This document shows, one piece after another, positions 1 to 64,000 of a stretch of 64,000 bases of DNA. The DNA is taken from assembly GCA_031421065.1 (NCBI GenBank), contig JANONW010000288.1:2993-66992 (forward strand). The letters run 5' to 3'. The notes under the pieces were generated by a model. The model saw nothing but the letters and a program-made list of their open reading frames with translations. It ran no database searches and was not told the origin of the DNA. The stretch comes from Prolixibacteraceae bacterium (GTDB taxonomy: Bacteria; Bacteroidota; Bacteroidia; Bacteroidales; Prolixibacteraceae). The position numbers and the translations under genes were made by a program. Each line of letters starts with the position of its first letter. Within the stretch, counting starts at the first letter, position 1.

Positions 1-1
1 G

Positions 2-310
2 CAATGGGAAGCCTATCAGAAAGAAGAAAATATCTTTCAGGACAAAGAAGTTCTAAATGCGCTGATTGGCATAATGGACATGCGTCAAACTGATTTTCTT
101 TCGGCCTCAACACAAATCATTATTGCTCCGGGACACTGTTTCAGGATGACCGATGGGATGATCACCAATTTTCACCAGCCGCAAAGTACGCTTCTGTTGC
201 TTATTTCAGCCTATCTGGGCAAAGAATGGCGCACCATATACGAACATGCCCTGGGAAACAATTACCGTTTCCTGAGTTACGGCGACAGCAATTTGTACCT
301 GAAAGCGTAA
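2..310 (+). CDS. queA: S-adenosylmethionine:tRNA ribosyltransferase-isomerase, 3' part (starts before the window)
   Basis: C-terminal QueA motifs ITNFHQPQSTLLLLISA and YRFLSYGDS; frame is open from position 2. Confidence 0.9.
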   Translation, partial: QWEAYQKEENIFQDKEVLNALIGIMDMRQTDFLSASTQIIIAPGHCFRMTDGMITNFHQPQSTLLLLISAYLGKEWRTIYEHALGNNYRFLSYGDSNLYLKA

Positions 311-365
311 ATTGTATATTGACAAAGATCAACCATCAGAATCGTCTTTATTCATTCATAAATAC

Positions 366-373
366 TAAATTTG
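366..373 (+). promoter_or_regulatory. Bacteroidota -7 promoter box (TAAATTTG) upstream of the uORF/hem operon
   Basis: Exact TAnnTTTG match; the ORF-track TTG start at 371 lies inside this box. Confidence 0.55.
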
Positions 374-424
374 TTGCCTTGTCAGGAAAATATTGACAAA
401 AGATTTAAACTAAACAAGCTGCCT

Positions 425-784
425 GTGTTTCTATTTGGAATATTATCGAGTCCGCTACCCTATCTGTTAATGGCCGTATTCTACTTCTTCGGCTTCGCTA
501 CAGGTATGTTCAAGGGTAATGCCGATAACGAGCCAGGCCAACAGGTTCAAGTAAAAAAAATTCAGGTTGAACCTCAAACGAAAACCTGTGGAATAGCCAA
601 ATCCACTTTTCAATTTCACGATTACAAGTTTCAGGAAAAATTTGATAATTACGCTGTTTCATCCGTTCGACCACCAGCAGTTTGCCAAAAAGAAAAGCTG
701 ATTTATTTCGTTCACGACATAATTGCCCATCATTCATTTACTTCCGAATACAATTTCTGCCGGCCACCGCCATCTTGCAGCTAA
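425..784 (+). CDS. Small membrane-anchored protein / candidate regulatory upstream ORF ending in RPPP; start uncertain (GTG 425 or ATG 470)
   Basis: Hydrophobic N-terminus (FLFGILSSPLPYLLMAVFYFFGFA), C-terminus EYNFCRPPPSCS*, 123 bp before hemA. Confidence 0.55.
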   Translation: MFLFGILSSPLPYLLMAVFYFFGFATGMFKGNADNEPGQQVQVKKIQVEPQTKTCGIAKSTFQFHDYKFQEKFDNYAVSSVRPPAVCQKEKLIYFVHDIIAHHSFTSEYNFCRPPPSCS

Positions 785-907
785 TACCCCGATTCAAGCA
801 TTTTTCCATAAAAAGAGCTGACATTCTGGAAACATAAACTCCTGAAGTCTGTTTTATGGTTTGCTATCAATGAATTTCACATTAGCTATTTAGATAAAGA
901 TAAAAAC

Positions 908-2161
908 ATGATTGGCCTGATAGGAATTAGCTATAAAACGACACCTCTCGAAGTCCGCGAAAAATTTTCATTCTCAAAAGAGGAAATTATTCCCTTTTCT
1001 GAAATGTTGCAACGGGAAACTGAAATCTCCGATTTGGTGCTGATTTCGACCTGCAACCGAACGGAAATATACTTTTCTCAGGATGTGCACGACAATCAAA
1101 CTGCATTTGAGTTGGTGTATGAAGTGATTAAAAAGTTCAAACAAGTCACCGACCATTGCTGGCATTACTTTTACCACCGGTCAAATACCGGAGCAGTGCG
1201 TCATTTGTTTGAGGTCAGTTCGGGTCTTGATTCGCTGGTAATTGGCGAAGATCAGATTATTGGTCAGGTGAAGGAAGCTTACATCAGGTGTACAGAAGCC
1301 GCGCTGACAGATGCAGTTTTGATGCGTCTTTTCCAGAAATCGTTTGAAGTGGGCAAACGTGTCCGCACCGAAACAGGCATCAAGCTTGGTATCACTTCAA
1401 TAAGTAGTGCTGCGGTCGAAATGTGTTCGTGCCTGCTCAACGGTGCAAACGATAAAAGTGTATTGCTGATTGGAGCCGGAGAAACCGGAAATTTGGCACT
1501 GCAAAACATAGTAAAAAAAGGTGTTGGCAAAGTTACTGTTACCAACCGGACCCACGAAAAGGCTGAAAAGTTAGCCGCCAAATACAATGGAGTAACAGTT
1601 CCATTCGATCATTTTGAAGATTATCTGCATGAAAGTGATATCATCATGATCGCCACTTCAGCGCCCAAACCACTGATAATCAAAGAAATGGTAATGAAGT
1701 CCCTGAAGTTGAGATGCAATAAAGCCCAGGTTTATGTTGATTTATCGGTTCCCCGAAACATTGACAAAGAAGTGGCAGGACTGGAAAACATCAGCGTTCT
1801 TGGTGTTGACGATCTTCAGAAAATAGTTAGTCAAACCTCCGAAAAGAAAAAAGAAAGTGCGGCCAAAGCACAAATAATAATCGATGAAGTTGTGGCAGAT
1901 TATACAGAATGGCTGGCAAGCCGCTCGTTGCGCCCGGCAATTAATACTATAACCACAAACCTTCAGGCCATTAACCTCGAAGAATTATCAACCTATCGAA
2001 AGTTAAGCACTCCAGAAATGCAGGAAATTGTGGATGATTATGCCAAACACCTTACCCATCGATACACCCGTTTGCTGATTAAAAACCTGAAAGATTTAAC
2101 GGATAACGGAAAAAACATCGATTCGTTAAAAACCATCAATGATTTATTTAAATTCGTCTAA
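908..2161 (+). CDS. hemA: Glutamyl-tRNA reductase
   Basis: STCNRTEIY catalytic motif, GEDQIIGQVK, GAGETG nucleotide-binding motif, DLSVPRNI. Confidence 0.97.
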   Translation: MIGLIGISYKTTPLEVREKFSFSKEEIIPFSEMLQRETEISDLVLISTCNRTEIYFSQDVHDNQTAFELVYEVIKKFKQVTDHCWHYFYHRSNTGAVRHLFEVSSGLDSLVIGEDQIIGQVKEAYIRCTEAALTDAVLMRLFQKSFEVGKRVRTETGIKLGITSISSAAVEMCSCLLNGANDKSVLLIGAGETGNLALQNIVKKGVGKVTVTNRTHEKAEKLAAKYNGVTVPFDHFEDYLHESDIIMIATSAPKPLIIKEMVMKSLKLRCNKAQVYVDLSVPRNIDKEVAGLENISVLGVDDLQKIVSQTSEKKKESAAKAQIIIDEVVADYTEWLASRSLRPAINTITTNLQAINLEELSTYRKLSTPEMQEIVDDYAKHLTHRYTRLLIKNLKDLTDNGKNIDSLKTINDLFKFV

Positions 2162-2207
2162 AATTTTCTGACAGCAAACCAATTTGGTTTACCCTTGACC
2201 GAACTCA

Positions 2208-3146
2208 ATGAAAAAAAACATAAGAATTGGAACTCGTGGCAGCCAACTGGCACTCTATCAGGCAAAAAAGGTAAAAGCCACGCTCGAAAATTTATTTCCT
2301 GAACTTCAGGTTGAACTGAAAATTATTAAAACAAAAGGCGACAAAATTCTTGATGTTGCGCTTTCAAAAATCGGCGACAAGGGTTTATTCACTAAAGAAA
2401 TTGAAAATGCGCTGCTTGATGGGTCGGTAGATTTGGCTGTTCACAGCCTTAAAGACCTTCCTACAACCTTGCCTGAAGGTTTAAAACTGGGTGCAGTACT
2501 TGAACGTGGTGAATTTCGCGATGCGTTGGTAAGTAAAGGTGGCAAAAAGCTGTCGGAACTTGGCGCGGGCGATGTAGTTGCCACTTCCAGTTTACGTCGC
2601 CAGGCCGGATTAATGAAAATGAACAATCAGATTATCATCAAAGATATCCGCGGAAACGTCAATTCGCGACTTCAAAAAATGGAAGACGGCCATTGTGATG
2701 CAATGATCATGGCAGCTGCCGGACTTCAACGTTTAGGACTTGAAAAATACATCACCGAAATAATAGATCCTGAAATGATTGTGCCAGCAGTCAGCCAGGG
2801 TGCAATTGCCATCGAAATTCGTTTAAACGATCCTGAAGTTGAGCTTTTGATGGAAAAAATCAATCACATTGAAACATGGAATGCCATTACTGCCGAACGT
2901 GCTTTTCTGGCACATTTGCAGGGAGGCTGTCAGGTTCCGCTTGGTTGTTTTTCGAAGGTTGAAAACGGCATATTAACAATGACGGGATTTGTTGCATCAG
3001 TTGACGGAAGCCAGTTTATCAACGAAACCATTTCGGGGGAAATAAGCAAAGGCGCCGAACTCGGAGTTCAAATGGCAGAAAAAATGCTCGGAAAAGGAGC
3101 GCTCGAAATTTTGAACCAAATAAAATCAATCAAACCTACAAATTAA
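2208..3146 (+). CDS. hemC: Hydroxymethylbilane synthase (porphobilinogen deaminase)
   Basis: IGTRGSQLAL, GLFTKEIE, VHSLKDLPT, LQGGCQVP. Confidence 0.97.
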   Translation: MKKNIRIGTRGSQLALYQAKKVKATLENLFPELQVELKIIKTKGDKILDVALSKIGDKGLFTKEIENALLDGSVDLAVHSLKDLPTTLPEGLKLGAVLERGEFRDALVSKGGKKLSELGAGDVVATSSLRRQAGLMKMNNQIIIKDIRGNVNSRLQKMEDGHCDAMIMAAAGLQRLGLEKYITEIIDPEMIVPAVSQGAIAIEIRLNDPEVELLMEKINHIETWNAITAERAFLAHLQGGCQVPLGCFSKVENGILTMTGFVASVDGSQFINETISGEISKGAELGVQMAEKMLGKGALEILNQIKSIKPTN

Positions 3147-3151
3147 ACAAA

Positions 3152-3937
3152 ATGAGCAAATTACTTGAAGATAAGGTGTTCATTTCTACCCGCCCGGCTG
3201 GTCAGTCAGCCGAACTGGAAAGCCTTTTATCGGAAGAATCAGCCAACCTGATTTCAATGCCGACCATTGAAATCCGACCACTTCCTCTCGATGAACCATC
3301 ATGGTTGCAACTAAAAAATCTCGACTCGTTTAACTGGATTGTATTTACGAGCCCGAATGGCCTAAAGTTTTTCTTTGCACGCCTGTTCGACCTTCAGAAC
3401 AATTATGGACTTCCGGAACATCTGAAAATTGCGGTAGTTGGCAAAAAAACAGCCGCACACCTTGAATGTTACGGCACATCAGCAGAATTTATCAATCTGG
3501 GAAATACAGCCGAAGATTTTTCTGCCGATTTTTACCATCGTGTAAGCCCTGGCGAACGGGTCCTTTTCCCAATTGGCAACCTTGCACGGTCGGTGATCGA
3601 AGATAAAATCTCAAAAAAAGCCATCTGTACAAGGGTGCTGTTTTATGAAACAGTAATTCCGTCCACCATAAATGAAGGCACACTGCAACTTATTCTGAGT
3701 GATCAGTACGATATGATTATACTCACAAGTCCTTCCGGATGCAGCAATTTACTAAAACTGGTTTCAGAAAAAATGAACACAACAAAACTACGCTTGGTTT
3801 GCATAGGACAAACTACTTCAGCAGAGGTTATCCGAAGTGGGCTCGAACCGCTTATTACAGCAGGCATGGCAAATTCACAAGGAATTTCGTCGGCCATTAT
3901 CAATTATTTTCAGAAGAAACAACTTATAACCAATTAA
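3152..3937 (+). CDS. hemD: Uroporphyrinogen-III synthase
   Basis: STRP, WIVFTSPNG, VVGKKTA, LTSPSG, CIGQTT; position between hemC and hemB. Confidence 0.9.
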   Translation: MSKLLEDKVFISTRPAGQSAELESLLSEESANLISMPTIEIRPLPLDEPSWLQLKNLDSFNWIVFTSPNGLKFFFARLFDLQNNYGLPEHLKIAVVGKKTAAHLECYGTSAEFINLGNTAEDFSADFYHRVSPGERVLFPIGNLARSVIEDKISKKAICTRVLFYETVIPSTINEGTLQLILSDQYDMIILTSPSGCSNLLKLVSEKMNTTKLRLVCIGQTTSAEVIRSGLEPLITAGMANSQGISSAIINYFQKKQLITN

Positions 3938-3939
3938 TT

Positions 3940-4908
3940 ATGTCTTTCCCAACAACACGACTCAGGAGATTAAGACAAACCCCTGTTTTACGCAATTTAG
4001 TACGCGAAACCATTTTAACCCGTGACGATCTGGTCATGCCGCTATTCGTTTGTCCGGGAACTGGTGTAAACAATCCAATATCATCTATGCCCGGCAATTC
4101 ACAATTATCGGTCGATTTACTGGTTGAAGAATGCCGCCGCCTTTATGGATTAGGAGTTCAGGCAGTCCTTCTTTTCGGTATTCCTGAACACAAAGACGAA
4201 CATGGCTTAGTGGCCTGCGAGCATAACGGAATTGTACAGCAGGCAGTACGCGCCTTAAAAAAAGCATTGCCCGATTTATATGTGATTGCCGACATCTGCA
4301 ATTGTGAATATACTGTTCATGGTCATTGCGGAACCATTGTTGACGGTGACGTTCACAACGACCTCACCCTGGTTACATTGGCCAGACAATCGGTTTCACT
4401 TGCACAGGAAGGCGTTGACATGGTCGCACCAAGCGATATGATGGACGGACGCGTGGGTGTCATCCGCAAAGCTCTCGACGAATACGGTTTTTACAATCTG
4501 CCCATCATGGCCTATTCGGCCAAATATGCCTCCGGATTTTATGGACCTTTCCGCGAAGCAGCCGAAAGCGCGCCAAAATTCGGGAACCGTTCTTCCTACC
4601 AGATGGATCCGGCCAATGGAAACGAGGCCTTGCGCGAAGTGGCCCTTGACATTGAAGAAGGTGCAGATATTGTCATGGTGAAACCTGCGCTTAGCTATCT
4701 GGATATTATTCAGCGGGTAAAAACCAATTTTAACATCCCGATTGCCGCTTACAATGTGAGCGGAGAATATTCGATGGTGAAAGCTGCAGCGGCCAATGGC
4801 TGGATAGACGAAAAAAGGATGGTTCGCGAAATCCTTACCTCAATCAAACGGGCTGGTTCCGATATCATTTTATCCTACCACACTCAGGATATCATCAAAG
4901 AACTGTAA
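3940..4908 (+). CDS. hemB: Porphobilinogen synthase (ALA dehydratase), Zn-type; start moved to ATG 3940
   Basis: [20 protein letters not shown] Zn-binding cysteines, [15 protein letters not shown]; the longer ORF from 3739 overlaps hemD. Confidence 0.96.
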
Positions 4909-4909
4909 C

Positions 4910-6208
4910 ATGAAACAATATACCCAAAGCATCGCTGCATTTCAGGAAGCACAAAAACATATTCCGGGTGGTGTAAACTCACCGGTCAGGTCATTTAAAA
5001 GTGTTGGCAGTGATCCCCTGTTTATTGCCAGTGCCAACGGAGCCAAAGTTTTCGACATCGACGGCCACGAATACATCGATTATGTGGGTTCGTGGGGCCC
5101 GATGATTTTGGGACACGCCCATCCCGACGTAATAATGGCTATTCAGAAAACAGCATCCAAAGGAACCAGTTTTGGTGCCCCTACCCTTTTTGAAACCGAA
5201 ATGGCCGTGCAAATAAAGAAGATGGTTCCATCCATAGAAAGTGTTCGCATGGTTAACTCCGGAACAGAGGCTACCATGAGCGCACTACGTTTGGCCCGCG
5301 GTTTTACAGGCCGTGAAATGGTCATAAAATTCGAAGGTTGTTACCACGGCCATAACGACAGTTTTCTGATCAAAGCCGGATCGGGCGCACTGACCTTTGG
5401 AACGCCTAATTCTCCGGGAGTTACCTCAGGAACTGCAAAAGATACGCTTACCGCCCATTTCAATGATCTCGATTCAGTCAAAGAATTATTTAATCGCTAC
5501 ACAGAGCAAATTGCTGCCGTTATTATTGAACCGGTAACCGGCAATATGGGTGTGGTAATTCCTGAACCAGAATTCATGCAGGGAGTCAGAGATCTTTGCA
5601 CCAAATACGGAACCGTTTTGATTTTCGATGAAGTAATGACCGGATTCCGCCTTTCAAAAGGAGGTGCACAACAAATTCTTGGCATCACTCCCGACCTGAC
5701 TTGCTTCGGGAAGATTATTGGTGGTGGGTTACCTGTTGGAGCTTATGGCGGCAAACAGGAAATAATGGACAAACTGGCTCCAAAAGGCCCTGTTTATCAG
5801 GCTGGAACGCTCTCCGGAAATCCACTTGCCATGTCTGCCGGACTTACTACCCTGAAAATTCTGGACGAAACCGATGGTTTTTACGACATGCTCGAAGAAA
5901 AATCGGCACGTCTGGGCAACGGAATTAAAAAATGTTTGGAAGACTTGAATTTTCCGGGTGTTGTTAACCGCGTGGGTTCCATGTTCACTCTATTTTTTAC
6001 TGGAGAAGCAAAAGTGAATTCATTTGCCGATGCTTGTCGTTGCAATACCGCCACCTACGCCAAATTTTTCAAAATGTCATTGGAAAGCGGTGTTTATCTT
6101 GCTCCATCGCAGTTCGAAGCCGGATTTATGTCGGCGGCACACACCTCGAAAAAGATTGACAAAACAATTGAAGCGACTTATGAGGCCTTGAAGGTTTTGA
6201 AAGGGTAA
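4910..6208 (+). CDS. hemL: Glutamate-1-semialdehyde 2,1-aminomutase
   Basis: [43 protein letters not shown] (PLP lysine). Confidence 0.97.
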
Positions 6209-6217
6209 TAGTACCGG

Positions 6218-6247
6218 ACTCCCCTCCCCAAAATAGGGAAGGGAATT
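6218..6247. repeat. Degenerate C/G-run REP-like hairpin after hemL
   Basis: actcccctccccaaaatagggaagggaatt; similar in character to the palindromes at 14570, 39079 and 42427. Confidence 0.45.
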
Positions 6248-6347
6248 TTGGTAATGAAATTTCTGAAGATTTATACATCAAAGTACTCTTTTACCGTTTT
6301 CACACAATCAATTGATATTCAACAACAATTAAACCAAAAAGCATTTC

Positions 6348-6363
6348 TGGCAGTATTTTTGAA
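6348..6363 (+). promoter_or_regulatory. Sigma-54-like -24/-12 promoter
   Basis: TGGCAGTATTTTTGAA has GG-N10-GA spacing, 68 bp upstream of the ATG at 6432. Confidence 0.5.
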
Positions 6364-6431
6364 GTAGAGCTTGTGCTGAAAAAATTGAAAACGAATTTCA
6401 GCAAAACAGGAAACAATTAAAACTTACGATC

Positions 6432-7733
6432 ATGAAAACAAAAATTGGGATCTTAGTTTTGGCTTTAAGCACAAGCTTCTTCAGTTTGCAGGCACAACGC
6501 ACAGTAACTACAGCTCGTGCAGCAAGTTACGACATAAGCGACAACCTCGACTTGGATGCAGTAGCTTCCATTTTCGGCGATTCAGAAAATCTGGAAGACT
6601 TTGAACGCAGGCTGAACGATCCGGATAACCGGATTTCAAACCTCGACCTGAACGAAGATGGATATATCGACTACCTGCGGGTACTCGAAAATTCATCCGA
6701 CCGCAATTCGCTGGTCGTTGTTCAGGCAGTTCTGGATGAAGCTGTTTATCAGGACGTTGCAACCATTGAAATTGAAAGGGTACAGAACGGAAATCCGCGT
6801 GTACAAATTGTTGGCGACTCTTATATCTATGGTTCAAATTATATCATCGAACCAATGTATGTTCGCACACCGTTGATTTTCTCTTTTTTCTGGAGCCCAC
6901 GATACATTACCTACCATTCGCCATACTATTGGGACTATTATCCAAGTTGGTACAGTTATTACAGGCCTTATTCTCCGTTTAGATATCAAAGGCATGTACA
7001 TGTTCATGTTAACAGGTATAATACATACCATCGTTCAACTACCCGTAATATTTATTTTTCAGGAGACAATTACAATCGCATCCGGAGAAGCGATTACGCA
7101 TCGAGGTATCCTAACCGTACTTTTGAGGGCCGGAATGCAGGTGTAAAAAATCGATATGAACTGGACCAAAGAAGGCCAAACAACCAGGCGAATCGTCAGC
7201 GAGGCAATGATGTGCAGCGGTCAAATAACCGTCAGTATCAGGACAACAGCAAGACAAATTCAGGAAGGAACGAAAGACAAAGGAATGTAATTGAAAACAG
7301 ACGCCCGGGATCGAATGTACAGCCGGAGACCAATCAAACACGGACAAGAGATAACAGCAATGTTAATTCGGCCCAAAAAAGGTCAGGTTCTGCTAATGGT
7401 CCAGTGCAGATGAAGTCAGGCAGCAAAAATGAAGGCAGTTCTGTTTCGAGGAGTCAATCTGCACCAACACAGAACAGATCTGCAAATCAGGTTCAATCGG
7501 CTAAAAGATCTACTGATTCGCGAAGCCAATCAGTTTCAAAACCAACGCCAAACAGATCGCAAAATCAGGTTGGATCACCTCAAAGAAGTTCTGCTCCGAG
7601 AGAAAAATCAGGTTCTGTATCCAGTCAGAGCAGGTCAAACACACAAGTAAAACAAGCTCCGCAAAGTAACAGGAAATCTGAATCACCAAGAAGTGAGGAT
7701 AAAAAAGAAACCGATAACAGCAGAAGAAGATAA
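6432..7733 (+). CDS. Secreted hypothetical protein with a Dx[DN]xDG Ca-binding-like loop, Tyr/Trp/Pro-rich linker and long R/N/S/Q disordered tail
   Basis: Signal peptide MKTKIGILVLALSTSFFSLQA; DLNEDGYIDY; low-complexity C-terminal ~220 aa. Confidence 0.8.
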   Translation: MKTKIGILVLALSTSFFSLQAQRTVTTARAASYDISDNLDLDAVASIFGDSENLEDFERRLNDPDNRISNLDLNEDGYIDYLRVLENSSDRNSLVVVQAVLDEAVYQDVATIEIERVQNGNPRVQIVGDSYIYGSNYIIEPMYVRTPLIFSFFWSPRYITYHSPYYWDYYPSWYSYYRPYSPFRYQRHVHVHVNRYNTYHRSTTRNIYFSGDNYNRIRRSDYASRYPNRTFEGRNAGVKNRYELDQRRPNNQANRQRGNDVQRSNNRQYQDNSKTNSGRNERQRNVIENRRPGSNVQPETNQTRTRDNSNVNSAQKRSGSANGPVQMKSGSKNEGSSVSRSQSAPTQNRSANQVQSAKRSTDSRSQSVSKPTPNRSQNQVGSPQRSSAPREKSGSVSSQSRSNTQVKQAPQSNRKSESPRSEDKKETDNSRRR

Positions 7734-7760
7734 TAATTCTAAAATTTAAAACTAAATATC

Positions 7761-8795
7761 TTGACTACAAATTCTATTCTACTAAAAACACTCCGTGGAG
7801 AGCGAACCGAACGGCCACCTGTTTGGTTTATGCGTCAGGCTGGCAGAGTGTTGCCTTCATATATGAAGATCAAAGAGAACTACACGTTCTGGCAAATGAT
7901 GCAGAATCCGGAAGTAGCGTCCAAAGTGACACTACTTCCGATTGATGATTTGGGTGTTGATGCCGGAATTTTATTCTCCGACATTTTGGTTATCCCACAT
8001 GCCTTGGGCATGGGACTGGAATTCAACGATAGTGGTCCGGTTTTCGATCAACCACTGGCATTTCGGGAAAATCCGTTGGCCGGACTTAAAGCTGATCCAT
8101 CCAAACTGAATTACATCTATTCGGCAATTGACCAAATCGTCCGCACAAAAAAAGAAGAAACTCCACTGATTGGCTTTTGCGGAGCACCTCTCACTGTTTT
8201 GCTGTTTATGCTTCAAGGATTGGGTCGAAAGGGTGATTTTCCGGATGCCATTAAATTCATCTATCAAAATAAAGAAACAACCCGTCAATTAATTGATGTA
8301 GTGACCGAACTTTCAATTGTTTATGCACAAGGACAAATTGAACACGGAGTCGATGTTTTTCAATTATTTGACACTCATGCCGGATTGATTCCGGCAGACT
8401 TATATCAGGATATGTTTATGCCCTCGATCCGGAAAATCGGAGATGCCGTGCGCGAAAAAGGAATTCCGTTTATTTTCTTTCCAAAAGGACTGGGAACAGG
8501 GATTGCTGTTATTTCGCCCGATGATTGCGACTTTTTAAGCATCGACTGGCAAACTTCGCTTGATACAGCCAGAAAACTCGTTCACCCGAAAATAGGTTTA
8601 CAGGGAAATGTTGATCCACGATTGTTGTACGCCAGTCAGCCAGAAATTGAAAAGGCGCTGCAACCTTATATCGAATTCGGCAAAAACAATCAAAACTGGA
8701 TTTTCAATCTCGGCCACGGTTTCATGCCCGGCATTTCGGTCGAAAACGCCCGTTTTCTTGCCGATTGGGTGAAACGAACAGACTGGAAACGATAA
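7761..8795 (+). CDS. hemE: Uroporphyrinogen decarboxylase (TTG start)
   Basis: PVWFMRQAGR, ILFSDIL, LIGFCGAP, LQGNVDP, IFNLGHG. Confidence 0.95.
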   Translation: MTTNSILLKTLRGERTERPPVWFMRQAGRVLPSYMKIKENYTFWQMMQNPEVASKVTLLPIDDLGVDAGILFSDILVIPHALGMGLEFNDSGPVFDQPLAFRENPLAGLKADPSKLNYIYSAIDQIVRTKKEETPLIGFCGAPLTVLLFMLQGLGRKGDFPDAIKFIYQNKETTRQLIDVVTELSIVYAQGQIEHGVDVFQLFDTHAGLIPADLYQDMFMPSIRKIGDAVREKGIPFIFFPKGLGTGIAVISPDDCDFLSIDWQTSLDTARKLVHPKIGLQGNVDPRLLYASQPEIEKALQPYIEFGKNNQNWIFNLGHGFMPGISVENARFLADWVKRTDWKR

Positions 8796-8798
8796 GCT

Positions 8799-10175
8799 AT
8801 GATTAACCGCGAATTACTCGAAAAATACAACCATCCGGTTCCACGATACACCAGTTATCCACCAGCTAATTTCTTTACTGACGAATTTGGTCCGGCAAAA
8901 TATCTGGAAGCTGTCGATCAGTCGAATGGATGGAAACCTCAAAATATTTCCATTTACATTCATATTCCTTTCTGCCTGAAAATGTGCTATTTCTGCGGAT
9001 GTAATTCGTATGCGTTGCGGCAGGCCGATGTGGTGGATGCCTACCATAAAGCCCTCATTCAGGAAATAAAAATGGTGACATCGAGGCTGGATAAAAACCG
9101 AAGAGTTTCGCAGATTCATTACGGTGGAGGTACGCCAAACGCTATTCCTGTTGAATACCTTCAGGAAATCAATGAACTGCTGTTTTCAACGTTCAAATTT
9201 ATTCCTGATCCTGAAATTGCCATCGAGGTCAATCCAGCTTATCTTACGTTCGAGCAAATGACCGGACTAAAAAAGGCCGGATTCAACCGTTTCAGCCTCG
9301 GAATTCAGGATTTTGACACTGAAGTTTTGGATGCTGTGAACCGCGATAAACCCGGGATGCCGGTTCAGGAGTTAATGGCATTTTTAAAACAGGATTCGCC
9401 AGAAATTGCTGTAAACCTTGATTTTATATACGGTTTGCCCAAACAAACAGCCGTTAATTTTGCTGAAACAATTCAGAAAGCGATAGAACTGAAACCCGAT
9501 CGGCTGGTCACTTTTTCGTATGCCCATGTGCCATGGGTAAGCAAAATTCAGAAAAAACTAGAGAACGCAGGACTTCCTGCCAGCAACGAAAAAATCAAAA
9601 TGTTCGAAGCTGCATTTTCACTTCTTACACAAAACGGCTACGAAGCAATCGGAATGGATCATTATGCAAACGCCAACGACGAACTCACCATTGCCCGAAA
9701 AAACAAACAACTGCACCGCAACTTTCAGGGATATTGCACCCGCCGCACCACGGGTCAGGTATATGCTTTTGGTGTTACCGGAATCAGCCAGCTGAGTGGG
9801 GTTTATGCTCAAAACACCAAATCAATCGATCAATATATCGCCAAAATCAACCAAGGTGAATTAACTACCATCAAAGGATATGCGCTCACCGATCAACAAG
9901 TGATTGTGCGCGAAGTCATCAACGAATTGATGTGTAACGAGCAAATTGTCTGGGCCGAAATCGGAGACCGTCTCGGGTTCACTTCCGGCGAAATAAAAAG
10001 ACAGACTACTTACAATCCTGGATTGCTTCATCAATTTGAAACTGACGGACTCATCAGCCTTTATGAAGAAAAAATACGGATTACCCCTGATGGTCAATTG
10101 TTTATCCGTAATGTAGCGGCTTCATTCGATCCGTTGACACAGGCCGGGCAAACCAATTTTTCAAAACCAGTATAA
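8799..10175 (+). CDS. hemN: Oxygen-independent coproporphyrinogen III dehydrogenase (radical SAM)
   Basis: PRYTSYP, HIPFCLKMCYFCGC (CxxxCxxC), GGGTPN, HRNFQGY typical of true HemN. Confidence 0.95.
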   Translation: MINRELLEKYNHPVPRYTSYPPANFFTDEFGPAKYLEAVDQSNGWKPQNISIYIHIPFCLKMCYFCGCNSYALRQADVVDAYHKALIQEIKMVTSRLDKNRRVSQIHYGGGTPNAIPVEYLQEINELLFSTFKFIPDPEIAIEVNPAYLTFEQMTGLKKAGFNRFSLGIQDFDTEVLDAVNRDKPGMPVQELMAFLKQDSPEIAVNLDFIYGLPKQTAVNFAETIQKAIELKPDRLVTFSYAHVPWVSKIQKKLENAGLPASNEKIKMFEAAFSLLTQNGYEAIGMDHYANANDELTIARKNKQLHRNFQGYCTRRTTGQVYAFGVTGISQLSGVYAQNTKSIDQYIAKINQGELTTIKGYALTDQQVIVREVINELMCNEQIVWAEIGDRLGFTSGEIKRQTTYNPGLLHQFETDGLISLYEEKIRITPDGQLFIRNVAASFDPLTQAGQTNFSKPV

Positions 10176-10177
10176 CC

Positions 10178-11557
10178 ATGGCAGAATCAAATCATCATGA
10201 AGTCGTTATTGTTGGCGCCGGATTAACAGGTCTGACAATAGCCCTTTACCTGAAAAAAGCGGGAATAAAGTTCCTGATCATTGATAAATCAGCTAAAACC
10301 GGCGGGGTGATCCAAACCATCAGCGAGCGCGGTTTTGTTTACGAAACAGGCCCTAATACAGGAGTAGTTTCGCATCCTGAAATGACCGAATTGTTTGAGG
10401 ATCTGGCCGGAAAATGTACACTCGAAACAGCAGATCCCAGTGCCAAATGCCGACTGATCTGGAAAAACAACCAGTGGAACGCACTTCCTTCAGGACTTTG
10501 GTCAGCCATTACCACACCACTTTTTACCTGGTACGATAAATTCAGGATCCTGGGCGAACCTTTCCGTGCAAAAGGAACCGATCCAAACGAAAAACTGGCA
10601 GAACTTGTCAAACGCCGGTTGGGAAAAAGTTTCCTCGATTATGCTGTCGATCCGTTTATCTCCGGAATTTATGCAGGAGATCCGAATAAATTGGTTACAC
10701 GTTATGCTTTGCCCAAGCTCTATCAGTTGGAACAGGACTACGGAAGTTTCATCAAAGGTGCCATGAAAAAGGCTAAACTTCCGAAAGACGAACGCTCTAA
10801 AAAAGCCACCCGTGAAGTTTTTTCTGCCAAAGGTGGACTGAGCCGCATGATTGAAGCCATGACCGAATCAATTGGGCCTGAGAATATTGTCCTTTCTGTT
10901 GAAAATACCCTGGTGAAACCAACCTCAAACGGATTTCAGTTGCAGATCACTACTCCGGAACAATTGATTTCGCTGGAAACAACGAACCTTGTTACAACTT
11001 GCGGAGGATATTCTTTGGCTGAATTACTGCCTTTCCTGAACGAAGAGGAAATCGCACCGTTTAATGAGCTGAAATACGCCGCTGTTACACAGGTATTGCT
11101 TGGATTCAAAAAATGGAAAGGCATGTCGTTGAAAGCTTTTGGCGGATTAGTCCCCAGAAAGGAAAACAAAAATATTCTGGGCGTATTATTTACCTCATCG
11201 TTTTTTGAAGGCCGTGCCCCCAAGGGAGGAGCACTGTTATCGGTATTCATGGGAGGTACAAAACGCCCGGATATTGCCGGATTGGACAATGGTGAAATTG
11301 ATACACTTCTAAACAAAGACCTACCGCGAATGCTTAGCGACAGATCATTAAGTGCAGATATGACACGTATTTTGCGATATCCGAAAGCCATTCCACAATA
11401 CACTGAAAGCACGGGCCACCGGTACGAAATGATTGATCAACTTCAGCAAAAATACCCCGGATTGATTTTGGCAGGAAACATTCGCGACGGAATCGGCATG
11501 GCCGACCGGGTAAAACAAGGAAGAAGCATTGCTGATGAACTGATCAGTAAGAGATAA
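10178..11557 (+). CDS. hemY: HemY-type FAD-dependent protoporphyrinogen/coproporphyrinogen oxidase
   Basis: GAGLTGL Rossmann motif, ETGPN, PFISGIYAGD, AIPQY, LAGN. Confidence 0.92.
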   Translation: MAESNHHEVVIVGAGLTGLTIALYLKKAGIKFLIIDKSAKTGGVIQTISERGFVYETGPNTGVVSHPEMTELFEDLAGKCTLETADPSAKCRLIWKNNQWNALPSGLWSAITTPLFTWYDKFRILGEPFRAKGTDPNEKLAELVKRRLGKSFLDYAVDPFISGIYAGDPNKLVTRYALPKLYQLEQDYGSFIKGAMKKAKLPKDERSKKATREVFSAKGGLSRMIEAMTESIGPENIVLSVENTLVKPTSNGFQLQITTPEQLISLETTNLVTTCGGYSLAELLPFLNEEEIAPFNELKYAAVTQVLLGFKKWKGMSLKAFGGLVPRKENKNILGVLFTSSFFEGRAPKGGALLSVFMGGTKRPDIAGLDNGEIDTLLNKDLPRMLSDRSLSADMTRILRYPKAIPQYTESTGHRYEMIDQLQQKYPGLILAGNIRDGIGMADRVKQGRSIADELISKR

Positions 11558-11584
11558 CAATTAAGTTTTAATTTTTGATCTTTG

Positions 11585-11592
11585 TATCTTTC
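11585..11592 (+). promoter_or_regulatory. Possible -7 promoter box for the Fe-S flavoprotein gene
   Basis: TATCTTTC, one mismatch to TAnnTTTG, 36 bp upstream of ATG 11629. Confidence 0.35.
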
Positions 11593-11628
11593 GGGTCAAA
11601 TATCAATATCCATAAATAGAAAAAGAAA

Positions 11629-13191
11629 ATGATAAAACTCACAATAGATAATCAAACCATTGAGGTTCAGCCCGGCACTTCTGTATGGCAGGCTGCCCAT
11701 TCCCTTGGCATCGAAATACCAACTATGTGTTATCTTGAAGGAACTGAACATTTTACATCGTGCATGATCTGTCTGGTAAAAGACACAAAAAATGGAAGAT
11801 TTTTCGCATCCTGTTCCACTCCGGTTTTTGATGGACAATCGATCATTACCAACGATGAAGAAACCATCGAATCGCGGATAGCTGCTCTCGAATTGCTCCT
11901 CAGCGAACATGTTGGCGACTGTGAAGCCCCCTGCCAGTTGGTTTGTCCGGCACACATGAACATTCCGCTGATGAACCGGCTGATTGCCAAAGGCGATTTT
12001 GCCAAGGCACTCGAAGTGGTTAAACGTGATATTGCGTTGCCTTCCATTCTTGGGCGAATTTGTCCGGCTCCGTGCGAGGCGGGCTGCCGACGGAAACAGG
12101 TTGACGAAGCAGTTTCGATTTGTTTATTGAAACGATTTGTGGGCGATGAAGATTTGAAAAGTGGGAAACCTTATCAGCCTCAACTAATTGAACTTTCAGG
12201 CAAAAAAGTAGCTATTATTGGTGCCGGCCCTGCTGGATTGGCTGCCGCGTATTACCTTCAGCAAAAAGGTCATCAGTCAGTAATTTTTGAAAAAGATGAT
12301 CGTGCTGGGGGTGAATTGCTTCAGATTGACACTGAAATTTTACCAAATGAAGTAGTTGAGGAGGAAGTTGCTCAAATTTTGGCAACCGGAGTTCAAATCT
12401 ACCTGAATGAATCCATTGACAACAACCGTTTTATTGAATTACAAAAGGATTTTGATGCTGTTGTTGTAGCCAGTGGAACAGTTTCAGAAGGAAGTTTGGC
12501 ATTCGGGCCAAAGACAGCCAAAGCAGGAATTATTGCTGACAAAAGCAGTTACCTGACATCAATTCCAAAAGTTTTTGCAGTTGGGAACTCGCTTCGTGCA
12601 TCGAAACTCGCTGTCCGATCAGTTGGTCAGGGAAAAGAGGTGGCAACTGTTATCGATAATTATTTTAAAACCTCGGAAGTAAAAGGATATCCGGAGCGGT
12701 TCAATTCAAAATTCGGACGACTGTCTGAAATTGAGTTCATTGAATATCAGAAAGATTCGGAAACTGCACCACGACAAAAAGCTGGTAAAGAAGGTTTCAC
12801 CCGCGAAGCTGCCATCCGCGAGGCCAAACGGTGCATGCATTGCGATTGCCGAAATCCGGAATCTTGTGTGTTACGCGAATTATCTGACCGTTACCATGCT
12901 GTGCAGAAACGCTTTCAGAGCGACCAACGCTTGAATGTAGAGAAGTTTATACACCGCGAGGGAATTGTTTACGAACCGGCCAAGTGCATCAAATGTGGCA
13001 TCTGTGTTCGTTTGACACGGCAGCATCAGGAAGAATTTGGTTTTACCTTTATTGGCCGCGGCTTCGATGTAAAAGTAGGCGTTCCGTTTAACCAAAGCGT
13101 TCAAAAAGGATTGGAGAAAACAGCACAAATCGTGGCAAAAGCTTGTCCGACTGGGGCGTTGGCGATGTTTGAGGTGGAGGAACAGTTGTAG
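11629..13191 (+). CDS. Fe-S flavoprotein: NuoG/HydA-type 2Fe-2S domain + GltD-like Fe-S/FAD module + C-terminal Fe-S domain
   Basis: PTMC..SCMIC..ASC; DCEAPCQLVCP; GRICPAPCEAGC; GAGPAG; CMHCDC..SC; CIKCGIC..CPTGAL. Confidence 0.85.
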   Translation: MIKLTIDNQTIEVQPGTSVWQAAHSLGIEIPTMCYLEGTEHFTSCMICLVKDTKNGRFFASCSTPVFDGQSIITNDEETIESRIAALELLLSEHVGDCEAPCQLVCPAHMNIPLMNRLIAKGDFAKALEVVKRDIALPSILGRICPAPCEAGCRRKQVDEAVSICLLKRFVGDEDLKSGKPYQPQLIELSGKKVAIIGAGPAGLAAAYYLQQKGHQSVIFEKDDRAGGELLQIDTEILPNEVVEEEVAQILATGVQIYLNESIDNNRFIELQKDFDAVVVASGTVSEGSLAFGPKTAKAGIIADKSSYLTSIPKVFAVGNSLRASKLAVRSVGQGKEVATVIDNYFKTSEVKGYPERFNSKFGRLSEIEFIEYQKDSETAPRQKAGKEGFTREAAIREAKRCMHCDCRNPESCVLRELSDRYHAVQKRFQSDQRLNVEKFIHREGIVYEPAKCIKCGICVRLTRQHQEEFGFTFIGRGFDVKVGVPFNQSVQKGLEKTAQIVAKACPTGALAMFEVEEQL

Positions 13192-13216
13192 AAATATTTC
13201 TTCGCTTAACCCGGTT

Positions 13217-13241
13217 GGCTTGTTTTAACAAACAGCCTTTT
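13217..13241 (+). terminator. Possible intrinsic terminator
   Basis: ggct(t)gttt-taac-aaacagcc followed by tttt. Confidence 0.4.
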
Positions 13242-13442
13242 AGTTGATCTTTCAGGTCCTTTTTTGTCTATAAATCAATCTTGTTTACAGCAATTCATTT
13301 ATACTTCAATTTAATTAGATGCTTGATAAATATTTCAAAATTTAATTTTATTAACAAATTTGATACTGTGAATTAATCAATTCGTAAGTTTTATAAAAAG
13401 GGTTTACTATTTTTATAGCTTATTAATGAAAAAAAATCGCCA

Positions 13443-14552
13443 ATGGTTTTAAATAGACTTCTGATAATCCTATTAATAAACATACTCCTTTCAGGCTTCC
13501 TTTCCGCCCAATCTTCCTGGTCCATATTTCGTGGCAACCAACAACTTTCAGGAACAACTTCAGCCAATCTTCCGGATAGACCGAAATTACTTTCCTCGTT
13601 TCAGACCGGTGACGACATTAAAGCTTCACCTGTTATTTCAGGACAAACCATCTTTTGTGGATCGACTGATGGCAGTATGTATGCCATAGGTTTTGATGGC
13701 AAACAAAAATGGAAATTCGATTCAGGGAACGCCATTGAAGCTCCTGCTTTGGTCATGGACGGTTCTGTTGTTTTCGGTTCACTCGATGGAATGTTTTTCA
13801 GGCTCGATGAAAAAACCGGGAAACAAATCTGGAAATATACCACAGACAATCAAATTATGGGTTCGGCAAACTGGCTGAAAGTAGGCAATCAAATCCGACT
13901 GGTGGTTGGCAGTTACGATTACAGCCTGCATGCTGTTGGTTTTGCCAAGGGCGACAGCATCTGGCAATACGAATCGGATAATTACATCAATGGGGCTCCG
14001 GCCATTTATGGTAAAAATGCTGTATTTGGTGGCTGCGATGGTTTTGTCCATTTGGTGAACATCGAGACAGGTAAAGTGTTTAAAAAGATCAAACTCGATA
14101 CTTATGTTGCTTCATCACCGGTGATTGATGGAAAGTTTGTTTATGTAGGTGATTACGAAGGCCGGTTTTTCAGCATCGATCTGGAAGGCGGTAAAGTTGC
14201 CTGGACGTATGATGATCCGGAGAAAAACCTGCCATTTATTGCATCACCGGCCTTGAGCGGAAACATGATCGTAATCGGCAATCAAGACCGGTTTATTTAC
14301 TGTTTTGATAAAAGCACGGGGAAAGTGGTTTGGAAAGTAAGAACCAGTAGCCGTGTAGAATCATCATCGGTAATTGCATCAGGAAAAGTAATTACCGGAA
14401 CCATGGACGGAATGCTGTACATTCACGACCTGAAAACCGGCAAAGAACTTTGGAAATACGAATTGGGCAGCCCGATCATAGGCAGTCCGGCAGTTGTTTC
14501 AGGAAAAATTGTGGTTGGGGCCGGCGATGGGAGGATTTACGTGTTTGGATGA
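13443..14552 (+). CDS. Secreted PQQ-like/BamB-like beta-propeller repeat protein
   Basis: Signal peptide; repeated 'SP.v....v.vG..dG..y.ld..tGk..Wky' blades with Trp-docking motif. Confidence 0.88.
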   Translation: MVLNRLLIILLINILLSGFLSAQSSWSIFRGNQQLSGTTSANLPDRPKLLSSFQTGDDIKASPVISGQTIFCGSTDGSMYAIGFDGKQKWKFDSGNAIEAPALVMDGSVVFGSLDGMFFRLDEKTGKQIWKYTTDNQIMGSANWLKVGNQIRLVVGSYDYSLHAVGFAKGDSIWQYESDNYINGAPAIYGKNAVFGGCDGFVHLVNIETGKVFKKIKLDTYVASSPVIDGKFVYVGDYEGRFFSIDLEGGKVAWTYDDPEKNLPFIASPALSGNMIVIGNQDRFIYCFDKSTGKVVWKVRTSSRVESSSVIASGKVITGTMDGMLYIHDLKTGKELWKYELGSPIIGSPAVVSGKIVVGAGDGRIYVFG

Positions 14553-14720
14553 AGCCCTCCCAAACCCCAAAGCCCCACCCAAACCCTCCCCGAAGGGGGA
14601 GGGCTTTAAAACGCAACTTTGAAAAGTATCTCAACTATATAAGTGAATAATATGGAACAGAGCATTTTTACTCTCCCCCTCCGGGGGGAGCTGGAGGGGG
14701 CTTTGGAAGGGGGAGGCCTT
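14553..14720. repeat. Inverted doublet of C/G-run REP-like palindromes (REPIN/BIME-like)
   Basis: Left unit aagccccacccaaaccctccccgaagggggagggcttt (14570-14607); right unit ctctccccctccggggggagctggagggggctt (14671-14703) in inverted orientation; same layout at 39079-39210. Confidence 0.75.
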
Positions 14721-16022
14721 ATGAAAATCGCACAAATAATCCCGGGGTCGGGCGGTAGTTTTTACTGCGGAAACTGTATGCGCGATAGTAAATTCGTGAA
14801 GGCACTGAAAGATTTAGGTCATCAGGTGATTAAAGTGCCATTGTACTTGCCCATTTTCGGTGATGCCCACGATTTGGACGAAGTTCCTGTTTTTTACGGA
14901 GCGGTAAACCTCTACCTCAAACAGCAATTCCCCATTTTTCGGCACATGCCCGCGTTTGTAGAACATGCGCTTGACTCGAAAAGTGTGTTGGAAATGGCAG
15001 CCCGAAAGGCCGGTTCAACCCGGGCTAAAGGTCTGGAAGAAATGACGATTTCAATGTTGCTGGGCGAAGATGGCGGCCAGAAAGAGGAGCTGGAACGCTT
15101 AGTTGATTGGCTGGCCGATGAGGCCAAACCTGATGTCGTACATTTGTCGAATGCTTTGCTGCTGGGTTTGGCCCACCGCATTAAAGAACGGATGAATGTT
15201 ACGGTTGTTTGTTCGCTTCAGGACGAAGATGTGTGGGTGGATGCCATGGAAGATAAGTATCGTAAAGAAGTTTGGGACTTGATGAGCAAACGCGGTCGTG
15301 ATGTGGATGTGTTTGTTCCGGTAAGCGATTTTTATTCCGCAGAAATTCACAAACGGATGGTCATTCCTGAAACCAAAATGAAAACGGTTCATTTGGGAGT
15401 CGATACCTCGGATTATTCCCCGAAACCAATTTCCGAAAAAGAGACTGTAATAGGCTACTTATCCAGAATGTGCGAAGAAAACGGGCTGGCTATTTTTGTT
15501 GACGGCTTTATTTTACTTCGGAAAGATCCAAAATTTTCAGCAGTAAAACTGAAAATTACCGGTGGCAAAACGGGTGACGATTTACATTTCATCAAAGAAC
15601 AAAAGCAGAAGCTTTCGAAAGCTGGGTTGGAAGCCGATGTGTCTTGGGTAGAAGAATTTGAAGGCGAGGAGCGCCAGAAATTCTTCGATTCGGTCCGAAT
15701 GATTTCGGTTCCGGTATTGAATGGCGAAGCTTTTGGTTTGTATATGCTCGAAGCCATGGCTGCCGGAATTCCGGTGGTTCAGCCTGCTTTGGGAGCTTTT
15801 CCCGAAGTAATTGAAATCAGTGGCGGCGGGGCAATCTATTCGCCCAATGAACCGCAGCAGTTGGCTGATGCACTGGCATCGCTCATTTTGAATGACCAAA
15901 AACTTCAGGAATTAAGCTTTGCCGGGCTTGCCGGAGTGAAAGCCCATTTCGATATTCATGCCCAGGCTCGCAAGATGGTGGCGGTGTATGAAGGCGCATT
16001 AAAAAATGTAGTCATTCCGTGA
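14721..16022 (+). CDS. Glycosyltransferase family 4 (GT-B) with N-terminal CxxC; start moved to ATG 14721
   Basis: MKIAQIIPGSGGSFYCGNC; EAFGLYMLEAMAAGIPVV (GT4 E-x7-E); the track's N-terminal extension is translated REP DNA. Confidence 0.88.
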   Translation: MKIAQIIPGSGGSFYCGNCMRDSKFVKALKDLGHQVIKVPLYLPIFGDAHDLDEVPVFYGAVNLYLKQQFPIFRHMPAFVEHALDSKSVLEMAARKAGSTRAKGLEEMTISMLLGEDGGQKEELERLVDWLADEAKPDVVHLSNALLLGLAHRIKERMNVTVVCSLQDEDVWVDAMEDKYRKEVWDLMSKRGRDVDVFVPVSDFYSAEIHKRMVIPETKMKTVHLGVDTSDYSPKPISEKETVIGYLSRMCEENGLAIFVDGFILLRKDPKFSAVKLKITGGKTGDDLHFIKEQKQKLSKAGLEADVSWVEEFEGEERQKFFDSVRMISVPVLNGEAFGLYMLEAMAAGIPVVQPALGAFPEVIEISGGGAIYSPNEPQQLADALASLILNDQKLQELSFAGLAGVKAHFDIHAQARKMVAVYEGALKNVVIP

Positions 16023-16100
16023 AAAGTAAAAATAAAAATCGAAGGGACCTATCCTTTGCCGTCTGCTTTAGCTGACGGACATGATTATAAAATAAAACTT

Positions 16101-16781
16101 ATGCTATTAAAACTTACCCAAATAACCAAATCTTATTTTTCCGGAAACAATCCGACAGCAAGAACGATTCTCGACCAGCTTGATCTGGAAATTAAGTCAG
16201 GTGAGCGGATTGCCATTGTCGGGCCTTCGGGCTCGGGCAAAACCACTTTGCTGAATCTGATTGGCACTTTGGATCGTCCTGATTCAGGGGAAATGTACTT
16301 CGAAAATCAAGATCTGTCGGTGTTTTCTGATCAGCAACTGGCCGGGTTCCGTAATGAGAAAATCGGGTTTGTGTTCCAGCTTCATCATTTATTACCTCAA
16401 CTCACTTTACTTGAGAATATACTTTTGCCGACTTTGACAGATAAAAAACTTCAGGGAAAGGAAACGCTTGAGCGTGCTCAGAAATTGATTTCACGGATGG
16501 GACTGACCGATGCCGCACACCAGAAACCTTCGGAACTTTCGGGCGGCGAATGTCAGCGGACTGCCGTTGCCCGTGCGCTGATCAACCGCCCGGGACTGAT
16601 TTTGGCCGATGAACCAACTGGTGCCCTCGATCAGAAATCGGCCTTCAATTTGACAGATTTGCTCGTTGAACTAAATCAGGAAGAAGGAGTTACCCTGATT
16701 GTTGTGACTCACTCGATGGAAGTAGCGAAAAAAATGGATCGGATTTATAGCTTGAATGAAGGAAAACTTATAGAGTCTTGA
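16101..16781 (+). CDS. ABC transporter ATP-binding protein, LolD/MacB-like; start moved to ATG 16101
   Basis: Walker A GPSGSGKT, signature LSGGECQR, Walker B ILADEPTG, VTH. Confidence 0.93.
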   Translation: MLLKLTQITKSYFSGNNPTARTILDQLDLEIKSGERIAIVGPSGSGKTTLLNLIGTLDRPDSGEMYFENQDLSVFSDQQLAGFRNEKIGFVFQLHHLLPQLTLLENILLPTLTDKKLQGKETLERAQKLISRMGLTDAAHQKPSELSGGECQRTAVARALINRPGLILADEPTGALDQKSAFNLTDLLVELNQEEGVTLIVVTHSMEVAKKMDRIYSLNEGKLIES

Positions 16782-16811
16782 ATCCTGAATCTCGAATTTT
16801 GAATGACGAAT
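16777..16811. repeat. Heptamer tandem array (NNNGAAT x5)
   Basis: cttgaat cctgaat ctcgaat tttgaat gacgaat. Confidence 0.8.
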
Positions 16812-16839
16812 AGATGGGCAATTTATTCAAAACTCAAAA

Positions 16840-17052
16840 TTGCCCACCGTGGAAAATCTCGAAAAATTAAAAACTTTTTCATTCGATCCGGATAAATATG
16901 AAATCATTGGGAAAGATGCGTTTATCTTCTGTGCTTTAGGTTATAGCGATTCGAAACTGACCAATCAGTTTTTCGAAAGCAAACTGGGAGTTCCGGCTAC
17001 CACCCGAAACTGGAAAACTGTCATCAAACTGAACGAATTGTCTAATATCTAA
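16840..17052 (+). pseudogene. C-terminal remnant of a DUF1697-family gene
   Basis: SKLTNQFFESKLGVPATTRNWKTVIKL is the typical DUF1697 C-terminus; in-frame stop at 16804 removes the N-terminal part. Confidence 0.7.
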
Positions 17053-17075
17053 AATCTATCATCTAAAATCTCATC
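17041..17075. repeat. Heptamer tandem array (TCTNNNN x5)
   Basis: tctaata tctaaaa tctatca tctaaaa tctcatc. Confidence 0.8.
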
Positions 17076-17081
17076 AACCGC

Positions 17082-20000
17082 ATGTCGCTATCCAAACTCA
17101 TACTGAAATCTGCCTGGTTCTACCGGAAACTGAACCTGACTATTATCCTCGGAATTGCTTTAAGCACGGCCATTCTGGTTGGTGCGCTCATCATTGGCGA
17201 TTCGGTGAAATACAGTTTGCAGCAAATCACGGTTCAGCGGCTAGGCAAAACTTCCCAGGTGATTACCGCTGGAGAACGTTTGTTCGGGCAGCAGTTGACC
17301 ATAGAATTGGCCACAAAAACAGGAGTTGTAACCACCGCTTTGCTTCGTGCCAATGGTTTCGGGGTAATCGATGGTGGCGAACTGCGGATCAATCAGTTGG
17401 CTGTCTGGGGTGTAGATTCAACGTTGGGCCGTTTTGCCAATGGTTCAGAATCCTTTATTCTGAATGGAAATGACGTAGCTATAAACGAAAATCTGGCTGC
17501 TTTATCTGGGTTGAAAGTGAACGATGAATTTTTGCTTCGATTGAATAAACTCAATACTTTCCCGGCCAATACGCCTTTTGTTTCAGAAACGGAAACCACA
17601 ATTTCTTTCAGGGTTTCGGTGGCACGAATCCTGAAATCCGAGGAATTGGGGAATTTCAATTTACAAAACATTCAATCCGCGCCGCGCAACGTTTTCCTGA
17701 ATTTGCAATGGCTCAACGAGCAAATGGGACTTCAGCAAAAAGCCAATGTGTTGCTCGTTGCCGAAGGTATTTCAAGTTCAGAACTGATTCAGAAACTTCA
17801 GAAAAGCTGGAAGCTGGAAGACATGAACCTGGAAATCAGGGAAAATCAAACCTTGAATTACACCGAACTGATTTCTGACCGTGTGTTTGTTGAACCGGCG
17901 GTTGAGCAATTTTGCCTGAACAAAATGCCCGGTTCACAGGCTGTTTTCAGCTATTTCATCAACGAATTTACTTTGAAGGGAAAGCAAACGCCGTATTCGT
18001 TTGTCTCGTCCGATCCAAAGCTAACAGGAAATCAAATAATAGCCAGTAATTGGCTGGCCGATGATTTGAAGATAAAATTGAACGATACCGTCCGGCTTTC
18101 TTATTTTGAAGTTGGGCCGTTGCGACGACTGGTTTTGAAGGACACTTCGTTTGTAGTCGGGCATATTTATGAATTGGCAGGGGAAAAGGCCGATCAGAAC
18201 CGGATGCCGGTGATTCCGGGGCTTTCGGATGCGGGCAATTGCCGCGACTGGAAAACCGGTGTGCCTGTTGATCTGAAAAAGATCCGCACCAAAGACGAAG
18301 ATTATTGGAAGGCGCACAAAGGAACTCCGAAAGCTTTTGTCTCGCTCGAAACGGCACAAAAACTCTGGGGGAACCACTTTGGACAATCAACGGCAATTCG
18401 TGTTGACGGACTAAAAAAAGCTGAATTTGAAAGCCAACTTCTTTCAGGACTTAACCCTTCGCAGCTTGGCTTCGAGGTTCGGGATGTAAAAACCGATGGA
18501 CTCGCGGCTGCCAGCGGGGGAACCGATTTTGGAGGACTGTTTATTGGGCTCAGCTTCTTTGTGCTGTTCGCTGCGGTGTTGCTGGCTTTCCTGTTGTTCA
18601 AACTGTACCTCGGATTTCGCAAAACTGAAATCGGAACCTTGACAGCACTCGGATTTTCGTTTCAAACTATTCGCAAACTTTTTGTTGCCGAAGCTTCGGT
18701 ATTTGTGCTGGTCGGTATTTTTCTCGGAATTCCGTTCAGCATTCTATACAACCACCTGATTTTACAAGCCATCAATACCATTTGGGTCGATATTGTCCGT
18801 ACCTCGATTGTCAACATTCACATTCGTCCGGTTTCGCTTATTTTCGGAAGTCTGATTATCGCACTGATGTCATTCACTGCGATTTGGTTCATCCTGAGCC
18901 GTTTCCTGAAAAACGAAGCGATTGCCTTGCAACGAAAACATATCTCAGTAAAACTTAATAACGGGCGATGGTCCCTGAGCCTTGGCCTTTGCCTGATCGC
19001 TTTTTCTGTTATCATCCTGTTCGCGAAAGGTTTCCGGAGTGGTGAAATTAATCCGGAGTTCTTTTTCATCAGCGGTTTCGGACTGTTGCCGGGACTGATC
19101 CTGATTTTCGATTTCTGGATGCACCGATTGGCTGTTCAGGAAAAAGCCATGCATTTTTCGCTGCAGACCATGCTGCTGAAACGCATTGCCGGAGAACGGC
19201 GGCGCAATGTGATGATCGTGAGTTTTCTGTCAGTGGGCGTGTTTATGGTGGTTTCTACCGGATTGAACCGCAAAGACCTGACTTCAAATGCCGATTTGCC
19301 TTCATCGGGAACGGGCGGGTATGACTACTTTGTGGAAACGACCATGCCGGTGCTTTTTGATGTGAACACTCCAAAGGGAAGGGAAGATTTTGATATACCT
19401 GCCGATGCGCAGATTGTGCAGTTTCAGGCTCAGCCGGGCGATGATGCCAGTTGCCTGAACCTGAACCGAATTTCGCGGCCACGTTTGATTGCCTGCAATC
19501 CGGCGGCTTTCGACCAGCGATCGGCATTTACGTTTGCCACGCGGACGGACGATCTGGATGCGCAACATCCGTGGCTGACACTCAACCAGACTTTGGCTGA
19601 CGATGTGATTCCGGCCATTGCCGACCAAACGGTGATTCAGTGGGGATTAATGAAAAAAGTGGGCGACACGCTGCTTTATAAAACGGAAGACGGAAAAGAT
19701 TTGAAGCTGAAACTGGTGGGCGGACTGGCCAATTCGGTTTTTCAGGGCAATGTGATTATTGCCGAAGATCATTTCAACCGGGCATTTCCATCGGTAAGCG
19801 GCTCGAATGTATTCCTGATTGATGTGCCCTACAGTTCGTTGACTGCCGAAGATTTGCAAATCGGAATGCGCAACTATGGCCCCGAAATCAGCCGGACAAC
19901 CGACCGTTTGCTGTCTTTTTACACGGTTGAAAATACTTATCTGAATATCTTCCTGATGCTTGGTGCGCTTGGACTTTTAATCGGCACACTTGGATTGGGA

Positions 20001-20315
20001 ATTTTAATTTTTCGCATCACTTTTGAGCAGATTCCTGAATACGCGTTACTGCTGTCGTTGGGTTTTTCCAAACCAATTATTCAGCGGTTGGTGATGCGCG
20101 AAAAGCTTTTCCTGATGATTGTTTCCGTCCTGATTGGCCTGATTCCAGCCGTATTGAGCGGCCTGCCCACACTGATTTCTTCGCTCTACCCAAACCTGTG
20201 GGTTTGGCTTCCCGCTATTTCTGTTCTGGTGATTTTAAGCGGTGCCGTGTTTAGTTTTGTGGCTATTCGGATGGCTTTCAGGCAGAATTTGGTACAGGCT
20301 ATGAGGAATGAATAA
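17082..20315 (+). CDS. Large type VII (MacB/FtsX-like) ABC permease with two periplasmic domains
   Basis: TM + large periplasmic domain + 3TM unit duplicated; RKTEIGTLTALGFS and QIPEYALLLSLGFS FtsX-type motifs. Confidence 0.88.
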   Translation: MSLSKLILKSAWFYRKLNLTIILGIALSTAILVGALIIGDSVKYSLQQITVQRLGKTSQVITAGERLFGQQLTIELATKTGVVTTALLRANGFGVIDGGELRINQLAVWGVDSTLGRFANGSESFILNGNDVAINENLAALSGLKVNDEFLLRLNKLNTFPANTPFVSETETTISFRVSVARILKSEELGNFNLQNIQSAPRNVFLNLQWLNEQMGLQQKANVLLVAEGISSSELIQKLQKSWKLEDMNLEIRENQTLNYTELISDRVFVEPAVEQFCLNKMPGSQAVFSYFINEFTLKGKQTPYSFVSSDPKLTGNQIIASNWLADDLKIKLNDTVRLSYFEVGPLRRLVLKDTSFVVGHIYELAGEKADQNRMPVIPGLSDAGNCRDWKTGVPVDLKKIRTKDEDYWKAHKGTPKAFVSLETAQKLWGNHFGQSTAIRVDGLKKAEFESQLLSGLNPSQLGFEVRDVKTDGLAAASGGTDFGGLFIGLSFFVLFAAVLLAFLLFKLYLGFRKTEIGTLTALGFSFQTIRKLFVAEASVFVLVGIFLGIPFSILYNHLILQAINTIWVDIVRTSIVNIHIRPVSLIFGSLIIALMSFTAIWFILSRFLKNEAIALQRKHISVKLNNGRWSLSLGLCLIAFSVIILFAKGFRSGEINPEFFFISGFGLLPGLILIFDFWMHRLAVQEKAMHFSLQTMLLKRIAGERRRNVMIVSFLSVGVFMVVSTGLNRKDLTSNADLPSSGTGGYDYFVETTMPVLFDVNTPKGREDFDIPADAQIVQFQAQPGDDASCLNLNRISRPRLIACNPAAFDQRSAFTFATRTDDLDAQHPWLTLNQTLADDVIPAIADQTVIQWGLMKKVGDTLLYKTEDGKDLKLKLVGGLANSVFQGNVIIAEDHFNRAFPSVSGSNVFLIDVPYSSLTAEDLQIGMRNYGPEISRTTDRLLSFYTVENTYLNIFLMLGALGLLIGTLGLGILIFRITFEQIPEYALLLSLGFSKPIIQRLVMREKLFLMIVSVLIGLIPAVLSGLPTLISSLYPNLWVWLPAISVLVILSGAVFSFVAIRMAFRQNLVQAMRNE

Positions 20316-20339
20316 AAAAATCTGTGCAATACATGTTTG

Positions 20340-20639
20340 TTATTTTATTCTCAAATCTTCTGGATTTTGCCTGCAATCCCATACTATATGAACAATAATC
20401 CGATCTTTCGTTATCTCGTAAAACAAAATGAATTCATCAACGATTAGTCCGCGAACTGATTCGATATCAGTTGCTCTCCCTAAGTCAGGTTGTTTGTAGA
20501 GTAAGCTTAATTCTTTTGAGAATCTTTTGTATAGTTTGGTTGAATATGCTGTGCTTTTATTTCGATTGGTGTAAAAATCGAGAATCTCGAAAAGCTTAAT
20601 GTTGGCTCTTTGAGACCAGGTTATTTTGAGCTTTGCCAT
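20340..20639 (-). CDS. ParE/RelE-family type II toxin
   Basis: KITWSQRA, QPDLGR, ILFYEI..IIVHIVWDCRQNP; 99 aa; overlaps upstream small gene. Confidence 0.8.
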   Translation of the reverse strand: MAKLKITWSQRANIKLFEILDFYTNRNKSTAYSTKLYKRFSKELSLLYKQPDLGRATDIESVRGLIVDEFILFYEITKDRIIVHIVWDCRQNPEDLRIK

Positions 20640-20857
20640 TTGTTGAATTTTTCGTCAAGGTCATCTTGCTCAATAAATTGCCCCTGCTCAATCTGCAAGC
20701 GCGATTCGCTGATCTCGCGGCATTGTGCTTCTGTTAATGTCAAAACCTGAGATTGTGCCTTCGAATCCAGAATAGTCTTAATTGCCCGTAAAAAAGACTC
20801 ATCGTCAATTTCTGTTATTCTGTGTATCAACAATTTCTTTAATTCAACCGCTGTCAT
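20621..20857 (-). CDS. Putative antitoxin (78 aa from ATG 20857)
   Basis: MTAVELKKLLIHRITEIDDESFLRAIKTILD, LTEAQ..EI..SRLQIEQG; acidic; directly upstream of the toxin. Confidence 0.7.
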   Translation of the reverse strand: MTAVELKKLLIHRITEIDDESFLRAIKTILDSKAQSQVLTLTEAQCREISESRLQIEQGQFIEQDDLDEKFNKWQSSK

Positions 20858-21150
20858 ATTCCAATAGTTTTTAGACGATAAATATACGATATTCTTAAAG
20901 TTTTTGATTCCTTGCAACTTAAATATCTGTAATTTAGTCAAGTAATCAAAACAATAACTCCAAAAAATTCAAAATAGCTATTAACAGCAATTAGTTGATA
21001 TTCAATCAATAATGGGTTTTCTTAGAAACACTAATTAATAAAACTACACCAAACGTCTTAAAGCGAATTTTATCAATATGATATAATTCCTCTGAGGAAA
21101 GCGGAAATTTGATTATCCACACAATCCAGAATGAACAAAAAAATAAGCAA

Positions 21151-21184
21151 AAAGGCCGTCACAAACTTAATTGAGACGGCCTTT
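21151..21184 (-). terminator. Intrinsic terminator of gltBD
   Basis: aaaggccgtc...gacggccttt stem; T-rich tail on the minus strand. Confidence 0.7.
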
Positions 21185-21206
21185 AATATTTTGGAATTTG
21201 AAATAA

Positions 21207-22631
21207 TTATTCAGGACAAAGATAATCATCCACTTTCGCAGCGGCAATTTTTCCGGCTTCGATCGCACGAACGACAAGGCTGGCACCAGCTTCAATGTCG
21301 CCGCAGGCAAATACTTTTTCAATGGAAGTCTGCTTTTTGGCGTTCACTTTAACATTTCCACGTGAATCGTATTCAATACCTAATTGATCGAGCAAACCGT
21401 TGTGTGCAGGCTGGGTAAAGCCCATCGAAAGCAGCACTATATCGAAATCCATTGTTTCAGACGTTCCGGGAACCTCTGTCATTACCCAACGTCCTGATTC
21501 ATCTTTTCCCCATTCAACGCCCACAAGTTCAACTTGCTTAAGCTGACCATTCTCGCCGATCATCTTTTTGGTAGATAAACTCCAGCGGCGCTCACAACCT
21601 TCCATGTGCGAGCTCGAAGTGCGCAGTGTAGCTGGCCAGTAAGGCCATGGGTTGTTATCAGCACGTTTCGCTGTTGGTTTTGGGAGAATTTCTATCTGTG
21701 TAACGCTTCTCGCCTTTTGACGAATGGAAGTACCCACGCAATCGGAACCAGTGTCGCCACCTCCGATTACAAGCACCCGTTTATCTTTTGCGGTAATACT
21801 TATTTCTTCAGGAATAACTTCGCCGGCAATTCGTTTGTTTTGTTGCATCAAAAATTCCATTGCAAAATGAACACCTTTCAGTTCGCGGCCTTCAACGGGT
21901 AAATCGCGTGCCTGTTCGGCGCCATTGGCCAAAACCACCGCATCAAAATTCGCCAGCAATTCTTCGCGGGTGATGTCGGTACCAACAACTACGTTGGGTC
22001 TAAAAATGATCCCTTCATCAAGGAAAATTGCCAAACGACGATCGATTACGGTTTTGCTTAATTTAAAATCAGGAATTCCAAAACGCAGCAAACCACCAAT
22101 CGCTTTATTTTTCTCAAAGACAGTCACTTCATGGCCGGCCTGATTTAACAGATCGGCCACTGAAAGCCCGGCAGGCCCAGAGCCAACTACTGCGACTTTT
22201 TTACCAGTACGCACTTCAGGAATACGTGGCTGCACAAATCCAAGATTGAAAGCATGCTCAACAGTGGATGCTTCGTTTTCACGAATGGTTACAGTTTCGT
22301 CATGAATTGCCAGTACACAGGCTTTTTCGCAGGGAGCAGGACAAACTCGGCCTGTAAATTCGGGGAAACTGTTGCTCGAATGCAATACTTCGTAAGCGCC
22401 TTTCCAGTCAGCTTTGTAAACCAGATCCTGCCATTCCGGAATTTTACTTCCGACAGGACAGCCCCAGTGGCAAAAATGAACACCGCAATCCATGCAGCGC
22501 TCAGCCTGTTCTTTACGGTCTTTGTCGTCGAGTGTTTGCTCTACTTCACTGTAGTCGTATATTCTGTCATTCAGCGGACGATAACCTGCTTCTTTTCGTC
22601 CTATTGTCATGAAACCTTTTGGATTTCCCAT
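21207..22631 (-). CDS. gltD: Glutamate synthase small subunit
   Basis: RCMDCG..FC..GCP, TGRVCPAPCE, GSGPAG, GGGDTG, FACGD. Confidence 0.97.
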   Translation of the reverse strand: MGNPKGFMTIGRKEAGYRPLNDRIYDYSEVEQTLDDKDRKEQAERCMDCGVHFCHWGCPVGSKIPEWQDLVYKADWKGAYEVLHSSNSFPEFTGRVCPAPCEKACVLAIHDETVTIRENEASTVEHAFNLGFVQPRIPEVRTGKKVAVVGSGPAGLSVADLLNQAGHEVTVFEKNKAIGGLLRFGIPDFKLSKTVIDRRLAIFLDEGIIFRPNVVVGTDITREELLANFDAVVLANGAEQARDLPVEGRELKGVHFAMEFLMQQNKRIAGEVIPEEISITAKDKRVLVIGGGDTGSDCVGTSIRQKARSVTQIEILPKPTAKRADNNPWPYWPATLRTSSSHMEGCERRWSLSTKKMIGENGQLKQVELVGVEWGKDESGRWVMTEVPGTSETMDFDIVLLSMGFTQPAHNGLLDQLGIEYDSRGNVKVNAKKQTSIEKVFACGDIEAGASLVVRAIEAGKIAAAKVDDYLCPE

Positions 22632-22654
22632 GGTAATTGTTTTTTGTAGTTTTA

Positions 22655-25600
22655 TTATTCCTGATGCCTTGGATTGTCTTCTGTCAACTGAAGTTTTTTC
22701 TCCAGCTCACGCAGCTTCAGTTCTTCAAGTACTTTCTTATACTCGAACGGAATTACCTTGACAAATTTTGGAAGGTATTCGTCCCAGTTTGTAAGAATTT
22801 TTGCAGCCATGGTGCTTTGTGTGTATAACAGATGTTTGTTAATCAGGTCCTGTAATTCAACAATATCAGCTTTGTCTTCAACTGGGCCAAGCTCAACCAG
22901 TCCTTTGTTGCAGAAATATTCGAAATTGCCTTCCTCATCGAGTACATAAGCAATACCACCGCTCATCCCGGCAGCAAAGTTACGTCCGGTAGTACCTAGG
23001 ACAACCACTCGCCCGCCGGTCATGTATTCGCAGCAATGGTCGCCGCTTCCTTCAATTACCGTTTTTGCTCCTGAATTCCGCACACAGAAACGTTCACCGG
23101 CCACACCGCGGATAAATGCTTCTCCTGAAGTTGCACCGTAGAAAGAAGTATTTCCGACGATGATATTTTCTTCAGGATTAAAAGTTGTACCAACCGGTGG
23201 AACTACAATAATACGCCCTCCTGAAAGCCCTTTGCCAATATAGTCGTTGCAATCGCCTTCCAAACGGAAACTCAATCCTTTTACAAGGAAAGCGCCGAAA
23301 CTTTGCCCGGCAGTTCCTGTAAAATTAGCCATGATCGTGTTGTTCGGCAATCCTTCTTCACCATAGCGCCTCGAAATTTCGCCCGACAACATGGCGCCAA
23401 CTGTCCGGTCAACATTGGTAATGGTATGCGACAACCAAACTTTTTCCTTGCTCTTTATGGCTTTGTTTGCTTCCCTGATGAGCGAATGATCCATGTGGTC
23501 CTCAACCGATTTAATATTTGGAAACGTATTGTGTATGTCGTGATGCTTGGCTTCTTCAGGCATGAAAATCACCTTCGAAAAGTCCATTTTTTTCATCTTC
23601 CAGTTCAATACATCGTTGTTCTGTTCCAGTAAATCTGCACGGCCAACAATTTCTTCGAAGGTCGTATAACCAATTTCAGCAAGATGTTCGCGAACTTCGG
23701 TGGCAATAAACCGGAAGAAATTGATGGTATATTCCGACCGGCCTATGAACCGTTTGCGCAGTGTTTCATCTTGGGTAGCGATACCGGCAGGACAAGTATT
23801 CAGGTGGCATTTCCGCATCATGATACAGCCCAAAGTAATGAGGGCTGATGTTGAAAACCCGAATTCTTCGCCACCGAGCATTCCCATGATCACCACATCG
23901 CGGCCTGTTTTAAGCTGACCATCAACCTGTAATTTTACTCTACCCCGTAAGTTGTTCATTACCAATGTTTGCTGTGCTTCGGCAATACCCAATTCGGCTG
24001 GCAATCCGGCAAATTTTATCGAGCTGGCCGGACTTGCGCCTGTACCGCCTTCGCAACCTGCAATGATAATTATATCGGAGAAAGCTTTTGCAACCCCGGC
24101 AGCAATGGTACCTACCCCATTTTCGGCAACCAGTTTTACCGAAACTTTTGCTCTCGGGTTGGTTACTTTCAGGTCGTAGATCAACTGGGCCAAATCCTCA
24201 ATCGAATAAATATCGTGATGTGGCGGAGGAGAAATCAGGGTAATTCCGGGAGTTGAATTCCGGAGTTTCGCAATAATATTATTGACCTTAAATCCTGGCA
24301 ACTGACCTCCTTCACCCGGTTTTGCGCCTTGTGCAATTTTAATCTGCAACTCGTCGGCATTGATCAGGTAATTGTTGGTTACCCCAAACCTACCCGATGC
24401 AACCTGTTTGATGGCGCTTCGTTTGTTGGTGCCAAAACGTTCGGCATCTTCACCGCCTTCGCCGGTATTGCTTCGTCCGCCAATGGTATTCATAGCAACA
24501 GCCAGAGCCTCGTGGGCTTCTTTACTGATTGATCCGTACGACATGGCGCCGGTAACAAAACGTTTCATGATACTTTCGACAGGTTCTACCAGCGAAATAT
24601 CAATCGGGTTCCGTTTGTATTTCAGGCAACCGCGTATAAAGGTTGGTTTTGCATTTTCGGTATCCACCAATTTTGTGAATTCCTTGAATACGCTGTAATC
24701 GTTGGTGCGGGTCGCCCATTGCAGTAATCCAATTGTTTCAGGATTCCAGGCATGATGTTCGCCGTATTTCCGGTAATGGTAAGTCCCGGCACTCTCAAAA
24801 TTATTATTGACCAGGTGTTTCTTTTTTCCGTAAGCTTCCTTGTGGAACAAAAGCGATTCCAGGCAAATTTCTTCGAACCCCATTCCTCCAAATTTAGAAG
24901 CAGTTCCAGTGAAATATTTAGCAATAACTTCATTGCTTATGCCCAATGCTTCAAATATCTGGCACCCCTGATAACTGCGAAGTGTTGAGATTCCCATTTT
25001 GGACATCACTTTCAGCAGACCTTTATCAATTGATTTGATATAATTGTGGCGGGCTTCTGAATATTTCATATTAATCTGACCGCTTTTCACCATATCGTCG
25101 ATGGCCGCAAAAGCCAGATAAGGGTTCACTGAGCTGGCTCCATAGCCAAACAACAGGGCAAAATGCGCAATCTCACGTGCTTCGCCCGTCTCAACAATAA
25201 TCCCGATCTGCATTCTTTTCTGGGTTTGGATCAGGTGATGGTGAACCGCAGCAACCGCCAGCAATGATGGAATGGGCGCATATTCTGCCGAAACATTCCT
25301 GTCTGACAGAATGATAAAATTTTTGTGGTCATCCACCGCTTTTTCGGCTAGTTTCAGCAAATCGTCAAATGCCTTTTGAAATCCTTCAACACCATCTTTC
25401 ACCGGAAATACCATAGGTAATGTGGAGTGAGAGAACTGTTCGTGTTTCAGGTCTTTGATTTTTCCGAGGTCGGTATTGGTAATGATCGGATCGGTGAATT
25501 TGATCAGTCTGGCATGTATTGGCGATTCGTCCAGAATATTGGAGTGCAGCGAACCGATGTAATTTGTAAGCGACATCACCAAACCTTCGCGGATGGAGTC

Positions 25601-27181
25601 GATTGGCGGATTGGTAACCTGTGCAAATACCTGACGGAAATAATCGAAGAAACGATGTGGTTTTTCGGAGAAACATGCCAGTGGCGTATCGTTACCCATC
25701 GAGCTGGTAGGCTCTACTGCTGAAACGGCCATCGGGGCAATAATCATTTCCATGTCCTCTTTCGAATAGCCAAATACTTTCGCCAAGGTATTAAACTGAT
25801 CGCCAAGCGATGAAGGGACACGCTGTTTTACTTCAATATCGTCCATCACCAAACGATTTTCCTTCAGCCAGTTACCGTAAGGATTGCGGGAGCTCAACTG
25901 TGCTTTTACTTCTTTGTCAGGAATAATTATGCCCAGTTTGGTATCGACCAGCAGTATTTTCCCAGGGCGCAAACGGCCCTTTTCTTTAACATCTTCAGCA
26001 GCGAAAGTTTGAACCCCCACTTCTGAACCCATCACGATCATATCGTTTTTGGTAATGATGTATCTTGAAGGGCGTAATCCGTTGCGGTCAAGTGTTCCGC
26101 CAATGTAACGGCCATCAGAAAAAACCATAGAGGCCGGGCCATCCCATGGTTCCATAATGGTTGAATGGTATTCGTAAAAAGCCTTCAGGCTGTCAGGAAT
26201 CGGGTTTTTAGAGTTAAATGATTCAGGAATCATCATGCACAATACATGCGGAACAGAACGCCCTGTCTGATGCAGAAATTCGAGCGTATTGTCGAAAGAA
26301 GCAGAGTCGGATTTATTGGGCTCAATGACAGGATACAGTTTTTTCAGGTCGTCACCAAAAACTTCCGATTTCAGCAGTGCTTCACGGGCTTGCATCCACA
26401 TGCGGTTGCCTTTTATCGTATTGATCTCGCCGTTGTGGGCTATCATGCGGAATGGCTGAGCCAAATCCCATGTCGGGAAAGTATTGGTGCTGAACCTTGA
26501 ATGTACCAAAGCAATGGCGCTCGTAAATTTCGGGTGGGCAAGGTCTTTAAAATAATCCCTCAACTGACCGGGAGTTAACATTCCCTTGTAAATAATGGTT
26601 TTTGAAGATAAACTCGGGATATAAAATGCGCCCCTGGTTTTCAGTTTTGATTCCCGTATTTCCTTTTCTGCCTGTTTGCGGGCAAGGTATAATTTCTGTT
26701 CAAGCACATCCTGTTCCAGATCGGCTTTCACAAATATTTGCCTGACATAAGGTTCTGTCAGTTTTGCGATTTCGCCCGGGGCGGAGCTGTCAACAGCCAC
26801 ATCGCGGTATTCTATCAGTTCAAGACCTTCCTGTTTGATATACTTGCTTAAAATATCCTGACAGATATTGGCCTCCTCCTTATCGTGAGGAAGAAAAATC
26901 AATCCTGTTCCGAACTTACCTGAAGCCGGAATATTCACCTTCAAAACTTCCTTGATATATTGATCAGGTATTTGCATCAAAATACCGGCACCGTCACCAG
27001 TTTTATTGTCAGAACCGGTAGCGCCACGGTGATCCATATTTTCAAGAACCTCTAATCCCCGTTCGATAATTTCATGCGATTTTTGCCCCTTAATGTGGGC
27101 AACAAATCCAATTCCGCAATTATCGTGCTCATTGGCTGGATCGTACAACCCCTGCGCTTTTGGATATCCTATGCTCATCAT
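22655..27181 (-). CDS. gltB: Glutamate synthase large subunit
   Basis: HDNCGIGF (Ntn Cys), HSRFSTNT, QGAKPGEGG, CHLNTCP 3Fe-4S region, GERFCVRNSG. Confidence 0.98.
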   Translation of the reverse strand: MMSIGYPKAQGLYDPANEHDNCGIGFVAHIKGQKSHEIIERGLEVLENMDHRGATGSDNKTGDGAGILMQIPDQYIKEVLKVNIPASGKFGTGLIFLPHDKEEANICQDILSKYIKQEGLELIEYRDVAVDSSAPGEIAKLTEPYVRQIFVKADLEQDVLEQKLYLARKQAEKEIRESKLKTRGAFYIPSLSSKTIIYKGMLTPGQLRDYFKDLAHPKFTSAIALVHSRFSTNTFPTWDLAQPFRMIAHNGEINTIKGNRMWMQAREALLKSEVFGDDLKKLYPVIEPNKSDSASFDNTLEFLHQTGRSVPHVLCMMIPESFNSKNPIPDSLKAFYEYHSTIMEPWDGPASMVFSDGRYIGGTLDRNGLRPSRYIITKNDMIVMGSEVGVQTFAAEDVKEKGRLRPGKILLVDTKLGIIIPDKEVKAQLSSRNPYGNWLKENRLVMDDIEVKQRVPSSLGDQFNTLAKVFGYSKEDMEMIIAPMAVSAVEPTSSMGNDTPLACFSEKPHRFFDYFRQVFAQVTNPPIDSIREGLVMSLTNYIGSLHSNILDESPIHARLIKFTDPIITNTDLGKIKDLKHEQFSHSTLPMVFPVKDGVEGFQKAFDDLLKLAEKAVDDHKNFIILSDRNVSAEYAPIPSLLAVAAVHHHLIQTQKRMQIGIIVETGEAREIAHFALLFGYGASSVNPYLAFAAIDDMVKSGQINMKYSEARHNYIKSIDKGLLKVMSKMGISTLRSYQGCQIFEALGISNEVIAKYFTGTASKFGGMGFEEICLESLLFHKEAYGKKKHLVNNNFESAGTYHYRKYGEHHAWNPETIGLLQWATRTNDYSVFKEFTKLVDTENAKPTFIRGCLKYKRNPIDISLVEPVESIMKRFVTGAMSYGSISKEAHEALAVAMNTIGGRSNTGEGGEDAERFGTNKRSAIKQVASGRFGVTNNYLINADELQIKIAQGAKPGEGGQLPGFKVNNIIAKLRNSTPGITLISPPPHHDIYSIEDLAQLIYDLKVTNPRAKVSVKLVAENGVGTIAAGVAKAFSDIIIIAGCEGGTGASPASSIKFAGLPAELGIAEAQQTLVMNNLRGRVKLQVDGQLKTGRDVVIMGMLGGEEFGFSTSALITLGCIMMRKCHLNTCPAGIATQDETLRKRFIGRSEYTINFFRFIATEVREHLAEIGYTTFEEIVGRADLLEQNNDVLNWKMKKMDFSKVIFMPEEAKHHDIHNTFPNIKSVEDHMDHSLIREANKAIKSKEKVWLSHTITNVDRTVGAMLSGEISRRYGEEGLPNNTIMANFTGTAGQSFGAFLVKGLSFRLEGDCNDYIGKGLSGGRIIVVPPVGTTFNPEENIIVGNTSFYGATSGEAFIRGVAGERFCVRNSGAKTVIEGSGDHCCEYMTGGRVVVLGTTGRNFAAGMSGGIAYVLDEEGNFEYFCNKGLVELGPVEDKADIVELQDLINKHLLYTQSTMAAKILTNWDEYLPKFVKVIPFEYKKVLEELKLRELEKKLQLTEDNPRHQE

Positions 27182-27544
27182 CTTTATTTTTTAATATTTT
27201 GTTTTCACAAAAAGCTTACATATCATCAGTTTAAAAATCATTTTGAACGAATCAATCAACAAATACCGAGAAATTATAAGCAAATCAATCTTTTTTCTTA
27301 CGAACTGAAAGCGAAAGTAGTTATTTTTATAGAAAGTTCAAATTCTGTAACACCAGGGGAATTGATAAATTCAGGCGACCGTGAAAGAAAAGTTTCATTA
27401 ATCACATACAAACCACTTCATATCAACACCTTAAAGATGCAATCCAAACAATTATTCTTATCATGTCAAAATCAATAAATAACGATAAATTAACAAATCC
27501 TGATTTTAGTGAAATCCAGATTGTCCTCGGACTGGAAACAACAT

Positions 27545-28882
27545 CTATTCCTCTCCCAGCAATGTTGTATAAGCTTTTTCTATTTTCTGAAATTCATAAC
27601 CTTCAACAACGCTTTTCATTTTACCGGCAATCTGTTCAAGGCATAAATTTCCGAGACTTCCTTCATGGGTGTGATTTATCTCCCGGCTTGGCTCATAAGT
27701 TCCTGCTTTAATCCGACCGCCAACCATTTTGTAAGCATCGCGGAACGGTACACCTTGCATAACCAGTTTATTTACATCTTCAACACTGAAAACATATTTA
27801 TAGCGGTCGTCTGCCAATAAATTGGCACTCACCGTCATGTTGTCGATTGCGAAACCGGCAATGCCGATGCAATCTGTCAACTCCTGAAATGCAGGCAGGA
27901 AAACTTCTTTCAGAATCTGCAGGTCGCGGAAATAGCCGCTTGGCAGGTTATTGGTCATGAGGCTGATCTGATAAGGAATAGCCTGTATTTTATTGCAATG
28001 TGAACGGACAAGTTCGAACACATCCGGGTTTTTCTTGTGTGGCATGATGCTCGATCCGGTAGTCAGCTCGTCGGGAAGCGAAACGAACCCAAAATTCTGG
28101 CTCATGAACAAACAAACATCAAAAGCAAATTTTGAAATAGTCGCAGCTACCGATGATAATGCAAAAGCCACTGTTTTCTCCATCTTTCCACGACCCATCT
28201 GTGCATAAATCACATTGTAATTCATCGAGTCGAAACCCAGCAAATCGGTAGTCATTTGCCGGTCGAGTGGAAATGAAGATCCATATCCGGCAGCCGATCC
28301 AAGCGGATTTTGATTGGTAATTTTGTATGCAGCCTGCAACAAAACCAAATCATCGACCAAACTTTCGGAGTATGCGCTAAACCACAAACCAAACGACGAA
28401 GGCATGGCCACCTGCAAATGCGTGTAACCGGGCATCAGTAATTGTTTGTTCGCCTCGGCTTTGGCCATTAGCTTTTCAAACAATTCATTCGTAGCCAACA
28501 CCAATTTCTGAATTTCGGAACGGGTAAACAGTTTTAAATCAAGCAAAACCTGATCGTTTCGCGAACGTCCGCTGTGGATTTTTTTGCCAATATCGCCCAG
28601 TTTGCGGGTAAGCATCAATTCCACTTGTGAATGAACATCTTCCACTCCTACTTCGATTTGGAAATCCCCATTTTCAATCAGATGATAAATTTCAACCAAT
28701 TCCGTTTGTAGTTCGGCAAGCTCACTTTCGGTAAGCAAATTGATGGATTGCAGCATTTTAGCATGAGCAATTGATCCCAACACATCAAATTTGGCCAGAT
28801 ATAAATCAAGCTCACGATCTTTTCCTACTGTAAATTTTTCGATGAGTCCGTGTACTGAAGTTCCTTTATCCCAGAGTTTCAT
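27545..28882 (-). CDS. argH: Argininosuccinate lyase
   Basis: MKLWDKG, IHSGRSRNDQ, PGYTHLQ, GSSIMPHKKNPDVFE. Confidence 0.97.
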   Translation of the reverse strand: MKLWDKGTSVHGLIEKFTVGKDRELDLYLAKFDVLGSIAHAKMLQSINLLTESELAELQTELVEIYHLIENGDFQIEVGVEDVHSQVELMLTRKLGDIGKKIHSGRSRNDQVLLDLKLFTRSEIQKLVLATNELFEKLMAKAEANKQLLMPGYTHLQVAMPSSFGLWFSAYSESLVDDLVLLQAAYKITNQNPLGSAAGYGSSFPLDRQMTTDLLGFDSMNYNVIYAQMGRGKMEKTVAFALSSVAATISKFAFDVCLFMSQNFGFVSLPDELTTGSSIMPHKKNPDVFELVRSHCNKIQAIPYQISLMTNNLPSGYFRDLQILKEVFLPAFQELTDCIGIAGFAIDNMTVSANLLADDRYKYVFSVEDVNKLVMQGVPFRDAYKMVGGRIKAGTYEPSREINHTHEGSLGNLCLEQIAGKMKSVVEGYEFQKIEKAYTTLLGEE

Positions 28883-28905
28883 AGTGCATAAGTTTTTTGA
28901 AGTTT

Positions 28906-28913
28906 CAAAGATA
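28906..28913 (-). promoter_or_regulatory. -7 promoter box for argH
   Basis: TATCTTTG on the minus strand, 23 bp upstream of the ATG. Confidence 0.55.
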
Positions 28914-29100
28914 AATCAAAATAGGGTTTTATGCATTTCAAGTGGATTTTTATTAAAAACGCCCCTGTTTTTTAATGTAGGTCTGATTTTAAGATGAAAA
29001 TTTCTTCCAACCCAAATATTAGGTTTTCAGTAATATATTGTAACTTGCACGAGAACATTGAAGCAAATATGTTACTGTCTATTCCTTAAAAACACTCATT

Positions 29101-30060
29101 ATGAAACGTCGTGACTTTATAAGTAAAACAGTTTTAGCCGCTCCTGTATTCAGCCTTTTCCCAGCCGATTTGTCATTTATTGCAAGGGAATCGTCGCCTG
29201 CCGGCAAGCTTGAAAAGAGATTACTGGGCAAAACCGGCGAAATGCTTTCTGTGATCGGTTTTGGTGGAATAATCGTTAAGGATGCTACTCCGGAAGATGC
29301 TTCTGCCTCCGTAAAATTTGCCATTGACGCTGGTGTCAATTATTTCGATGTCGCACCATCCTATGGTGATGCCGAAATAAAACTGGGACCGGCATTGGAA
29401 GCTTACCGGAAAAATGTTTTTCTATCCTGTAAAACCGGCAAACGGACCAAAGATGATGCCCGCAAGGAATTAGAGCAATCGCTCAAAAACCTTCGAACAG
29501 ACCATTTTGATCTTTATCAGCTACATGCGGTAACCTCACTTGAAGATGTTAAAACTATTTTAGGACCGGGCGGTGCAATGGAAACCTTCCTTGAAGCAAA
29601 AAAAGAAGGTAAAATCCGGTTTATCGGATTTTCGGCACATTCGGTTGAAGCTGCCATGGCTTTAATGAATGGATTTGATTTTGACTCCATTATGTTCCCC
29701 TTCAATTTTGCCACCTGGAATGCCGGCAATTTCGGCCCTCAGGTCCTGGAACTCGCCAAACAAAAGAAAATGGGCATAATTGCACTGAAAGCAATGGCAA
29801 AAGGGCCATGGCCTGAAAATGCCGACCGTTCAAAATACCCTAAACTCTGGTATGAGCCTCTTTTAGGTGATGATATGCGAATGGGCTTGCGATTTACACT
29901 ATCGCACCCGGTAACCACCGCATTAACTCCGGGCGATGACGACCTGTTCAAAATTGCTCTTAACATGAGAGAGACCCTCAGTCCGTTAAGCAGCAAGGAG
30001 GTAGCAACAATCAAAACAAAAGCCGCTACTGTTAATCCATTGTTTAAATATTCTGGCTGA
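29101..30060 (+). CDS. Aldo/keto reductase with twin-arginine signal
   Basis: MKRRDFI; LSVIGFGG; FDVAPSYG, LSCK, YQLH catalytic residues; IIALKAM. Confidence 0.88.
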   Translation: MKRRDFISKTVLAAPVFSLFPADLSFIARESSPAGKLEKRLLGKTGEMLSVIGFGGIIVKDATPEDASASVKFAIDAGVNYFDVAPSYGDAEIKLGPALEAYRKNVFLSCKTGKRTKDDARKELEQSLKNLRTDHFDLYQLHAVTSLEDVKTILGPGGAMETFLEAKKEGKIRFIGFSAHSVEAAMALMNGFDFDSIMFPFNFATWNAGNFGPQVLELAKQKKMGIIALKAMAKGPWPENADRSKYPKLWYEPLLGDDMRMGLRFTLSHPVTTALTPGDDDLFKIALNMRETLSPLSSKEVATIKTKAATVNPLFKYSG

Positions 30061-30083
30061 TCTATGCAATTTCCACAAAATTC

Positions 30084-30118
30084 AAAACCTCCAAAGTTCT
30101 CAAAACATTGGAGGTTTT
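30084..30118 (+). terminator. Terminator/REP-like hairpin after the AKR gene
   Basis: aaaacctccaa...ttggaggtttt followed by further T. Confidence 0.65.
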
Positions 30119-30192
30119 TTTTATGCCCCTTCTACGATCCTGATTTCCTCATCGGTGACAGCGATTCAGCTCGAAAATAATTTAGTTGAATA

Positions 30193-30290
30193 ATGAACTA
30201 CTCCGCCGCAAGCGGACGGAGTATCAACCCCAAAAAGCAAAAACAAGATACGCCGCAAGCGGCCGGGGAATTAACCCAAAAGAGATTAAA
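30193..30290. mobile_element. Non-autonomous palindromic element with two CCGCAAGCGG hairpins (IS200/IS605-end-like)
   Basis: tactccgccgcaagcggacggagta and gatacgccgcaagcggccggggaattaacccaaaagagattaaa; no transposase present. Confidence 0.55.
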
Positions 30291-30435
30291 CCTTCCTGAA
30301 ACCATTGCTGAAAAAAAAGGAATAAAATTCATTGTCTGTTTGGACGAATTTCAAAATCTGGCATCTTTCAAGGATTTTCTTTCGTTCGAAAAGAAACTCC
30401 GGGCATTTTGGCAGCGGCATAAATCGGTTACATAT
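30286..30435 (+). pseudogene. Internal fragment of an archaeal-type AAA ATPase
   Basis: LNLPETIAEKKGIKFIVCLDEFQN (Walker B) with no Walker A or genuine start. Confidence 0.6.
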
Positions 30436-30592
30436 TACCGAACCGGAACTGATTTATCATTGCCTGTACGAGATGACTTTTTATGGATTTGATCAGGAAA
30501 AAATTCAAAAAGAAATGGAAGAGATGGAAAAGGAGGTTGATGAAATAAAGACAAAAAGGGTAAAAAGGCATATTATTATTTTTTATACTTGA
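30434..30592 (+). pseudogene. C-terminal fragment resembling DUF6557-like proteins
   Basis: PELIYHCLYEMTFYGFDQEKIQ, in a different frame abutting the ATPase fragment; family recalled from memory. Confidence 0.4.
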
Positions 30593-30970
30593 AAAGGGCA
30601 GGTTAAAGCTAAGGTAGCCTCCAATTTCGAATAATCCACATTTACGCCATTCCAAAACAAATCTGACAACTCTTTTTGCGTCATGCCATACTGTTTCGCA
30701 TTCGCTTCCGTTGGATAGAGCCCGTTTCCTAAATTTATCCTTTTAATTAATAGTTTGATTTGAAATGATTAATGTAGATTTCTGTGTGGATAGAATGGAA
30801 TTTGTTGTGCAGAAATATGAAAGTCTTTTGAAAAGTTTCCCGTTTGCCAGACGGAAATAAACAATTGAACTTGCTCTTCCAAAGGCTTGAAGCCCTTTAG
30901 AGCGAACTAATTGAGTTGGAGTAAAATCAATTAGTCAGACATTATCGCATCTCTACATAATTATCGGACA

Positions 30971-33900
30971 TCAATCCTTGTACTCATCCCAGCTTTTTAT
31001 CGTCAAATCCTCAATTCCGTATTTACAGAATGCGTAAATAAACGCACTCGCTACACGTGCATTGGTGATGAGCGGAATACTGTAATCGATCGCGCTGCGA
31101 CGGATGGTGTAGCCATTGCTGATTTCACGACTGGTATGGTCTTTCGGAATGTTGATCACCAGATCAATTTTCTTTTCCTTGATTAATTCAAGTGTATTCG
31201 GATGTTTGTCTGTTTCGTCAGGCCAGTAAGCCCGGGTTGATTCTATTCCATTTTCGCTTAAAAATGTTTTTGTCCCACCTGTTGCAAACAAATTGAAACC
31301 GCGCTCAGAAAGTAATTTTGCACTTTGTATTAACTCAACTTTCGATCGCGCCGAACCAGAGGAAATCAGGATGTTTTTCTTCGGAATGGTATAACCAACT
31401 GAAAGCATAGATTTCAGAATTGCTTCGTAAAAGTTTTCGCCGATACAACCCACTTCGCCGGTTGACGACATATCTACGCCCAGCACAGGATCTGCATTCA
31501 GCAAACGCGCAAACGAGAATTGCGGCGCTTTCACTCCCACGTAATCAAGTTCGAACAACGATTTGTCCGGCTTCTGGAAAGGAGCATCCAACATTACTTG
31601 TGTTGCAATTTCAATCAGGTTGTATTTCATTACTTTCGATACAAACGGGAAACTGCGCGAAGCACGTAAATTACATTCGATCACTTTTATATCGTTGTCT
31701 TTTGCCAGCAATTGCATATTGAAAGGCCCTGTAATATTGAGTTCTTTGGCAATCTGTTTGGCTATTTTTTTAATTCTGCGAATGGTTTCGACATACAGTT
31801 TCTGAGGTGGAAAAACAATGGTCGCATCGCCCGAATGTACCCCGGCAAACTCAACATGTTCCGAAATCGCGTAAGCCACCACTTCACCGTTTTTAGCTAC
31901 TGCGTCAATCTCAATTTCTTTGGCCTGTTCAATAAATTCTGAAACGACCACCGGATGTTCTTTAGATACATTGGCGGCCAGCGTCAGGAAATGTTGCAAC
32001 TGGTCCCGGTTCGAAACCACGTTCATGGCAGCCCCCGAAAGTACATATGATGGCCTGATTAAAACCGGGAAACCAACTTCATCTACAAAAGTATAAATGT
32101 CTTCAATAGTTGTCAGTTCCGACCAGCGTGGCTGATCAATACCCAGCGTATCGCAAAGCGAACTGAACTTTTGACGGTCTTCGGCACGGTCGATATTCAA
32201 CGGTGAAGTTCCCAAAATCGGTACATTCTGGCGGTGCAGTTTCATGGCAAGGTTGTTCGGAATCTGTCCACCCATCGAAAGAACCACCCCTTTTGGCACT
32301 TCCAGGTCAACAATGTCCATTACCCGTTCGAAGGTAAGCTCATCAAAATACAACCGATCGCAGGTATCGTAATCGGTACTTACAGTTTCCGGATTGTAAT
32401 TGATCATGATCGAACGGTAGTTTTCCTTATGAATTGTGGTTATGGCATTCACGCTACACCAGTCAAACTCCACCGAACTTCCAATTCTGTATGCTCCCGA
32501 ACCCAACACGATCACCGATTTGTCGTCCTTCGGGAATTCAATGTCGTGTTCGTTTCCGTTATAAGTCAGGTACAGGTAATTCGTTTGCGCCGGATACTCA
32601 CCGGCCAGCGTATCAATTTGTTTTACCGAAGGCAGAATATTCTTGCTTTTGCGCCATTCGCGCACCTTAAGCAAATCGTTATTAATATTTTTATTGGTCG
32701 ATTTCAGTACCAAACGTGCAACCTGAAAATCGGAAAATCCTTCTTTTTTAGCCTGAAGCAGCAATGAGTCGGACAATGATTGCAGAGAATTGACTTCTTC
32801 CAGCTTATTTTTGGTTACATGAATGTTCTGTAGTTTTTGCAGGAACCATCGGTCTATTTTGGTCTTTTCGTAGATTTCGTCCACCGAATAACCTTTATTG
32901 AAAGCTTCAGCAATGACAAAAATACGGCGGTCGGTCGGATTGCCCAGTTCCTCGTCAATCTGTTCAATGGTAATTTCTTCTTTGTTGGCAACAAACCCGT
33001 GCATTCCGATTCCAACCATTCGGATACCTTTCTGGATAGCTTCTTCAAATGAGCGGCCGATCGACATGATTTCACCAACCGACTTCATCGAACTTCCCAG
33101 GTTTTTCGATACGCCGGTAAATTTATTCAAATCCCAACGCGGGATTTTACAAACGACATAGTCAAGTGCCGGTTCAAAAGCAGCGGTAGTCACTTTGGTC
33201 ATCTGGTTATTCAATTGGTGCAGTCCGTAACCCAATCCCAGTTTGGCTGCCACGAAAGCCAGCGGATAACCGGTAGCTTTAGAGGCCAGTGCCGAAGAGC
33301 GCGACAGGCGTGCATTTACCTCAATTACGCGGTAATCTTCGGAATGTGGATCGAGGGCATATTGTACGTTACACTCGCCGACAATTCCGAAGTGACGGAT
33401 AATTTTGATGGCCAGTGCCCTTAATTTGTGGTATTCTGAATTTGAAAGCGTTTGCGAAGGGGCAACCACGATACTTTCTCCGGTATGGATGCCAAGCGGA
33501 TCGAAGTTCTCCATGTTACAAACTGTGATACAGTTGTTGAAGCGGTCACGGACAACTTCATATTCCAACTCTTTCCAGCCTTTGATCGATTCCTCTACTA
33601 AAATCTGCGGCGAATAGGTGAAGGCTTTCGAGGCAAGTGATTCCAGTTCATAGTCGTTTGCACAGAAGCCACTGCCCAGTCCGCCAAGGGTGTAAGCAGC
33701 GCGGATAATGATAGGGTATCCCACAATTTTTACGGCAGCGTAAGCTTCCTTCAGGTTTATACATGCAATGCTTCGGGGCGTTTTTACATTAATTTCGGCT
33801 AGTTTTTTGGCGAAAATCTCACGGTCTTCGGTATTAATAATCGACTGTACGGGAGTTCCCAATACTTTCACATTGTATTTTTCCAAAATTCCCTGCCTGA

Positions 33901-34204
33901 ACAGTGCCACACCGCAGTTTAAGGCTGTTTGCCCACCGAAGGCCAGCAAAATGCCATCCGGTTTTTCTTTAATTATTACCTGCTCAACAAAAAAAGGAGT
34001 TATCGGCAAAAAATAAATCCGGCCTGCAATGTCTTCCGAAGTCTGGATGGTGGCGATATTCGGATTTATCAGGATGGTTTCTATATTCTCTTCTTTTAAC
34101 GCTTTCAACGCTTGCGAACCAGAGTAGTCAAACTCTCCCGCTTCGCCGATTTTTAATGCTCCCGAACCCAGAACGATTACTTTTTTGATGTCTTTATTTA
34201 TCAT
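30971..34204 (-). CDS. carB: Carbamoyl-phosphate synthase large subunit
   Basis: GEFDYSGSQA, ENFDPLGIHTGES, IEVNARLSRSS, duplicated ATP-grasp domains, MGS-like C-terminus. Confidence 0.98.
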   Translation of the reverse strand: MINKDIKKVIVLGSGALKIGEAGEFDYSGSQALKALKEENIETILINPNIATIQTSEDIAGRIYFLPITPFFVEQVIIKEKPDGILLAFGGQTALNCGVALFRQGILEKYNVKVLGTPVQSIINTEDREIFAKKLAEINVKTPRSIACINLKEAYAAVKIVGYPIIIRAAYTLGGLGSGFCANDYELESLASKAFTYSPQILVEESIKGWKELEYEVVRDRFNNCITVCNMENFDPLGIHTGESIVVAPSQTLSNSEYHKLRALAIKIIRHFGIVGECNVQYALDPHSEDYRVIEVNARLSRSSALASKATGYPLAFVAAKLGLGYGLHQLNNQMTKVTTAAFEPALDYVVCKIPRWDLNKFTGVSKNLGSSMKSVGEIMSIGRSFEEAIQKGIRMVGIGMHGFVANKEEITIEQIDEELGNPTDRRIFVIAEAFNKGYSVDEIYEKTKIDRWFLQKLQNIHVTKNKLEEVNSLQSLSDSLLLQAKKEGFSDFQVARLVLKSTNKNINNDLLKVREWRKSKNILPSVKQIDTLAGEYPAQTNYLYLTYNGNEHDIEFPKDDKSVIVLGSGAYRIGSSVEFDWCSVNAITTIHKENYRSIMINYNPETVSTDYDTCDRLYFDELTFERVMDIVDLEVPKGVVLSMGGQIPNNLAMKLHRQNVPILGTSPLNIDRAEDRQKFSSLCDTLGIDQPRWSELTTIEDIYTFVDEVGFPVLIRPSYVLSGAAMNVVSNRDQLQHFLTLAANVSKEHPVVVSEFIEQAKEIEIDAVAKNGEVVAYAISEHVEFAGVHSGDATIVFPPQKLYVETIRRIKKIAKQIAKELNITGPFNMQLLAKDNDIKVIECNLRASRSFPFVSKVMKYNLIEIATQVMLDAPFQKPDKSLFELDYVGVKAPQFSFARLLNADPVLGVDMSSTGEVGCIGENFYEAILKSMLSVGYTIPKKNILISSGSARSKVELIQSAKLLSERGFNLFATGGTKTFLSENGIESTRAYWPDETDKHPNTLELIKEKKIDLVINIPKDHTSREISNGYTIRRSAIDYSIPLITNARVASAFIYAFCKYGIEDLTIKSWDEYKD

Positions 34205-35291
34205 GGTTGCTTTTTTTATATTCGATCACATTGTTAATGAAGTCGTCGAACAAAAACTCAGTATCTGTCGGACCACTGGCGGCTTCAGGATGAAACTGAG
34301 TTGAAAAGAAAGGTTTGGTTTTATGACGGATCCCTTCGTTGGTTTGGTCGTTCACATTGGTAAACAAAGGTTCCCAATCCGTTGGCAATGTTTTCGTATC
34401 GACCGCAAACCCGTGGTTCTGCGATGTTATGAAACAACGGTCGGTTCCCTGTAACAAAACCGGTTGGTTGTGGCTACGGTGACCGAATTTCAATTTGTAA
34501 GTTTCGGCTCCGGCAGCACGCGCCAGCAACTGATTTCCCAGGCAAATTCCCATGATTGGCTTTTCTACAGCCATCGTTTTTCGGATATTTTCGACCGTTG
34601 CATCGCACAAAGCCGGGTCGCCCGGGCCGTTAGAAAGGAAAATGCCGTCAAAATCTTCGCCGCTGAAATCGTAATCCCATGGAACGACAATGACCGTTGC
34701 ATTCCGGTTCAGCAAACAACGGATGATGTTGTATTTCACGCCGCAATCGACCAAAACAATGCGGTGTTCGCCGTTTCCGTAAGTTTGTACTTTATCGGTA
34801 CTGGCAATTGCAACTAGGTTTTCCTGATTCGGATCGTAAAAGTCGATCACTTCGTCGTCAAACTCGATTTTACCGAGCAACGAACCTTTTACCCTGATAA
34901 TTTTGGTCAAGGCACGGGTGTCGATCCCGAACAAACCCGGCACTTTGTTTTCTTTCAGCCAGTCGCCCAAACTTTTGATGGCATTCCAATGGCTGTATTC
35001 GAACGAATAATCAGAAACAATTAAACCCTTTATATGAATTTTATCCGATTCATAAAACTCGTACAATCCTTGGTCTTTCGAGTCACTTGGCACACCATAA
35101 TTTCCAATCAACGGGAAGGTCGAAACGAGGATTTGGCCTGTATATGAAGGATCTGTTAAACTTTCGGGATACCCGGTCATGGCTGTATAAAAAACCACTT
35201 CTCCGGCTACCGACCGCTCATATCCGAACGATTTTCCTTCAAATGTTGTCCCGTCTTCAAGAATCAATCTGACTTTTCGTAGTTGTGTCAT
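34194..35291 (-). CDS. carA: Carbamoyl-phosphate synthase small subunit
   Basis: GEVVF, SNGPGDP, GICLGNQ (catalytic Cys), QNHGFAV, QFHPE. Confidence 0.98.
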   Translation of the reverse strand: MTQLRKVRLILEDGTTFEGKSFGYERSVAGEVVFYTAMTGYPESLTDPSYTGQILVSTFPLIGNYGVPSDSKDQGLYEFYESDKIHIKGLIVSDYSFEYSHWNAIKSLGDWLKENKVPGLFGIDTRALTKIIRVKGSLLGKIEFDDEVIDFYDPNQENLVAIASTDKVQTYGNGEHRIVLVDCGVKYNIIRCLLNRNATVIVVPWDYDFSGEDFDGIFLSNGPGDPALCDATVENIRKTMAVEKPIMGICLGNQLLARAAGAETYKLKFGHRSHNQPVLLQGTDRCFITSQNHGFAVDTKTLPTDWEPLFTNVNDQTNEGIRHKTKPFFSTQFHPEAASGPTDTEFLFDDFINNVIEYKKSNHDK

Positions 35292-35310
35292 AGTTACAAT
35301 GCTAAATATT

Positions 35311-35350
35311 AAAAAAAATGCGTCTGGCTACGGCTGTAGGGCAAACGCAT
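35311..35350 (-). terminator. Intrinsic terminator (attenuator) in the carA 5' leader
   Basis: Minus strand ATGCGTTTG-CC-CTAC-agcc-GTAG-C-CAGACGCAT then 7 more T, ending 19 bp before the carA ATG. Confidence 0.75.
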
Positions 35351-35441
35351 GGTTGTTATTTCTTAAACAAACTCTCTTTCCTATGATATTTCGTAATTTT
35401 AACCTGCTTCTTTTCAAGTACAGTTCCTTTCTGTTTTTCAT
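35328..35441 (-). CDS. Putative Arg-rich leader peptide (37 aa) of carAB, absent from the ORF track
   Basis: MKNRKELYLKRSRLKLRNIIGKRVCLRNNNHAFALQP*; 6 Arg codons; ATG 9 bp after a TAnnTTTG box; stop inside the terminator 3' arm. Confidence 0.65.
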   Translation of the reverse strand: MKNRKELYLKRSRLKLRNIIGKRVCLRNNNHAFALQP

Positions 35442-35450
35442 TGTCGGGCA

Positions 35451-35458
35451 CAAAAATA
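35451..35458 (-). promoter_or_regulatory. -7 promoter box for the carA leader
   Basis: TATTTTTG on the minus strand. Confidence 0.65.
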
Positions 35459-35495
35459 TAAATTTTTTCTGAAAAAAAGTTAGTTTTATTTATTT

Positions 35496-35534
35496 ATTGC
35501 ATATTTTTGCATCGAAAATGTATAAATATACAAA
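35496..35534. promoter_or_regulatory. Tandem ARG boxes (ArgR operator) overlapping the argR -7 box
   Basis: attgcatatttttgcatc + 3 bp + aatgtataaatatacaaa; contains TATTTTTG at 35502-35509. Confidence 0.8.
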
Positions 35535-36017
35535 ATGAAGAATCGCACTAAAAGGCAGCTTGCAATTAAACAGGCAATTCTCAATGGCCGGATCAGCAAT
35601 CAGGATGAGCTTCTGCACATCATGAAAGATCAGGGCTTCGAGTTGACCCAGGCTACTTTGTCGCGCGATTTGAAAATTTTAAAAGTTGCAAAAGTATCCG
35701 ATCAGGCATTGGGATATATATATGTCATTTCTGAAGGCCTGAATGCTGAAAACCAACGGGAAAATACACGGATTAATTTTCTTGCCGATGGGTTTCGCGA
35801 TTTGCAATTTTCGGGCTCCCTTGCTGTTATGCGAACAATGCCCGGTTATGCAAGTAGTTTGGCTGCGGTAATCGACAACTCAGAACCGTATGAAATCATC
35901 GGAACCATTGCAGGCGACGACACAATTCTGATTATCATGCGAGAAGGAGTAACGCAAAGTGATTTAATAAACAGCCTGATACTGATTATGCCCAAGTTGG
36001 AGGATAAATTGGGGTAA
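35535..36017 (+). CDS. argR: Arginine repressor
   Basis: TQATLSRDL, MRTMPGYA, GTIAGDDT arginine-binding motif. Confidence 0.96.
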   Translation: MKNRTKRQLAIKQAILNGRISNQDELLHIMKDQGFELTQATLSRDLKILKVAKVSDQALGYIYVISEGLNAENQRENTRINFLADGFRDLQFSGSLAVMRTMPGYASSLAAVIDNSEPYEIIGTIAGDDTILIIMREGVTQSDLINSLILIMPKLEDKLG

Positions 36018-36023
36018 GAAAGC

Positions 36024-36050
36024 GTTCAGTGATTAGTCTCAGTTTACAGT
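36024..36050. repeat. Degenerate heptamer array (NNNNAGT x4)
   Basis: gttcagt gattagt ctcagt ttacagt just after the argR stop. Confidence 0.45.
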
Positions 36051-36213
36051 TCTTCGCATTTAATTAAGAATATCCTTTGGCGTTTTGCCTTTAAGCAACG
36101 GACATGAAAATAAAATAAGCTCCATTGGATTGCAATATTTGTAGCACAGGAAAAGGAAGATTAGGAGAAGATTTTGAAATTCCTGAAAAATTGAAAATTA
36201 TTCAAAAACGAAA

Positions 36214-36918
36214 ATGAAAGAGTTAAAAAATATTCAGGTATTGGTTGCAAACGAAGAGCATTTATCGTATGTCGATCAGGTGAACGATGCCATCGACATC
36301 GCTTCAAAAGAGCGTGGAACCGGTATTGCCCGCCGGACTTACGAATACATTGCCACCAAAATGAAAGAAGGCAAAGCGATTATTGCCCTCGAAAACGGGA
36401 AAACTTTTGCCGGATTCTGTTATGTTGAAACCTGGGGCGAAAAAAGCTTCGTTGCCAATTCAGGGTTGATCGTTGCTAAAGATTTTCGCGGAATTGGCCT
36501 GGCCACCGCAATCAAAAGAAAAGCATTTATGCTTTCCAGAACGGAATACCCGGATGCCAAAATTTTTGGTTTGACCACCGGATTGGCCGTGATGAAAATC
36601 AATCATGAGCTGGGTTACCGGCCAGTTACTTTTTCGGAATTAACTACTGATGAAGACTTCTGGAAAGGCTGTCAAAGCTGCGTAAATTACGATATTTTGC
36701 AGCGTACCAATAAAAGCAAGTGCCTTTGCACCGCGATGGTGTTCGATCCGGTCTGGGAAAAAGACAAAAAGGGAGAGAATAAGAAAAACGGTGGCTGGGC
36801 AATTAAAGGTACTTTGCTGGACATCATCAAAAAACTGAAGCGAAACAAAAACGGAACATCACCTAAAGAGTCTACAATTTTGACATTTTTATTTAAAAAG
36901 AAAATACAGAAAATATGA
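36214..36918 (+). CDS. GNAT acyltransferase, probable glutamate N-acyltransferase (ArgA substitute)
   Basis: ANSGLIVAKDFRGIGLA acyl-CoA motif A, FWKGCQSC; first biosynthetic gene of the arg operon; no canonical argA/argJ in the window. Confidence 0.8.
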   Translation: MKELKNIQVLVANEEHLSYVDQVNDAIDIASKERGTGIARRTYEYIATKMKEGKAIIALENGKTFAGFCYVETWGEKSFVANSGLIVAKDFRGIGLATAIKRKAFMLSRTEYPDAKIFGLTTGLAVMKINHELGYRPVTFSELTTDEDFWKGCQSCVNYDILQRTNKSKCLCTAMVFDPVWEKDKKGENKKNGGWAIKGTLLDIIKKLKRNKNGTSPKESTILTFLFKKKIQKI

Positions 36919-38108
36919 AGGATAAAGTAGTTCTAGCATTCAGCGGAGGTTTGGATACTTCGTATTGCGCAAAATACCTTTCGGCAGAAAAAAATCTGGA
37001 CGTTTACACAGCAATTGCAAATACAGGCGGTTTCAATCAATCCGAGTTGGATGCCGTCGAGAAAAATGCGTACAACCTTGGAGCGGTCAAACATGTTGCG
37101 CTTGATGTGACCGATACCTATTACGAAAAAAGTATCAAATACATGGTTTTCGGAAATATTCTCCGGAACAATACCTACCCGATTTCTGTAAGTTCGGAGC
37201 GTGTTTTTCAGGCCATTGCCATTATTGAATACGCCAAACAAATCGGCGCAAAATATGTGGCCCACGGAAGTACCGGCGCCGGAAATGACCAGGTCCGTTT
37301 CGACTTGACTTTTCAGATTCTGGCTCCTGAAATCGGTATCCTGACTCCAACCCGCGACCTGGAATTGAGCCGTCAGGAAGAAATTGATTACCTGAAAGCA
37401 CACGGAGTTGTTGCCGACTGGAAAAAGATGGACTATTCCATTAACAAAGGACTTTGGGGAACAAGTATTGGTGGAAAAGAAACTTTGAAATCGAATAAAA
37501 CTTTGCCTGAAGAAGCCTATCCGTCACAACTGACCGAAACCGGAGAAAAAGAGATTACCCTCGATTTCATCGGGGGAGAACTAAAAGGTGTGAATGGCGA
37601 AATCTATGATAATCCGGTAAATGCCATCCGTGCATTGGATGCATTGGCTGCACCTTTTGCCATTGGCCGCGACATGCACATTGGCGATACCATCATCGGT
37701 ATAAAAGGACGTGTCGGATTTGAGGCTGCTGCTCCGATCATCGCAATAAAAGCGCATCAGATGCTTGAAAAACATACGCTTACCAAATGGCAGCAATACT
37801 GGAAAGAACAGCTCGGCAACTGGTACGGAATGTTCCTTCACGAAGCGCTTTATTTTGAACCTGTTATGCGCGACATCGAGAAATTCCTCGAACATTCGCA
37901 GCAAACCGTTACCGGCAAAGTAATTGTCCGCCTGAAACCATACAATTTTGTGCTGGTTGGTGTTGAATCTGATCACGATTTGATGAGATCTGAATTCGGT
38001 GAATACGGCGAAAAGAACAGTGCATGGACAGCCGATGATGTGAAGGGATTTACGAAAGTACTTTCAACATCGCTGAAAATTCATAATTCGGTAAATAAGA
38101 CATTTTAA
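36915..38108 (+). CDS. argG: Argininosuccinate synthase
   Basis: LAFSGGLDTS, AHGSTGAGNDQVRF, GRVGFEAA. Confidence 0.96.
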   Translation: MKDKVVLAFSGGLDTSYCAKYLSAEKNLDVYTAIANTGGFNQSELDAVEKNAYNLGAVKHVALDVTDTYYEKSIKYMVFGNILRNNTYPISVSSERVFQAIAIIEYAKQIGAKYVAHGSTGAGNDQVRFDLTFQILAPEIGILTPTRDLELSRQEEIDYLKAHGVVADWKKMDYSINKGLWGTSIGGKETLKSNKTLPEEAYPSQLTETGEKEITLDFIGGELKGVNGEIYDNPVNAIRALDALAAPFAIGRDMHIGDTIIGIKGRVGFEAAAPIIAIKAHQMLEKHTLTKWQQYWKEQLGNWYGMFLHEALYFEPVMRDIEKFLEHSQQTVTGKVIVRLKPYNFVLVGVESDHDLMRSEFGEYGEKNSAWTADDVKGFTKVLSTSLKIHNSVNKTF

Positions 38109-38109
38109 A

Positions 38110-39078
38110 ATGATAAAAGTTGGAATTATTGGTGGCGCCGGTTATACGGCAGGCGAACTGATCCGTATTTTACTGAACCACCCTCAGGCCAATATTGCAT
38201 TTGTGCAAAGCAGCAGCAATGCCGGAAACCTGGTTTCTGATGTTCATACCGATTTATTGGGTGATACCGACATTCAATTTGTTGCTGAAGCTGATTTCTC
38301 AACCGTTGATGTGGTTTTTTTCTGCATGGGTCACGGCAAATCGAAAGAATTCCTACAGAAAAATATTCTTCCTGAAAATTTGAAGATCATCGATTTAAGC
38401 CACGACTTCAGGTTGAAAAAAGAAGGGAATACCTTTGTTTACGGCCTGCCTGAACTGAACCGGGAAATTATACGAAAATCAAACAAAATTGCGAATCCAG
38501 GTTGTTTTGCGACCGGAATACAGTTGGCTATTTTACCCCTGGCAGCTGCAGGATTAATCAAAGATGAGTTGCACGCAAATGCCATTACCGGCTCAACCGG
38601 CGCAGGACAGGCTACAACCACAACCTCGCATTTTAGCTGGAGAAACAGCAATCTATCAGTTTACAAAGCTTTTGAACACCAGCATCTGGGAGAAATTGGC
38701 GAAAGCCTGAAACAGTTGCAACCTGATTTAAAACACGATATCAATTTTATTCCGGTTCGGGGAAATCATACCCGAGGCATATTTGTTTCGGTTTATACCA
38801 AATTTGATGGTTCGATAGAAGATGCCCGAAAACTTTATCAGGATTATTACGAACCGCATCCTTTTGTATTTGTGAGCCTGAACAATCCCGATCTGAAGCA
38901 AGTAGTAAATACCAACAAGGCAATTGTTTATCTTGAAAAACACGGCAATAAACTGATGATATTATCGGTCACCGACAATTTGCTGAAAGGCGCATCAGGA
39001 CAGGCCGTTCAGAACATGAACCTGATTTTTGGACTGGAAGAAACGACGGGGCTGAATTTGAAAGCAATGGCTTTTTAA
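38110..39078 (+). CDS. argC: N-acyl-gamma-glutamyl-phosphate reductase
   Basis: GGAGYTAGEL, IANPGCFAT, GSTGAG, DNLLKGASGQA. Confidence 0.97.
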   Translation: MIKVGIIGGAGYTAGELIRILLNHPQANIAFVQSSSNAGNLVSDVHTDLLGDTDIQFVAEADFSTVDVVFFCMGHGKSKEFLQKNILPENLKIIDLSHDFRLKKEGNTFVYGLPELNREIIRKSNKIANPGCFATGIQLAILPLAAAGLIKDELHANAITGSTGAGQATTTTSHFSWRNSNLSVYKAFEHQHLGEIGESLKQLQPDLKHDINFIPVRGNHTRGIFVSVYTKFDGSIEDARKLYQDYYEPHPFVFVSLNNPDLKQVVNTNKAIVYLEKHGNKLMILSVTDNLLKGASGQAVQNMNLIFGLEETTGLNLKAMAF

Positions 39079-39210
39079 GGCCTCCCCCCAGCCCCCTCCC
39101 AAAGAGGGGGAGCTTTGCGACCTGCTAAATTGGGAAGTATTCGCTTAAAAAATTGAAAATAACCGCGCACTTTTAAGCCTCCCCTTGAGGGGGAGGTTTG
39201 GAGGGGGCTT
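39079..39210. repeat. Inverted doublet of C/G-run REP-like palindromes
   Basis: ggcctccccccagccccctcccaaagagggggagcttt ... aagcctccccttgagggggaggtttggagggggctt. Confidence 0.75.
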
Positions 39211-39223
39211 TAAACTATTGAAA

Positions 39224-40345
39224 ATGAATTTATTCGATGTATATCCGCTACTCGACATCACTCCGGTCAAAGGGGAAGGTTGTTACATGTGGGATGAGCA
39301 CGGAACCAAATATCTGGATTTATATGGTGGACATGCCGTTATTTCGGTAGGACATTCGCATCCTCAATACATAAGTAGGCTGACCAGCCAGTTAAACCAG
39401 ATCAGTTTTTATTCCAATTCAGTGCAGGTTCCGCAGCAACAAGAGCTGGCCGACAAACTTGGACAATTCAGTGGATATCCCGATTACCAGTTGTTTTTGG
39501 TCAATTCAGGAGCCGAAGCAAACGAAAATGCACTGAAACTGGCCTCATTTGTAACTGGCCGTAAAAAAATTGTGGCCTTTAAAAAAGGTTTCCATGGTCG
39601 TACTTCTGCCGCTGTTGCTGTAACCGACAATCCAAAAATTATTGCCCCGGTCAACCAAACTTCAAATGCGATTATTCTTCCGTTTAACGATCTGGAATTG
39701 CTTGAAGAACAATTGAAAACCAATGAAATTGCAGGTGTAATCATCGAAGGGATTCAGGGAATCGGCGGTATTCATGTTCCTGCTGAAGGATTTTTGGTTG
39801 AGGCTGAAAAATTGTGCAAACAATACGGCACATTGCTCATTCTGGATGAAATACAATCTGGTTACGGACGTAGCGGAAAGTTTTTTGCTCACCAATATAC
39901 TTCGGTAAGGCCCGATATTATTACTGTAGCCAAAGGAATGGGCAACGGGTTTCCGGTCGGAGCTGTCTTGATTGCTCCTGAAATCAAACCCTGGCATGGC
40001 ATGTTGGGAACTACTTTCGGAGGAAATTATTTGGCCTGTGCAGCAAGTCTGGCAGTCCTGGAAATTATGGAAAGTGAAAAACTGATTGAAAATGCTGCAA
40101 ATGTAGGCAGTTACCTGATCGGAAAGTTAAAGGAAATTTCAGGGATTAAAGAAGTGAGAGGACTTGGCTTAATGATCGGTCTTGAATTTGAGAAACAAAT
40201 TAATGACATTCGTCATGTTTTGTTAAAAAAACATCATATTTTTACCGGTGTTTCAGGAGCAAATACCATTAGGCTACTTTCTCCATTAACTTTGACAAAA
40301 GAACAGGCCGATGTATTCCTTGAAGCATTGACTGAAACGATTTAG
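39224..40345 (+). CDS. argD: N-acylornithine aminotransferase; start moved to ATG 39224
   Basis: MNLFDVYP, NSGAEANE, FHGRT, DEIQSGYGR, TVAKGMG, HGMLGTTFGGN. Confidence 0.94.
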   Translation: MNLFDVYPLLDITPVKGEGCYMWDEHGTKYLDLYGGHAVISVGHSHPQYISRLTSQLNQISFYSNSVQVPQQQELADKLGQFSGYPDYQLFLVNSGAEANENALKLASFVTGRKKIVAFKKGFHGRTSAAVAVTDNPKIIAPVNQTSNAIILPFNDLELLEEQLKTNEIAGVIIEGIQGIGGIHVPAEGFLVEAEKLCKQYGTLLILDEIQSGYGRSGKFFAHQYTSVRPDIITVAKGMGNGFPVGAVLIAPEIKPWHGMLGTTFGGNYLACAASLAVLEIMESEKLIENAANVGSYLIGKLKEISGIKEVRGLGLMIGLEFEKQINDIRHVLLKKHHIFTGVSGANTIRLLSPLTLTKEQADVFLEALTETI

Positions 40346-40419
40346 GAAAGAGGAAAAAGGAATGAGGAAATGTTCTGTATCGTTTTAAATTGTAAATGGT
40401 AAATTACTTAATAGTAAAT
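40344..40419. repeat. Two adjacent heptamer arrays
   Basis: aggaaag aggaaaa aggaatg aggaaat (40344-40371); tttaaat tgtaaat ggtaaat ... agtaaat (40384-40419). Confidence 0.7.
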
Positions 40420-40428
40420 ACTTATAAA

Positions 40429-41226
40429 ATGATTGAGAAAAAAATTACTATTATAGGTGGCGGAAATATAGGTGGTGCGATTGCTTTTGGTTTAGTCAAA
40501 TCGAAGCAAATTGAACCATCAGACATAACGGTTTCTGACCGATACTTAGACTTGCTGAAAAAACTTCAGGAGCAAGGCGTTACAACAACCGATAACAATA
40601 TCGAAGCGGCCAGGAATGCCGATATCATCATCCTTGCAATCAAGCCATATCAGGCAATGGCGGTCATCGAAGAAATAAAACCTGTATTAAATCCAAATCA
40701 AATACTTATTTCGTTGGTTGCCGGACTTGGCCTTGAAAAACTCGAAAAAGCTGCTGGTTCACAAGCACATATATTCAGGATAATGCCAAATACTGCCATT
40801 GCTATTCAAGAGTCGATGACATTGATTTCGACCAATGTGAAATCAGAAGAGCTTCGAAATCAGGTAGTTCATATTTTCGATCAATTGGGGAAAGCCCTCA
40901 TTATTAGCGAAGATTTGATGGGAGCAGCCACAGCACTGGCATCCTGCGGAATTGCCTTTGCATTACGCTACATGCGGGCAGCAATGCAGGGTGGAATTGA
41001 AATAGGTTTTAGTGCTGAAATGGCTCAATTCATTACAGCTCAAACAGTAAAAGGCGCATCAGGATTGATACTCGAAACGGGAAGACATCCAGAGCAGGAA
41101 ATTGATAAAGTTACCACGCCCCGTGGAATCACCATTACAGGACTGAACGAAATGGAGCACAAAGGTTTCAGTTCCTCATTGATTCAGGGATTAATCGCTT
41201 CGTTCAACAAAATTGAAAAAGGATAA
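40429..41226 (+). CDS. proC: Pyrroline-5-carboxylate reductase; start moved to ATG 40429
   Basis: IIGGGNIG, LAIKP, RIMPNTA, KVTTPRGITI. Confidence 0.95.
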   Translation: MIEKKITIIGGGNIGGAIAFGLVKSKQIEPSDITVSDRYLDLLKKLQEQGVTTTDNNIEAARNADIIILAIKPYQAMAVIEEIKPVLNPNQILISLVAGLGLEKLEKAAGSQAHIFRIMPNTAIAIQESMTLISTNVKSEELRNQVVHIFDQLGKALIISEDLMGAATALASCGIAFALRYMRAAMQGGIEIGFSAEMAQFITAQTVKGASGLILETGRHPEQEIDKVTTPRGITITGLNEMEHKGFSSSLIQGLIASFNKIEKG

Positions 41227-41235
41227 AAAACTGTT

Positions 41236-42330
41236 TTGAAAACACATTTACGATATAAAAAAATAACTGTCAAAGTTGGCAGCAACGTTCTGACCAAGCC
41301 GGATGGAACGTTGAATGATGTTAACATTTCGCATTTAGTTGACCAGATCGCATTTTTGCATAAAATAGGAGTGGAGATAGTGCTCGTTTCGTCGGGTGCG
41401 GTTGCGGCAGGAAGAGGCGAAATCGGGAACGGGAAAAGGCTGGATACTGTTTCTGCAAGGCAATTGTGGTCGGCGGTTGGTCAGGTTATTCTGATTAACA
41501 AGTATGCTGAAGCGTTCAGAAAATATGGAATGTCGTGTGCGCAGGTTCTCACTACCAAAGAAAATTTCAGTGACCGTGTGCATTACCTGAACATGAAAAA
41601 CTGCATTTCTACACTGATTGAAAACAAGGTAATGCCCATTGTGAATGAGAACGATACTATTTCAGTTACCGAGCTGATGTTTACAGACAATGATGAACTT
41701 TCAGGATTAATTGCTTCGATGGAAAATTCTGAAGCACTGATTATTTTGAGCAACATTGACGGGATTTACGATGGTCCGCCCGAATTGCCCGAATCGCAAG
41801 TGATCCGCGAAATTACGTCCAAAAGCAAACCGCTGAATGAAGCAATTTCGACTGCAAAATCGAACTTTGGACGTGGTGGAATGTTAACTAAATACCACAT
41901 TGCAAAAAAAGTGGCAAAAGGTGGTATCAACGTTCACATTGCCAATGGGATGAATGAAAATACACTTCTCCGGATAATGAATACTGAGGATGAAATCGTT
42001 CATACAACGTTTTTATCGGATCAGAAGAAATCCTCGAATGTTAAAAAATGGATTTCTTACTCCGAAAGTTTTGCCAAAGGTGAACTGGTGGTGAACGTAG
42101 GTGCCCGAAACGCGCTTTTATCAAGTCAGGCAACCAGCTTATTACCGATTGGAGTTGTATCTGTCGGTGGTACTTTCGAAAAGGGCGATCTGGTAAAGAT
42201 AAAAGACGAAACCGGTCATTTGATCGGAATCGGAAAGTCGGAATACAATGCTGAAAAAGCGGATAAAAACAAGGGAAATAAAAACAAAAAAGCAGTAGTT
42301 CATTACGATTATTTATATTTAATGGAATAA
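41236..42330 (+). CDS. proB: Glutamate 5-kinase with PUA domain (TTG start)
   Basis: VKVGS, VSSGAV, PIVNEND, DNDELS, GRGGMLTK. Confidence 0.95.
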   Translation: MKTHLRYKKITVKVGSNVLTKPDGTLNDVNISHLVDQIAFLHKIGVEIVLVSSGAVAAGRGEIGNGKRLDTVSARQLWSAVGQVILINKYAEAFRKYGMSCAQVLTTKENFSDRVHYLNMKNCISTLIENKVMPIVNENDTISVTELMFTDNDELSGLIASMENSEALIILSNIDGIYDGPPELPESQVIREITSKSKPLNEAISTAKSNFGRGGMLTKYHIAKKVAKGGINVHIANGMNENTLLRIMNTEDEIVHTTFLSDQKKSSNVKKWISYSESFAKGELVVNVGARNALLSSQATSLLPIGVVSVGGTFEKGDLVKIKDETGHLIGIGKSEYNAEKADKNKGNKNKKAVVHYDYLYLME

Positions 42331-42341
42331 TATTAACCTAT

Positions 42342-42422
42342 TAACTCGGGATTTGTGTATTGATACCCTTTTCATAGACCCCTTAAATTTCCGCCTTCTA
42401 CTGGCAACGAATTCCTGAGTTA
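42342..42422. mobile_element. ~80-bp element bounded by imperfect terminal inverted repeats (MITE-like)
   Basis: taactcgggattt (42342-42354) versus aattcctgagtta (42410-42422): 11/13 complementary. Confidence 0.4.
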
Positions 42423-42460
42423 TATTCCCCCTTCCACCCCCTGGAAGGGGGCTTTATATT
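42420..42460. repeat. REP-like hairpin flanked by a 7-bp direct repeat
   Basis: ttatatt-cccccttcca-ccccc-tggaaggggg-ct-ttatatt. Confidence 0.65.
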
Positions 42461-42469
42461 TAAAAAGTT

Positions 42470-43720
42470 ATGACAGTTAAAGAACAACTTATACTGGTAT
42501 TAAAAGCCAGCAGAAAACTGAACCTAGTTTCAGCAGAAAAAATTTATCAGGTTTTGGAAGATTTGGCAACCGCTGCAACCGCAAATACGGCGTTTATACT
42601 TCAGGAAAATGCAAAAGACCTGAGTCGCATGGATCCGACAGATCCGAAATACGATCGTTTGATGCTGACAGCCGACCGGATTAAAGGAATTGCAACCGAC
42701 ATTATGAATGTCGCTTCTCTTCCTTCTCCTCTTGGCCGGATATTAAGCGAAACCGACCGTCCAAATGGACTTCATATTAAAAAAGTCACCGTTCCATTTG
42801 GAGTTATCGGCATCATTTACGAAGCGCGACCGAATGTTACGCTCGATGTGTTTTCGTTGTGCCTGAAATCTGGAAATGCCTGTGTTTTAAAAGGAGGAAG
42901 CGATGCGAACGATTCGAATGTGGGAATAGTGAAAGTGATCCAGGAAGTGCTCAGAAAACACGATTTGGATGAAAATATCCTTTCTTTGCTGCCTGTTGGC
43001 CGCGAAGCAACTGCAGAATTGCTTCACGCGCATGGATTGGTCGATCTGATTATTCCGCGTGGTTCGCAAAGCCTGATAAATTTTGTGCGCGAAAATTCAT
43101 CCATTCCAGTGATTGAAACCGGAGCTGGAATCTGTCATACTTATTTCGATGAATCGGGCGATACAGCCAAAGGACAAGCGATTGTGAACAATGCAAAAAC
43201 CCGCCGCCCAAGTGTTTGCAATGCGCTCGATTGTCTGATCATCCACCAAAACAGGCTTGCAGATTTGCCTGCTCTTACAGAACTTCTACCACAAAGTCAG
43301 GTAGTTATTTATGCTGATGAAAAAGCGTATCAGGCGCTCGAAGGAAAATATCCTTCTTCACTATTGGAACAAGCTAATGAAGAATCGTTTGGCACTGAAT
43401 TTTTATCATACAAAATGTCGGTAAAAACAGTTGAAAATATTAATGAGGCACTTGATCACATTGCTACTTATAGCTCAAAACATTCGGAAGCCATTGTTTC
43501 TGAAAACAAGGAGGCTCTTGATATTTTTAAAAAATCGGTGGATGCCGCAGCCGTTTACTGCAATGTTTCGACCGCTTTTACCGATGGGGCACAGTTTGGC
43601 CTGGGGGCTGAAATAGGCATTTCCACCCAGAAATTACATGCCCGCGGACCAATGGCACTCGAAGAACTGACCAGCTACAAATGGATAGTGGAAGGTGATG
43701 GGCAAATAAGGCCAAAGTAA
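42470..43720 (+). CDS. proA: Gamma-glutamyl phosphate reductase
   Basis: [43 protein letters not shown]. Confidence 0.97.
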
Positions 43721-43838
43721 AAAGAGGAAAACGCTGAAAGCCCTTTTCTGAAAAGAAAATTGCTATATCTTTAAACAACAAAACACAATCAAATAAAGCA
43801 CTGATAAACAATTATATCAGCATAAAAATCAAAAATTA

Positions 43839-44789
43839 ATGAGACATTTCACATCAGTACATGATCTTGAAAATCTGGACGAAGCTTTAAAACTTGCATT
43901 TGAACTCAAGCAATCACCTTATAAATATCAGGAACTGGGCAAAAACAAAACGCTGTTACTGGTATTCTTCAATTCAAGTCTGCGTACCCGTTTAAGCACC
44001 CAAAAAGCCGGGCTGAACCTCGGGATGAACGTCATAGTTTTCGATATCAACGAAGGCGGATGGAAACTGGAAACCGAGTTAGGCGTGATTATGGATGGCG
44101 ACAAGCCAGAGCACATACGCGAAGCCGTTCCGGTTATTGGCCGCTATTGCGACATCATCGGAGTTCGCTCATTTGCAAAATTCGAAAACAGGGACGACGA
44201 TTACGAAGAAAAAATTATTCAGCAATTTGTTGATTATTCCGGAGTACCGGTGGTAAGCATGGAAGCTGCTACGCGCCACCCGCTTCAATCATTTGCCGAT
44301 CATTTGACCATCGAAGAATTTAAGACCAAAGAACGCCCGAAAGTAGTTTTAAGCTGGGCGCCACACCCACGCGCATTGCCTCAGGCTGTTCCTAATTCAT
44401 TTGTAGAATGGATGCGCGAAACTGATTACGAACTGGTGGTTACCCATCCTGAAGGTTATGAACTTGCGCCTGAATTTATGGGCGACCTGAAACCTGAATA
44501 CGACCAGATGAATGCTTTTGAAGGCGCTGATTTCATTTATGCCAAGAACTGGGCATCTTATACCAACTACGGAAAAATTCTGTCAAAAGATAGATCATGG
44601 ACAGTTTCTGAACGTCAAATGGCTGTAACCAACAATGCGAAATTCATGCATTGCCTGCCAGTTCGCCGCAATATGATTGTTACTGACGAGGTTATAGATG
44701 GCCCGAATTCAATCGTCATTCAGGAAGCTGAAAACCGGTTGTATTCTGCTCAGGCTGTGTTGAAGATGATTTTAGATGAGATAAAATAA
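43839..44789 (+). CDS. argF: N-succinylornithine carbamoyltransferase (ArgF'-type)
   Basis: NSSLRTR, MDGDKPEH, HPLQ, WAPHP, HCLPVRR: the AOTC/SOTC family signature with Pro at the specificity position. Confidence 0.9.
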   Translation: MRHFTSVHDLENLDEALKLAFELKQSPYKYQELGKNKTLLLVFFNSSLRTRLSTQKAGLNLGMNVIVFDINEGGWKLETELGVIMDGDKPEHIREAVPVIGRYCDIIGVRSFAKFENRDDDYEEKIIQQFVDYSGVPVVSMEAATRHPLQSFADHLTIEEFKTKERPKVVLSWAPHPRALPQAVPNSFVEWMRETDYELVVTHPEGYELAPEFMGDLKPEYDQMNAFEGADFIYAKNWASYTNYGKILSKDRSWTVSERQMAVTNNAKFMHCLPVRRNMIVTDEVIDGPNSIVIQEAENRLYSAQAVLKMILDEIK

Positions 44790-44793
44790 CCAT

Positions 44794-45573
44794 ATGGAAA
44801 GATTAACCATTGTTAAAGTTGGTGGTAAGGTAGTTGAAGATAAGGATTCACTTGAGCAATTGCTTGCCCAATTCTCGCAGATCCGGGGAAAACGGATTCT
44901 GGTCCATGGAGGAGGACTGTTAGCAACAAATCTGGCCGAAAAGCTTGGAATCGAAACCCAAATGGTGGAAGGTCGCCGCATAACCGATGCAGCCACACTT
45001 GAAGTGGTTACAATGGTGTATGCCGGATTGGTGAATAAAAATATTGTGGCTGGATTGCAGGCAAAAGGATGCAATGCCATTGGCCTGACAGGTGCCGACC
45101 TGAATGTGATCCGTGCGGTTAAACGACCTGTAAAAACGATCGATTACGGCTATGTGGGCGACATCATGGGAGTAAATACTTCTGAATTGCGAATGTTGCT
45201 GAACGAAGGGGTGGTTCCGGTTATGGCTCCGATTACCCATGATGGAAAAGGACAATTGCTCAATACCAATGCGGATACCATTGCAGCCGATCTGGCCATC
45301 GAATTATCGAATTACTATACCGTTAACTTGTTTTATTGCTTCCAGAAAAAGGGAGTTTTGCTTAATCCGGATGACGAAAATTCTGTCATATCAGAACTAA
45401 GTTTTGAACGGTTTAAAGAACTTCAAAGAACAGGAGCCATCAGCGAAGGAATGATCCCAAAGCTAGACAATGGATTCAGCGCGATGAAAAATGGAGTCAG
45501 TCAGGTTTTGATTACCAATCCATCCCTTATTTCGATGGCTCGTGGAACACGTTTAAGTCTGAAAAGTGATTAG
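44794..45573 (+). CDS. argB: N-acylglutamate kinase
   Basis: VKVGG, LVHGGG, GRRIT, LLNTNAD, GMIPK. Confidence 0.95.
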   Translation: MERLTIVKVGGKVVEDKDSLEQLLAQFSQIRGKRILVHGGGLLATNLAEKLGIETQMVEGRRITDAATLEVVTMVYAGLVNKNIVAGLQAKGCNAIGLTGADLNVIRAVKRPVKTIDYGYVGDIMGVNTSELRMLLNEGVVPVMAPITHDGKGQLLNTNADTIAADLAIELSNYYTVNLFYCFQKKGVLLNPDDENSVISELSFERFKELQRTGAISEGMIPKLDNGFSAMKNGVSQVLITNPSLISMARGTRLSLKSD

Positions 45574-45692
45574 TCTTAACAGAATATTTATAAACTTAAA
45601 TCCGGTTCAGTTTTGGACCGGATGAAAAGTGCAAATCATTTTGTGCATTTATGTGTGGATTGGTTTTTTTAGTGTGGGTTGATTGTGTGGAT

Positions 45693-45735
45693 TAGAAGAA
45701 GCCGTTTCAAATTCACTTTGAAACGGCTTCTTCTA
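45693..45735. terminator. Bidirectional terminator, perfect 19-bp stem
   Basis: tagaagaagccgtttcaaa-ttcac-tttgaaacggcttcttcta between convergent argB and the wbqC-like gene. Confidence 0.85.
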
Positions 45736-45738
45736 TTT

Positions 45739-46383
45739 CTATTCCCGAAAACAGTACAGCAATACCGAATGTGTTGATGGTCCTTCGTTAAAAAGTAAAT
45801 CCAGAATGCTTAAATCAGGAACGAAGCCAAATTTTTCGGAAAAAACCTGTGTATAGGGTTGTGCTGTAAATTGCGGATCATCTGCGTTTCTGTGTGCCTT
45901 TGGACTGATTTTTTCCCTAAAATTGATGCAATTTTCCGATATTTGTTCGAATGCTCCTGTCAGGATTAATTCGTTTGGCATTTCGAGAATTTCGAGAATT
46001 GTTTCGGTAATTCGCAGATTGAAATCGAACAGAAAAGCGGATTTTTTTCGAAAGAAGGATTTCAGGTCATCGGCATAATATTCAAAAAAAGGGGAAGAGT
46101 TGTAGGCTGAAAAGATGGTTCTCCAATGGTTACGCTGCCATTCTTCATCGTAAGCGATGCGTAGATCTTTGATCTTTATCTTTTGTCCCCGACCTTTTTC
46201 AACCGGCACAATGAGCGGAATGGGGCCATTTGCCCCTAGGATGACAGTTCTGTTGCGATAGGTCTGTTTTATGAAATGTTCGTGCTGCTCAATGTGAATT
46301 TCAGGATAAGCTGCCAGTTTCGAATAATACCTGACAGGAGCAAAATAGGCTGTGCTCAGCAGAATTCCAGAATATTGTACCAT
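45739..46383 (-). CDS. WbqC-like family protein
   Basis: LLSTAYF, KQTYRNR, AYNSSPFFEYY, DLSILDLLFNEG. Confidence 0.88.
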   Translation of the reverse strand: MVQYSGILLSTAYFAPVRYYSKLAAYPEIHIEQHEHFIKQTYRNRTVILGANGPIPLIVPVEKGRGQKIKIKDLRIAYDEEWQRNHWRTIFSAYNSSPFFEYYADDLKSFFRKKSAFLFDFNLRITETILEILEMPNELILTGAFEQISENCINFREKISPKAHRNADDPQFTAQPYTQVFSEKFGFVPDLSILDLLFNEGPSTHSVLLYCFRE

Positions 46384-46385
46384 AC

Positions 46386-46712
46386 CTATTCGTTGAAAAA
46401 TCCTCCTTTGTAGTCGCTTCCCATTTTAATTCCTTCTGAAGTAATATCATCATCCTTATCGGCAACTGCATTGTCATTTTCGAGTTCATTGATTACTTTT
46501 TTCAGTTCTCTCTTTAGCTTCATTATTCGCGGAAGCTGCATCATCAAAGCAAGCAAAAAACCAAAAACTAATCCAACAATCAGAACCAGTACCAAAGGCA
46601 CATCAATTATTTTCCATTGGAAAAAACGGATGTTGATCAATAGGCGGTTCTGAATGGTGAAAATTATCAGAAGTGCCGAAAGAATAAAAAATACAATTAC
46701 TTTTCCTGACAT
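46386..46712 (-). CDS. LapA/DUF1049-like small membrane protein
   Basis: IFTIQN, FFQW, PLVLV, two TM helices followed by a coiled coil. Confidence 0.7.
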   Translation of the reverse strand: MSGKVIVFFILSALLIIFTIQNRLLINIRFFQWKIIDVPLVLVLIVGLVFGFLLALMMQLPRIMKLKRELKKVINELENDNAVADKDDDITSEGIKMGSDYKGGFFNE

Positions 46713-46721
46713 GATTGTTTT

Positions 46722-48062
46722 TTAGTGCACAAACGAGAACAATCTGCTCCAGCGCACTTTGTTGTAAAATGGTTGATCCTTGTCCATTGAAAGCCAGATG
46801 AAAACAGCTTTGCCAACAACATGGTCTTCAGGTACAAATCCCCAGTAACGAGAGTCGGCCGAGTTGTGACGGTTGTCGCCCATCATCCAGTAATAGTCCA
46901 TTTTGAAGGTGTAGCTGCCGGCAACCGCGCCGTTGATGTAAATGATGCTGTCAGTCACTTTTAGATCGTTGGCTTCATACAAGTCAATAATTCGCTCATA
47001 AATGGGCAGGTTGTCCATTGTAAGTTTTACAGTCTGTCCTTTTTTCGGAATTTCAAGTGGACCAAAATTGTCAACATTCCAGGGATAATTGCTGCTGTAT
47101 GGGAAAATGATTTGGTCCCAGTTTGCGGTAGGTATCAAAGTTCTTTGAACCGAAGTTACATTTTTCATGGCCTTCAGTTTTTCCTCGTTTTCCTGGGTCA
47201 AGGGGAACAAATACTGCGTATTGGAAATCTTGTGGCGATCGTCTTCCGCAATTTTCATCTGATCGAGTGTGCGTTTGTTGATCCCTGTTCCATCAGTTGT
47301 AACAATGTTGTCGTACTGCATTCCGGGGAAATGCTGCTGCTCTTTTCCATTAACGAAAAGTTGTCCGTTCTTATATTCCAGAACATCGCCGGCAATACCC
47401 ACGCAACGTTTAATGTAGTTTTCACGCTTGTCAACCGGACGGGCAATAATTTCGCCGAAAGTTTCTTTTTCCTGCCATACACGGTCGCGGCCATAGCTTC
47501 GCACCAATTGGTAATAGCTTTGGTTCTGAACATTCACGGCTACGGTATCTCCTTCAGGAAAATTGAAAACAACCACATCGTTGTTTTTTACTTTTCCAAA
47601 ACCTGCAATACGTTTGTAAGGTTTTTTAATCCACTCAACATACGACTTTTGGATTTTTGAAAGGGGCATGGTATGGTGTACAAATGGAAACGAAAGTGGT
47701 GTGTTTGGAAGTTTTGGGCCATAAGATGTTTTGCTTACAAACAGGTAATCGCCGATAAGCATTGATTTTTCCATCGAAGAAGTTGGAATGGTGTAAGCTT
47801 CGATAAAAAACATACGGATGAAAGTAGCTGCAATTACTGCAAAAATAATTGCATCGACCCATTCAACTACTTTGGTTTGTTTTCCATCAGGTGTGTTTCT
47901 CTTTTTCCAGAACGACCAGTGGATTTTCTTGGTAATATACATGTCGAAGATTACCCCAAGGACAATCAGCCACCAAAAATTTTGGAGCCAAAGCACCCAT
48001 AAAAAGTAAATCAGTCCGGCAACAGCAAATTTGAACCATTTATTGGTTAATAATTCTTTCAT
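46722..48062 (-). CDS. lepB: Signal peptidase I (Bacteroidota long form)
   Basis: IPTSSME (catalytic Ser), ENYIKRCVG (Lys), MGDNRHNSADSRYWG. Confidence 0.96.
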   Translation of the reverse strand: MKELLTNKWFKFAVAGLIYFLWVLWLQNFWWLIVLGVIFDMYITKKIHWSFWKKRNTPDGKQTKVVEWVDAIIFAVIAATFIRMFFIEAYTIPTSSMEKSMLIGDYLFVSKTSYGPKLPNTPLSFPFVHHTMPLSKIQKSYVEWIKKPYKRIAGFGKVKNNDVVVFNFPEGDTVAVNVQNQSYYQLVRSYGRDRVWQEKETFGEIIARPVDKRENYIKRCVGIAGDVLEYKNGQLFVNGKEQQHFPGMQYDNIVTTDGTGINKRTLDQMKIAEDDRHKISNTQYLFPLTQENEEKLKAMKNVTSVQRTLIPTANWDQIIFPYSSNYPWNVDNFGPLEIPKKGQTVKLTMDNLPIYERIIDLYEANDLKVTDSIIYINGAVAGSYTFKMDYYWMMGDNRHNSADSRYWGFVPEDHVVGKAVFIWLSMDKDQPFYNKVRWSRLFSFVH

Positions 48063-48076
48063 TTTTATCGTGTATT

Positions 48077-48793
48077 TTAAATGTTTAGCAAATCATTCAT
48101 GGTTAAAACCCCCTTTTTCCCATGAGAATATTCAGATGCCAAAACTGCCCCGAACGCAAATCCTTTCCTGCTTTTGGCACAATGGGTAATTTCAATGTAA
48201 TCGACTTCTGAATTATATTTAATAATGTGTGTTCCGGGAACTTCACCGACACGTTCAGATATAATCCCGATTTCAGCAGTGTTTTCAGTTCCCTGATTTA
48301 CCCATTTGGTTTTCGATGGAATATTTTCCATGATTCCTTCGGCCAAAGTAATGGCAGTGCCACTGGGCGAGTCCAGTTTCTGGGTATGATGTATTTCTGT
48401 CATTTCAACCTTGTATTCATCGCGGTCGGCCAGCAAAGCAGCTACTTTTTTGTTTACTGCAAAGAAAATGTTCACACCAAGGCTGAAATTGGAGGCATAA
48501 AAAAATGTTCCGTCCAGGTTTTTGCAATGTTCAAAAACTTCCGGTTGGCGGTCGAGCCAGCCTGTTGTACCCGAAACTACCGGGATTCCGGCTTCGAAAC
48601 AAAGCTTGTAGTTGTTTACTGCCGATGAGGGAATGGTAAATTCGATGGCTACATCTGCTTTTTGAAGGTTCCGGACGGTAAGGTCTTCCGGGTTGGTGAT
48701 GTCAATTTTCAAAACTATTTCGTGTTTACGGTCAAGAGCGATTTTTTCAATCTCTTTGCCCATTTTTCCATAACCGATTAATGCAATCCTCAT
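48077..48793 (-). CDS. dapB: 4-hydroxy-tetrahydrodipicolinate reductase
   Basis: GYGKMG, SGTTG, ASNFSLG, EIHHTQKLDSPSGTA. Confidence 0.96.
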   Translation of the reverse strand: MRIALIGYGKMGKEIEKIALDRKHEIVLKIDITNPEDLTVRNLQKADVAIEFTIPSSAVNNYKLCFEAGIPVVSGTTGWLDRQPEVFEHCKNLDGTFFYASNFSLGVNIFFAVNKKVAALLADRDEYKVEMTEIHHTQKLDSPSGTAITLAEGIMENIPSKTKWVNQGTENTAEIGIISERVGEVPGTHIIKYNSEVDYIEITHCAKSRKGFAFGAVLASEYSHGKKGVLTMNDLLNI

Positions 48794-48822
48794 TCTTAAA
48801 TTTTCTTAAATTTTCTTAAATT
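48793..48822. repeat. 10-bp tandem repeat x3 in the dapB 5' UTR
   Basis: (ttcttaaatt)3 between the TATCTTTG box (48831-48838, minus strand) and the ATG. Confidence 0.8.
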
Positions 48823-49052
48823 TTGGTCAACAAAGATATAAATTCAACCCTAATAAAGAGATACCTACTGAAGTAATCTCTTCTTTTCGGCCAACACACC
48901 CTTATTTGGTAATAAAAATGACAACTAAGGCTTTTGATGTTTCTATTCAGCGAGCTATTGGGCTTAAATTTTTATCAGTAAATTTGTGCCGACAAAGGTG
49001 GCTTTCCAACAAACTAACCTATACGTCTGTTGTTTTCTAAATTTGAAACAAA

Positions 49053-49892
49053 ATGGAGAGTGAAAAAAAGTTAAAACTAGTCGCAACTGATCTGGATGGT
49101 ACGTTTTTGATGAACGACAAGTCGATTTCGAAAGAGAATCTGGACGCTTTACGATCGTTGGGCGAAAAGGGAATTTTAAGGGTGGTGGCCACGGGCAGAA
49201 ACCTGCAAAAGACACAGGAAGTGATTGCAAACCATGTTCCGTTCGATTACATTGTTTTCTCTTCAGGTGCCGGTGTGTACGATTGGAAAAATGAGAAACT
49301 GCTGTATTATCAGAATTTGAACAAGTTGGTTGTTCGGCAATTGTCGGATTATCTGGTTGCCCGCGACCTGAATTTTCACTTGTTTAAACCTGTTCCGGAG
49401 AATTTCAAATGTTGGTATTATCGCGGAAGTATTCCCTGTTCTGAATTTGAAAGATATTTCGATTATCATCAGTCTCACTCTTTAGAGTTGTTGGCCAATC
49501 AGAATATAGATTCGGAAGCTTGTCAGTTTTTAGTTGTATTCCCAAATAATCCGGTTCGTTTTCATTTGTTGAAAGACGAGATTCAAAAAAAATTTCCGGA
49601 GGTAAAAGTGGTCAGGACCAGTTCTCCACTTGAAACTGATTATATATGGATGGAAATATTTCACCATTCGGTTTCGAAAGGTAATGGCGTAAGGTTTTTG
49701 TGCGATTGGTTGAAAATTGGGCATGAATATACGCTGGGTATCGGAAATGATTTCAATGACATGGACCTGCTTGAATTCACCAACTTTTCATACATCGTTG
49801 AAAACGGCCCTCCGGAATTGAAAGAGTTGTTTTTACCTGCCAGATCGAACGAGGAAAGCGCTTTTGCCAAAGCGGTTGGGGAACATTTCTAA
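49053..49892 (+). CDS. Cof-type HAD-IIB hydrolase
   Basis: DLDGT, ATGR, SKGNG, GNDFND. Confidence 0.9.
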   Translation: MESEKKLKLVATDLDGTFLMNDKSISKENLDALRSLGEKGILRVVATGRNLQKTQEVIANHVPFDYIVFSSGAGVYDWKNEKLLYYQNLNKLVVRQLSDYLVARDLNFHLFKPVPENFKCWYYRGSIPCSEFERYFDYHQSHSLELLANQNIDSEACQFLVVFPNNPVRFHLLKDEIQKKFPEVKVVRTSSPLETDYIWMEIFHHSVSKGNGVRFLCDWLKIGHEYTLGIGNDFNDMDLLEFTNFSYIVENGPPELKELFLPARSNEESAFAKAVGEHF

Positions 49893-50620
49893 TAATCTTT
49901 CCTGAAAAGCATTTCAGCCATTTGTAGCTGATCAGGTTTGCCCAAATCCATCCAAATAGTAGAGGTGTCTAAATATCCCCGTATAGGTTCGGTTCGGGCA
50001 AGTCTGAGGTAAAGGTCCATAATTGGGAATTTGCCTTTTTCTGTAATTAGCTCAAATAGTTCGGGTTGAACAATATGAATACCGCTAAATGCATAGGGAA
50101 CAGAACCGGCAAAAGTATCTTCACGACTTATTCTTGTTTCCCCGTTGCTGAAGTTTTTCCATCCTGCAAGCTGAAGATCCTTGTCGAACATTAAATATCG
50201 TGAAGTATCCCTTTGCCTAACCACTAAAGTTGCCAGTGAGCCTGATGCAGTGTGATAATTTTCAAGCAGGTTCAAATCGAGATTGCCGATCACATCGACA
50301 TTGTATATCAGGATTGGTTCGCTCCCCGCCAAAAATGTCTCTGCTTTATTTAACCCACCACCGGTATCCAGCAATTCTTCACGCTCATCGGAAATGTGAA
50401 TCTGCACTCCGGGAAAGGGATGACTCTCCATAAACGAAATAACATGATCGGCAAAATGAAAAACATTGATGGTAATATCAGTGATTTGATGTGAAATCAG
50501 TTTTTCAATGGCATGTTGCAGCAGTGGTTTCCCTGCAAGCTGAACCAATGCTTTCGGTTTATCGCTGGTATGTTCTTTCAGTCGGGTTCCCAATCCGGCT
50601 GCAAAAATGAGTGCTTTCAA
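49889..50620 (-). CDS. Sugar-phosphate nucleotidyltransferase (MurU-like; TTG start)
   Basis: FAAGLGTRL..KPKAL, LLDTGGG, YNVD, WMDLGK. Confidence 0.88.
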   Translation of the reverse strand: MKALIFAAGLGTRLKEHTSDKPKALVQLAGKPLLQHAIEKLISHQITDITINVFHFADHVISFMESHPFPGVQIHISDEREELLDTGGGLNKAETFLAGSEPILIYNVDVIGNLDLNLLENYHTASGSLATLVVRQRDTSRYLMFDKDLQLAGWKNFSNGETRISREDTFAGSVPYAFSGIHIVQPELFELITEKGKFPIMDLYLRLARTEPIRGYLDTSTIWMDLGKPDQLQMAEMLFRKDY

Positions 50621-50814
50621 TGTTGCTGGTTTTGAATTTCTTCAAAAATAAACATATTGCCCATCCAATAAGGTTTCTGTTTAAAAATTATTTTTCTGCG
50701 ATATTTGTTTTCTAAGGATAGAGAAAATTATATGAATTTCATGATTAAACTTTTTTAGTAAGAAACAGTCAATGCATCAGAAAACAATTAAATCAGGATT
50801 AAAAAATCGATCAG

Positions 50815-51288
50815 ATGAAAAAATTAAGTTTACTAATGGTAATGTTTCTGATTTTATCAGGAATTACCTTCGCCCAGGAACGTGGCGGTGGCGAACGTCC
50901 ATCCAGAACTCAGCAGCAAGGCAGACCGGGAGGAATGGGCGATCGGCAACAGATGACTCCGGAACAAAGGATTCAACGTCAAACTCAACAGTTGGTTGAA
51001 GAACTGAAATTAACCAAGGAACAGGAAGCCAAAGTGACTGCAATCAATAAAAAGTATCAGGAAAAACAATCGTCAGTCGATTGGTCTAAAATGCGCGATG
51101 CCAGCGATGCTGAGCGGACAAAAATGCGCGAAGAAAGAAGCAAGGTACAGGCTGAAAAAGACAAGGAGGTCAAAGCCGTTTTGAAGGCTGACCAGATCAA
51201 GTTGTACGATGAAATGCTGAAAAAACGTGAAGAAAACAGAAGGAACGGTCCGGGGCGCATGGGGGGTCAGGGCGGCCAGGGTCAATAG
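50815..51288 (+). CDS. Secreted helical protein, Spy/CpxP-like (LTxxQ)
   Basis: Signal peptide, LKLTKEQ and LKADQ motifs, R/E/Q-rich helices. Confidence 0.7.
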   Translation: MKKLSLLMVMFLILSGITFAQERGGGERPSRTQQQGRPGGMGDRQQMTPEQRIQRQTQQLVEELKLTKEQEAKVTAINKKYQEKQSSVDWSKMRDASDAERTKMREERSKVQAEKDKEVKAVLKADQIKLYDEMLKKREENRRNGPGRMGGQGGQGQ

Positions 51289-51313
51289 TTAATAATTCGT
51301 TTGGTTTTAAGAG

Positions 51314-51337
51314 AGAAAGGGGCGAAAGCCCCTTTCT
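51314..51337. terminator. Bidirectional terminator
   Basis: agaaaggggc-GAAA-gcccctttct between convergent genes. Confidence 0.85.
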
Positions 51338-51826
51338 TTATTTTGTCAGATCATCTCGTAATGCCAGCATTTTAATGGCAGTAACTGCTGCTTCGTCGCC
51401 TTTATTTCCCAGCTTCCCTCCTGCACGGTCGAGCGCCTGTTGTTGATTGTCGGTGGTAAGTAATCCGAATATAAATGGCTTGTTGTATTTTATGTTCAGA
51501 TTGGTAATTCCCTGGGTCACTCCTTGGCAGATGAAATCAAAATGACGGGTTTCGCCCTGAATTACACATCCCAGAATGATAATGGCATCTACCTTGGTAA
51601 ATTCTGCAAAATATTGCGCCCCCAAAGTCAGTTCAAAGCTGCCGGGAACATGCTTCAATATAATGTTTTCGTCTTTAGCACCATGTTTTATTAATGTGTC
51701 AACCGCACTCTGTGCCAATGCTCCGGTTACTTCATAGTTCCATTCTGCAACAACAATCCCGAACTTCATTTCTGAAGCTGAAGGAACAGAGGACAGATCA
51801 TATTCTGATAAATTTTTTGTAGCCAT
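51338..51826 (-). CDS. ribH: 6,7-dimethyl-8-ribityllumazine synthase
   Basis: [31 protein letters not shown]. Confidence 0.97.
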
Positions 51827-51854
51827 TTTGTGATTTTAAATTTTTGGTAAAAAT

Positions 51855-51885
51855 AAAAAATCCCCTGCAATGAGGGGACTTTTTT
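51855..51885 (-). terminator. Hairpin terminator between the TPR gene and ribH
   Basis: tcccct-gcaatg-agggga with T runs on both strands. Confidence 0.6.
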
Positions 51886-51908
51886 ATATTATCAGTAAAA
51901 TAAACGTT

Positions 51909-52601
51909 TTAGCTGTTCATTTTAACTTTTGCACGGGCAATGTATTTATCAATGTTTCTTCCTTCATTACTTTCAGGAAATTTTTGCTTGATAGTTTCAT
52001 ATATTTTCAGCGCTTCAGCACTTTTGTCGGTGCTTTCAAGCAACTCGGCCGCTTTAAGCATATAAATCGGAGTGGTCAACTCGTTTTCGTTCAATTTATA
52101 AGCTTTGGTATATAAATCAAGTGCCTTGTCTGTTTTTCCTAATTCAAGTTGAGCGTCGCCCTGAGCGCCTAACGAAATAGGTTTCAGTAGTATATCATCA
52201 GTCTTAAATTTTTGTAGGTTTTCAATTGCCTCCTCAAACTGACCCATCTGCAAATAGGAAACTCCTGCATAATATTTTGCCAGATTGCCGGCATCGGTCG
52301 AACCGAAGTCGTCAATAATGTCAAGAAATCCAAGGTTACCACCATCTCCGTTGAGAGCAAGATTGAATGAATCTTTTTCAAAGTAGTTCTGGGCCACGTA
52401 CATTTGATCTTTCGCTTCCTGGTCGCGCGGATCGAGGTAGAACTTGTTTAAAGCAAGATACCCAACTACTACAATCACTATTGAACCAATCACTATTGAA
52501 ATCAGTTTTTGGTTTGATTCGAGAAATTGCTCGGTTTTGGTTAATGCGCTTTCTACTTCGGTTAAATTATCAGCCTGGTTATTTTTTTTGTCTTTTGTCA
52601 T
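51909..52601 (-). CDS. Membrane-anchored TPR protein (YfgM-like); start moved to ATG 52601
   Basis: Single TM helix then TPR helices; TATTTTTG box at 52633-52640 lies inside the longer ORF call. Confidence 0.8.
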   Translation of the reverse strand: MTKDKKNNQADNLTEVESALTKTEQFLESNQKLISIVIGSIVIVVVGYLALNKFYLDPRDQEAKDQMYVAQNYFEKDSFNLALNGDGGNLGFLDIIDDFGSTDAGNLAKYYAGVSYLQMGQFEEAIENLQKFKTDDILLKPISLGAQGDAQLELGKTDKALDLYTKAYKLNENELTTPIYMLKAAELLESTDKSAEALKIYETIKQKFPESNEGRNIDKYIARAKVKMNS

Positions 52602-52787
52602 TTCGTAAAGTCTATTTTCAAAAATCGTGAGGCAAAAATATATTTTTTTCAAAAATAAATGGCAGTTTTCAGATATTAAATTGAATATTAATGAACACTT
52701 TAATGTTAATCTCTTGTTAAACGATTATTTTCATCGGTTCCCATGTAGAAATTTGTAGTTTTGTTCCGTCAAAATGGTCCTGAAAAT

Positions 52788-53888
52788 ATGTTTATTCAAG
52801 AATTATCGCTGGTTAATTTTAAAAACTTTGAACATTCGGAATTCAAGTTTACTGATGGATTAAATTGTTTCATTGGCAATAATGGTGCAGGAAAAACCAA
52901 CCTGATGGATGCGATTTATTATTTGTCGTTTTGTAAAAGTTTTCTGAATTCGGTAGATGCTCAGAATATACGGTTTGATCAGGATTTTTTCATGATTCAG
53001 GGAAAATACTCCCGGCTCGGTTCGGAAGAAACCATTTATTGCGGCCTGAAACGAAACCAGAAGAAAATTTTTAAACGGAACCAGAAAGACTACCGAAAAT
53101 TATCAGAACACATCGGGCTGATTCCATTGATTATTGTAACTCCGTTGGACACCAATCTGATTTCCGGCGGGAGTGAAGAACGCCGAAGGTTTGTAGATAT
53201 TGTGATTTCGCAATACAATGCCGTGTATCTCGAAAACCTGATCAGATATAACCGTGCGTTGCTTCAGCGTAACAATTTGCTAAAACAGTTCGCCGGAAGA
53301 AACACTTTCCAGTCGGAAGCGACTGAAATATGGGACGATCAGCTTGTCAAATACGGACAACAGATACACGCAGAGCGGATGATTTTCATCGACAATCTTC
53401 AACCTGTTTTTCAGCAATATTATCAGTTAATTTCAGGTGGGAAGGAACTGGTTGGTCTAAAATTACAGTCAGACTTGCTGACCAATGATTTTGACCATCT
53501 TTTAAAAGAAACTATTGGGCGCGACCGGATGTTGCAATATACCTCCAGTGGAATTCATAAAGATGATTTTGATTTTGAACTTGCAGGTTACCCGATCAAG
53601 AAATTTGGCTCTCAGGGGCAGAAAAAAACGTATTTGGTAGCATTAAAGTTGGCTCAGTTCGACTTTATGAAAGAAATTTCGGGATTGACTCCCATTTTAT
53701 TGTTAGATGATATTTTCGATAAACTGGATAAAAATAGGGTCGAACAAATAGTGAAACTGGTGGCCGACGATCATTTTGGCCAGATTTTTATTACAGATAC
53801 CAATCGCGAGCACCTCGATGTGATGATTTCCCGTTTGGATACCGAATCGCGTATTTTTACCATTAACGATGGTCAAGTTAAAAATTAA
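52788..53888 (+). CDS. recF: DNA replication/repair protein RecF; start moved to ATG 52788
   Basis: GNNGAGKTN, SQGQKKT, LLLDDIFDKLD; TAGTTTTG box at 52756-52763. Confidence 0.95.
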   Translation: MFIQELSLVNFKNFEHSEFKFTDGLNCFIGNNGAGKTNLMDAIYYLSFCKSFLNSVDAQNIRFDQDFFMIQGKYSRLGSEETIYCGLKRNQKKIFKRNQKDYRKLSEHIGLIPLIIVTPLDTNLISGGSEERRRFVDIVISQYNAVYLENLIRYNRALLQRNNLLKQFAGRNTFQSEATEIWDDQLVKYGQQIHAERMIFIDNLQPVFQQYYQLISGGKELVGLKLQSDLLTNDFDHLLKETIGRDRMLQYTSSGIHKDDFDFELAGYPIKKFGSQGQKKTYLVALKLAQFDFMKEISGLTPILLLDDIFDKLDKNRVEQIVKLVADDHFGQIFITDTNREHLDVMISRLDTESRIFTINDGQVKN

Positions 53889-53894
53889 CCTACA

Positions 53895-54185
53895 ATGAGA
53901 AAAAACAATACCCAAAGTATCAGCGATGTTCTGAGAAGTTATACACGGGAAAATAAACTGGATCGTAAACTCAATGAGCTGGACCTCATTAAATCGTGGG
54001 AATCGGTGATGGGCAAAACCGTAGCACGATATACCGGAAACCTATACATACAGAACAGTACCCTTTTTGTAGAAACGACTTCGCCTATTGTGCGGAACGA
54101 ATTACTGATGATGAGGGAGGAAATTCGCATACGCCTGAATGAAGTGGTGGGCGAAGAATTAATTAAAACGATTATTTTCAGGTAG
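53895..54185 (+). CDS. DUF721 / DciA-like protein
   Basis: IKSWESVMG, TLFVETTSPIVRNEL; typical position after recF. Confidence 0.85.
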   Translation: MRKNNTQSISDVLRSYTRENKLDRKLNELDLIKSWESVMGKTVARYTGNLYIQNSTLFVETTSPIVRNELLMMREEIRIRLNEVVGEELIKTIIFR

Positions 54186-54270
54186 GACAGTGACATAAAA
54201 TCTTTATACTTCCCGCGCTGAAATTGATAGCTCAATAATTGCAAACACGAAAATAAATAAATTTTACAAA

Positions 54271-54366
54271 ATGAAAAATTCATTGTTAGTTCTGGTCATG
54301 GTGTTTTTTGTGTCTTTAAGTATGCAGGCACAGATAAATGCAACAAGCGTGCAGGATTCCCAATAA
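54271..54366 (+). pseudogene. Signal-peptide-only ORF (31 aa)
   Basis: MKNSLLVLVMVFFVSLSMQAQINATSVQDSQ*, A-rich upstream region. Confidence 0.4.
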
Positions 54367-54483
54367 TGCGGGTGCATTCAGCAAATCAGTCACAGTTAAT
54401 TCAAATGCAAAAAATACCCCTGCTGTATTGCTGATAAAAGGGATTGTCGCGCCAAAACAATAACTCCAAAGAATTAAGGTACT

Positions 54484-55674
54484 CTATTCCACATATAGTA
54501 CCAACCCTTTCAAATATTCTCCTTCAGGATGGTAAATATCTACCGGATGGTCTGCTGGCTGAACAAGTTGATTCAGTATGCGGACTTTTCGTCCTGAAAT
54601 AGCAGCAGCAGAAAATACTGCTTCGCGGAATTTATCTTTGGTCACCACTTGTGAGCAACTGAAGGTAAACAAGATCCCGCCCGGTGCGATCTGCTGAAAA
54701 GCTTTCATGTTAAGTCGTTTGTACCCTTTTAAAGCCTGCGACAAAGCGCCGCGATGTTTGGCAAAAGCAGGAGGGTCGAGAATGATCAGGTCGTATTTTC
54801 CCTGGTTTTTGTCCATGTAATCGAAACAGTCGGCTACAAATGCTTCGTGCCGTGTATCTTCGGGGAAATTCAGTTTCACGTTTTCGTTGGTCAGTTCAAT
54901 GGCTTTGGCCGACGAATCAACCGAATGAACGACCTTTGCACCACCACGCATGGCATAAAATGAAAATCCGCCCGAATAGCAAAACATATTCAGCACTTTA
55001 CGGTCTTTCGAATATTCCTGCACCAACCGGCGGTTTTCGCGCTGATCGACAAAGAATCCGGTTTTTTGGCCTTGTACCCAGTCAACATTAAACCGGTTCC
55101 CATTTTCCTGAACTTCAAATTTAGTAGAAACGCCTAATAAATATTGGTCTTTCGCTTCCAGATCAGCTTTGAAGGGAACGGTTTTTTCACTCTTGTCGTA
55201 AACTGCATCCAACCGATCGCCCAATACTACTTTCAAAGCTTTGGCAATCACATCCCTGATCACATACATACCGGCCGAATGGGCCTGCATTACTGCGGTA
55301 CCGTTGTAAAAATCAATGATCAGGCCGGGCAGACCGTCGCCTTCGCCATGTACCAACCGGTAAACATTGGTTTCCGGATTGTCGGCCAAACCCAGCTTTT
55401 GCCTTACTTCAAAGGCTTTCGCGAGTTTCCCTTTCCAGAAATTAAAATCGGGCCCTGCTTTTTCGAACGAAAAAATGCGGACTGCAATGGAACCAATCTG
55501 AACATGGCCCATGGCAAGGAATTCATTTTTATTGGAGACAACCTCCACCACATCGCCTTCTTCAACCTTGCCTTCAATTTTATTGATGGCTCCAGAAAAA
55601 ATCCATGGATGAAAGCGCTGAAGCGATTGCTCTTTTCCGGATTTTAAAACAACCCGGCTGTATGATTTAACCAT
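54484..55674 (-). CDS. rlmI: RlmI-like 23S rRNA m5C methyltransferase
   Basis: PUA domain HPWIFSG, GQKTGFFVDQR, LNMFCYSGGF, ILDPPAF, YLKG. Confidence 0.88.
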   Translation of the reverse strand: MVKSYSRVVLKSGKEQSLQRFHPWIFSGAINKIEGKVEEGDVVEVVSNKNEFLAMGHVQIGSIAVRIFSFEKAGPDFNFWKGKLAKAFEVRQKLGLADNPETNVYRLVHGEGDGLPGLIIDFYNGTAVMQAHSAGMYVIRDVIAKALKVVLGDRLDAVYDKSEKTVPFKADLEAKDQYLLGVSTKFEVQENGNRFNVDWVQGQKTGFFVDQRENRRLVQEYSKDRKVLNMFCYSGGFSFYAMRGGAKVVHSVDSSAKAIELTNENVKLNFPEDTRHEAFVADCFDYMDKNQGKYDLIILDPPAFAKHRGALSQALKGYKRLNMKAFQQIAPGGILFTFSCSQVVTKDKFREAVFSAAAISGRKVRILNQLVQPADHPVDIYHPEGEYLKGLVLYVE

Positions 55675-55676
55675 GT

Positions 55677-56249
55677 TTACTGCTGATTGAGAGATTCGTA
55701 TATCCGGTGCGAAATCCAGGCGTCGGTAGCGGCATAAATTTGTTGAGCCTCCGAAAGTTCCAATGCTTCCCAGTTGGTAACCCGCTGCGATTTTGAAATG
55801 CGATAACCTAACACAATGGCCGATAATTTTTTAAGGCTGAAATTCTGAATTCCGTAGTCTTTTACCCTGTCCTGCAATTCAACAAAACCACCAGGTTTAA
55901 AGTGGTTTAGTTTTTGTAACCCTTTGATATCGTCGCGGATAGCAACGCCAATTTTTTCAATTTCAGGATTTTCAAGTATGCTTTTGAGTCCATTTGGCAA
56001 ACCAATTTTATTTAACCTGAATAAAAAAGCGCGATCTTTAGTAGCCAGTTGCAACAATGCCACTTCGTAAACAACCCCCTTTTTAAATGCGGGCTTGGTT
56101 TCGGTATCAAATCCCAGTACCTTTTGCCGCGCCAGATATTCAATCGAGACCAGATAGTCTTCTTTCGACTCAACCAACATTATTTTTCCTTCAAACTGAA
56201 TCAGTGGCAATTCGGCCAATTCTTCCTTATCAATACTCTCTTTGTACAT
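55677..56249 (-). CDS. DEDDy 3'-5' exonuclease (RNase D/WRN-like); start moved to ATG 56249
   Basis: GFDTETKP, LLQLAT, SNW-like VTNWE, YAATDA. Confidence 0.88.
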   Translation of the reverse strand: MYKESIDKEELAELPLIQFEGKIMLVESKEDYLVSIEYLARQKVLGFDTETKPAFKKGVVYEVALLQLATKDRAFLFRLNKIGLPNGLKSILENPEIEKIGVAIRDDIKGLQKLNHFKPGGFVELQDRVKDYGIQNFSLKKLSAIVLGYRISKSQRVTNWEALELSEAQQIYAATDAWISHRIYESLNQQ

Positions 56250-56254
56250 CTTTC

Positions 56255-56881
56255 TCATTCCCCCTGATACGAAAACCGGTCGTTCAACCAATCTGGGTTC
56301 CGTTTTTTATTTTTTGATCCTGTATTTTGTTTTTTTGTCGGTTCCTGATCATCCTCTTTATTTTCAGCATAAATCAGATTGTGAACCGCCCTTAAACAAT
56401 TCACCAACGTCTGTCCCCACAAAAGCGAAAAATTATTTTTGCATTCCCAAACAGCCTGCTCCATCACCTCGTCGTTCAGCATCCGATACGACATCACCAG
56501 ATCCTTCATTTCCTGATAAATATCCGATACATTTTCAGAAATACTAGCGGTCAGCGCCGATTCGCTGAACTGCATGCCCGATAAAAAAACTTCCTGATAA
56601 TCATCGTTAGCTCCCGTATGACGGAGAATTTTCTGTTGTATGATGCTGTAATCCATTTCAGTCACAAATTTTTCCAAATCCTCGTAAGACTCGAATTCGA
56701 ATTCGGGCAACAAGCTGGCTTTCAGATATAACAGTGGAAGCATTTTTTGTAAACGGTTCAGAAAATCAGGAGATTCAAAGTCTTCCGATCGTTCAAGAAA
56801 GCTGCAAAATTCGTTGGCTACGGTAATAAATTCAATTACATTTTTTGAATAGGCAATACTATTCAATCCTTCTTCACTCAT
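56255..56881 (-). CDS. DUF5063-family protein; start moved to ATG 56881
   Basis: NVIEFITVANEFC, LPLLYLKA, ISENVSDIYQ, WGQTLVNCLRAVH; TACTTTTG box at 56906-56913. Confidence 0.8.
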   Translation of the reverse strand: MSEEGLNSIAYSKNVIEFITVANEFCSFLERSEDFESPDFLNRLQKMLPLLYLKASLLPEFEFESYEDLEKFVTEMDYSIIQQKILRHTGANDDYQEVFLSGMQFSESALTASISENVSDIYQEMKDLVMSYRMLNDEVMEQAVWECKNNFSLLWGQTLVNCLRAVHNLIYAENKEDDQEPTKKQNTGSKNKKRNPDWLNDRFSYQGE

Positions 56882-56996
56882 GAAAAGCGTTCTAAAAATA
56901 TGCAGCAAAAGTACAAAGAATTTTTGTTCAGAGGGTTTAAGGCAGGATTTAATAGAGGAATCGGGGAAAAGCGGTCATTGGTTGAAATTGGAGTGG

Positions 56997-57164
56997 CTAT
57001 TTAAAGCGAATTTGCAGGTTTAGTTTGAAATAATACTGCCCATTGTTTTCATAAATTTTCCCAAAATCGTGTCTTGTACTACTTGCTGTTTCAAGTTTAG
57101 TGTTTGCAAACAAATAGTCCTCAAATTGATTGCGGTTATAAATGTGATAACACAAAACATCGCC
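56997..57164 (-). pseudogene. C-terminal 55-aa remnant of an HpaII-family restriction endonuclease (not in ORF track)
   Basis: GDVLCYHIYNRNQFEDYLFANTKLETASSTRHDFGKIYENNGQYYFKLNLQIRFK*; in-frame stop just upstream; family recalled from memory. Confidence 0.65.
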
Positions 57165-57211
57165 AAGTATAGTTGATAAAATTCAAATTAGATCATTATC
57201 ATTTAATTCAT

Positions 57212-57697
57212 TTAACTTTTCATCATTAGGAAAAATTGCCTAAAATCGTCACTTGAGATTTCATTTATAGTTTGATTTGCCATACTTTGTCGGTATTGGG
57301 TGGATAATAAACTGTCGGTGCAAGTACGTAAATTTTTATTTATGTCATTGCCCCAAAAACGATAAACTTTCCAACCGTCTTTCAACAACTGTTCATTAAC
57401 TTCTCTATCTCGCTGTATATTACGTTCGATTTTTGCCAACCAAAAATCCCGGTTTCTTTTAATGTCGTGTTTTCTTGTTTCCCAATCCTTTCCGTGCCAA
57501 AATTCACTGTCAACAAATACAGCAATTTTATATTTTTTGAAAGTCAGGTCGGGTTTGCCAAACACCGTCTTATCGTTTTTTCTGTATCGAAGCCCGTATG
57601 CAAATAATTCTTTGGCAAAAGTCGTTTCTATTTTCGATCCGGTCGCTCTAACAGCCTGCATATTTTTTCGTCGTTGCTCTTTGGTAAGTTTATCCAT
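57212..57697 (-). CDS. vsr: Very short patch repair endonuclease; start moved to ATG 57697
   Basis: QRRKNMQAV, GKPDL, FVDSEFWHG, FWLAKIERNIQRD, GWKVYRFW. Confidence 0.9.
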   Translation of the reverse strand: MDKLTKEQRRKNMQAVRATGSKIETTFAKELFAYGLRYRKNDKTVFGKPDLTFKKYKIAVFVDSEFWHGKDWETRKHDIKRNRDFWLAKIERNIQRDREVNEQLLKDGWKVYRFWGNDINKNLRTCTDSLLSTQYRQSMANQTINEISSDDFRQFFLMMKS

Positions 57698-57755
57698 GTT
57701 CCAAAAAGTTAGAATTTCCTCCAAACTATTTTATTCCTTATAGAACAACTTTCTA

Positions 57756-59660
57756 TCACCCTTTTCTCCATTCCATCCTGTTATCGACCCTGTAAACGAT
57801 CTTTTCGTTTTCGAGCAACCAGCGTACGATTTTAATTGTGTTTTCAGGTTTTCCTTCAATTTGTTGAAGCAATTCTTCATAAAAGCAAGGCTGGGCCATC
57901 ACTTTTTTAATTTGTTCGCTGATGTCATCAAACTCATACTTGCTCACATTCAGCTCGTTCCGCTCCATACAGACATCACATTTGCCGCAACGGACCGACT
58001 CCGTTTCTCCAAAATACTGAAGCAACAACTGGCTGCGGCATTTGTGGCCCGACGAGGCATAGTGGATCATGGCTTCAATCCTGTTCAGGTAATCGCGTTT
58101 TCGGTCTTCGTAGTTTTCTTTGCTTATTCTTATCCTGTCGGGATCAATCCGTTCAATGGCAAATATAATAAAAGGTGTTTTTTTCTGTGGAATGTAATCT
58201 ATTATCTTCTGGGTTCTAAGCCGGCATAAAAACTGGTAAACCAAATCAGGGCTCACTTTTGCCCTTGTGGCAAGCAATTGTTCATCGATAGAAACATAAT
58301 TGGTAAATAAACCGGTGTACGAACGCAAAAGCAGTTTAATAAAACCGTCAAAGTCAGAATTGGCCACCTGAAATTTGTATAGATCGTCGCGGTTGACCTG
58401 AAAATACACTTTCGATGGATTGTCCAGTTCATCGGTCAATTCGAGATAACCTTCGCGCTGCAATATTTTCAGGCTGTTGTAAACCTCGGTAATCTGAAAC
58501 GAAAATTTGGATGCAAACATGCCCATGCTGAATTCAAAAATCTGATCTTTTCCGAAACCAACAGCCAGTTGAAAAAAATTACAGATTGCTTCATAAATCC
58601 GCCTGATTACGTCAGGTTCCGGAAATGATTTGGCTACATTTTTCTGTAATTTCAGTTTGTCGCTGTTGTTGAAAAGCAGCACCGAATAAGCAGTTTTACC
58701 ATCACGGCCGGCCCTTCCGGCTTCCTGAAAATAAGCTTCGACCGAATCGGGCGTTTCAAGGTGGATCACAAACCTAACATCCGCTTTGTCGATGCCCATC
58801 CCGAAAGCGTTGGTTGACACAATTAATCGACACCGGCCACTTTTCCAGTTTTCCTGTCGTTCCGACCTGATTTTGGAGCTTAATCCGGCATGGTAATAAT
58901 CGGCCGATATTTTATTTTTCCTGAAAAGGTCGCTGATTTCGCGGGCCTGTTTGCGGCTTCTGACATAGACAATTCCGGTGCCTTTGGCTTTTTGAACCGC
59001 CTTCAAAAGGTAATTAACCTTGTCTTCTTCGTTCCTGACCAGGTAAATCAGGTTACTCCGGCAATAGCTTGTGCGGAGCACATTTGGAGTTTTGAATTTC
59101 AGTTGCGCCTGAATATCTTCGATCACCCGGGCAGTGGCCGTGGCTGTCACCGCCAATACCGGAACATTGGGCAACAAGTCCCGCAGTTCGGCAATCTTGA
59201 GGTACGAAGGCCTGAAATCGTACCCCCACTGCGAAATACAATGCGCTTCATCAACTGCAATCAGGTTCACATCCAGTTGATTGATTCGCTCCCTGAACCG
59301 TTCGGTCGAAATACGTTCAGGGGAAAGGTATAAAAACTTATAATTTCCCCATGCCGCATTATCAAGCGCAATTTTTATTTCCTGGGAACTCATTCCGGAG
59401 TAAATGGCCAAAGCCTTGATTCCACGTTCGTTCAGATTTTCAACCTGGTCTTTCATCAAGGCAATCAAAGGTGTAATAACCAGACAAATACCCGGTTTCG
59501 AAAGTGAATACACCTGATAAGTCACTGACTTTCCACCACCTGTAGGCATCAGTCCAAGCGTATCTTTCCCATTGGCAACCGACTCGATGATTTCCTCCTG
59601 CAATGGACGAAAAGCCGCGTAACCCCAGTATTTGGTCAATATTTGTATGAATTCGCTCAA
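57756..59660 (-). CDS. recQ: RecQ-family ATP-dependent DNA helicase (Bacteroidota RecQ2-like, no HRDC)
   Basis: MPTGGGKS, DEAHCISQWGYDFRP, QEAGRAGRDG, CRSQ..CGKCDVC Zn domain. Confidence 0.93.
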   Translation of the reverse strand: MSEFIQILTKYWGYAAFRPLQEEIIESVANGKDTLGLMPTGGGKSVTYQVYSLSKPGICLVITPLIALMKDQVENLNERGIKALAIYSGMSSQEIKIALDNAAWGNYKFLYLSPERISTERFRERINQLDVNLIAVDEAHCISQWGYDFRPSYLKIAELRDLLPNVPVLAVTATATARVIEDIQAQLKFKTPNVLRTSYCRSNLIYLVRNEEDKVNYLLKAVQKAKGTGIVYVRSRKQAREISDLFRKNKISADYYHAGLSSKIRSERQENWKSGRCRLIVSTNAFGMGIDKADVRFVIHLETPDSVEAYFQEAGRAGRDGKTAYSVLLFNNSDKLKLQKNVAKSFPEPDVIRRIYEAICNFFQLAVGFGKDQIFEFSMGMFASKFSFQITEVYNSLKILQREGYLELTDELDNPSKVYFQVNRDDLYKFQVANSDFDGFIKLLLRSYTGLFTNYVSIDEQLLATRAKVSPDLVYQFLCRLRTQKIIDYIPQKKTPFIIFAIERIDPDRIRISKENYEDRKRDYLNRIEAMIHYASSGHKCRSQLLLQYFGETESVRCGKCDVCMERNELNVSKYEFDDISEQIKKVMAQPCFYEELLQQIEGKPENTIKIVRWLLENEKIVYRVDNRMEWRKG

Positions 59661-59714
59661 CGGTTGGTTAACAATTATTAATGAACATTAAAGTTTATAT
59701 GGATGAACCCACTA

Positions 59715-59755
59715 AAAAAATCAGGACATTTGTACCTGATTTTTTCGTAGTTTTG
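59715..59755 (+). promoter_or_regulatory. 11-bp inverted repeat plus -7 box (TAGTTTTG, 59748-59755) upstream of guaB
   Basis: aaaaaatcagg-N9-cctgatttttt immediately before the TAnnTTTG box. Confidence 0.5.
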
Positions 59756-59786
59756 CCTTTCAACCAGAATCTAAAAATACACATAA

Positions 59787-60185
<399 letters not shown>

Positions 60186-60265
60186 TAAAACGCTGTTTTT
60201 CAGCTGTATTAAATAACCTCATCTACCAATAATTTAGCAACTACTTTTCAAGTAATTTTAAAACC

Positions 60266-62215
60266 ATGACCAGATTTTTTTACTTCGCAGTTCTTGCTTT
60301 ATTTACCATCACGCTTTCGGCACAGAAAAAAGATCAAACCATGATGATCATCGGTAATCTTCCTGTTTCAAAAGAAGAGTTTACTTTGAATTACCAGAAA
60401 AACAACACCAATATTCTGGACGAAAAAGACAAAAAAACACCTGCCGGATACCTCGATCTGTATGTCAATTTCAAACTAAAAGTTATCGAGGCCCAAAATA
60501 CTGGTTATGATACCGTTCGGTCGTTCATCGATGAATTAAAAGGATATCGTAAAGAGTTGGCGCACCCATACCTTACCGATGTTTCGTTCAACGAGGAAAT
60601 GGTGCAAACTGCCTACCACCGAACAAAATACGAACGGAAAGCAAGTCATCTGCTAATTCTCGCTACTCCGGAAGCTTTGCCCACCGACACTTTGACAGCC
60701 TTCAACAAAATCAACGGACTGCGTAAAAAAATCATTGAAAGTGCCGATTTTAACGAAATCGCTTTGCAATTTTCTGAAGATCCTTCAGTAAAAGAGAATA
60801 AGGGACTTCTGGGCTATTTCAGCGCTTTTCAGATGGTCTATCCATTCGAAGACGCGACTTACCGCACGCCTGTCGGACAGGTTTCAGAAATTATCAGGAC
60901 ACGTTTTGGTTATCACATTCTTAAAGTTCACGATGAGCGTTTGACTCCCGGAGAAATAAAAGTTGCCCATATCATGAAAATGTTTCCGCAACAAGCTTCC
61001 GAAGAAACCATTGCAAGCCTGAAGCTGACGGCCGATAGCATTTTATCAAAAGCTGTTTCTGGTGCCGATTTTGCGGAACTGGCCAAAACTAATTCTGACG
61101 ATAAGCAGTCGGCAGTTGAGGGTGGGGCAATGAACTGGTTTACTCCGACCAACATGGTTCTAGCGTTTGCCGAAGCTGCGTTTGCCCTGAAAAATGATGG
61201 GGATATTTCTCCAGTAATCCGCACACCGTATGGCTGGCACATCATCAAACGTATAGAATTGAGGACTACGCAGCCGCTTGAAAAAATACGGGCCGAACTG
61301 GAAACTAAAATCAAACAAAACCCGGCAATCAGCAAATACAGCGACGAATCGTTCGACCGCAAACTAAGGGCTGCATATCAACTGAAAACGAATGAAAGCA
61401 ATCTGAATAAACTGATTGCCATTGTTGCTGATACCATTCAGCGAAAAGACTGGCCAAACTCAGCCAACTCACTGAAAAGCAATGTGCTGTTTCAGTTCGC
61501 AAAAAAGGCTGTTACCACCGGTGATTTTCTCACTTACCTTCAGAACCAGAAATTTTCGGCTGATGTTGCAAATCCTGATATGGAGTTAAAAGTGATGCTG
61601 AATAAGTTCATTAATCAGCAATTGCTCGACTTTGAAGATACCCAGCTCGATCAGAAATATCCTGAATTTGGACGGATAATCAAAGAATACCACGATGGCA
61701 TTCTGCTTTTCAATATTTCGAAAGATAAAATCTGGGATGTGGCATCGACGGATACCGTTCGACTTCAAAAATTCTACGACAGCACCAGCAAAAAATATTT
61801 CTATGGCGATCGTTATAAAGGTTGGATCATTCAGGTAAAAGACGGCGAAACCCTCACCAAAGTTGAATCTTTGTTGGATCAAAAGGAAGCAAACAAACAG
61901 GAATTGACAGATGTTTTTAACACTCAAACAGAAAATAATATTCAGTTTACGGACGTTGCTGTTGAGAAGGGCGATAATCCGGTGGTTGATTATTACATTT
62001 GGAGTGGGCCAAAACCTGAAGGTTTTGATGAAACAACTACCTTTGTGCACGGAAAAATTACCAGTAACGAACAGAAAATGCTGAAAGAAGCATGGGGATT
62101 GTATTCATCCGACTTTCAGGAACAAGTTGAAAAAGAATGGATTGATTCGCTAAAAAAGAAATATCCGGTTAAAATTAACAAGAAAGCGCTCAATAAAATT
62201 CCAGCGGTTCAATGA
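60266..62215 (+). CDS. Secreted peptidyl-prolyl isomerase with two parvulin domains
   Basis: ASHLLI, FSEDPS, FGYHILK; AHIMK, SDD, YGWHIIK. Confidence 0.9.
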   Translation: MTRFFYFAVLALFTITLSAQKKDQTMMIIGNLPVSKEEFTLNYQKNNTNILDEKDKKTPAGYLDLYVNFKLKVIEAQNTGYDTVRSFIDELKGYRKELAHPYLTDVSFNEEMVQTAYHRTKYERKASHLLILATPEALPTDTLTAFNKINGLRKKIIESADFNEIALQFSEDPSVKENKGLLGYFSAFQMVYPFEDATYRTPVGQVSEIIRTRFGYHILKVHDERLTPGEIKVAHIMKMFPQQASEETIASLKLTADSILSKAVSGADFAELAKTNSDDKQSAVEGGAMNWFTPTNMVLAFAEAAFALKNDGDISPVIRTPYGWHIIKRIELRTTQPLEKIRAELETKIKQNPAISKYSDESFDRKLRAAYQLKTNESNLNKLIAIVADTIQRKDWPNSANSLKSNVLFQFAKKAVTTGDFLTYLQNQKFSADVANPDMELKVMLNKFINQQLLDFEDTQLDQKYPEFGRIIKEYHDGILLFNISKDKIWDVASTDTVRLQKFYDSTSKKYFYGDRYKGWIIQVKDGETLTKVESLLDQKEANKQELTDVFNTQTENNIQFTDVAVEKGDNPVVDYYIWSGPKPEGFDETTTFVHGKITSNEQKMLKEAWGLYSSDFQEQVEKEWIDSLKKKYPVKINKKALNKIPAVQ

Positions 62216-63066
62216 TTAAAAAATGGTTCTATAGTATGATTTTCGCTTTGTTTCTTACAGCATGCCATTTGTTTGTTGAAACTGGTGAGCCAATTGCACA
62301 GGTTGGAAATCAGGTATTGACCACGGAAGAGTTGTCAAAGAACATCCCTGATTACCTCGACGATACCGACAGTTCGCTGTGGGCCGACGATTACATTAAG
62401 CGATGGGTTCAGAGCGAACTGCTTTTACTGAAAGCGGAGGAAAACCTGAAAGCTGACATGAAAGATGTAAGCAAGGAACTCGACGAATACCGAAACTCGC
62501 TGATTGTTTATCGGTACAAAAACGAGTTGATGAAACAAAAAATGGATACCGCTGTCAATGAAGCCGACATACTGAAATATTTCAATGAAAACAGGGAGAG
62601 TTTTATTTTGAACCGGAATATTGTGAAAGCCATTTATATCAAAGTTCCGGTGGAGGTTTCGAACCCTGAGAATATAAAGGATCTTTGTGTAAGCAACGAT
62701 CCGGAGCAACTTGCCAAACTGAATGAGTATTGCATAAGTTATGCAAAGACTTATGACCGCTTCAACGATCAATGGATAGCTGCTGAAATGGTGTTAAAGA
62801 ATACACCTGTCGAAATTACCAATCAGCAGCACTTTCTGGAAAGGAACCGATTTATCGAAAGCAGCGATATGAATTATTACTATCTTGTCTGCATTCGTGA
62901 TTATCGACTTTCCGGTAAAGCCCCTCCCCTTGATTATGTTTATAACGACATCAGGAATCTGATTTTAAGCAAGCAGAAAATGCAGTTTCTGAAACAAATA
63001 GAAAAGGATGTTTACAAAGACGGACTTGATAATAAAAAAGTAAAAATATTTAAAACAAAAAAATAA
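62212..63066 (+). CDS. Lipoprotein of the PPIase/SurA operon (SurA-N-like)
   Basis: Lipobox LTAC, IAQVGNQVLT, position between two PPIase genes. Confidence 0.75.
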   Translation: MIKKWFYSMIFALFLTACHLFVETGEPIAQVGNQVLTTEELSKNIPDYLDDTDSSLWADDYIKRWVQSELLLLKAEENLKADMKDVSKELDEYRNSLIVYRYKNELMKQKMDTAVNEADILKYFNENRESFILNRNIVKAIYIKVPVEVSNPENIKDLCVSNDPEQLAKLNEYCISYAKTYDRFNDQWIAAEMVLKNTPVEITNQQHFLERNRFIESSDMNYYYLVCIRDYRLSGKAPPLDYVYNDIRNLILSKQKMQFLKQIEKDVYKDGLDNKKVKIFKTKK

Positions 63067-63072
63067 TCGTTT

Positions 63073-64000
63073 ATGATCAAAAAAATAATTGGTTTATTTA
63101 TCCTTGCCGGATTTGTGGCCTCAAGCAATCAAACCGTTGCACAGGATAAAGTTGTTGACCAGATCGTGTCTGTTGTTGGTAAGAATATTATCCTGAAATC
63201 GGACATTGAAGGCATGTTCCAGCAGCAACAGGCACAGGGAATTACCACCGAAGGCGATATGAAATGTGAGATACTGGAAAATTTTCTGGTCGAAAAGCTA
63301 CTGCTGGCAGAGGCAGAACAGGATACAACCATCATCGTTAGTGACAGCCAGATCAACCAAAACCTTGAACAGCGAATCCAGTATTTTATTTCGCATTTGG
63401 GTTCAGAAAAGGAGGTTGAGGCCTACTTTAAAAAGTCAATCATGGAATTGAAGGCTGACATGCAGGACGTCATTAAAAACCAGCAGATGACCCAGCAGAT
63501 GCAGGGGAAAATTCTCGATAAAGTTACCGTAACTCCTGCCGAAGTGCGCCTTCACTTCAGAAATCTTCCGGCAGCCGAAATCCCGCAAATTGATGCGAAG
63601 CTTGAATATGCCCAGATTACCGTATTGCCCGTAATCAGCCTGGAAGAAGAAGACCGCATAAAATCATCTCTTCGTGAATTGAAACGACGTATCGAAAGTG
63701 GCGAAAGCAGCTTTGGCCCAATGGCAGTTATTTATTCGGAAGATGGAGCTGCCCGTACAGGTGGGGAACTTGACTACATGGGGCGCGGAAACCTCGATCC
63801 TGCTTATGCTGCGGCAGCATTTAACCTTAAAGGCGATAAAATTTCGAATGTCGTAAAAAGTGATTTTGGATACCATATTATTCAGGTGATGGACCGCAAA
63901 GGCGAACAACTTAAAACCCGCCACATCATCATGAAACCAAAAGTTTCTCCTGAAGCCATGGAAAAAGCATTCAATCAAATCGACAGTATTGCCGATTTTG
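63073..64000 (+). CDS. surA: SurA-like chaperone/PPIase (runs off the window end)
   Basis: VVDQIVSVVG, VTVTPAEVR, YSED, FGYHIIQ, TRHII. Confidence 0.85.
   Translation, partial: MIKKIIGLFILAGFVASSNQTVAQDKVVDQIVSVVGKNIILKSDIEGMFQQQQAQGITTEGDMKCEILENFLVEKLLLAEAEQDTTIIVSDSQINQNLEQRIQYFISHLGSEKEVEAYFKKSIMELKADMQDVIKNQQMTQQMQGKILDKVTVTPAEVRLHFRNLPAAEIPQIDAKLEYAQITVLPVISLEEEDRIKSSLRELKRRIESGESSFGPMAVIYSEDGAARTGGELDYMGRGNLDPAYAAAAFNLKGDKISNVVKSDFGYHIIQVMDRKGEQLKTRHIIMKPKVSPEAMEKAFNQIDSIADF

Follow-up and report, generated by a model that had tools for sequence, protein, structure and literature searches.

The window analysed here (the whole stretch of DNA, 64,000 nucleotides) carries an early heme operon preceded on the same strand by a small gene, which we call the leader (Table 1). 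Its product has 119 residues. As the first-pass annotation had described, it ends in FCRPPPSCS and 123 nt separate the stop codon from the start of hemA at 908, a gene recognised by its GlutR_N, Shikimate_DH and GlutR_dimer domains. That annotation opened the reading frame too far upstream, at 371. A TTG start at 371 is ruled out because it overlaps the -7 box and because relatives align an ATG or GTG at 425 (the genus alignment varies between the two codons), and the real start is the GTG at 425. Gene calls for the 74 public homologs are mostly 119 amino acids long.

Table 1. Features of the leader and the early heme operon, in window coordinates.
Feature	Position	Strand	Description
FNR/CRP-type palindrome TTGAC-AAAG-ATCAA	319..332	+	some 47 nt ahead of the -7 box; aligned position kept in genus relatives
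-7 box TAAATTTG	366..373	+	Bacteroidota type; probable promoter of the leader-hemA transcript
Leader gene	425..784	+	GTG at 425 to TAA at 782-784; 119 codons
Transmembrane helix, residues 2-29	428..511	+	uncharged; presumed sensor or anchor
Linker, residues 30-110	512..754	+	hypervariable, acidic, of near-constant length; predicted coil
F-C-R-P-P-P codons	755..772	+	RPPP at 761-772; candidate arrest motif
Second short helix, 5' arm GCCATC	769..774	+	RNAalifold consensus of the window's clade; partner at 910-916
Long-range helix, 5' arm ATCTTGCAGCTAAT	772..785	+	last codons, stop and one more base; inside the footprint of a ribosome on RPPP
Tail S-C-S and TAA stop	773..784	+	three codons after RPPP
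Leader-hemA spacer	785..907	+	without promoter-like or terminator-like signal
Long-range helix, 3' arm ATTAGCTATTTAGAT	881..895	+	13-27 nt ahead of the hemA ATG
Early heme genes	908..6208	+	hemA 908-2161, hemC 2208-3146, hemD-like 3152-3937, hemB 3940-4908, hemL 4910-6208
Second short helix, 3' arm GATTGGC	910..916	+	G of the hemA ATG and codons 2-3

The -7 box had been reported as the only one before hemA, and TAAATTTG is indeed the sole exact TAnnTTTG on the forward strand between the queA stop (310) and hemA (908). The motif occurs 69 times in the window against 61 expected, so that a lone box is not significant by itself. Every genus relative, however, has the box at the corresponding alignment position; in other genera a -7 box lies 31-48 nt ahead of the leader start. 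The palindrome further upstream probably binds a dimeric regulator of the Crp/Fnr family. Boxes of this type, which match TTGAT-N4-ATCAA at no fewer than 9 of 10 positions, are found in 23 of 74 leader upstream regions and in 2.9% of shuffles, and they occur in hemA, receptor and hemN contexts. The spacer between leader and hemA ranges from 111 to 145 nt across the genus. A separate hemA promoter within it, named beforehand as something that would tell against a controlling leader, did not appear: 785-907 holds no TAnnTTTG even with one mismatch allowed, which leaves room for a promoter of non-consensus type, and no terminator-like site was found on the forward strand of the window's spacer. 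Because the spacer has neither a promoter-like box nor a terminator, we treat leader and hemA as one transcription unit.

The leader belongs to an undescribed, unannotated and unnamed family of 232 cluster representatives. Neither Pfam (E values up to 1) nor NCBIfam holds a family that matches it, full-text literature searches found no paper on an RPPP-ending leader or on a hemA leader, and a match to SecM_small in a protein atlas (0.93) is a weak lead. The gene is present in 23 of the 24 genomes of the window's genus, at each of these 23 loci immediately before hemA and in its orientation. Within the taxonomic family, 91 of 201 genomes carry it, as do 21 of 36 genera, and an order-wide sample has it in 43 of 301 genomes. 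Outside the order it did not turn up in about 390 sampled Bacteroidota genomes, save for one doubtful partial match in a 566-residue frame. Among the sampled genomes, the family is thus confined to the window's order of Bacteroidota. The expectation that relatives would share both the reading frame and an invariant R-x-P-P end was borne out far beyond the genus, with Pro at x.

The first-pass annotation placed the leader in front of a heme operon, and this holds wherever we examined the family: over 100 loci were inspected and nearly every copy opens such an operon, and at all loci examined it is co-oriented with the downstream gene and directly upstream of it. Two operon types follow the leader. 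One is hemA-hemC-hemD-hemB-hemL; the other runs TonB receptor-MFS-hemN-protoporphyrinogen oxidase-hemH, with the receptor and the permease sometimes absent. At 60 further loci of the family the next gene was hemA (27), a TonB receptor (30) or hemN (3). The import genes of the late operon encode a TonB receptor resembling FyuA and a permease resembling FptX. We rejected the possibility that receptor and MFS gene form a separate, non-heme siderophore operon, since hemN, protoporphyrinogen oxidase and hemH come next in 20 of 22 receptor loci, completing the late operon. Two loci have a more divergent receptor. Three genomes (G190, G132 and G075) carry paralogous leaders at the head of both operons. 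The operon type of the leaders has changed several times on the tree, and this repeated switching fits a portable cis-regulatory module. The downstream genes include no component of the protein-localisation machinery, unlike those behind the Sec/YidC monitoring substrates SecM, MifM, VemP and ApdA/P.

Only two parts of the protein are conserved, the N-terminal transmembrane helix and the RPPP end. Outside them the sequence diverges to about 20% identity, and mean column identity in an alignment of 135 leaders is 18%. The hydrophobic N-terminus singled out in the first-pass annotation is thus the second conserved block, and it fits a sensor pulled by the membrane. In the 135 sequences the helix follows the pattern MFxFGxxSxxLPY...Y, with near-invariant F2, G5, P12, Y13 and Y20. 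AlphaFold2 predicts helices at residues 2-8 and 10-29 with pLDDT of at least 90. Charges are absent before approximately position 31; the earliest one belongs to K or R in 91 of 135 sequences. The linker is about 80-83 residues long with a net charge of about -2.8; it has not one invariant column across the 135 sequences and no secondary structure in the AlphaFold2 model (pTM 0.30). The TCG, VCQK and IAHH residues listed earlier are present in the translation but are not conserved among relatives. No Cys or His column is conserved in the body of the 135 aligned proteins. We therefore rejected such residues as heme or metal ligands, and sensing of heme or metal through them is not supported.

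Selection on the two regions differs in degree. The transmembrane helix has a dN/dS of 0-0.05 at dS of 0.3-0.8, indicating purifying selection, while the linker, at 0.11-0.28 (about 0.2), is not neutral. These values count against reading the leader as an arrest peptide, as the helix is conserved more strongly than in monitors of the SecM and MifM type, and they make a mature protein with its own function possible. Such a protein would be a stable, small membrane protein that serves heme metabolism in trans, perhaps as a tether or regulator of a pathway enzyme or of the importer, with the C-terminal L-F-S-R-P-P-P as a short docking or degradation motif. Besides the very strong constraint on the helix and its near-invariant G5, P12, Y13 and Y20, precedent favors this explanation: membrane-anchored regulators of glutamyl-tRNA reductase are known in other lineages, namely HemX in Bacillus and FLU in plants. 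However, no fold is predicted outside the helix, and none of the linker residues is conserved across the 135 sequences. The module also heads hemA, TonB receptor and hemN operons and has moved among them, and its occurrence before different first genes argues against a protein specific to one partner. Finally, the distance between RPPP and the stop is constant at 2-3 residues, a trait shared with proven arrest leaders. We consider a trans-acting protein unlikely.

The C-terminal motif itself is strictly kept. R113, P114, P115 and P116 are the sole invariant columns among the 135 sequences, RPPP lies no more than 12 residues from the C-terminus in 210 of 220 homologs, and the tail after it is 2-3 residues long in 180 of 211. 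The x of R-x-P-P is Pro throughout the family rather than the canonical Ala or Gly. At position -2 before RPPP there is F in 79% of sequences, and at position -1 there is S, C or N. The Arg of the motif is encoded by CGG, CGC, CGT, CGA, AGA and AGG and the prolines by CCA, CCT, CCG and CCC; this synonymous variation indicates that selection acts on the peptide. Across the 1.08 million residues of the proteome of the window's genome, RPPP occurs 3 times where about 3.8 would be expected, a difference uninformative as to depletion. The same genome also has a canonical small open reading frame ending in RAPP ahead of a TonB receptor.

The prolines at residues 114-116 could act without any dedicated nascent-chain sensing. 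PPP is the classical EF-P-dependent pause, and RPPP might be an ordinary instance of it that links the operon to EF-P activity or translation capacity, or that times the coupling of ribosome and RNA polymerase. The window's genome encodes EF-P (a PF01132 domain above the cut-off). Its presence also weighs against arrest, as EF-P normally relieves PPP pauses. The leader end is C-rich and G-poor, with a C/G ratio of 1.3-2.3 over the last 200 nt, and a Rho loading site masked by the paused ribosome is possible there. An ordinary pause, however, needs neither the invariant Arg before PPP nor the frequent Phe at -2, and it leaves the conservation of the N-terminal helix unexplained; moreover, deletion of efp had no effect on regulation by the arrest leader CruR (PMC9426467). 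We regard a simple polyproline pause as distinctly improbable.

In some clades the end of the leader can pair with the start region of hemA. The 3' arm of the long-range helix, at 881..895, is the most conserved block of the spacer, and the sister clade has TTAGCAATCCTGATAAAGAT there. In one alignment (A2), columns 22-35 pair with columns 143-157: 79% of cells are paired, as opposed to 17-49% when the partner is slid, and the pair 29/149 shows a compensatory change, being U-A in 14 sequences and A-U in 7. The position of the helix is conserved. UGAU.GGGG at the start of hemA is the partner of CCUCC.AUCA in the sister clade. In one other genus the duplex with the leader stop region, at -18 to -22 kcal/mol, takes in the hemA AUG itself. 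Both controls are outperformed by the pairing at 11 of the 23 genus loci and at 7 of 24 loci of other genera, where the sequences differ and the AUG is still covered. The helix is strong in the sister clade and that other genus and weak in the window's clade, where it consists of a 7-bp core with short flanks and a duplex energy no better than that against random hemA segments. Before receptor genes, none of the 26 operons passed both controls.

RNAalifold predicts no structure for the whole-genus alignment and only clade-wise folds, and in a partition-function model the accessibility of the hemA start across the genus is 0.46 free and 0.42 with the stalled footprint masked. We therefore rejected a universal helix by which a stall opens the downstream start, as pairing is found in some hemA clades only and masking brings no consistent gain. 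An attenuator built on an intrinsic terminator in the spacer was likewise discarded: terminator-like hairpins occur at only 6 of 73 loci (2.2 expected), and the window's forward strand has none. It might still be argued that leader translation is a mere spacer that prevents polarity, or that RNA structure is what matters, with no mechanistic role for RPPP. Helices and conserved blocks do exist in the spacer; but RPPP is retained through synonymous changes in hundreds of homologs whose spacers are unrelated and vary from 52 to 255 nt, and we hold this explanation to be very improbable.

We propose that 425-784 is an arrest-type regulatory leader of heme operons, and we put the probability of this reading at roughly 0.58. 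The data establish the gene and its start codon, how it is conserved, its exclusive tie to heme operons and, in some clades, a covarying RNA helix; that the ribosome stalls, which way expression then shifts, what is sensed and how a stall is coupled to hemA are all inferred. Hypothetically, transcription begins at the -7 box, and the nascent chain folds its residues 1-29 into an uncharged transmembrane helix behind which some 83 variable residues serve as a spacer. The ribosome would most likely stall at F-C-R-P-P-P, three codons ahead of the stop, through RAPP-type chemistry in which Arg and Pro-Pro disturb peptidyl transfer. Held there, it would cover approximately 758-787, including the last codons and the stop, and in hemA-type operons the covered bases could otherwise pair with the region of the hemA translation start. 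A held ribosome might thus prevent occlusion of the hemA start, bar Rho from the C-rich leader end, or both, so that the heme genes would be expressed, and release of the stall would turn this expression off. The cue for release may be the pulling force of membrane insertion of the helix, or a heme-, porphyrin- or energy-related signal acting on it. A further hypothesis, which we advance tentatively and with rather less than even confidence, is that the leader is the first nascent-chain regulator of tetrapyrrole synthesis, in which heme or porphyrin load or membrane energy sets the RPPP stall and paralogs co-ordinate the early and late operons.

The control of heme synthesis is known in few model bacteria: heme triggers proteolysis of HemA in enterics, and Irr, HrtR and HssRS act elsewhere. 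For Bacteroidota, to our knowledge, essentially nothing is known. Bacteroidota also initiate translation without Shine-Dalgarno pairing. If our proposal is correct, the leader would be the first control of its kind described for heme synthesis, and a single leader type shared by early and late heme operons would supply a concrete regulatory element for the whole pathway. It would also carry RAPP-type arrest control beyond protein export and copper into tetrapyrrole and iron metabolism, to the RPPP variant, and to the ribosomes of a phylum that initiates in this way. The inclusion of the FyuA-like receptor and the FptX-like permease in the late operon points to a hard-wired link between import and ferrochelatase; the imported substrate is presumably iron, and might be a tetrapyrrole.

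The helix, the variable linker and the terminal RPPP together match the anatomy of RAPP-like arrest peptides such as CruR, ApdA/ApdP and MifM. With ApdA, ApdP, the RQH family and the RAPP/RGPP upstream reading frames related to TonB receptors and metals, the leader shares a C-terminal R-x-P-P amid divergence (PMC7897499, PMC10987492, PMC10951233, PMC12992588), as well as an N-terminal localisation signal and a co-oriented position directly upstream of the regulated gene. An enrichment of small RAPP/RGPP proteins that carry a localisation signal at the N-terminus is known from the regions ahead of TonB receptors and metal genes (PMC12992588). The leader differs in that x is Pro, a variant reported only to keep partial arrest, and in that it precedes hemA or hemN operons and not protein-localisation machinery. 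RxPP with Gly, Ala, Ser or Pro at x stalls ribosomes, the arrest of ApdA/ApdP is partly retained after the change from Ala to Pro, and RxPP with Pro at x was recovered in random-library screens (PMC12992588). Fujiwara et al., who included RPPP in their search, found that most RAPP-like sequences of ordinary E. coli and B. subtilis proteins cause no efficient arrest (PMC10987492). The RPPP family would have escaped the published genome surveys, since these looked for RAPP/RGPP or for sec/yidC neighbours.

MifM, the membrane-insertion monitor of Bacillus subtilis, and SecM resemble the leader in having an N-terminal membrane segment and a C-terminal arrest site, in the leader about 85 residues further on. 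There is no sequence relationship, the gene downstream of the leader is no insertase or translocase, and the sequence of the leader's transmembrane helix is strongly conserved, unlike the signals of MifM and SecM. In several hemA clades the stall footprint would lie over the 5' arm of a start-masking helix, as it does in mifM-yidC2 and secM-secA, although this helix is weak in the window's clade and was not detected before receptor operons.

Another close parallel is CruR, the copper-responsive DUF2946 protein of Bordetella pertussis. CruR has 145 residues with RAPP three residues from its end, and a ligand-relieved arrest controls a TonB-receptor operon; its motif is needed in cis for the downstream genes, including the TonB-dependent transporter, and it acts via Rho-dependent termination (PMC9426467). 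Compared with CruR, the leader has no DUF2946 match and no conserved ligand residues, such as the CxxC that CruR carries at a fixed distance of about 45 residues from its arrest motif; its sole second conserved element is the transmembrane helix, its motif is RPPP instead of RAPP, and its targets are heme-synthesis operons in the phylum Bacteroidota. Yet both are small proteins encoded by the first gene of an operon (145 and 119 residues), both combine a hydrophobic segment at the N-terminus with a body of little structure, and paralogous leaders of the RPPP family, like CruR, also precede a TonB receptor.

The features first described ahead of hemA, namely the -7 box, the frame ending in RPPPSCS and the 123 nt separating its stop from the hemA start, were all found in the window. 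The box is the sole exact TAnnTTTG on the plus strand from the queA end (310) to hemA, and the leader-hemA spacer (785-907) contains none even at one mismatch, in agreement with the supposed absence of a separate hemA promoter there. TAnnTTTG occurs 69 times in the window against 61 expected; a lone box carries no significance by itself, and this one has weight because it is kept at the aligned position in all relatives within the genus. Across the genus the leader's aligned first residue is Met (ATG) or Val (GTG), so the true start in the window is GTG 425 and the product has 119 residues. The first-pass annotation had drawn the frame from TTG 371, a start that we rejected since it overlaps the promoter box and relatives align at the later ATG/GTG. 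For 74 close homologs the public annotation mostly gives a length of 119 aa and in every case the label 'hypothetical protein'; the few organisms named are Prolixibacteraceae or unclassified Bacteroidetes. The queA-leader synteny is retained in only part of the genus.

Features of the heme leader locus and of related loci (positions are those of the window unless a locus or contig is named)
Feature	Position	Strand	Remarks
queA 3' end	2-310		queuosine biosynthesis, PF02547; precedes leader promoter
FNR/CRP-type palindrome	319-332		TTGAC-AAAG-ATCAA; about 47 nt upstream of -7 box; conserved in genus
-7 box	366-373	+	TAAATTTG; matches TAnnTTTG
Leader frame	start GTG 425; stop TAA 782-784	+	translation ends ...FCRPPPSCS
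Second short helix	769-774 with 910-916	+	Pro/Ser codons with first hemA codons; clade-wise consensus folds
Long-range helix, 5' arm	772-785	+	ATCTTGCAGCTAAT; leader's last codons, stop, next base
Long-range helix, 3' arm	881-895	+	ATTAGCTATTTAGAT; block 13-27 nt upstream of hemA ATG
hemA	start 908	+	GlutR_N, Shikimate_DH and GlutR_dimer domains
433-aa ORF between hemL and hemE	6432-7733		heme-cluster-associated
Example late-operon locus	L102:554-7811
His/Cys-rich ORF, 104 aa, RAPPVS*	G000:C416:27180-27494 (L100:281-595)		window's genome; hydrophobic N-terminus; directly before TonB receptor
His/Cys-rich ORF, 144 aa, RAPPIV*	G000:C389	minus	window's genome; hydrophobic N-terminus; contig end

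A translated search recovered the leader frame in 23 of 24 genomes of the genus, always on the same strand as hemA and directly upstream of it, with a gap of 111-145 nt (73 nt in one). Leader identity drops to about 32% across the genus while HemA holds near 77%. In pairwise comparisons dN/dS is 0-0.05 over the first 30 codons (dS 0.3-0.8), 0.11-0.28 in the linker and 0-0.27 over the last 11 codons, which shows that the frame is translated and that selection acts on it. The leader matches no Pfam or NCBIfam family, and profile searching against 1.84 billion cluster representatives yielded 232 family proteins, nearly all of 110-125 aa. A 135-member alignment has a mean column identity of 18%; invariance is confined to columns R113, P114, P115 and P116, and near-invariance to M1, F2, G5, P12, Y13 and Y20. 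RPPP lies no more than 12 residues from the C-terminus in 210 of 220 homologs, and the tail beyond it measures 2-3 residues in 180; two residues ahead of the Arg stands Phe (79%), and just ahead of it Ser, Cys or Asn. The conservation predicted for an arrest peptide thus holds, far more strongly than could have been foreseen. The other part of that interpretation, in which Cys and His residues would sense heme or metal, was not borne out, as none of them is conserved.

All six Arg codons (CGG, CGC, CGT, CGA, AGA, AGG) are seen in the motif and its Pro codons vary freely, so it is the peptide that is constrained and not the RNA. A purely RNA-level role for the leader region is contradicted by this synonymous variation, and we regard it as highly improbable. 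A plain EF-P-dependent pause at PPP is decidedly unlikely; the genome does encode EF-P, but the invariant Arg, the conserved Phe and the helix would all be needless for such a pause.

Beyond the genus, the leader is present in 91 of 201 genomes and 21 of 36 genera of the window's family and in 43 of 301 genomes sampled from its order; about 390 other Bacteroidota genomes contain none, save one doubtful partial match within a 566-aa frame. At 60 further family loci the next gene is hemA (27), a TonB-dependent receptor (30) or hemN (3), the hemN calls resting on matches above the cut-off of the TIGR00538 equivalog. The closest solved relative of the receptor is FyuA, the yersiniabactin/pesticin receptor (E = 1e-38), and an RhtX/FptX-like MFS permease follows it; candidate substrates of this import pair are an iron chelate or a tetrapyrrole. 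Longer flanking sequence was analyzed for 22 receptor loci (L101-L122) drawn from a number of genera in the family and from elsewhere in the order, and 20 of them read leader, receptor, permease, hemN, protoporphyrinogen oxidase, hemF (in some) and hemH. Within these late operons hemH is seen in 15; one lacks both hemH and the oxidase, and four stretches stop short of the hemH position. The receptor is more divergent in the remaining two loci. A separate iron locus was considered for the receptor context and rejected, given the hemN-oxidase genes downstream in 20 of 22. In other words, every leader context with identified downstream genes is a heme-biosynthesis operon: early, late, or late without the import pair. 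Three genomes hold two leaders, one heading each heme operon.

Downstream of the leader, the window carries hemA, hemC, a hemD-like gene, hemB and hemL, then a 224-nt gap, the 433-aa ORF, hemE, hemN and protoporphyrinogen oxidase. The 433-aa ORF matches neither a Pfam nor an NCBIfam family; in locus L110 a weak homolog, 33% identical, adjoins hemH. One TAnnTTTG lies within the gap (6354) and another just inside the ORF (6454).

In a tree built from 71 leaders, operon types cluster, yet at least three or four switches of type fall across well-supported branches, with hemN-type leaders nesting inside receptor-type clades; such switching would be the behavior of a portable cis-regulatory cassette. 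AlphaFold2, run on the 135-sequence alignment, predicts a single helix (residues 2-29, pLDDT at least 90; pTM 0.30) and no secondary structure beyond it. Residues 1-30 are uncharged, and 91 of 135 members have Lys or Arg as their first charged residue, a pattern that fits an N-out, C-in membrane anchor; the linker is acidic. A mature membrane protein working in trans would agree with the very strong conservation of the helix and the non-neutral evolution of the linker. However, no fold is predicted, the body lacks conserved residues, the motif-to-stop distance is fixed and the module has moved between operons, and we consider such a protein rather unlikely. The predicted anatomy (N-terminal membrane segment, variable spacer of fixed length, invariant R-x-P-P that precedes the stop by 2-3 residues, leading place in the operon) is instead that of RAPP-like arrest peptides.

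If the leader is an arrest peptide, the signal likely enters through the conserved N-terminal helix, because ligand-specific binding by the variable body is ruled out. We propose two ways in which this could occur. In MifM, membrane insertion pulls the nascent chain and ends the stall, and insertion of the leader helix would likewise exert the pull that releases the ribosome; the output would then track insertion capacity or membrane energization, which itself depends on heme proteins. Alternatively, heme or porphyrin in the membrane would act on the nascent helix, in which two invariant tyrosines sit seven residues apart. Transcription of the leader is probably regulated too. FNR/CRP-type boxes occur upstream of 23 of 74 leaders, spanning the hemA, receptor and hemN operon types, against 2.9% of shuffles, which suggests that a Crp/Fnr-family regulator, perhaps oxygen- or redox-responsive, also controls the heme operons.

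A stall could be coupled to hemA through RNA pairing, since a ribosome stalled at RPPP would sit over the 5' arms of both helices listed in the table. Across the genus alignment 79% of cells in the long-range helix are paired; sliding the partner by one to three columns lowers this to 17-49%. At one pair, 14 sequences have U-A and 7 have A-U, and two more pairs have changed on both sides. Another genus has an alike design in unrelated sequence, where leader UAUCAUAG and the post-stop bases pair with ..AAGCA..UUAUGAUA.. and cover the hemA AUG (-18 to -22 kcal/mol). Tested against other leader segments and against other hemA segments (0.05 level), the leader 3' end outperforms both controls at 11 of the 23 loci from the genus and at 7 of 24 from other genera. 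For L001-L008, the clade to which the window belongs, the helix amounts to just 7 core base pairs with short flanks and fails to beat the hemA-segment control. Forcing the ribosome footprint single-stranded in a partition-function model gave no gain in hemA-start accessibility across the genus (0.46 free, 0.42 masked), and comparable pairing survived both controls in 0 of 26 receptor operons. Few loci (6 of 73) have a terminator-like hairpin. Because C is abundant and G scarce over the leader's last 200 nt (C/G 1.3-2.3), a Rho-dependent output like that of CruR is possible and may be the general one. Two spacer blocks, GCACACTTTTCATTTTCAG and CTGCAACTTTTATTGTGCATAATTGTTTTT, are strongly conserved in L010-L023 (aligned to about 800-880). 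The CTGCAACTTTTATTGTGCATAATTGTTTTT block can pair with the TTAGCAATCCTGAT element and may be an alternative partner to the leader 3' end, which would make a switch.

Known arrest leaders provide a context for this family. ApdA, ApdP and the RQH family lie upstream of sec/yidC genes (Sakiyama et al., PMC7897499; Fujiwara et al., PMC10987492), and how RAPP blocks peptidyl transfer has been described (Morici et al., PMC10951233). An Ala-to-Pro change partly retains ApdA/ApdP arrest, earlier random screens yielded RxPP in which x was Gly, Ala, Ser or Pro, and sequences with RAPP are resistant to EF-P; upstream of TonB receptors and metal-homeostasis genes there is an enrichment of small RAPP/RGPP proteins that bear localization signals (2025 EMBO J study, PMC12992588). 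The published surveys targeted RAPP/RGPP or sec/yidC neighbors and would therefore have missed RPPP heme leaders; our full-text literature search found no description of such a family. The two RAPP-ended ORFs in the window's genome, one preceding a CarboxypepD_reg-type receptor, look like canonical CruR-type or TonB-class leaders, so the RAPP-type class is in use in this organism. The closest worked example is CruR of Bordetella, a 145-aa product with RAPP three residues from its end, encoded at the head of a TonB-transporter operon, with arrest relieved by copper via CxxC and Rho-dependent termination as output (PMC9426467). The heme leader has neither a DUF2946 match nor CxxC and is not a CruR homolog; it carries RPPP where CruR has RAPP, and its targets are heme genes. 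We infer a probable RAPP-like arrest-type leader, set apart by having RPPP as its motif, a membrane helix as the only sensor element and heme-biosynthesis operons as its dedicated targets.

Follow-up and report, generated by a model that had tools for sequence, protein, structure and literature searches.

The five co-oriented genes at positions 11629–20315 of the window (a stretch of 64,000 nucleotides from Prolixibacteraceae bacterium; GenBank assembly GCA_031421065.1, contig JANONW010000288.1, positions 2,993 to 66,992 of the forward strand) were found to be the distal half of an operon of 11–16 genes, the other half of which is located on a second contig, C381, of the same genome. With a probability that we put at roughly 55%, they belong to a conserved two-module envelope system, in which an electron-transfer module is coupled to a type VII ABC machine and which in this genome is split between the two loci. 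The initial annotation had proposed a redox-coupled envelope system made up of these five genes; the link between redox proteins and a type VII ABC transporter was supported, whereas the self-contained five-gene pathway gave way to the longer operon.

Gene Content of the Cluster

All five ORFs were recovered on the + strand at the coordinates given in the initial annotation (Table 1), directly downstream of the heme genes hemE, hemN and protoporphyrinogen oxidase, which scored above the NCBIfam cut-offs. The multi-Fe-S FAD enzyme and the secreted eight-blade propeller described there were likewise recognized, the former by Fer2_4, Fer4_20, an FAD Rossmann fold and C-terminal 4Fe-4S motifs.

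Table 1. Features of the cluster and its spacers, with positions in the window.
Feature	Position	Strand	Basis
hemY/flavoprotein junction (rearrangement breakpoint)	11558–11628		Junction comparison among relatives
BfuA-like Fe-S flavoprotein, 520 aa	11629–13191	+	Pfam/NCBIfam; alignment to 9bov_A, 8oh5_C and 9n5u_A
Secreted 8-blade PQQ_2/BamB-like propeller (P372)	13443–14552	+	Pfam PQQ_2, signal peptide, eight repeats
G/C-run palindromic spacer before the GT4 start	14553–14720		Read from the sequence
GT4 retaining-type glycosyltransferase, 433 aa	14721–16022	+	Pfam, alignment, AF2 model, Foldseek
ABC ATPase, LolD/MacB-like, 226 aa	16101–16781	+	Pfam ABC_tran, ortholog start positions
DUF1697 gene remnant between ATPase and permease	16837–17040	+	tblastn
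YbbP-like fused type VII ABC permease, 1077 aa, 10 TM	17082–20315	+	Pfam, hydropathy, AF2 model, Foldseek

Two of the ORFs open upstream of the starts listed in Table 1. The GT4 ORF opens at 14643 and its conserved N-terminus starts at the ATG at 14721, while the ATPase ORF (16056–16781) opens at a TTG and its orthologs (222–236 aa) align from residue ~12–17, so that the ATG at 16101 is likely to be the true start. The remnant between the ATPase and permease genes showed 63% identity (tblastn) to residues 111–178 of a 182-aa DUF1697 protein, whose gene together with RhuM occupies the same gap in two other loci (L003 and L004). No Rfam match was obtained at the gathering threshold in window positions 1–30000 or in five full operons, and consensus scans for promoters and terminators across positions 10000–21300 gave no more sites than shuffled sequence.

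The GC content of 50–60% that had been suggested for the permease gene was not borne out by measurement (47.0%, GC3 52%, compared to 41.8% for hemA and 42.8% for the genome), although the gene does fall within the top ~2% of 3.2-kb windows. A foreign origin of the gene was rejected, as the shift is modest and relatives keep orthologs at the same position.

A Split Operon Conserved Across Families

Twenty loci representing different families of the order were compared, and in about 13 of them, at 30–55% identity, the genes follow the order P476-NHL-NapG-NapH-P620-NuoEF-flavoprotein-P372-GT4-ATPase-permease. Read by protein type, propellers and an NHL propeller come first, then a Tat-exported NapG-like ferredoxin, a NapH-like membrane protein, a further propeller and the NuoE/NuoF fusion, ahead of the five window genes. 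On a contig with a permease that groups with a Planctomycetaceae protein, the same arrangement was seen for the segment running from the NapH-like gene to the permease. In the genome studied here, every proximal component was found on C381, in one copy each. The cluster was also found in named isolates, among them Mangrovibacterium lignilyticum, Sunxiuqinia indica, Mariniphaga sediminis, Gaoshiqia hydrogeniformans, Draconibacterium sp. and Aquipluma nitroreducens.

Among 201 genomes of the order, the permease was found in 34, the NapH-like protein in 34 (33 shared with the permease), the GT4 in 31 (30 shared) and P372 in 32 (31 shared), counts that overstate independence as the compared genomes are mutually related. 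All four occurred together in 29 of the 35 genomes that make up their union; of the six genomes with only some of them, five are represented by fragmented or incomplete assemblies. The pattern also holds where the genes lie on different contigs. In a well-assembled genome of 10 contigs (G686), the flavoprotein, P372, ATPase and permease genes were present and a GT4 was found nowhere at E ≤ 1e-40, so the product of the GT4 cannot be indispensable.

This distribution bears on the reading of the five genes as a pathway of their own, in which the flavoprotein would perform the redox step, the GT4 would glycosylate an envelope molecule or cofactor, the ABC proteins would export it and the propeller would carry it. 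The five genes do remain together in the split operon and are separated by short intergenic gaps in other lineages. Such a pathway is nonetheless improbable, as the genes form the end of a longer operon in most genomes, the permease and the NapH-like protein co-occur in 33 of the 35 genomes, and the flavoprotein is of the BfuA type, lacks its own NAD(P)H site and has its partner encoded elsewhere.

Outside Bacteroidales, the system is rare or was missed. In 400 evenly sampled Bacteroidota genomes (7 of them from the order; two candidates scored per genome), the window genome was the only one with a match, and full clusters were present in records labeled Lewinellaceae and Roseivirgaceae. P372 orthologs adjoin ABC genes in three phyla according to NCBI labels, including contigs labeled Planctomycetaceae and Poribacteria (39–40% identity), and neither GT4 nor redox genes were found in the 20 kb around the ATPase-permease pair in contigs labeled Verrucomicrobiae and Armatimonadota. 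One 'Chlorobiota' record (L160) was discarded as evidence for a second phylum, because GTDB places the same genome in the family of the window. The neighborhood comparison and HMM searches proposed in the initial annotation thus showed co-occurrence of the window genes across many families and in another phylum, and no Pfam or NCBIfam model that assigns the gene set to a known pathway. Nothing relevant to this gene combination was found in the literature searched.

Position Beside the Heme Operon

The cluster begins 71 bp past protoporphyrinogen oxidase, and a link to porphyrin export had been raised as a speculation. In most close relatives, however, NuoEF is located directly upstream of the flavoprotein gene, and the hemY-flavoprotein junction was found in a subset only. 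The reciprocal junction of NuoEF with hemF was found on C381 and also in one relative (G696), while in six unsplit relatives hemY and hemF are intact and convergent, 13–22 kb beyond the permease on the other strand. The heme adjacency is consistent with an inversion between two neighboring operons and not with a functional link; the heme genes would then adjoin the cluster because of the rearrangement. One simple inversion does not account for the assembly in full: neither hemF nor NuoEF was found in the 64 kb past the permease on the window's contig, and the flank there differs from that of the relatives, so that either the inverted segment must have been larger or another rearrangement must have taken place.

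That the cluster encodes a heme or porphyrin exporter tied to the upstream operon is therefore extremely improbable. The recurrence of the hemY junction in a lineage of 57% identity and the presence of HrtB among the fold relatives of the permease would agree with it. The heme genes flank the cluster in some Prolixibacteraceae only, both new junctions are the reciprocal products expected from one inversion, and no match to hemY, hemN or hemE was obtained in the 20 loci that come from other families within the order, nor was a heme gene present in the planctomycete-labeled locus. HrtB also ranked far below YbbP as a fold match (rank 13, E = 2e-7, compared to 1.7e-17).

Fe-S Flavoprotein and Proposed Electron-Transfer Module

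The flavoprotein carries sites for a 2Fe-2S cluster, two 4Fe-4S clusters (DPD domain II type) and an FAD domain, followed by C-terminal Fe-S motifs, and each of its Pfam/NCBIfam matches was below the equivalog cut-off. Residues 2–302 and 296–511 align with residues 4–304 and 447–671 of 9bov_A, with similar results for 8oh5_C and 9n5u_A. The alignment to NfnA/StnA (E about 1e-82) jumps exactly the NADP(H) domain (~304 to ~447 of 9bov_A), in agreement with a single GxGxxG motif and with the lack of a counterpart of GltD residues ~238–394; the protein has no NAD(P)H Rossmann domain. From these alignments the protein is predicted to be an NfnA/StnA-type (BfuA) subunit minus its NADP(H) domain. Its NuoG-type 2Fe-2S/4Fe-4S N-terminus and, in other genomes, the adjoining BfuBC core (NuoF/NuoE-like) place it with BfuA, and the absence of the NADP(H)-binding Rossmann domain of subunit A sets it apart from the Nfn/Stn type. 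Assignment as GltD was rejected, since PRK12814 (386, cut-off 916) and TIGR01317 (143, cut-off 448) were not reached and the NADPH domain is missing; a true gltD is present at 21207–22631 on the minus strand (622 bits).

The NuoE/NuoF fusion contains 2Fe-2S_thioredx, Complex1_51K, NADH_4Fe-4S and Fer4_21 domains; in the window genome it is encoded on C381, and in other genomes its gene immediately precedes that of the flavoprotein. A twin-arginine signal and 17 Cys were identified in the NapG-like protein, and the NapH-like protein is polytopic with Fer4_5/CxxxCP motifs, both the NapH and the NosR models scoring far below their cut-offs. The propellers of the operon have signal peptides or TM anchors, none with a lipobox, and no recognizable metal or cofactor site and no conserved copper, heme or other cofactor-binding motif was detected in those examined.

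ABC Transporter, Propeller, and Glycosyltransferase

The permease contains two Pfam FtsX stretches and, by hydropathy, 10 TM helices and two large loops. The FtsX four-helix module occurs twice per polypeptide with an extracytoplasmic domain after each first helix, and a separate MacB/LolD-type ATPase gene lies alongside, which places the pair among the type VII ABC systems. When the two halves were compared with each other by BLAST, similarity was restricted to the FtsX helices. The AF2 model (pLDDT 82, pTM 0.72) gave E. coli YbbP (9ge6_A) as the top Foldseek match over its full length (E = 1.7e-17), followed by BceB, MacB, LolE and HrtB, a likeness at the fold level only (12% identity, TM 0.44/0.55). 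A profile search against the PDB gave YtrF, LolF, BceB, YbbP, LolC/E and MacB, and phmmer gave nothing at E 0.01. Based on the model, the permease is placed in a YbbAP-like fused subgroup of the type VII ABC transporters. Its family comprises at least 2680 clusters (50% identity) at E ≤ 1e-30 in public data, with NCBI labels from Bacteroidota, Planctomycetota, Verrucomicrobiota, Armatimonadota and Poribacteria.

As had been noted initially, each periplasmic domain carries one Cys: C387 (DAGNCRDW) in the first predicted domain (residues 40–485) and C791 (DASCLNLN, with the motif ASCLNL) in the second (729–957). Among 149 diverse full-length representatives, C791 was present in all and C387 in 145, while the other three Cys were not conserved, so that the conservation of the two residues exceeds chance.

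P372 showed a PQQ_2 match of 191 bits, an N-terminal signal peptide without a lipobox Cys and eight GxxDG blade repeats. Blade 4 includes an invariant G196-G197-C198-D199, with C198 in 19 of 19 sequences. Identification as BamB (TIGR03300, 153 vs. 285) or as a PQQ-dependent dehydrogenase (TIGR03075, 81 vs. 480) was rejected, the match being to the general PQQ_2 model only.

For the ATPase, ABC_tran gave 122 bits, and the LolD, MacB, DevA and YbbA models were the best, all below their equivalog cut-offs. The position of LolD as the best-scoring model and the public annotation of permease homologs as 'antimicrobial peptide transport system permease' would favor a generic MacB- or LolCDE-type function that merely lies beside redox genes, that is, efflux of antimicrobial peptides or detergents, or lipoprotein release. 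We regard this as very unlikely, since LolD TIGR02211 scored 254.5 against a cut-off of 307.75, the permease was matched by no LolC or LolE model, the propellers lack a lipobox Cys, and the cluster contains no gene for a membrane-fusion protein or TolC; LolCDE membership was rejected on the first three of these grounds. Besides, the strict phyletic coupling to redox genes and the (near-)invariant periplasmic Cys would be unexpected for a drug pump.

The GT4 matched Glycos_transf_1 and Glyco_transf_4 above the cut-offs and has a predicted GT-B fold (AF2 model, pLDDT 86) with generic GT4 neighbors in Foldseek (MshA, GlgM, BshA and PimA). Both Glu of an E336-x7-E344 motif are conserved, which together with the fold and the Pfam matches supports GT4 membership. 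The protein carries the sequence FYC16GNC19 and a conserved helical insert of ~100 aa (residues 41–138), and C16, C19, H141 and C164 were invariant in the alignment.

Proposed Function

From the gene content and order, the phyletic coupling, the domain architectures and folds, and the conserved residues, we infer the following protein contacts, direction of electron flow, substrate and cysteine roles. Module 1, encoded mostly on C381, would consist of the BfuBC-like NuoE/NuoF fusion, the NapH-like polytopic Fe-S membrane protein, the Tat-exported NapG-like polyferredoxin and membrane-anchored and soluble PQQ_2 and NHL propellers, and the flavoprotein of the window would be its missing BfuA-like subunit, keeping the 2Fe-2S/4Fe-4S chain and the FAD domain. 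NADH, perhaps together with ferredoxin, may be oxidized by NuoEF and the flavoprotein, and the NapH-like and NapG-like proteins would relay the electrons to the periplasmic propellers.

Module 2 would comprise the type VII ABC machine (the ATPase and the 10-TM YbbP-like permease), P372 and the GT4. If the permease works in the manner of YbbAP-TesA, it may use ATP-driven mechanotransmission to pull a membrane-embedded molecule, possibly a glycosylated lipid or carrier produced by the GT4, from the inner membrane and hand it to P372 as well as to the other propellers. Handling of the molecule may involve the (near-)invariant thiols C387 and C791 of the permease and C198 of P372, with the electron chain as a putative source of reducing power.

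A more specific version is speculative and rather unlikely as it stands: the system would be an energy-coupled periplasmic reductase of a new kind, in which the Bfu-like NADH/ferredoxin module feeds cofactor-less propellers through the NapGH-like conduit while the YbbAP-like machine extracts a membrane-borne (glyco)conjugate that is passed along a C387-C791-C198 relay as a covalent thiol-linked intermediate. This would be the first type VII ABC transporter shown in redox/thiol chemistry.

If the two-module system is confirmed, many bacteria own an undescribed route by which cytoplasmic reducing power reaches the periplasm, joined to an ATP-driven membrane extractor. A redox-linked role would be added to those of type VII ABC transporters in cell division, lipoprotein sorting, efflux and lipid hydrolysis, and the Bfu enzymes would gain a branch linked to the membrane. 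Three misleading labels are corrected by the present analysis ('glutamate synthase small subunit', 'BamB' and 'antimicrobial peptide permease'), and the case shows that a half-operon of this kind has to be interpreted jointly with its detached partner.

Comparison with Known Systems

In the fold search with the GT4, MshA and BshA ranked with the best matches (TM up to 0.72/0.82), and the E-x7-E motif is shared. A role as an MshA- or BshA-type thiol-glycoside synthase was rejected from the equivalog scores (62.8 vs. 462.5 and 47.3 vs. 273.7, respectively). Features found specifically in the family of the window GT4 are the FYCxNC loop, C164 and the 100-aa helical insert, and no BshB- or BshC-like genes are present in the cluster.

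In DevBCA-HgdD, which exports heterocyst glycolipids, and in MacAB-TolC, a permease of the FtsX type is likewise combined with a DevA/MacB-like ATPase (the DevA model gave 189.7 bits for the window ATPase, below the cut-off), and the Dev system adjoins glycolipid synthesis genes. In contrast to both, the window cluster has no gene for a membrane-fusion protein or an outer-membrane duct, and its permease is fused and duplicated.

Within the Bfu family (NfnABC and StnABC; PDB 9bov, 9n5u, and 8oh5), the flavoprotein matches the N-terminal ~670 residues of NfnA/StnA, and the BfuC/BfuB-like NuoE/NuoF protein is its conserved upstream neighbor in other genomes. It differs from NfnA/StnA by the lack of the NADP(H)-binding domain and of the C-terminal molybdopterin-oxidoreductase-like domain, BfuB and BfuC are fused, and the complex is genetically linked to NapGH-like proteins and exported propellers. 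The terms 'NapH', 'PQQ' and 'propeller' occur nowhere in the text of the survey of the Bfu family, and such a variant is not mentioned there (Schut et al., 2022; PMC9304861).

As in the NapGH and NosGH-NosZ-NosDFY systems, genes for a periplasmic propeller, an ABC system, a Fer4_5 membrane protein and a Tat-exported polyferredoxin are clustered in the operon. Its electrons would probably come from a cytoplasmic NADH module and not from quinol. NosDFY-NosL serve NosZ and CcmAB serve cytochromes c in maturation, and it is possible, though on balance unlikely, that the ABC machine and the GT4 similarly assemble, insert or maintain a periplasmic propeller/Fe-S complex, with the Cys delivering a cofactor or sulfur. 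The nos-like layout (propeller enzyme, NapGH-like electron input and ABC system), the tight phyletic coupling of the ABC genes to the redox genes and the single invariant Cys, which is typical of relay and carrier proteins, would suit such a role. On the other hand, NosDFY is of the ABC-2 and not the FtsX type, the propellers examined show no conserved copper, heme or other cofactor-binding motif, and YbbAP, the nearest fold relative, presents substrates to an enzyme and does not mature one.

A parallel to the proposed extraction machine is YbbAP, which acts with a periplasmic partner enzyme (PMC12646458). Both have one fused permease with two FtsX modules, 10 TM and two periplasmic domains, a separate ATPase gene and a gene for a secreted protein adjoining the transporter genes. 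Compared to YbbP, the window permease is 270 aa longer, with a first periplasmic domain of 445 aa, and the neighbor is a propeller instead of a GDSL hydrolase. Beyond YbbAP, the window system has near-invariant periplasmic Cys, a GT4 companion and an obligatory coupling to an Fe-S electron-transfer module.

Gene content of the cluster

The five co-oriented ORFs that the initial annotation had described between 11629 and 20315 were recovered just as described (see table). None of the five encoded proteins reached the cut-off of a curated NCBIfam equivalog; upstream of the cluster, hemE, hemN and protoporphyrinogen oxidase each scored above theirs. The nearest named permease was that of Aquipluma nitroreducens (82% identity). 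The initial estimate for the permease was 50–60% GC, but the measured value was 47.0% (GC3 52%), which is above its neighbors, with 42.8% for the genome. An Rfam scan of positions 1–30000 of the window and of five full operons gave no match at the gathering threshold.

Features of the cluster, its surroundings and related loci
Feature	Position	Strand	Description
433-aa ORF	6432–7733		Inside heme operon; no Pfam or NCBIfam match
Flavoprotein	11629–13191	+	520 aa; NuoG-type 2Fe-2S domain, two-cluster Fer4_20, one FAD Rossmann fold, C-terminal Cys motifs
P372	13443–14552	+	369 aa; PQQ_2/BamB-like propeller, eight GxxDG blade repeats, signal peptide without lipobox
Spacer	14553–14720		Filled with G/C-run palindromes of the CCCTCCC...GGGGGAGGG type
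GT4	14721–16022	+	Conserved N-terminus starts at ATG 14721
ABC ATPase	16101–16781	+	Probable start ATG 16101
DUF1697 remnant	16837–17040		In 300-bp gap before permease; C-terminal 68 codons, 63% identity
Permease	17082–20315	+	1077 aa; two FtsX modules
ORF pair	20340–20941	−	Overlapping small ORFs of 99 aa and 106 aa, just past permease
Permease fragment	C25:2496–2765 (L002)		Same assembly; 90 codons, 74% identical to permease residues 971–1060, two TAA stops
Proximal half	C381, about 12.6–27.7 kb		Same assembly; four soluble propellers, 472-aa propeller, NHL protein, NapG-like, NapH-like, 614-aa propeller, 785-aa NuoE/NuoF fusion
ORF6N-domain gene	L082:11940–12461 (C381)		Inserted between NapG-like and NapH-like genes
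Flavodiiron-type gene	L185:13552–14751		Poribacteria-labelled contig; Lactamase_B, ODP and Flavodoxin_1; immediately past permease, ahead of P476-type propeller

A GT4 ORF opened at GTG 14643 would translate part of the palindromes in the spacer. The fragment on contig C25 looks like a decayed second copy of the permease gene or an assembly fragment. The pair of small ORFs was common only to two relatives (L087 and L097; 72–93% identity), and the gltD-gltB genes that follow it in the window were adjacent in none of the relatives examined.

The cluster as part of a larger operon

The 20-kb neighborhoods of permease homologs, each from a different family of the order (20 in all), were compared by ORF clustering, and in these loci the five genes normally formed the end of one operon. 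This operon starts with additional PQQ_2 propellers, followed by a TM-anchored one of ~476 aa, an NHL propeller (~322 aa) and a NapG-like polyferredoxin (~192 aa). It continues with a membrane protein of NapH-like Fer4_5 type (~430 aa), a ~620-aa propeller that has a membrane N-terminus and a NuoE/NuoF fusion (~782 aa; NuoEF), and ends with the flavoprotein, P372, GT4, ATPase and permease. The cluster is thus one half, now detached, of a multi-component system that is widespread and uncharacterised and has a putative envelope redox role; its parts come from known superfamilies. The gene content described earlier is confirmed, and the reading of the five genes as a redox-coupled glycosylation-and-export system is supported in part, but they are not a self-contained unit.

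NCBI labels of permease homologs included Planctomycetota, Verrucomicrobiota, Armatimonadota/Abditibacteriaceae and Poribacteria. Gene order from the NapH-like gene through to the permease was identical on a contig whose permease belongs to the 90% cluster of a Planctomycetaceae MAG protein; orthologs on the planctomycete-labelled contig showed 39% (propeller), 35% (GT4) and 44% (flavoprotein) identity, and the GT4 retained the FYCxNC motif. The ATPase and permease of a Poribacteria-labelled contig directly follow an ortholog of P372 (40% identity), and orthologs of two further propeller types lie nearby. One locus (L160; genome G405/G699) is publicly labelled ‘Chlorobiota bacterium’, and this label does not represent a second phylum, since the genome collection places the same genome in the window's own family.

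Inserts were also observed. Intact DUF1697 and RhuM-family genes lie between ATPase and permease in two loci (L003 and L004), and relatives carry ThuA and further inserts inside the operon, which shows that passenger genes are tolerated.

Co-occurrence of the proximal and distal genes

Each proximal component was found once in the window's own assembly by tblastn, all of them on contig C381. A twin-arginine signal and 17 Cys mark the NapG-like protein. CxxxCP and 4Fe-4S motifs are present in the NapH-like protein, and the NHL protein has an invariant vicinal GCCNP motif; three propeller-type proteins carry N-terminal membrane anchors.

Four genes were searched in one common set of 201 genomes from the order, with no more than two taken per family. 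The permease matched in 34 genomes, the NapH-like gene in 34 (33 also with permease), GT4 in 31 (30 with permease) and P372 in 32 (31 with permease). All four occurred together in 29 of the 35 genomes that form the union, and five of the six partial cases were fragmented or 70–74% complete assemblies. As the genomes are inter-related, these counts describe a pattern and are no statistical test. The coupling was kept where the genes lie on separate contigs (e.g., G525, G607, G597, and G692). This co-occurrence indicates that the proximal and distal genes are one system and not chance neighbors. The one clean exception, G686 (10 contigs), is a natural GT4-less variant, in which flavoprotein, P372, ATPase and permease are kept (L066) and GT4 was absent anywhere at E ≤ 1e-40. 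Within the window's family, the Prolixibacteraceae, the permease was present in 65 of 101 genomes (23 of 36 genera), so the system is accessory, not essential.

Adjacency to the heme genes

A search with the GT4 motif gave 80 loci. In most of the close relatives among them (75–90% identity) NuoEF lies directly upstream of the flavoprotein, and a hemN-hemY-flavoprotein junction like that of the window was shared by five close relatives and by two records from a lineage of 57% identity. Six unsplit genomes (Aquipluma, G702–G706) have a heme operon that ends with hemY next to hemF and is located 13–22 kb past the permease on the opposite strand, whereas in the window genome and in G696, a relative, hemF comes after NuoEF and the flavoprotein after hemY. 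These two reciprocal junctions are those expected of one inversion with breakpoints in the NuoEF-flavoprotein and hemY-hemF spacers. The heme adjacency thus appears to be a by-product of rearrangement, and the link to heme or porphyrin on which the initial annotation had speculated is not supported. Neither hemF nor NuoEF was found in the 64 kb past the permease on the window's contig, and the flank downstream of the permease is unlike that of relatives; more than one event is therefore needed.

The same junction in the distant lineage of the family (L131 and L135; Bacteroidales/Mariniphaga-labelled MAGs, ~57% identity) may reflect transfer, or breakage that recurred at the two spacers named above. 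Many lineages intermediate between these and the window are unsplit, and in both genomes NuoEF is not followed by hemF. The 433-aa ORF inside the heme operon is kept at the same place in three relatives (L089, L100, and L105; 56–78% identity).

Permease, P372 and GT4

Hydropathy gave the permease 10 TM helices, with periplasmic domains at residues 40–485 and 729–957. A good AF2 model built from 15 orthologs (pLDDT 82, pTM 0.72) had E. coli YbbP as best whole-length PDB match (9ge6_A, E 1.7e-17), ranking above BceB, MacB, LolE and HrtB. YbbAP and TesA, a periplasmic hydrolase, form a complex (PMC12646458). The family comprises 2680 clusters (50% identity) at E ≤ 1e-30. In 149 full-length representatives (34–57% identity), C791 was invariant, 97% had C387, and conservation of the ASCLNL motif exceeded 95%; the three remaining Cys showed no conservation. 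In P372, G196-G197-C198-D199 of blade 4 was invariant in 19 orthologs, including those from planctomycete- and Poribacteria-labelled contigs.

GT4 has invariant C16, C19, H141 and C164, retains the E-x7-E motif and contains a conserved ~100-aa helical insert (residues 41–138). Its fold neighbors (MshA, GlgM, BshA, SPS, PglA, and PimA) are all generic GT4 enzymes, so the fold does not settle the acceptor. The main rival explanation assigns the ABC/GT4 pair a NosDFY-type maturation role.

Proposed mechanism and comparison with known systems

The analysis shows which genes are present and in what order, their phyletic coupling, and the architecture, fold and conserved residues of the proteins; every step of the envelope redox mechanism given here is inferred. 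NuoEF and the flavoprotein would form a cytoplasmic complex like those of the Bfu flavin/Fe-S enzymes, oxidising NADH, possibly along with ferredoxin. Electrons would leave through the Fe-S chain of the flavoprotein to the NapH-like protein and on to the exported NapG-like ferredoxin and propellers. By analogy with YbbAP-TesA, the ABC machine may lift a membrane-embedded molecule, possibly the GT4 product, to a periplasmic partner, for which P372 is the best candidate, and the invariant or near-invariant thiols may take part in handling it.

The best solved relatives of the flavoprotein are A subunits of NfnABC and StnABC (9bov_A, 8oh5_C, and 9n5u_A; E 1e-82 to 1e-74). Residues 2–302 align with 4–304 of 9bov_A and 296–511 with 447–671, and this jump from 304 to 447 shows that the NADP(H) Rossmann domain is missing, as did comparison with the window's true GltD. 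Judged by sequence, the flavoprotein is a BfuA-like subunit that lacks the usual means of binding NADP(H), and its expected BfuBC partner is the NuoE/NuoF fusion. A survey of Bfu enzymes (PMC9304861) mentions no propeller- or NapH-linked variant. Whereas the A subunits of NfnABC and StnABC combine an NADP(H) domain with a C-terminal molybdopterin-oxidoreductase-like part of ~500 aa, the flavoprotein of the window has neither. No characterised system is known to combine these parts.

Follow-up and report, generated by a model that had tools for sequence, protein, structure and literature searches.

The analysed window is a stretch of 64,000 nucleotides from a Prolixibacteraceae contig. Between the last gene of a heme operon and a gene for an exported β-propeller, it carries an open reading frame of 520 codons, the target of this analysis (Table 1). 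The predicted protein features an N-terminal [2Fe-2S] domain, a two-cluster region, a FAD-binding Rossmann fold in two segments, and two further [4Fe-4S] motifs. C34, C45, C48, and C62 of the first domain correspond to the ligands of cluster A1, and all four are invariant in an alignment of 120 sequences. The two-cluster region contains H94, C98, C102, C106, C145, C149, C153, and K168. In the Rossmann segment, GAGPAG (residues 198–203) is followed by an acidic residue at 221 and a glycine pair at 227–228. The Pfam profile Pyr_redox_2 covers residues 192–283 only, corresponding to profile positions 1–108 of 291. The "GD" motif of the C-terminal FAD segment has Asn in place of Asp, a position that varies among N, S, D, G, and A across the family. 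The cysteines of the CxxCxCx5C motif are invariant in the 120 sequences, and the same motif is aligned in StnC and NfnA. The N4-type ligands are C453, C456, C459, and C506—the last followed by P507—and these four cysteines are again invariant. The protein ends with this domain, at a point where NfnA runs on into an Fdh-like domain. TIGR01973 matches residues 4–98 only. The NuoG/HydA-type module is split by a 300-residue NfnL-like insert, and H94 is a candidate for its His ligand.

Table 1. Positions in the window of the target gene, its predicted parts, and the conserved genes downstream
Feature	Position	Strand	Basis
Target gene, 520-aa NfnA/StnC-like (BfuA-type) Fe-S flavoprotein without NADP(H) subdomain or Fdh-like domain	11629..13191	+	open ORF
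NuoG/HydA-type [2Fe-2S] domain, N-terminal, aa 1–75	11629..11853	+	Pfam Fer2_4, E 3.6e-15
NfnL/GltD/DPD-type two-[4Fe-4S] region, aa 94–178	11908..12162	+	Pfam Fer4_20 (98–178), 9bov_A alignment, conservation
FAD-binding Rossmann segment, aa 192–283, ending with FDAVVVASG	12202..12477	+	Pfam, motif script, conservation
26-residue connector, aa 284–309, in place of the NADP(H)-binding subdomain	12478..12555	+	alignment, motif script
C-terminal FAD segment, aa 310–348, TSIPKVFAVGN	12556..12672	+	alignment, conservation
CxxCxCx5C (C402, C405, C407, C413), further [4Fe-4S] cluster, NfnA-type path	12832..12867	+	conservation, alignment
NuoG/Nqo3 N4-type [4Fe-4S] ferredoxin-like domain	12973..13161	+	Pfam Fer4_Nqo3 (449–511), alignment, conservation
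Exported PQQ-like β-propeller, 369 aa, N-terminal signal peptide, conserved downstream neighbour	13443..14552	+	
GT4 glycosyltransferase, conserved cluster member	14643..16022	+	
LolD/MacB-type ABC ATPase, conserved cluster member	16056..16781	+	
Double-FtsX permease, 1077 aa, approximately 10 predicted TM segments, conserved cluster member	17082..20315	+	

A sequence-only reading of this DNA had described the target as a GltD-like flavoprotein with its NAD(P)H-binding domain excised and Fe-S domains added. Its motif-level claims are borne out. A motif script finds a single GxGxxG (GAGPAG at residue 198), CMHCDC at 402, and a CxxCxxC...CP spanning 453–507, and Pfam places a NuoG-type 2Fe-2S domain at the N terminus. 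FDAVVVASG starts at residue 275 and TSIPKVFAVGN at 310; the interval, claimed as about 30 residues, measures 26. The true GltD of the window (21207–22631, minus strand) has two GxGxxG motifs, one at 150 and the claimed second-domain GGGDTG at 290; the interval that matches the 26-residue one of the target is 197 residues long. Against the TIGR01317 cut-off of 447.7 bits, this GltD scores 622.5 and the target 142.9, the latter over residues 97–290 only. The GltD gene adjoins a 1508-aa ORF, presumed gltB, at 22655–27181. The target does not lie beside gltB; its neighbours are hemY upstream and the β-propeller downstream.

The best PDB sequence matches of the target are NfnA (9bov_A, E 5.5e-82), StnC (8oh5_C), and the NfnA of T. 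sibiricus (9n5u_A). The alignment with the solved NfnA/StnC chains consists of two blocks, residues 2–302 pairing with chain positions 4–304 and residues 296–511 with 447–671. Because positions 304–447 are skipped, approximately 140 residues—the NADP(H) subdomain—are missing from the target. At the connector site, this subdomain is approximately 140–170 residues long in NfnA and GltD. The end of the target aligns with position ~671 of the 1178-residue 9bov_A, so that the C-terminal Fdh/NuoG-like domain with the dead-end clusters A4 and A5 is shown by the alignment to be absent. The AF2 model has a pLDDT of 94 and a pTM of 0.91. Its top four Foldseek matches are the same NfnA/StnC proteins, with a TMq of 0.85 and E down to 5.8e-44 (TMt only 0.39), whereas GltD, NfnL, and DPD reach a TMq of only ~0.4. 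In the NfnA of C. saccharolyticus, cluster A7 is located next to the FAD and has 3Cys+Lys ligands (PMC11829005); C106, C145, C149, and K168 of the target align with C108, C147, C151, and K170 of 9bov_A. The five clusters predicted for the target—one [2Fe-2S] and four [4Fe-4S] ligand sets—are shown by alignment to correspond to the FAD–A7–A6–A3–A2–A1 wire of NfnA; from the motifs, the subunit would hold about 18 Fe. As judged by sequence and predicted structure, the target is not a modified GltD but a cut-down homologue of NfnA/StnC, the proteins that serve as BfuA in the bifurcating transhydrogenases NfnABC and StnABC. The idea of a GltD enlarged by Fe-S domains has to be given up: the whole architecture is inherited from BfuA subunits of the NfnA/StnC type, with the NADP(H) subdomain and the Fdh/NuoG-like domain lost. 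The broader description of a FAD/Fe-S protein without an NAD(P)H-binding domain of its own agrees with the FAD-type Rossmann fold and the many Fe-S clusters.

More than 130 clusters at 50% identity align with the target end to end, down to 37% identity, and more than 100 clusters at 90% identity have the 520-aa length. The 120 aligned relatives come from at least seven phyla, and the system occurs in Bacteroidota, Planctomycetota, Verrucomicrobiota, and several candidate phyla; cultured carriers include strains of Draconibacterium, Mariniphaga, and Sunxiuqinia and isolates of Pirellulales. Conservation of the deletion, as opposed to decay unique to this genome, was a preset test: the connector has 27–28 residues in 99 of the 120. 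No connector position is conserved at 90% or above. Of the 19 Cys/His ligand positions checked, every one shows full or almost full conservation, with the A7 cysteines invariant and K168, aligned with the Lys ligand of A7, kept in 98 of 120. GxGxxG is present in 120/120, the acidic residue 221 in 117/120, and the glycines 227–228 in 117–118/120. Decay or a pseudogene was rejected, as the deletion, the ligand sets, and the FAD motif are conserved across relatives. No description of the family or its gene cluster was found in the literature searched; this is a large, undescribed, Nfn-related family with the NADPH pocket cleanly lost. Variation at the Asp position of the FAD "GD" motif means that flavin binding may be altered. 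One explanation takes this further and regards the flavin site as vestigial, with the Rossmann domain as mere scaffold and the target as a pure Fe-S wire between a NuoE–NuoF module (see below) and a partner. In line with such a loss, most members have N, S, G, or A instead of the Asp that usually binds the ribitol of FAD, and the NADPH domain normally covering the flavin is absent. The invariant GxGxxG and the nearly invariant acidic residue and glycine pair, however, are hard to explain without a bound dinucleotide, and the AF2 model of the Rossmann domain is highly confident, which renders a vestigial site quite improbable.

Gene neighbourhoods were compared at 80 loci, which represent the best matches to a family profile and not a random sample. 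Directly upstream of the target, 73 of them carry an ORF of approximately 785 aa, with a gap of at most 100 nt in 49 of 63 loci. This protein features NuoE, 2Fe-2S, NuoF FMN/NADH, SLBB, NADH_4Fe-4S, and Fer4 dicluster domains, and its best PDB matches are NfnB, StnB, and HydB (E 8.7e-206 downwards). It carries the motif GDPGAFMD and, at the B2 site, a C/T/H/C/C pattern at the positions of C438/C476/H525/C531/C536 of 7t2r_B. Signatures of bifurcating BfuB subunits, including the B2-site His, and criteria for the core domains of BfuB/BfuC have been given by Schut et al. 2022 (PMC9304861). The NuoF FMN domain, SLBB, the NuoF 4Fe-4S domain, the C-terminal dicluster, the B2-site His, and the N-terminal 2Fe-2S domain are all found in the upstream protein and not in the target, which instead has the clusters A1 [2Fe-2S] and A2 of a BfuA. 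This NuoE–NuoF fusion of the HydC–HydB/NfnC–NfnB type is a near-constant neighbour and the presumed partner of the target. In a sample of the order, 37 of 39 target-bearing genomes also have the fusion; approximately eight genomes have a similar one (58–66% identity) and no detectable target. The copy of the window's own genome is located at C381:25334–27688, on a contig other than that of the target, and with the two genes non-adjacent, any co-expression in this genome is putative. NADH most likely enters at the partner, as its predicted FMN/NADH site suggests. The claim that usual NAD(P)H use is barred holds for the target, which lacks the domain, and not for the enzyme, which is not cut off from pyridine nucleotides given the FMN/NADH site of the partner. 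A non-pyridine partner or substrate at the target FAD is plausible.

In the window, the target follows a heme operon of the order hemA-C-D-B-L-(unknown)-E-N-Y at a distance of 71 nt. The hemY–target spacer contains no terminator-like site and no plus-strand TAnnTTTG box, and consensus scans for a promoter or terminator of the target's own gave nothing above shuffled expectation. This placement at the end of hemN-hemY, the spacer, and hemF following the NuoEF partner on contig C381 would fit an accessory of anaerobic heme synthesis, acting as acceptor for a HemY-type protoporphyrinogen oxidase or as donor/acceptor for the radical-SAM enzyme HemN. Which acceptor takes the electrons of HemY-type enzymes under anoxia is, to our knowledge, not settled, which also counts in favour of this explanation. 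However, heme genes lie upstream of the target in only 3 of the 80 loci. A genome of the same genus (G477) has NuoEF, a gap of approximately 0.5 kb, and then the target, with no heme genes between. The NuoEF–target junction holds unrelated inserts elsewhere, namely a GDSL lipase (L008) and 12.5 kb without heme genes (G685), and the fixed companions of the family in many genomes are NuoEF and a NapH-like gene. A heme-pathway role was rejected on the neighbourhood count and the gene order in G477, and we rate it as highly improbable. Because the same-genus genome lacks the arrangement, the heme link looks incidental—a recent local rearrangement and no functional signature. As to a single heme block that might span both contigs, the ends of C381 (NuoEF–hemF) and of the target's contig C288 (heme operon–target) do not overlap. 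In a relative (G001), the 2.6 kb after hemF have no match to a heme protein, and its contig matches nothing at the start of C288.

The conserved cluster extends to both sides of the pair. Among 51 loci with enough upstream DNA, a NapH-like gene is present in 47, a Fer4 gene in 47, an NHL gene in 46, and a large propeller in 47; among 45 with enough downstream DNA, a propeller is present in 38 and the GT4, ABC, and FtsX genes in 31–32. Only the upstream half is a universal companion, since the GT4/ABC/FtsX part is often missing from loci of Planctomycetota. The Fer4 protein encoded in this genome carries 17 Cys and an RRRF Tat motif—the Tat signal was checked in this copy only. Approximately six TM segments are predicted for the NapH-like protein of this genome, and its propellers carry either a signal peptide or a TM anchor. 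No cluster protein contains a CxxCH motif, and the idea that cytochromes in the cluster account for its link to heme genes was rejected on this ground. An alignment of 51 downstream propellers features repeat-type G/W positions, conserved GSYD and GGCD motifs, and two Cys. These propeller motifs are not enough to name a chemistry.

Taken as a whole, the target likely serves as the BfuA-type component of an Fe-S flavoenzyme made of two proteins, with its origin among the bifurcating transhydrogenases NfnABC/StnABC (Nfn-Bfu). For all members of the family, we infer the flavin content, the formation of a complex, bifurcation, and the direction in which electrons flow. In the mechanism proposed here, the FMN of the partner would be the site of NADH oxidation, its C-terminal dicluster domain would bind ferredoxin, and the cluster chain of the target would carry electrons to or from the target's FAD. 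The nicotinamide side of this FAD, uncovered by the loss of the NADPH domain, would serve a non-pyridine partner—most likely the NapH-like membrane Fe-S protein encoded in the cluster, at its cytoplasmic face. Such a link would join cytoplasmic NADH/ferredoxin to the Tat-exported polyferredoxin and the exported β-propeller proteins. No system is known to us in which the passage of electrons from a cytoplasmic flavoprotein into a NapH-type protein has been worked out. We suggest tentatively, at slightly below an even chance, that the target forms the cytoplasmic end of a so far undescribed redox machine of the membrane. In it, a bifurcating-type NADH/ferredoxin module would use the bared FAD as a docking or exit site towards the NapH-like protein, from which low-potential electrons would pass to the Tat polyferredoxin and exported propellers.

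A soluble cytoplasmic Bfu-type enzyme would leave the membrane and periplasmic genes in a shared pathway, without electronic wiring to the target; its exposed FAD would turn over a non-pyridine compound of low mass, such as a quinone or disulfide, or a small redox protein, such as flavodoxin or a thioredoxin-like protein. The partner has the full Bfu-type signatures, and a variable third substrate is what defines these enzymes, which are classified by it as using H2, formate, NADPH, aldehydes, or F420 (PMC9304861). Moreover, conserved FAD motifs next to a non-conserved connector suggest an open site rather than a new folded domain, and fusions to other catalytic domains of the cytoplasm occur in rare relatives, one being URO-D-like and another a second complete GltD-like module. 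However, 47 of 51 loci in different phyla have the NapH-like and Tat-ferredoxin genes together with the pair, always in the same order, and the cluster showed no conserved gene that could encode a soluble substrate-binding partner. In one relative, a hydrophobic segment joins the target-like protein to the exported propeller, which would put that protein at the membrane. With this evidence, a soluble enzyme appears rather unlikely.

The target family is a clean natural experiment: an Nfn-type enzyme minus the NADPH pocket and the dead-end Fdh-like domain, with the wire kept nearly invariant. If the wiring to the membrane were true, it would constitute a new cytochrome-free route for cytoplasmic NADH/ferredoxin reducing power to the periplasm, present in many sediment and digester anaerobes and planctomycetes, and many propeller proteins labelled "BamB-like/PQQ-like" would thereby gain a function. 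Seventeen BfuB clades are without assigned function (PMC9304861). The common labels [quoted passage not shown] and "glutamate synthase" are wrong for these genes.

NfnA/StnC (9bov, 9bp5, 8oh5, 9n5u; PMC11829005, PMC10482914, PMC12018979) features the same domain order as the target up to NfnA residue ~670: the [2Fe-2S] domain; the two-cluster region with 3Cys+Lys; the FAD Rossmann fold; CxxCxCx5C; and the N4-type [4Fe-4S] domain. In addition, the partner of the target is the closest relative of NfnB/StnB. The target differs by a connector of approximately 27 aa in place of the NADP(H)-binding subdomain of approximately 140 aa, and by the lack of the approximately 500-aa Fdh/NuoG-like domain (A4, A5). 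NfnC-like and NfnB-like subunits are one fused protein in its system, and NADPH cannot be the third substrate. NfnABC/StnABC is a stand-alone three-gene operon, whereas the target cluster includes membrane and exported proteins.

The PRK12814-type proteins of approximately 657 aa (NF009454, "putative NADPH-dependent glutamate synthase small subunit") are the best NCBIfam match of the target, at 386 bits and, hence, far under the 916-bit cut-off. They have in common with it the N-terminal 2Fe-2S domain, NfnL-type clusters, FAD, C-terminal Fe-S motifs, and the lack of an Fdh-like domain. However, they keep a 138–173-residue NADPH insert (P0199, P0240, P0243, P0254, P0262, P0269). The tree of long (NADPH-insert) and short forms is compatible with a single split. 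GltD and the N-terminal modules of NfnL/DPD share with the target the Fer4_20 two-cluster region and the FAD Rossmann fold with GxGxxG. Compared with GltD, the target lacks the second Rossmann (NADPH) domain and has an extra 2Fe-2S and two extra 4Fe-4S domains.

The neighbouring genes resemble NapGH/NosGH/MauMN in that a polyferredoxin with a Tat signal and 17 Cys is encoded together with a polytopic membrane protein of the Fer4_5 type. The NapH/NosR matches of the latter are weak (E 1e-9), at 38 bits versus a family cut-off of 213. Genes for nitrate or N2O reductase are absent near the target cluster, and the module is here paired with a cytoplasmic NADH flavoprotein and propellers instead.

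The target gene (coordinates of the features are collected in the table) is open and encodes 520 residues. As judged by a motif script, the protein carries a single GxGxxG—GAGPAG at residue 198—and its FAD segments FDAVVVASG (275) and TSIPKVFAVGN (310) lie 26 residues apart. In the GltD encoded in the same window, the equivalent segments are 197 residues apart, and GxGxxG occurs twice. The Fe–S motifs of the target are CMHCDC at 402 and CxxCxxC...CP over 453–507, in addition to an N-terminal 2Fe-2S domain. The sequence-only reading had described a lone Rossmann motif, a short interval where a true GltD holds its whole second domain, and Fe–S domains at both ends; this description is accurate in every detail.

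Features in the window and at related loci
Feature	Located on	Coordinates	Remark
Target gene	window	11629-13191 (+)	
Fer2_4	target	aa 1-75	Pfam
Fer4_20	target	aa 98-178	Pfam
Pyr_redox_2	target	aa 192-283	Pfam; first third only
Fer4_Nqo3	target	aa 449-511	Pfam
GltD	window	21207-22631 (-)	TIGR01317, 622 bits (cut-off 447.7)
433-aa gene	window	6432-7733 (+)	between hemL and hemE
hemY-target spacer	window	11558-11628	71 nt
Target-propeller spacer	window	13192-13442	251 nt, AT-rich
Small propeller	window	13443-14552	
NuoEF fusion (partner)	own genome, contig C381	25334-27688	
Partner module 1	partner		NuoE/HydC-like [2Fe-2S] thioredoxin-like
Partner module 2	partner		further 2Fe-2S ferredoxin-like domain
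Partner module 3	partner		NuoF FMN/NADH domain, SLBB, NuoF [4Fe-4S] domain
Partner module 4	partner		C-terminal two-cluster ferredoxin domain
hemF	own genome, locus L093 (C381)	13868-14755	Pfam E 1.2e-114
ORF6N-domain gene	own genome, locus L093	7240-7761	
ORF6N-domain gene	locus L008	2530-3072	
GDSL lipase gene	locus L008	8884-9966	NuoEF-target junction
HydA-like/HydB-like/NuoE-like sets	own genome, contig C56	~23000-32000	two sets; L005, L006, L088-L091

The same reading is right on the loss of the NAD(P)H domain, but its label GltD-like does not fit the kinship. In a sequence comparison with solved structures, NfnA of Caldicellulosiruptor NfnABC (9bov_A; E 5.5e-82), StnC of Sporomusa StnABC (8oh5_C), and Thermococcus sibiricus NfnA (9n5u_A) rank far ahead of any GltD. 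The alignment consists of two blocks, query 2–302 to chain 4–304 and query 296–511 to chain 447–671, and skips ~140 residues. An AlphaFold2 model built with 40 diverse relatives (pLDDT 94, pTM 0.91) retrieves the same chains first in Foldseek, with a TMq of 0.85 and E down to 5.8e-44; GltD, NfnL, and DPD reach a TMq of only ~0.4. In the NfnABC structure, electrons pass from FAD via A7, A6, A3, A2, and A1 to the flavobicluster in NfnB, A7 is ligated by three Cys and one Lys, and A4 and A5 form a dead-end branch inside NfnA's Fdh-like domain (PMC11829005). The A7 ligands align with C106, C145, C149, and K168 of the target, the Lys being kept in 98 of 120 aligned members. The target features five complete ligand sets, which fit A1, A2, A3, A6, and A7; the fourth ligand of the A6-like site may be H94 or C165, both being candidates. 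NfnA runs on for ~500 residues, whereas the target ends right after its last Cys-Pro. Ligand sets, two-block alignment, and early end together describe an NfnA that is cut down to the wire and the FAD domain and lacks the NADP(H) pocket.

This reduced form is not confined to one genome. A word-indexed protein search yields more than 100 clusters at the 90% identity level, nearly all of exactly 520 residues and labeled mostly Prolixibacteraceae or Bacteroidota, and an exhaustive search of 50%-identity representatives yields more than 130 proteins of ~510–545 residues that align end to end without interruption at identities down to 37%. The 80 loci best matching the family profile in a genome scan carry the labels Bacteroidota, Planctomycetota (Pirellulales, Phycisphaerae, Sedimentisphaerales), Verrucomicrobiota, Latescibacterota, Armatimonadota, Calditrichota, and Aminicenantes. 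In the 120-member alignment, GxGxxG is invariant, 117 members retain the acidic residue that closes the second Rossmann strand, and the presumed cluster ligands are invariant or nearly so (C34/45/48/62; H94, C98, C102, C106; C145, C149, C153; C402/405/407/413; C453/456/459/506). The connector in place of the NADPH domain measures 27–28 residues in 99 members, and an insert of 138–173 residues at this point occurs in only six of 151 aligned proteins (150 representatives and the target). With the insert columns removed, a tree constrained to separate long from short forms beat a free quick search (p-AU 0.885), which is compatible with one long/short split, if not necessarily a single event. The deletion is thus fixed, old, and widespread, and decay of the target—as a deletion unique to this genome would have implied—is excluded. 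The gene is a patchy accessory one, since 39 of 301 sampled genomes of the organism's order carry it, in one copy each, and an even draw of 400 other genomes across the phylum gives no match reaching E 1e-110.

Clustering of all open reading frames of the 80 loci into families places a ~785-residue NuoE–NuoF fusion directly upstream of the target on the same strand in 73 loci, with a gap of at most 100 nt in 49 of 63 and frequent overlap. Among solved structures, it comes closest to NfnB (E 8.7e-206), StnB, and Csac NfnB, followed by HydB of bifurcating NiFe- and FeFe-hydrogenases, with complex I NuoF far behind. Aligned to A. mobile HydB (7t2r_B), the partner features GDPGAFMD, covering A202 and M204, which with F182 are counted as Bfu-specific residues (PMC9304861). 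It also carries C/T/H/C/C at the B2-site ligand positions C438, C476, H525, C531, and C536; nearly every bifurcating BfuB has the His of this site, which non-bifurcating homologues lack (PMC9304861). Within the sample of the order, the fusion accompanies the target in 37 of 39 genomes at E 1e-230 or better. Eight further genomes (G673, G557, G437, G420, G480, G668, G629, G511) hold a fusion 58–66% identical to the partner and give no target-family match at E 1e-100; there, it may serve another BfuA-type subunit.

The surrounding gene order is conserved across phyla: two propellers, NHL-repeat protein, Fer4 protein, NapH-like protein, large propeller, NuoEF fusion, target, small propeller, GT4, ABC ATPase, and double-FtsX permease. 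Where at least 7.6 kb of upstream DNA is available (51 loci), NuoEF is present in 48, the NapH-like, Fer4, and large propeller genes in 47 each, and NHL in 46; downstream (45 loci with at least 8 kb), the counts are propeller 38, GT4 31, ABC 32, and FtsX 32, the exporter part often being absent from Planctomycetota loci. In the own genome, the Fer4 protein, with 17 Cys, starts with a twin-arginine motif (RRRF); the NapH-like protein combines a signal-like N-terminus with ~6 hydrophobic segments and Fer4_5 and Fer4 domains, its NapH/NosR matches being weak (E 1e-9). Three hydrophobic segments stand at the N-terminus of the large propeller; signal peptides or anchors are seen in the NHL protein and in the remaining propellers, except one that is truncated where the retrieved stretch starts. 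These features place a cytoplasmic pair in one cluster with a membrane Fe–S protein, an exported polyferredoxin, and exported propellers. A CxxCH heme motif is found in no cluster protein. Rare fusions occur in the representative library. P0151 (867 residues) reads through from target via a hydrophobic segment to small propeller, which would be consistent with a membrane-apposed complex, although this single representative could be an assembly artefact. P0134 (1133 residues) joins the NADPH-less protein to a second, complete GltD-like module and a Fer4 domain, and P0148 (951 residues) to a URO-D/MtaA-like domain. In the small propeller, GSYD (156–159), GGCD (196–199), and Cys 198 and 287, in addition to the usual repeat G/W positions, are kept in at least 46 of 51 sequences (window protein and 50 orthologues) and may be active-site or metal-site residues. 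An ORF6N-domain gene, resembling phage-type regulators/antirepressors, lies between the Tat-ferredoxin and NapH-like genes in this lineage only.

In this genome, the pair is split. The target follows hemA, hemC, hemD, hemB, hemL, the 433-residue gene, hemE, hemN, and a HemY-type protoporphyrinogen oxidase gene, and the partner lies on C381 behind four propellers, NHL protein, Tat-Fer4, ORF6N-domain gene, NapH-like, and large propeller. Directly after the partner stands hemF, the oxygen-dependent coproporphyrinogen oxidase gene, and the contig ends ~0.5 kb further; the HemN of the window is the oxygen-independent type. A close relative (L007/G001; 87% identity) shows the same split, which together with hemF behind NuoEF and the heme operon before the target would fit a single heme block inserted between the two genes. 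C381 and C288 share no overlapping ends, however, and are not joined by the relative's contig either. A heme-related function of the target is very improbable: In G477 (same genus, target 83% identical), NuoEF and target are separated by ~0.5 kb, the inserts at this junction in L008 and G685 are unrelated to heme, and heme genes stand upstream of the target in three of 80 loci. Other Bacteroidales bear different inserts—a GDSL lipase gene in L008, 12.5 kb of unrelated genes in G685 (L105, C64), and 1.1–1.6 kb without assignment in L016 and L025. The junction behaves as an insertion-tolerant spot in an otherwise rigid cluster, and the heme linkage is thus a recent local rearrangement. Neither a terminator-like hairpin nor a plus-strand Bacteroidota -7 box (TAnnTTTG) lies in the hemY–target spacer; read-through from the heme operon may occur. 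The spacer behind the target gives no consensus match. The 433-residue protein, without a Pfam or NCBIfam match, combines a signal peptide with a middle part rich in Tyr, Trp, and Pro and a long low-complexity tail rich in Ser, Arg, Asn, and Gln; it is 78% identical at the same position in L007.

Architecture, ligand conservation, the lost NADP(H) domain, the partner with its signatures, and the synteny are shown; the mechanism is inferred. In falling order of confidence, target and NuoEF fusion would form an NfnABC-like complex; the partner would react with NADH at its FMN and with ferredoxin at its C-terminal clusters; electrons would travel the five target clusters to or from FAD; and a non-pyridine partner would exchange electrons with the FAD, which no longer has an NADPH domain over it. 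The preferred candidate for the latter partner is the cytoplasmic side of the NapH-like protein, which would provide a link to polyferredoxin and propellers, both exported. The main rival, though a rather unlikely one, is that the uncovered FAD instead serves a soluble partner, either a small substrate or a small redox protein. The residue at the GD-motif position varies (N 48, S 35, D 14, G 8, A 5), which hints at altered flavin binding and leaves some room for a vestigial flavin site; with GxGxxG invariant, this reading is given little probability. Electron flow may run in either direction, and the enzyme may bifurcate or confurcate.

A literature search found no description of the target family or its gene cluster; 17 BfuB clades are without assignable function (PMC9304861). 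The target belongs to the Nfn branch of the Bfu family as a new variant in an undescribed cluster context. The own genome holds further NuoEF-type modules: The two sets on C56, with HydA-like proteins of 587 and 598 residues and HydB-like proteins of 611 and 402 residues, look like multimeric [FeFe]-hydrogenase-type or related Bfu-type clusters. The closest NCBIfam model, PRK12814 (386 bits versus a cut-off of 916), describes a 657-residue form in which the NADPH domain is still there. Compared with NfnABC, the target lacks the Fdh-like domain, and the partner joins NfnC-like and NfnB-like parts in one chain—a fusion that may plausibly compensate for the lost clamp of the missing domain.

Follow-up and report, generated by a model that had tools for sequence, protein, structure and literature searches.

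We observed, upstream of carA in the family Prolixibacteraceae, a conserved leader that contains a predicted promoter, a short open reading frame (ORF) and an intrinsic terminator hairpin. We tentatively interpret this leader as a translation-coupled transcription attenuator that is used across the family and that most likely reports pyrimidine supply. Carbamoyl phosphate feeds both arginine and pyrimidine synthesis, and therefore carAB usually needs two inputs. The locus suggests how Prolixibacteraceae may provide them, namely with ArgR boxes at the promoter and a ribosome-coupled terminator in the leader. The kind of mechanism is already known, while the element itself is family-wide in Prolixibacteraceae and is not in Rfam. 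It is a candidate cis-regulatory family, together with a clearer, pyrBI-type leader that we describe below for pyrB.

The carA locus and its leader

Positions below refer to the window, by which we mean the whole 64,000-nucleotide stretch of DNA that was analysed. The relevant features are as follows.

35535-36017, plus strand, divergent from carA: argR (TIGR01529, E 1e-35)
35496..35534, strand not given: tandem ARG-box-like palindromes between the divergent argR and carA promoters, as read from the sequence
35532-35519: ARG-box-like palindrome TGTATATTTATACA
35513-35496: ARG-box-like palindrome GATGCAAAAATATGCAAT
35458-35451, minus strand: -7 box TATTTTTG of the Bacteroidota type, predicted promoter of the carA leader transcript, shared without change by 19 of 19 congeners
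35328..35441, minus strand: 37-codon ORF, with its ATG at 35441, 9 nt past the -7 box, and its stop codon TAG at 35330-35328
35402..35419, minus strand: 5' hairpin P1 (ACUUG ... CAGGU), found at the same place in most genera with differing sequences
35318..35350, minus strand: terminator hairpin, with a 9-bp outer stem AUGCGUUUG/CAGACGCAU, a 4-bp inner stem CUAC/GUAG and a 4-nt loop AGCC
35311..35317, minus strand: U-tract, which with the closing U at 35318 makes a run of eight T
35292..35310, minus strand: spacer of 19 nt from the terminator to the carA ATG
35291-34194, minus strand: carA (TIGR01368, 458 bits)
34204-30971, minus strand: carB (TIGR01369, 1534 bits)
30971..35291, minus strand: carA and carB together, the genes predicted to be regulated

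The first-pass annotation of this DNA had placed a -7 box, the 37-codon ORF 9 nt after it, and a hairpin with a U-run ending 19 nt before carA on the minus strand, and all of these are present where it put them, with the ORF encoding the peptide that it gave. The carA gene is the only one in the genome. It is separated by 243 bp from the divergent argR, which is the first gene of an arginine operon and is followed by a GNAT-like gene, argG, argC and argD. Within this spacer, adjoining argR, lie the two ARG-box-like palindromes, which are presumed from their sequence to form an ArgR operator and hence to provide an arginine input. Similar A/T-rich palindromes were read by eye 5' of the carA promoter in several other genera. 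Because putative ARG boxes accompany the carA promoter in several genera, arginine appears to have an input of its own. One of the palindromes in the window overlaps the -7 box of argR (TATTTTTG, plus strand).

The -7 box is present in nearly all carA leaders of the family, and for 115 of 127 leaders the spacing between box and hairpin is 98-104 nt, despite the diverged sequence in between (loci L042-L062 and L143-L162). In a few genera the carA leader is only ~50 nt long, and the leader ORF starts at approximately the 5' end of the mRNA. Between the terminator and the carA ATG we found no promoter box of the form TAnnTTTG, and expression of carAB is therefore predicted to need read-through of the terminator.

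The leader RNA is purine-rich and U-poor (49% A and 20% T). No U-runs occur in the carA leader between the ORF start and the hairpin, so U-rich tracts of the UTP-pause type are absent. The stability of the whole 168-nt leader is unremarkable (z-score -0.97), and the part preceding the terminator folds weakly and variably, with energies between -2 and -21 kcal/mol for stretches of roughly 98 nt. In P1, both-side changes are seen at all 6 model pairs, with 80.8% of cells paired in a model-fitted alignment. Several short motifs (GGUGAAGA, AUCA(A/G)AU and AAUAAGC) are conserved in otherwise unstructured leader RNA, and their reading frame differs between genera. Two further resemblances, a pairing of the leader's 5' end with the U-tract and a 5' element likened to boxA, had been noted by eye and were dropped as unsupported in such A-rich sequence. 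An antisense ORF of 57 codons with an ATG start, opposite the leader and terminator (35299-35472, plus strand), is unlikely to be coding, as frequent 1-nt indels are found in relatives.

The terminator hairpin and its distribution

The hairpin has a folding energy of -13.9 kcal/mol. A scan with a consensus terminator missed it because of its internal loop, and it was therefore folded directly. In all genera examined a U-run is kept right after the stem; it consists of 7-10 uninterrupted U in nearly all, and is interrupted, as UUUUUUAU, in a few leaders such as L037 and L059. The distance from the hairpin to the carA start is 19-25 nt across the family.

To study conservation within the genus, we fetched the carA loci of 18 congeners and aligned their leaders, which share 85% DNA identity per column. 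The hairpin is invariant among the 19 species, and consequently no covariation is seen within the genus. At the level of the family, we used a model-fitted alignment of 40 leaders. In these 40 leaders, pairing in the outer helix reaches 99.2%; the foot of this helix, UGCG/CGCA, is constant, and compensatory changes occur at positions 6-7. Pairing in the inner helix is complete (100%), and 3 of its 4 pairs show both-side changes. Among aligned pairs, the inner stem CUAC/GUAG is exchanged for CUGC/GCAG, CCAC/GUGG or CUAU/AUAG, and a reading by eye of more diverged leaders shows CCUG/CAGG and similar stems in its place. Given family-wide pairing with compensatory changes, the terminator is a selected RNA structure. 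On this comparative evidence, the terminator before carA is real and more than a chance hairpin, and the earlier view that a genuine attenuator precedes carAB is borne out to that extent. It is important to emphasize that the pyrB terminator of the same lineage is similarly conserved in sequence, so that a near-invariant stem alone is not exceptional in this lineage.

A covariance model built from the genus leaders finds one copy in the window's own genome; a second match there, at E = 0.16, lies at the 3' end of a gene and was rejected. Matches to this model occur in 57 of 101 genomes of the family, representing 27 of 36 genera, and each of the 30 matches that were fetched (30/30) is directly 5' of carA. 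An exact-pattern scan of 185,579 species genomes gave at least 80 matches; those listed belong to Mangrovibacterium, Sunxiuqinia, Gaoshiqia, "Prolixibacteraceae bacterium" and unclassified Bacteroidota metagenome-assembled genomes, and from the taxa among these listed matches we take the family to be Prolixibacteraceae. Genera with weak matches or none still bear a diverged form of the same hairpin before carA, which was found in every Prolixibacteraceae genus examined. Such a carA leader was not seen in other families of the order. An Rfam scan of the region matched no family at E up to 10, the best hit being a chance-level match to gltS (21.9 bits, compared with a gathering score of 47.5), and our literature search found no description of this carA element in Bacteroidota.

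The leader ORF

The stop codon TAG of the window's 37-codon ORF lies within the 3' strand of the hairpin's inner stem. Because the window leader is U-poor, long stop-free frames are common, and the window ORF alone is not above chance: 11% of dinucleotide shuffles yield a stop-free frame of the same length (window p = 0.11). Its ATG is absent in 7 of the 19 species of the genus. In the species that do have it, 1-nt indels in an A-run lead to three different ORF ends: the ORF stops 8 nt short of the hairpin, within the hairpin at the TAG, or past the U-tract at a TAA. In the window itself, a 1-nt deletion switches the frame with respect to the relatives and a later insertion switches it again, so that the Arg-rich middle KRSRLKLRNIIGKRVCLR aligns with EKYQVKITKLHRKESLFK in a relative; close relatives have 0-3 Arg codons. 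The missing ATG, the indels and the low number of Arg codons in relatives together indicate that neither the peptide nor its content of Arg is conserved. An alignment of carA upstream regions, which the first-pass annotation had suggested as a check, thus recovers a conserved terminator and does not recover a conserved Arg-rich ORF; what is conserved instead is a shorter ORF.

This shorter ORF emerged from a comparison among genera. We counted ORFs that begin with ATG or GTG, comprise at least 10 codons and extend to within 12 nt of the hairpin or further, and we compared genus-averaged counts with those in dinucleotide shuffles. Such an ORF is present in 18.1 of 20 genera, where 6.6 would be expected, although the relatedness of the genera keeps this from being a clean probability. 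Three more genera have a leader ORF when the threshold is loosened; two of these have ~50-nt leaders, with the start at approximately the 5' end. The ORF is about 12-20 codons long, and it starts 36-57 nt (mostly 36-47 nt) before the hairpin, even in the ~50-nt leaders, with AUG, GUG or UUG. In aligned leaders of other genera the start codon has a fixed place: a conserved GGUGAAGA-like motif contains it, as GUG or AUG, 36-47 nt 5' of the hairpin. Relative to the hairpin, the ORF occupies any of the three frames, depending on the genus, and the corresponding stop codons are a UGA (+7), the UAG that lies in the inner stem (+17 to +21), a stop a few nt 5' of the hairpin, or one past the U-tract. 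The use of three frames suggests that the ORF has been kept through turnover of the sequence. These results give comparative support to the earlier suggestion of a pyrBI-like geometry, in which the stop codon lies in or near the terminator.

In the window genus and its sister genus, the equivalent start is a UUG located 50-58 nt before the hairpin, and in 32 of 34 parsed leaders no stop codon interrupts its frame before the hairpin. The window has TTA (35402-35400) where its relatives have TTG, and its ATG ORF shares that frame: the 3' two-thirds of the 37-codon ORF, from this TTA onwards, lie in the genus-conserved frame. Judged from these alignments, the window ORF is a lineage-specific, 5'-extended form of the conserved short leader ORF.

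Several observations bear on how the ORF statistics should be read. When length is ignored, an ATG ORF enters the hairpin in 39 of 79 unique leaders versus 37.1 expected from dinucleotide shuffles, which is no enrichment, and in terms of stop-free frame length no leader beats its own shuffles at p <= 0.05. An ORF starting with ATG or GTG is found in 0 of 4 leaders of one genus, which needs UUG, and in 1 of 4 leaders of another, where the usual form is a 9-codon ORF stopping 15-16 nt early. About a third of the window-genus leaders likewise have no ORF with an ATG or GTG start. No third-codon-position bias was seen in the one clade analysed, which has 3, 2 and 4 variable sites and is uninformative on this point.

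Proposed mechanism, alternatives and related leaders

The mechanism we tentatively propose is one in which transcription would start at the ArgR-flanked promoter and cross the purine-rich, weakly structured leader, after which RNA polymerase would encounter, 19 nt short of carA, a strong intrinsic terminator. The short leader ORF would be translated from about 36-57 nt before the hairpin to a point just before, inside or just past it; in the window, translation would begin at an ATG near the 5' end of the mRNA. If a ribosome followed the polymerase closely, it would mask the hairpin's 5' arm, such that the terminator could not form and carAB would be transcribed. If the polymerase outran the ribosome, the hairpin would form and transcription would stop. 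Pyrimidine supply would act through the speed of the polymerase, and ArgR at the promoter would take care of arginine as a separate input. What the analysis shows is the presence of these elements and how well they are conserved; from them we infer that the ORF is translated, in which direction the effect goes and to what signal it responds. The analogy to pyrBI, rph-pyrE and carAB of P. aeruginosa makes pyrimidine nucleotide supply the most likely signal.

The first-pass annotation had proposed sensing of Arg-tRNA and/or pyrimidine nucleotides. In the Arg-tRNA model, the leader peptide would sense charged Arg-tRNA, above all through rare codons (AGA, AGG and CGA), and ribosome stalling would alter the terminator and raise carAB expression when arginine is scarce. 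The codons on which this rests are as that annotation described them. The window ORF has six Arg codons among its 37 (AGA, AGA, AGG, CGA, AGA and AGA), whereas 9 of the 13 Arg codons of carA are CGT, CGC or CGG; five of the six are AGR codons, which are rare in carA and carB (7 of 56). The window's count is 6/30 in frame versus 2/30 and 1/29 in the other frames, the genus-conserved frame often has CGA AGA near its start, CGU is the second codon of the hairpin in one of the three frames, and in about 14 of 23 genera an Arg codon starts between -15 and +6 of the hairpin. However, across the genera of the family Arg codons make up a fraction of 0.096 of the ORF frame 5' of the hairpin, versus 0.101 and 0.039 of the other frames, so that the ORF equals an alternative frame of the same purine-rich RNA. 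The family's leader ORFs have no runs of Arg codons, several genera have no Arg codon 5' of the hairpin at all, and the window's Arg stretch, which stems from its frame switch, is absent in relatives. Moreover, most Arg codons are too far 5' for a stalled ribosome to cover the hairpin, and stalling there would favor termination, which is the wrong direction. We also found no conserved antiterminator. When the nascent RNA was folded without the 3' arm, only weak local pairings appeared, of the 5' flank AAGC(G) with GCGUUU and of CAAAU with GUUUG, with scattered partner positions, in line with the earlier suspicion that a strong antiterminator is absent. Finally, arginine control is already available from the ArgR boxes. 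We therefore consider sensing by rare Arg codons very unlikely, and of the proposal that the leader adds a sensor on top of ArgR, we retain the leader attenuator and the ARG boxes and discard the Arg codons as the sensor. A variant that needs no antiterminator would be direct occlusion, in which, whatever the frame used by a lineage, the terminator's foot would carry an Arg codon (AGA at -13, CGA/AGA at -2, or CGU as second codon of the hairpin) and a ribosome waiting there for Arg-tRNA would hold the 5' arm open. This variant, if true, would join arginine charging with ArgR control in one element at the arginine/pyrimidine branch point, but we regard it as very improbable indeed.

Other explanations would dispense with the ribosome. 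A trans-acting, family-specific RNA-binding protein or small RNA could bind the leader motifs (GGUGAAGA, AUCA(A/G)AU or AAUAAGC) or the near-invariant foot of the hairpin, with the ORF being incidental. Conservation of short motifs in unstructured RNA while the frames differ by genus would suit such a factor, as would the recurrence of AUAAGC on both sides of the terminator, the ~100-nt leader length conserved in most genera and the covariation of P1. On the other hand, there is no candidate protein: no PyrR was matched (NF003549) in this 99.3%-complete genome, whereas NF003549 did match 12 of 14 control genomes, and RF00515, the PyrR binding motif, had no match at E up to 10. In addition, there is one copy of the motif per genome and hence no regulon, the genera with ~50-nt leaders have no 5' motifs and yet retain the hairpin and the ORF, and GGUGAAGA coincides with the start codon of the leader ORF. 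On balance, we think a trans-acting factor unlikely. The leader might instead sense nothing, with a constitutive, leaky terminator setting a low basal level of carAB or releasing a stable short 5' RNA, and all regulation left to ArgR. The hairpin with its U8 looks strong and no conserved competing structure was found, and for P. syringae PMC4997734 reports a small transcript from the carA 5' UTR, which is attributed there to attenuation. However, the strictness of the terminator across the family, its placement at 19-25 nt and the geometry of the ORF are hard to explain for a mere damper, and a strong unregulated terminator in front of an essential biosynthetic operon would be costly, so we judge this explanation quite unlikely. 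Still less can be said for a metabolite-binding riboswitch, for example one that binds a compound of the pyrimidine or arginine pathway. Its attractions are the promoter-leader-terminator layout, the fixed leader length in most genera and the presence of two small covarying hairpins. Against these stand the weak folding before the terminator and the unremarkable whole-leader z-score given above, the lack of a conserved multi-helix core, the genera with leaders of only ~50 nt, and the absence of Rfam matches at E up to 10, which together make a riboswitch extremely improbable.

As Arg codons are not enriched and our search turned up no conserved antiterminator, the reading that is left is the geometry of pyrBI and rph-pyrE. 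In pyrBI (with its leader pyrL, in E. coli and Salmonella) and in rph-pyrE, an intrinsic terminator likewise lies just 5' of the structural gene in a pyrimidine context, an ORF likewise ends at, in or past the hairpin, and a closely following ribosome blocks termination with no need for an antiterminator helix. The carA leader differs from pyrBI in that its ORF is only about 12-20 codons long and starts about 40 nt from the hairpin, frequently with GUG or UUG and without a Shine-Dalgarno sequence. The absence of a Shine-Dalgarno sequence is usual for Bacteroidota. The carA leader is also purine-rich and has none of the U-rich pause tracts, and its pyrimidine signal is proposed by analogy. With such starts, some of them near-leaderless, the carA leader could be a useful case for studying the coupling of transcription and translation.

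Among other known systems, the trpL, hisL, pheL and leuL attenuators likewise have a short translated leader before a terminator. However, they have clustered cognate codons and the 1:2, 2:3 and 3:4 helices, while in the carA leader neither Arg enrichment nor a conserved antiterminator was found. The Gram-positive PyrR attenuators (RF00515) also place a terminator in the leader of carbamoyl-phosphate or pyrimidine genes, but neither their protein nor their motif was found here. A further one is the carAB operon of P. aeruginosa. As cited in PMC4997734, that operon is under arginine control at the level of transcription and under pyrimidine control possibly by attenuation with a leader peptide, and control of a bacterial carAB by leader peptide and attenuation is to that extent already described. 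The operon and the dual logic are the same, whereas the phylum is different and there is no sequence relation.

A leader closer to the pyrBI type is found upstream of pyrB in the window's own genome, at the following place.

Contig C399 (outside the window), L163, about 1280-1490: pyrB leader, with a -7 box TAATTTTG and an ATG 7 nt later

Here a 65-codon, U-rich ORF crosses the terminator (CCAACAG...CUGUUGG followed by U8) and stops 15 nt before pyrB. In pyrB leaders of the family, ATGAAAC comes 7 nt after the -7 box and opens an ORF of 65-81 codons. Of 17 parsed loci, 15 have this ORF crossing a conserved terminator and ending either 13-58 nt beyond it or in an overlap with the pyrB ATG. This layout and the N-terminus (MKR..QY) are common to many Prolixibacteraceae genera, and the pyrB leader has no match in Rfam. 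From its sequence and layout, pyrB in Prolixibacteraceae has a clear pyrBI-type leader. The lineage therefore uses such switches as well as near-leaderless leader ORFs, and this favors the mechanism proposed for carA. The U-rich pyrB leader contrasts in composition with the purine-rich carA leader of the same family.

A minor observation concerns the sequences that flank the carA terminator. In most genera AUAAGC is found on both sides, in the form AAUAAGCACA 5' of the hairpin and AUAAGCGAUCA 5' of the carA start. In the window genus both flanks differ in parallel, being AAUAACAACC and UUGUAAC/UUGCAAC (window positions 35351-35360 and 35292-35310).
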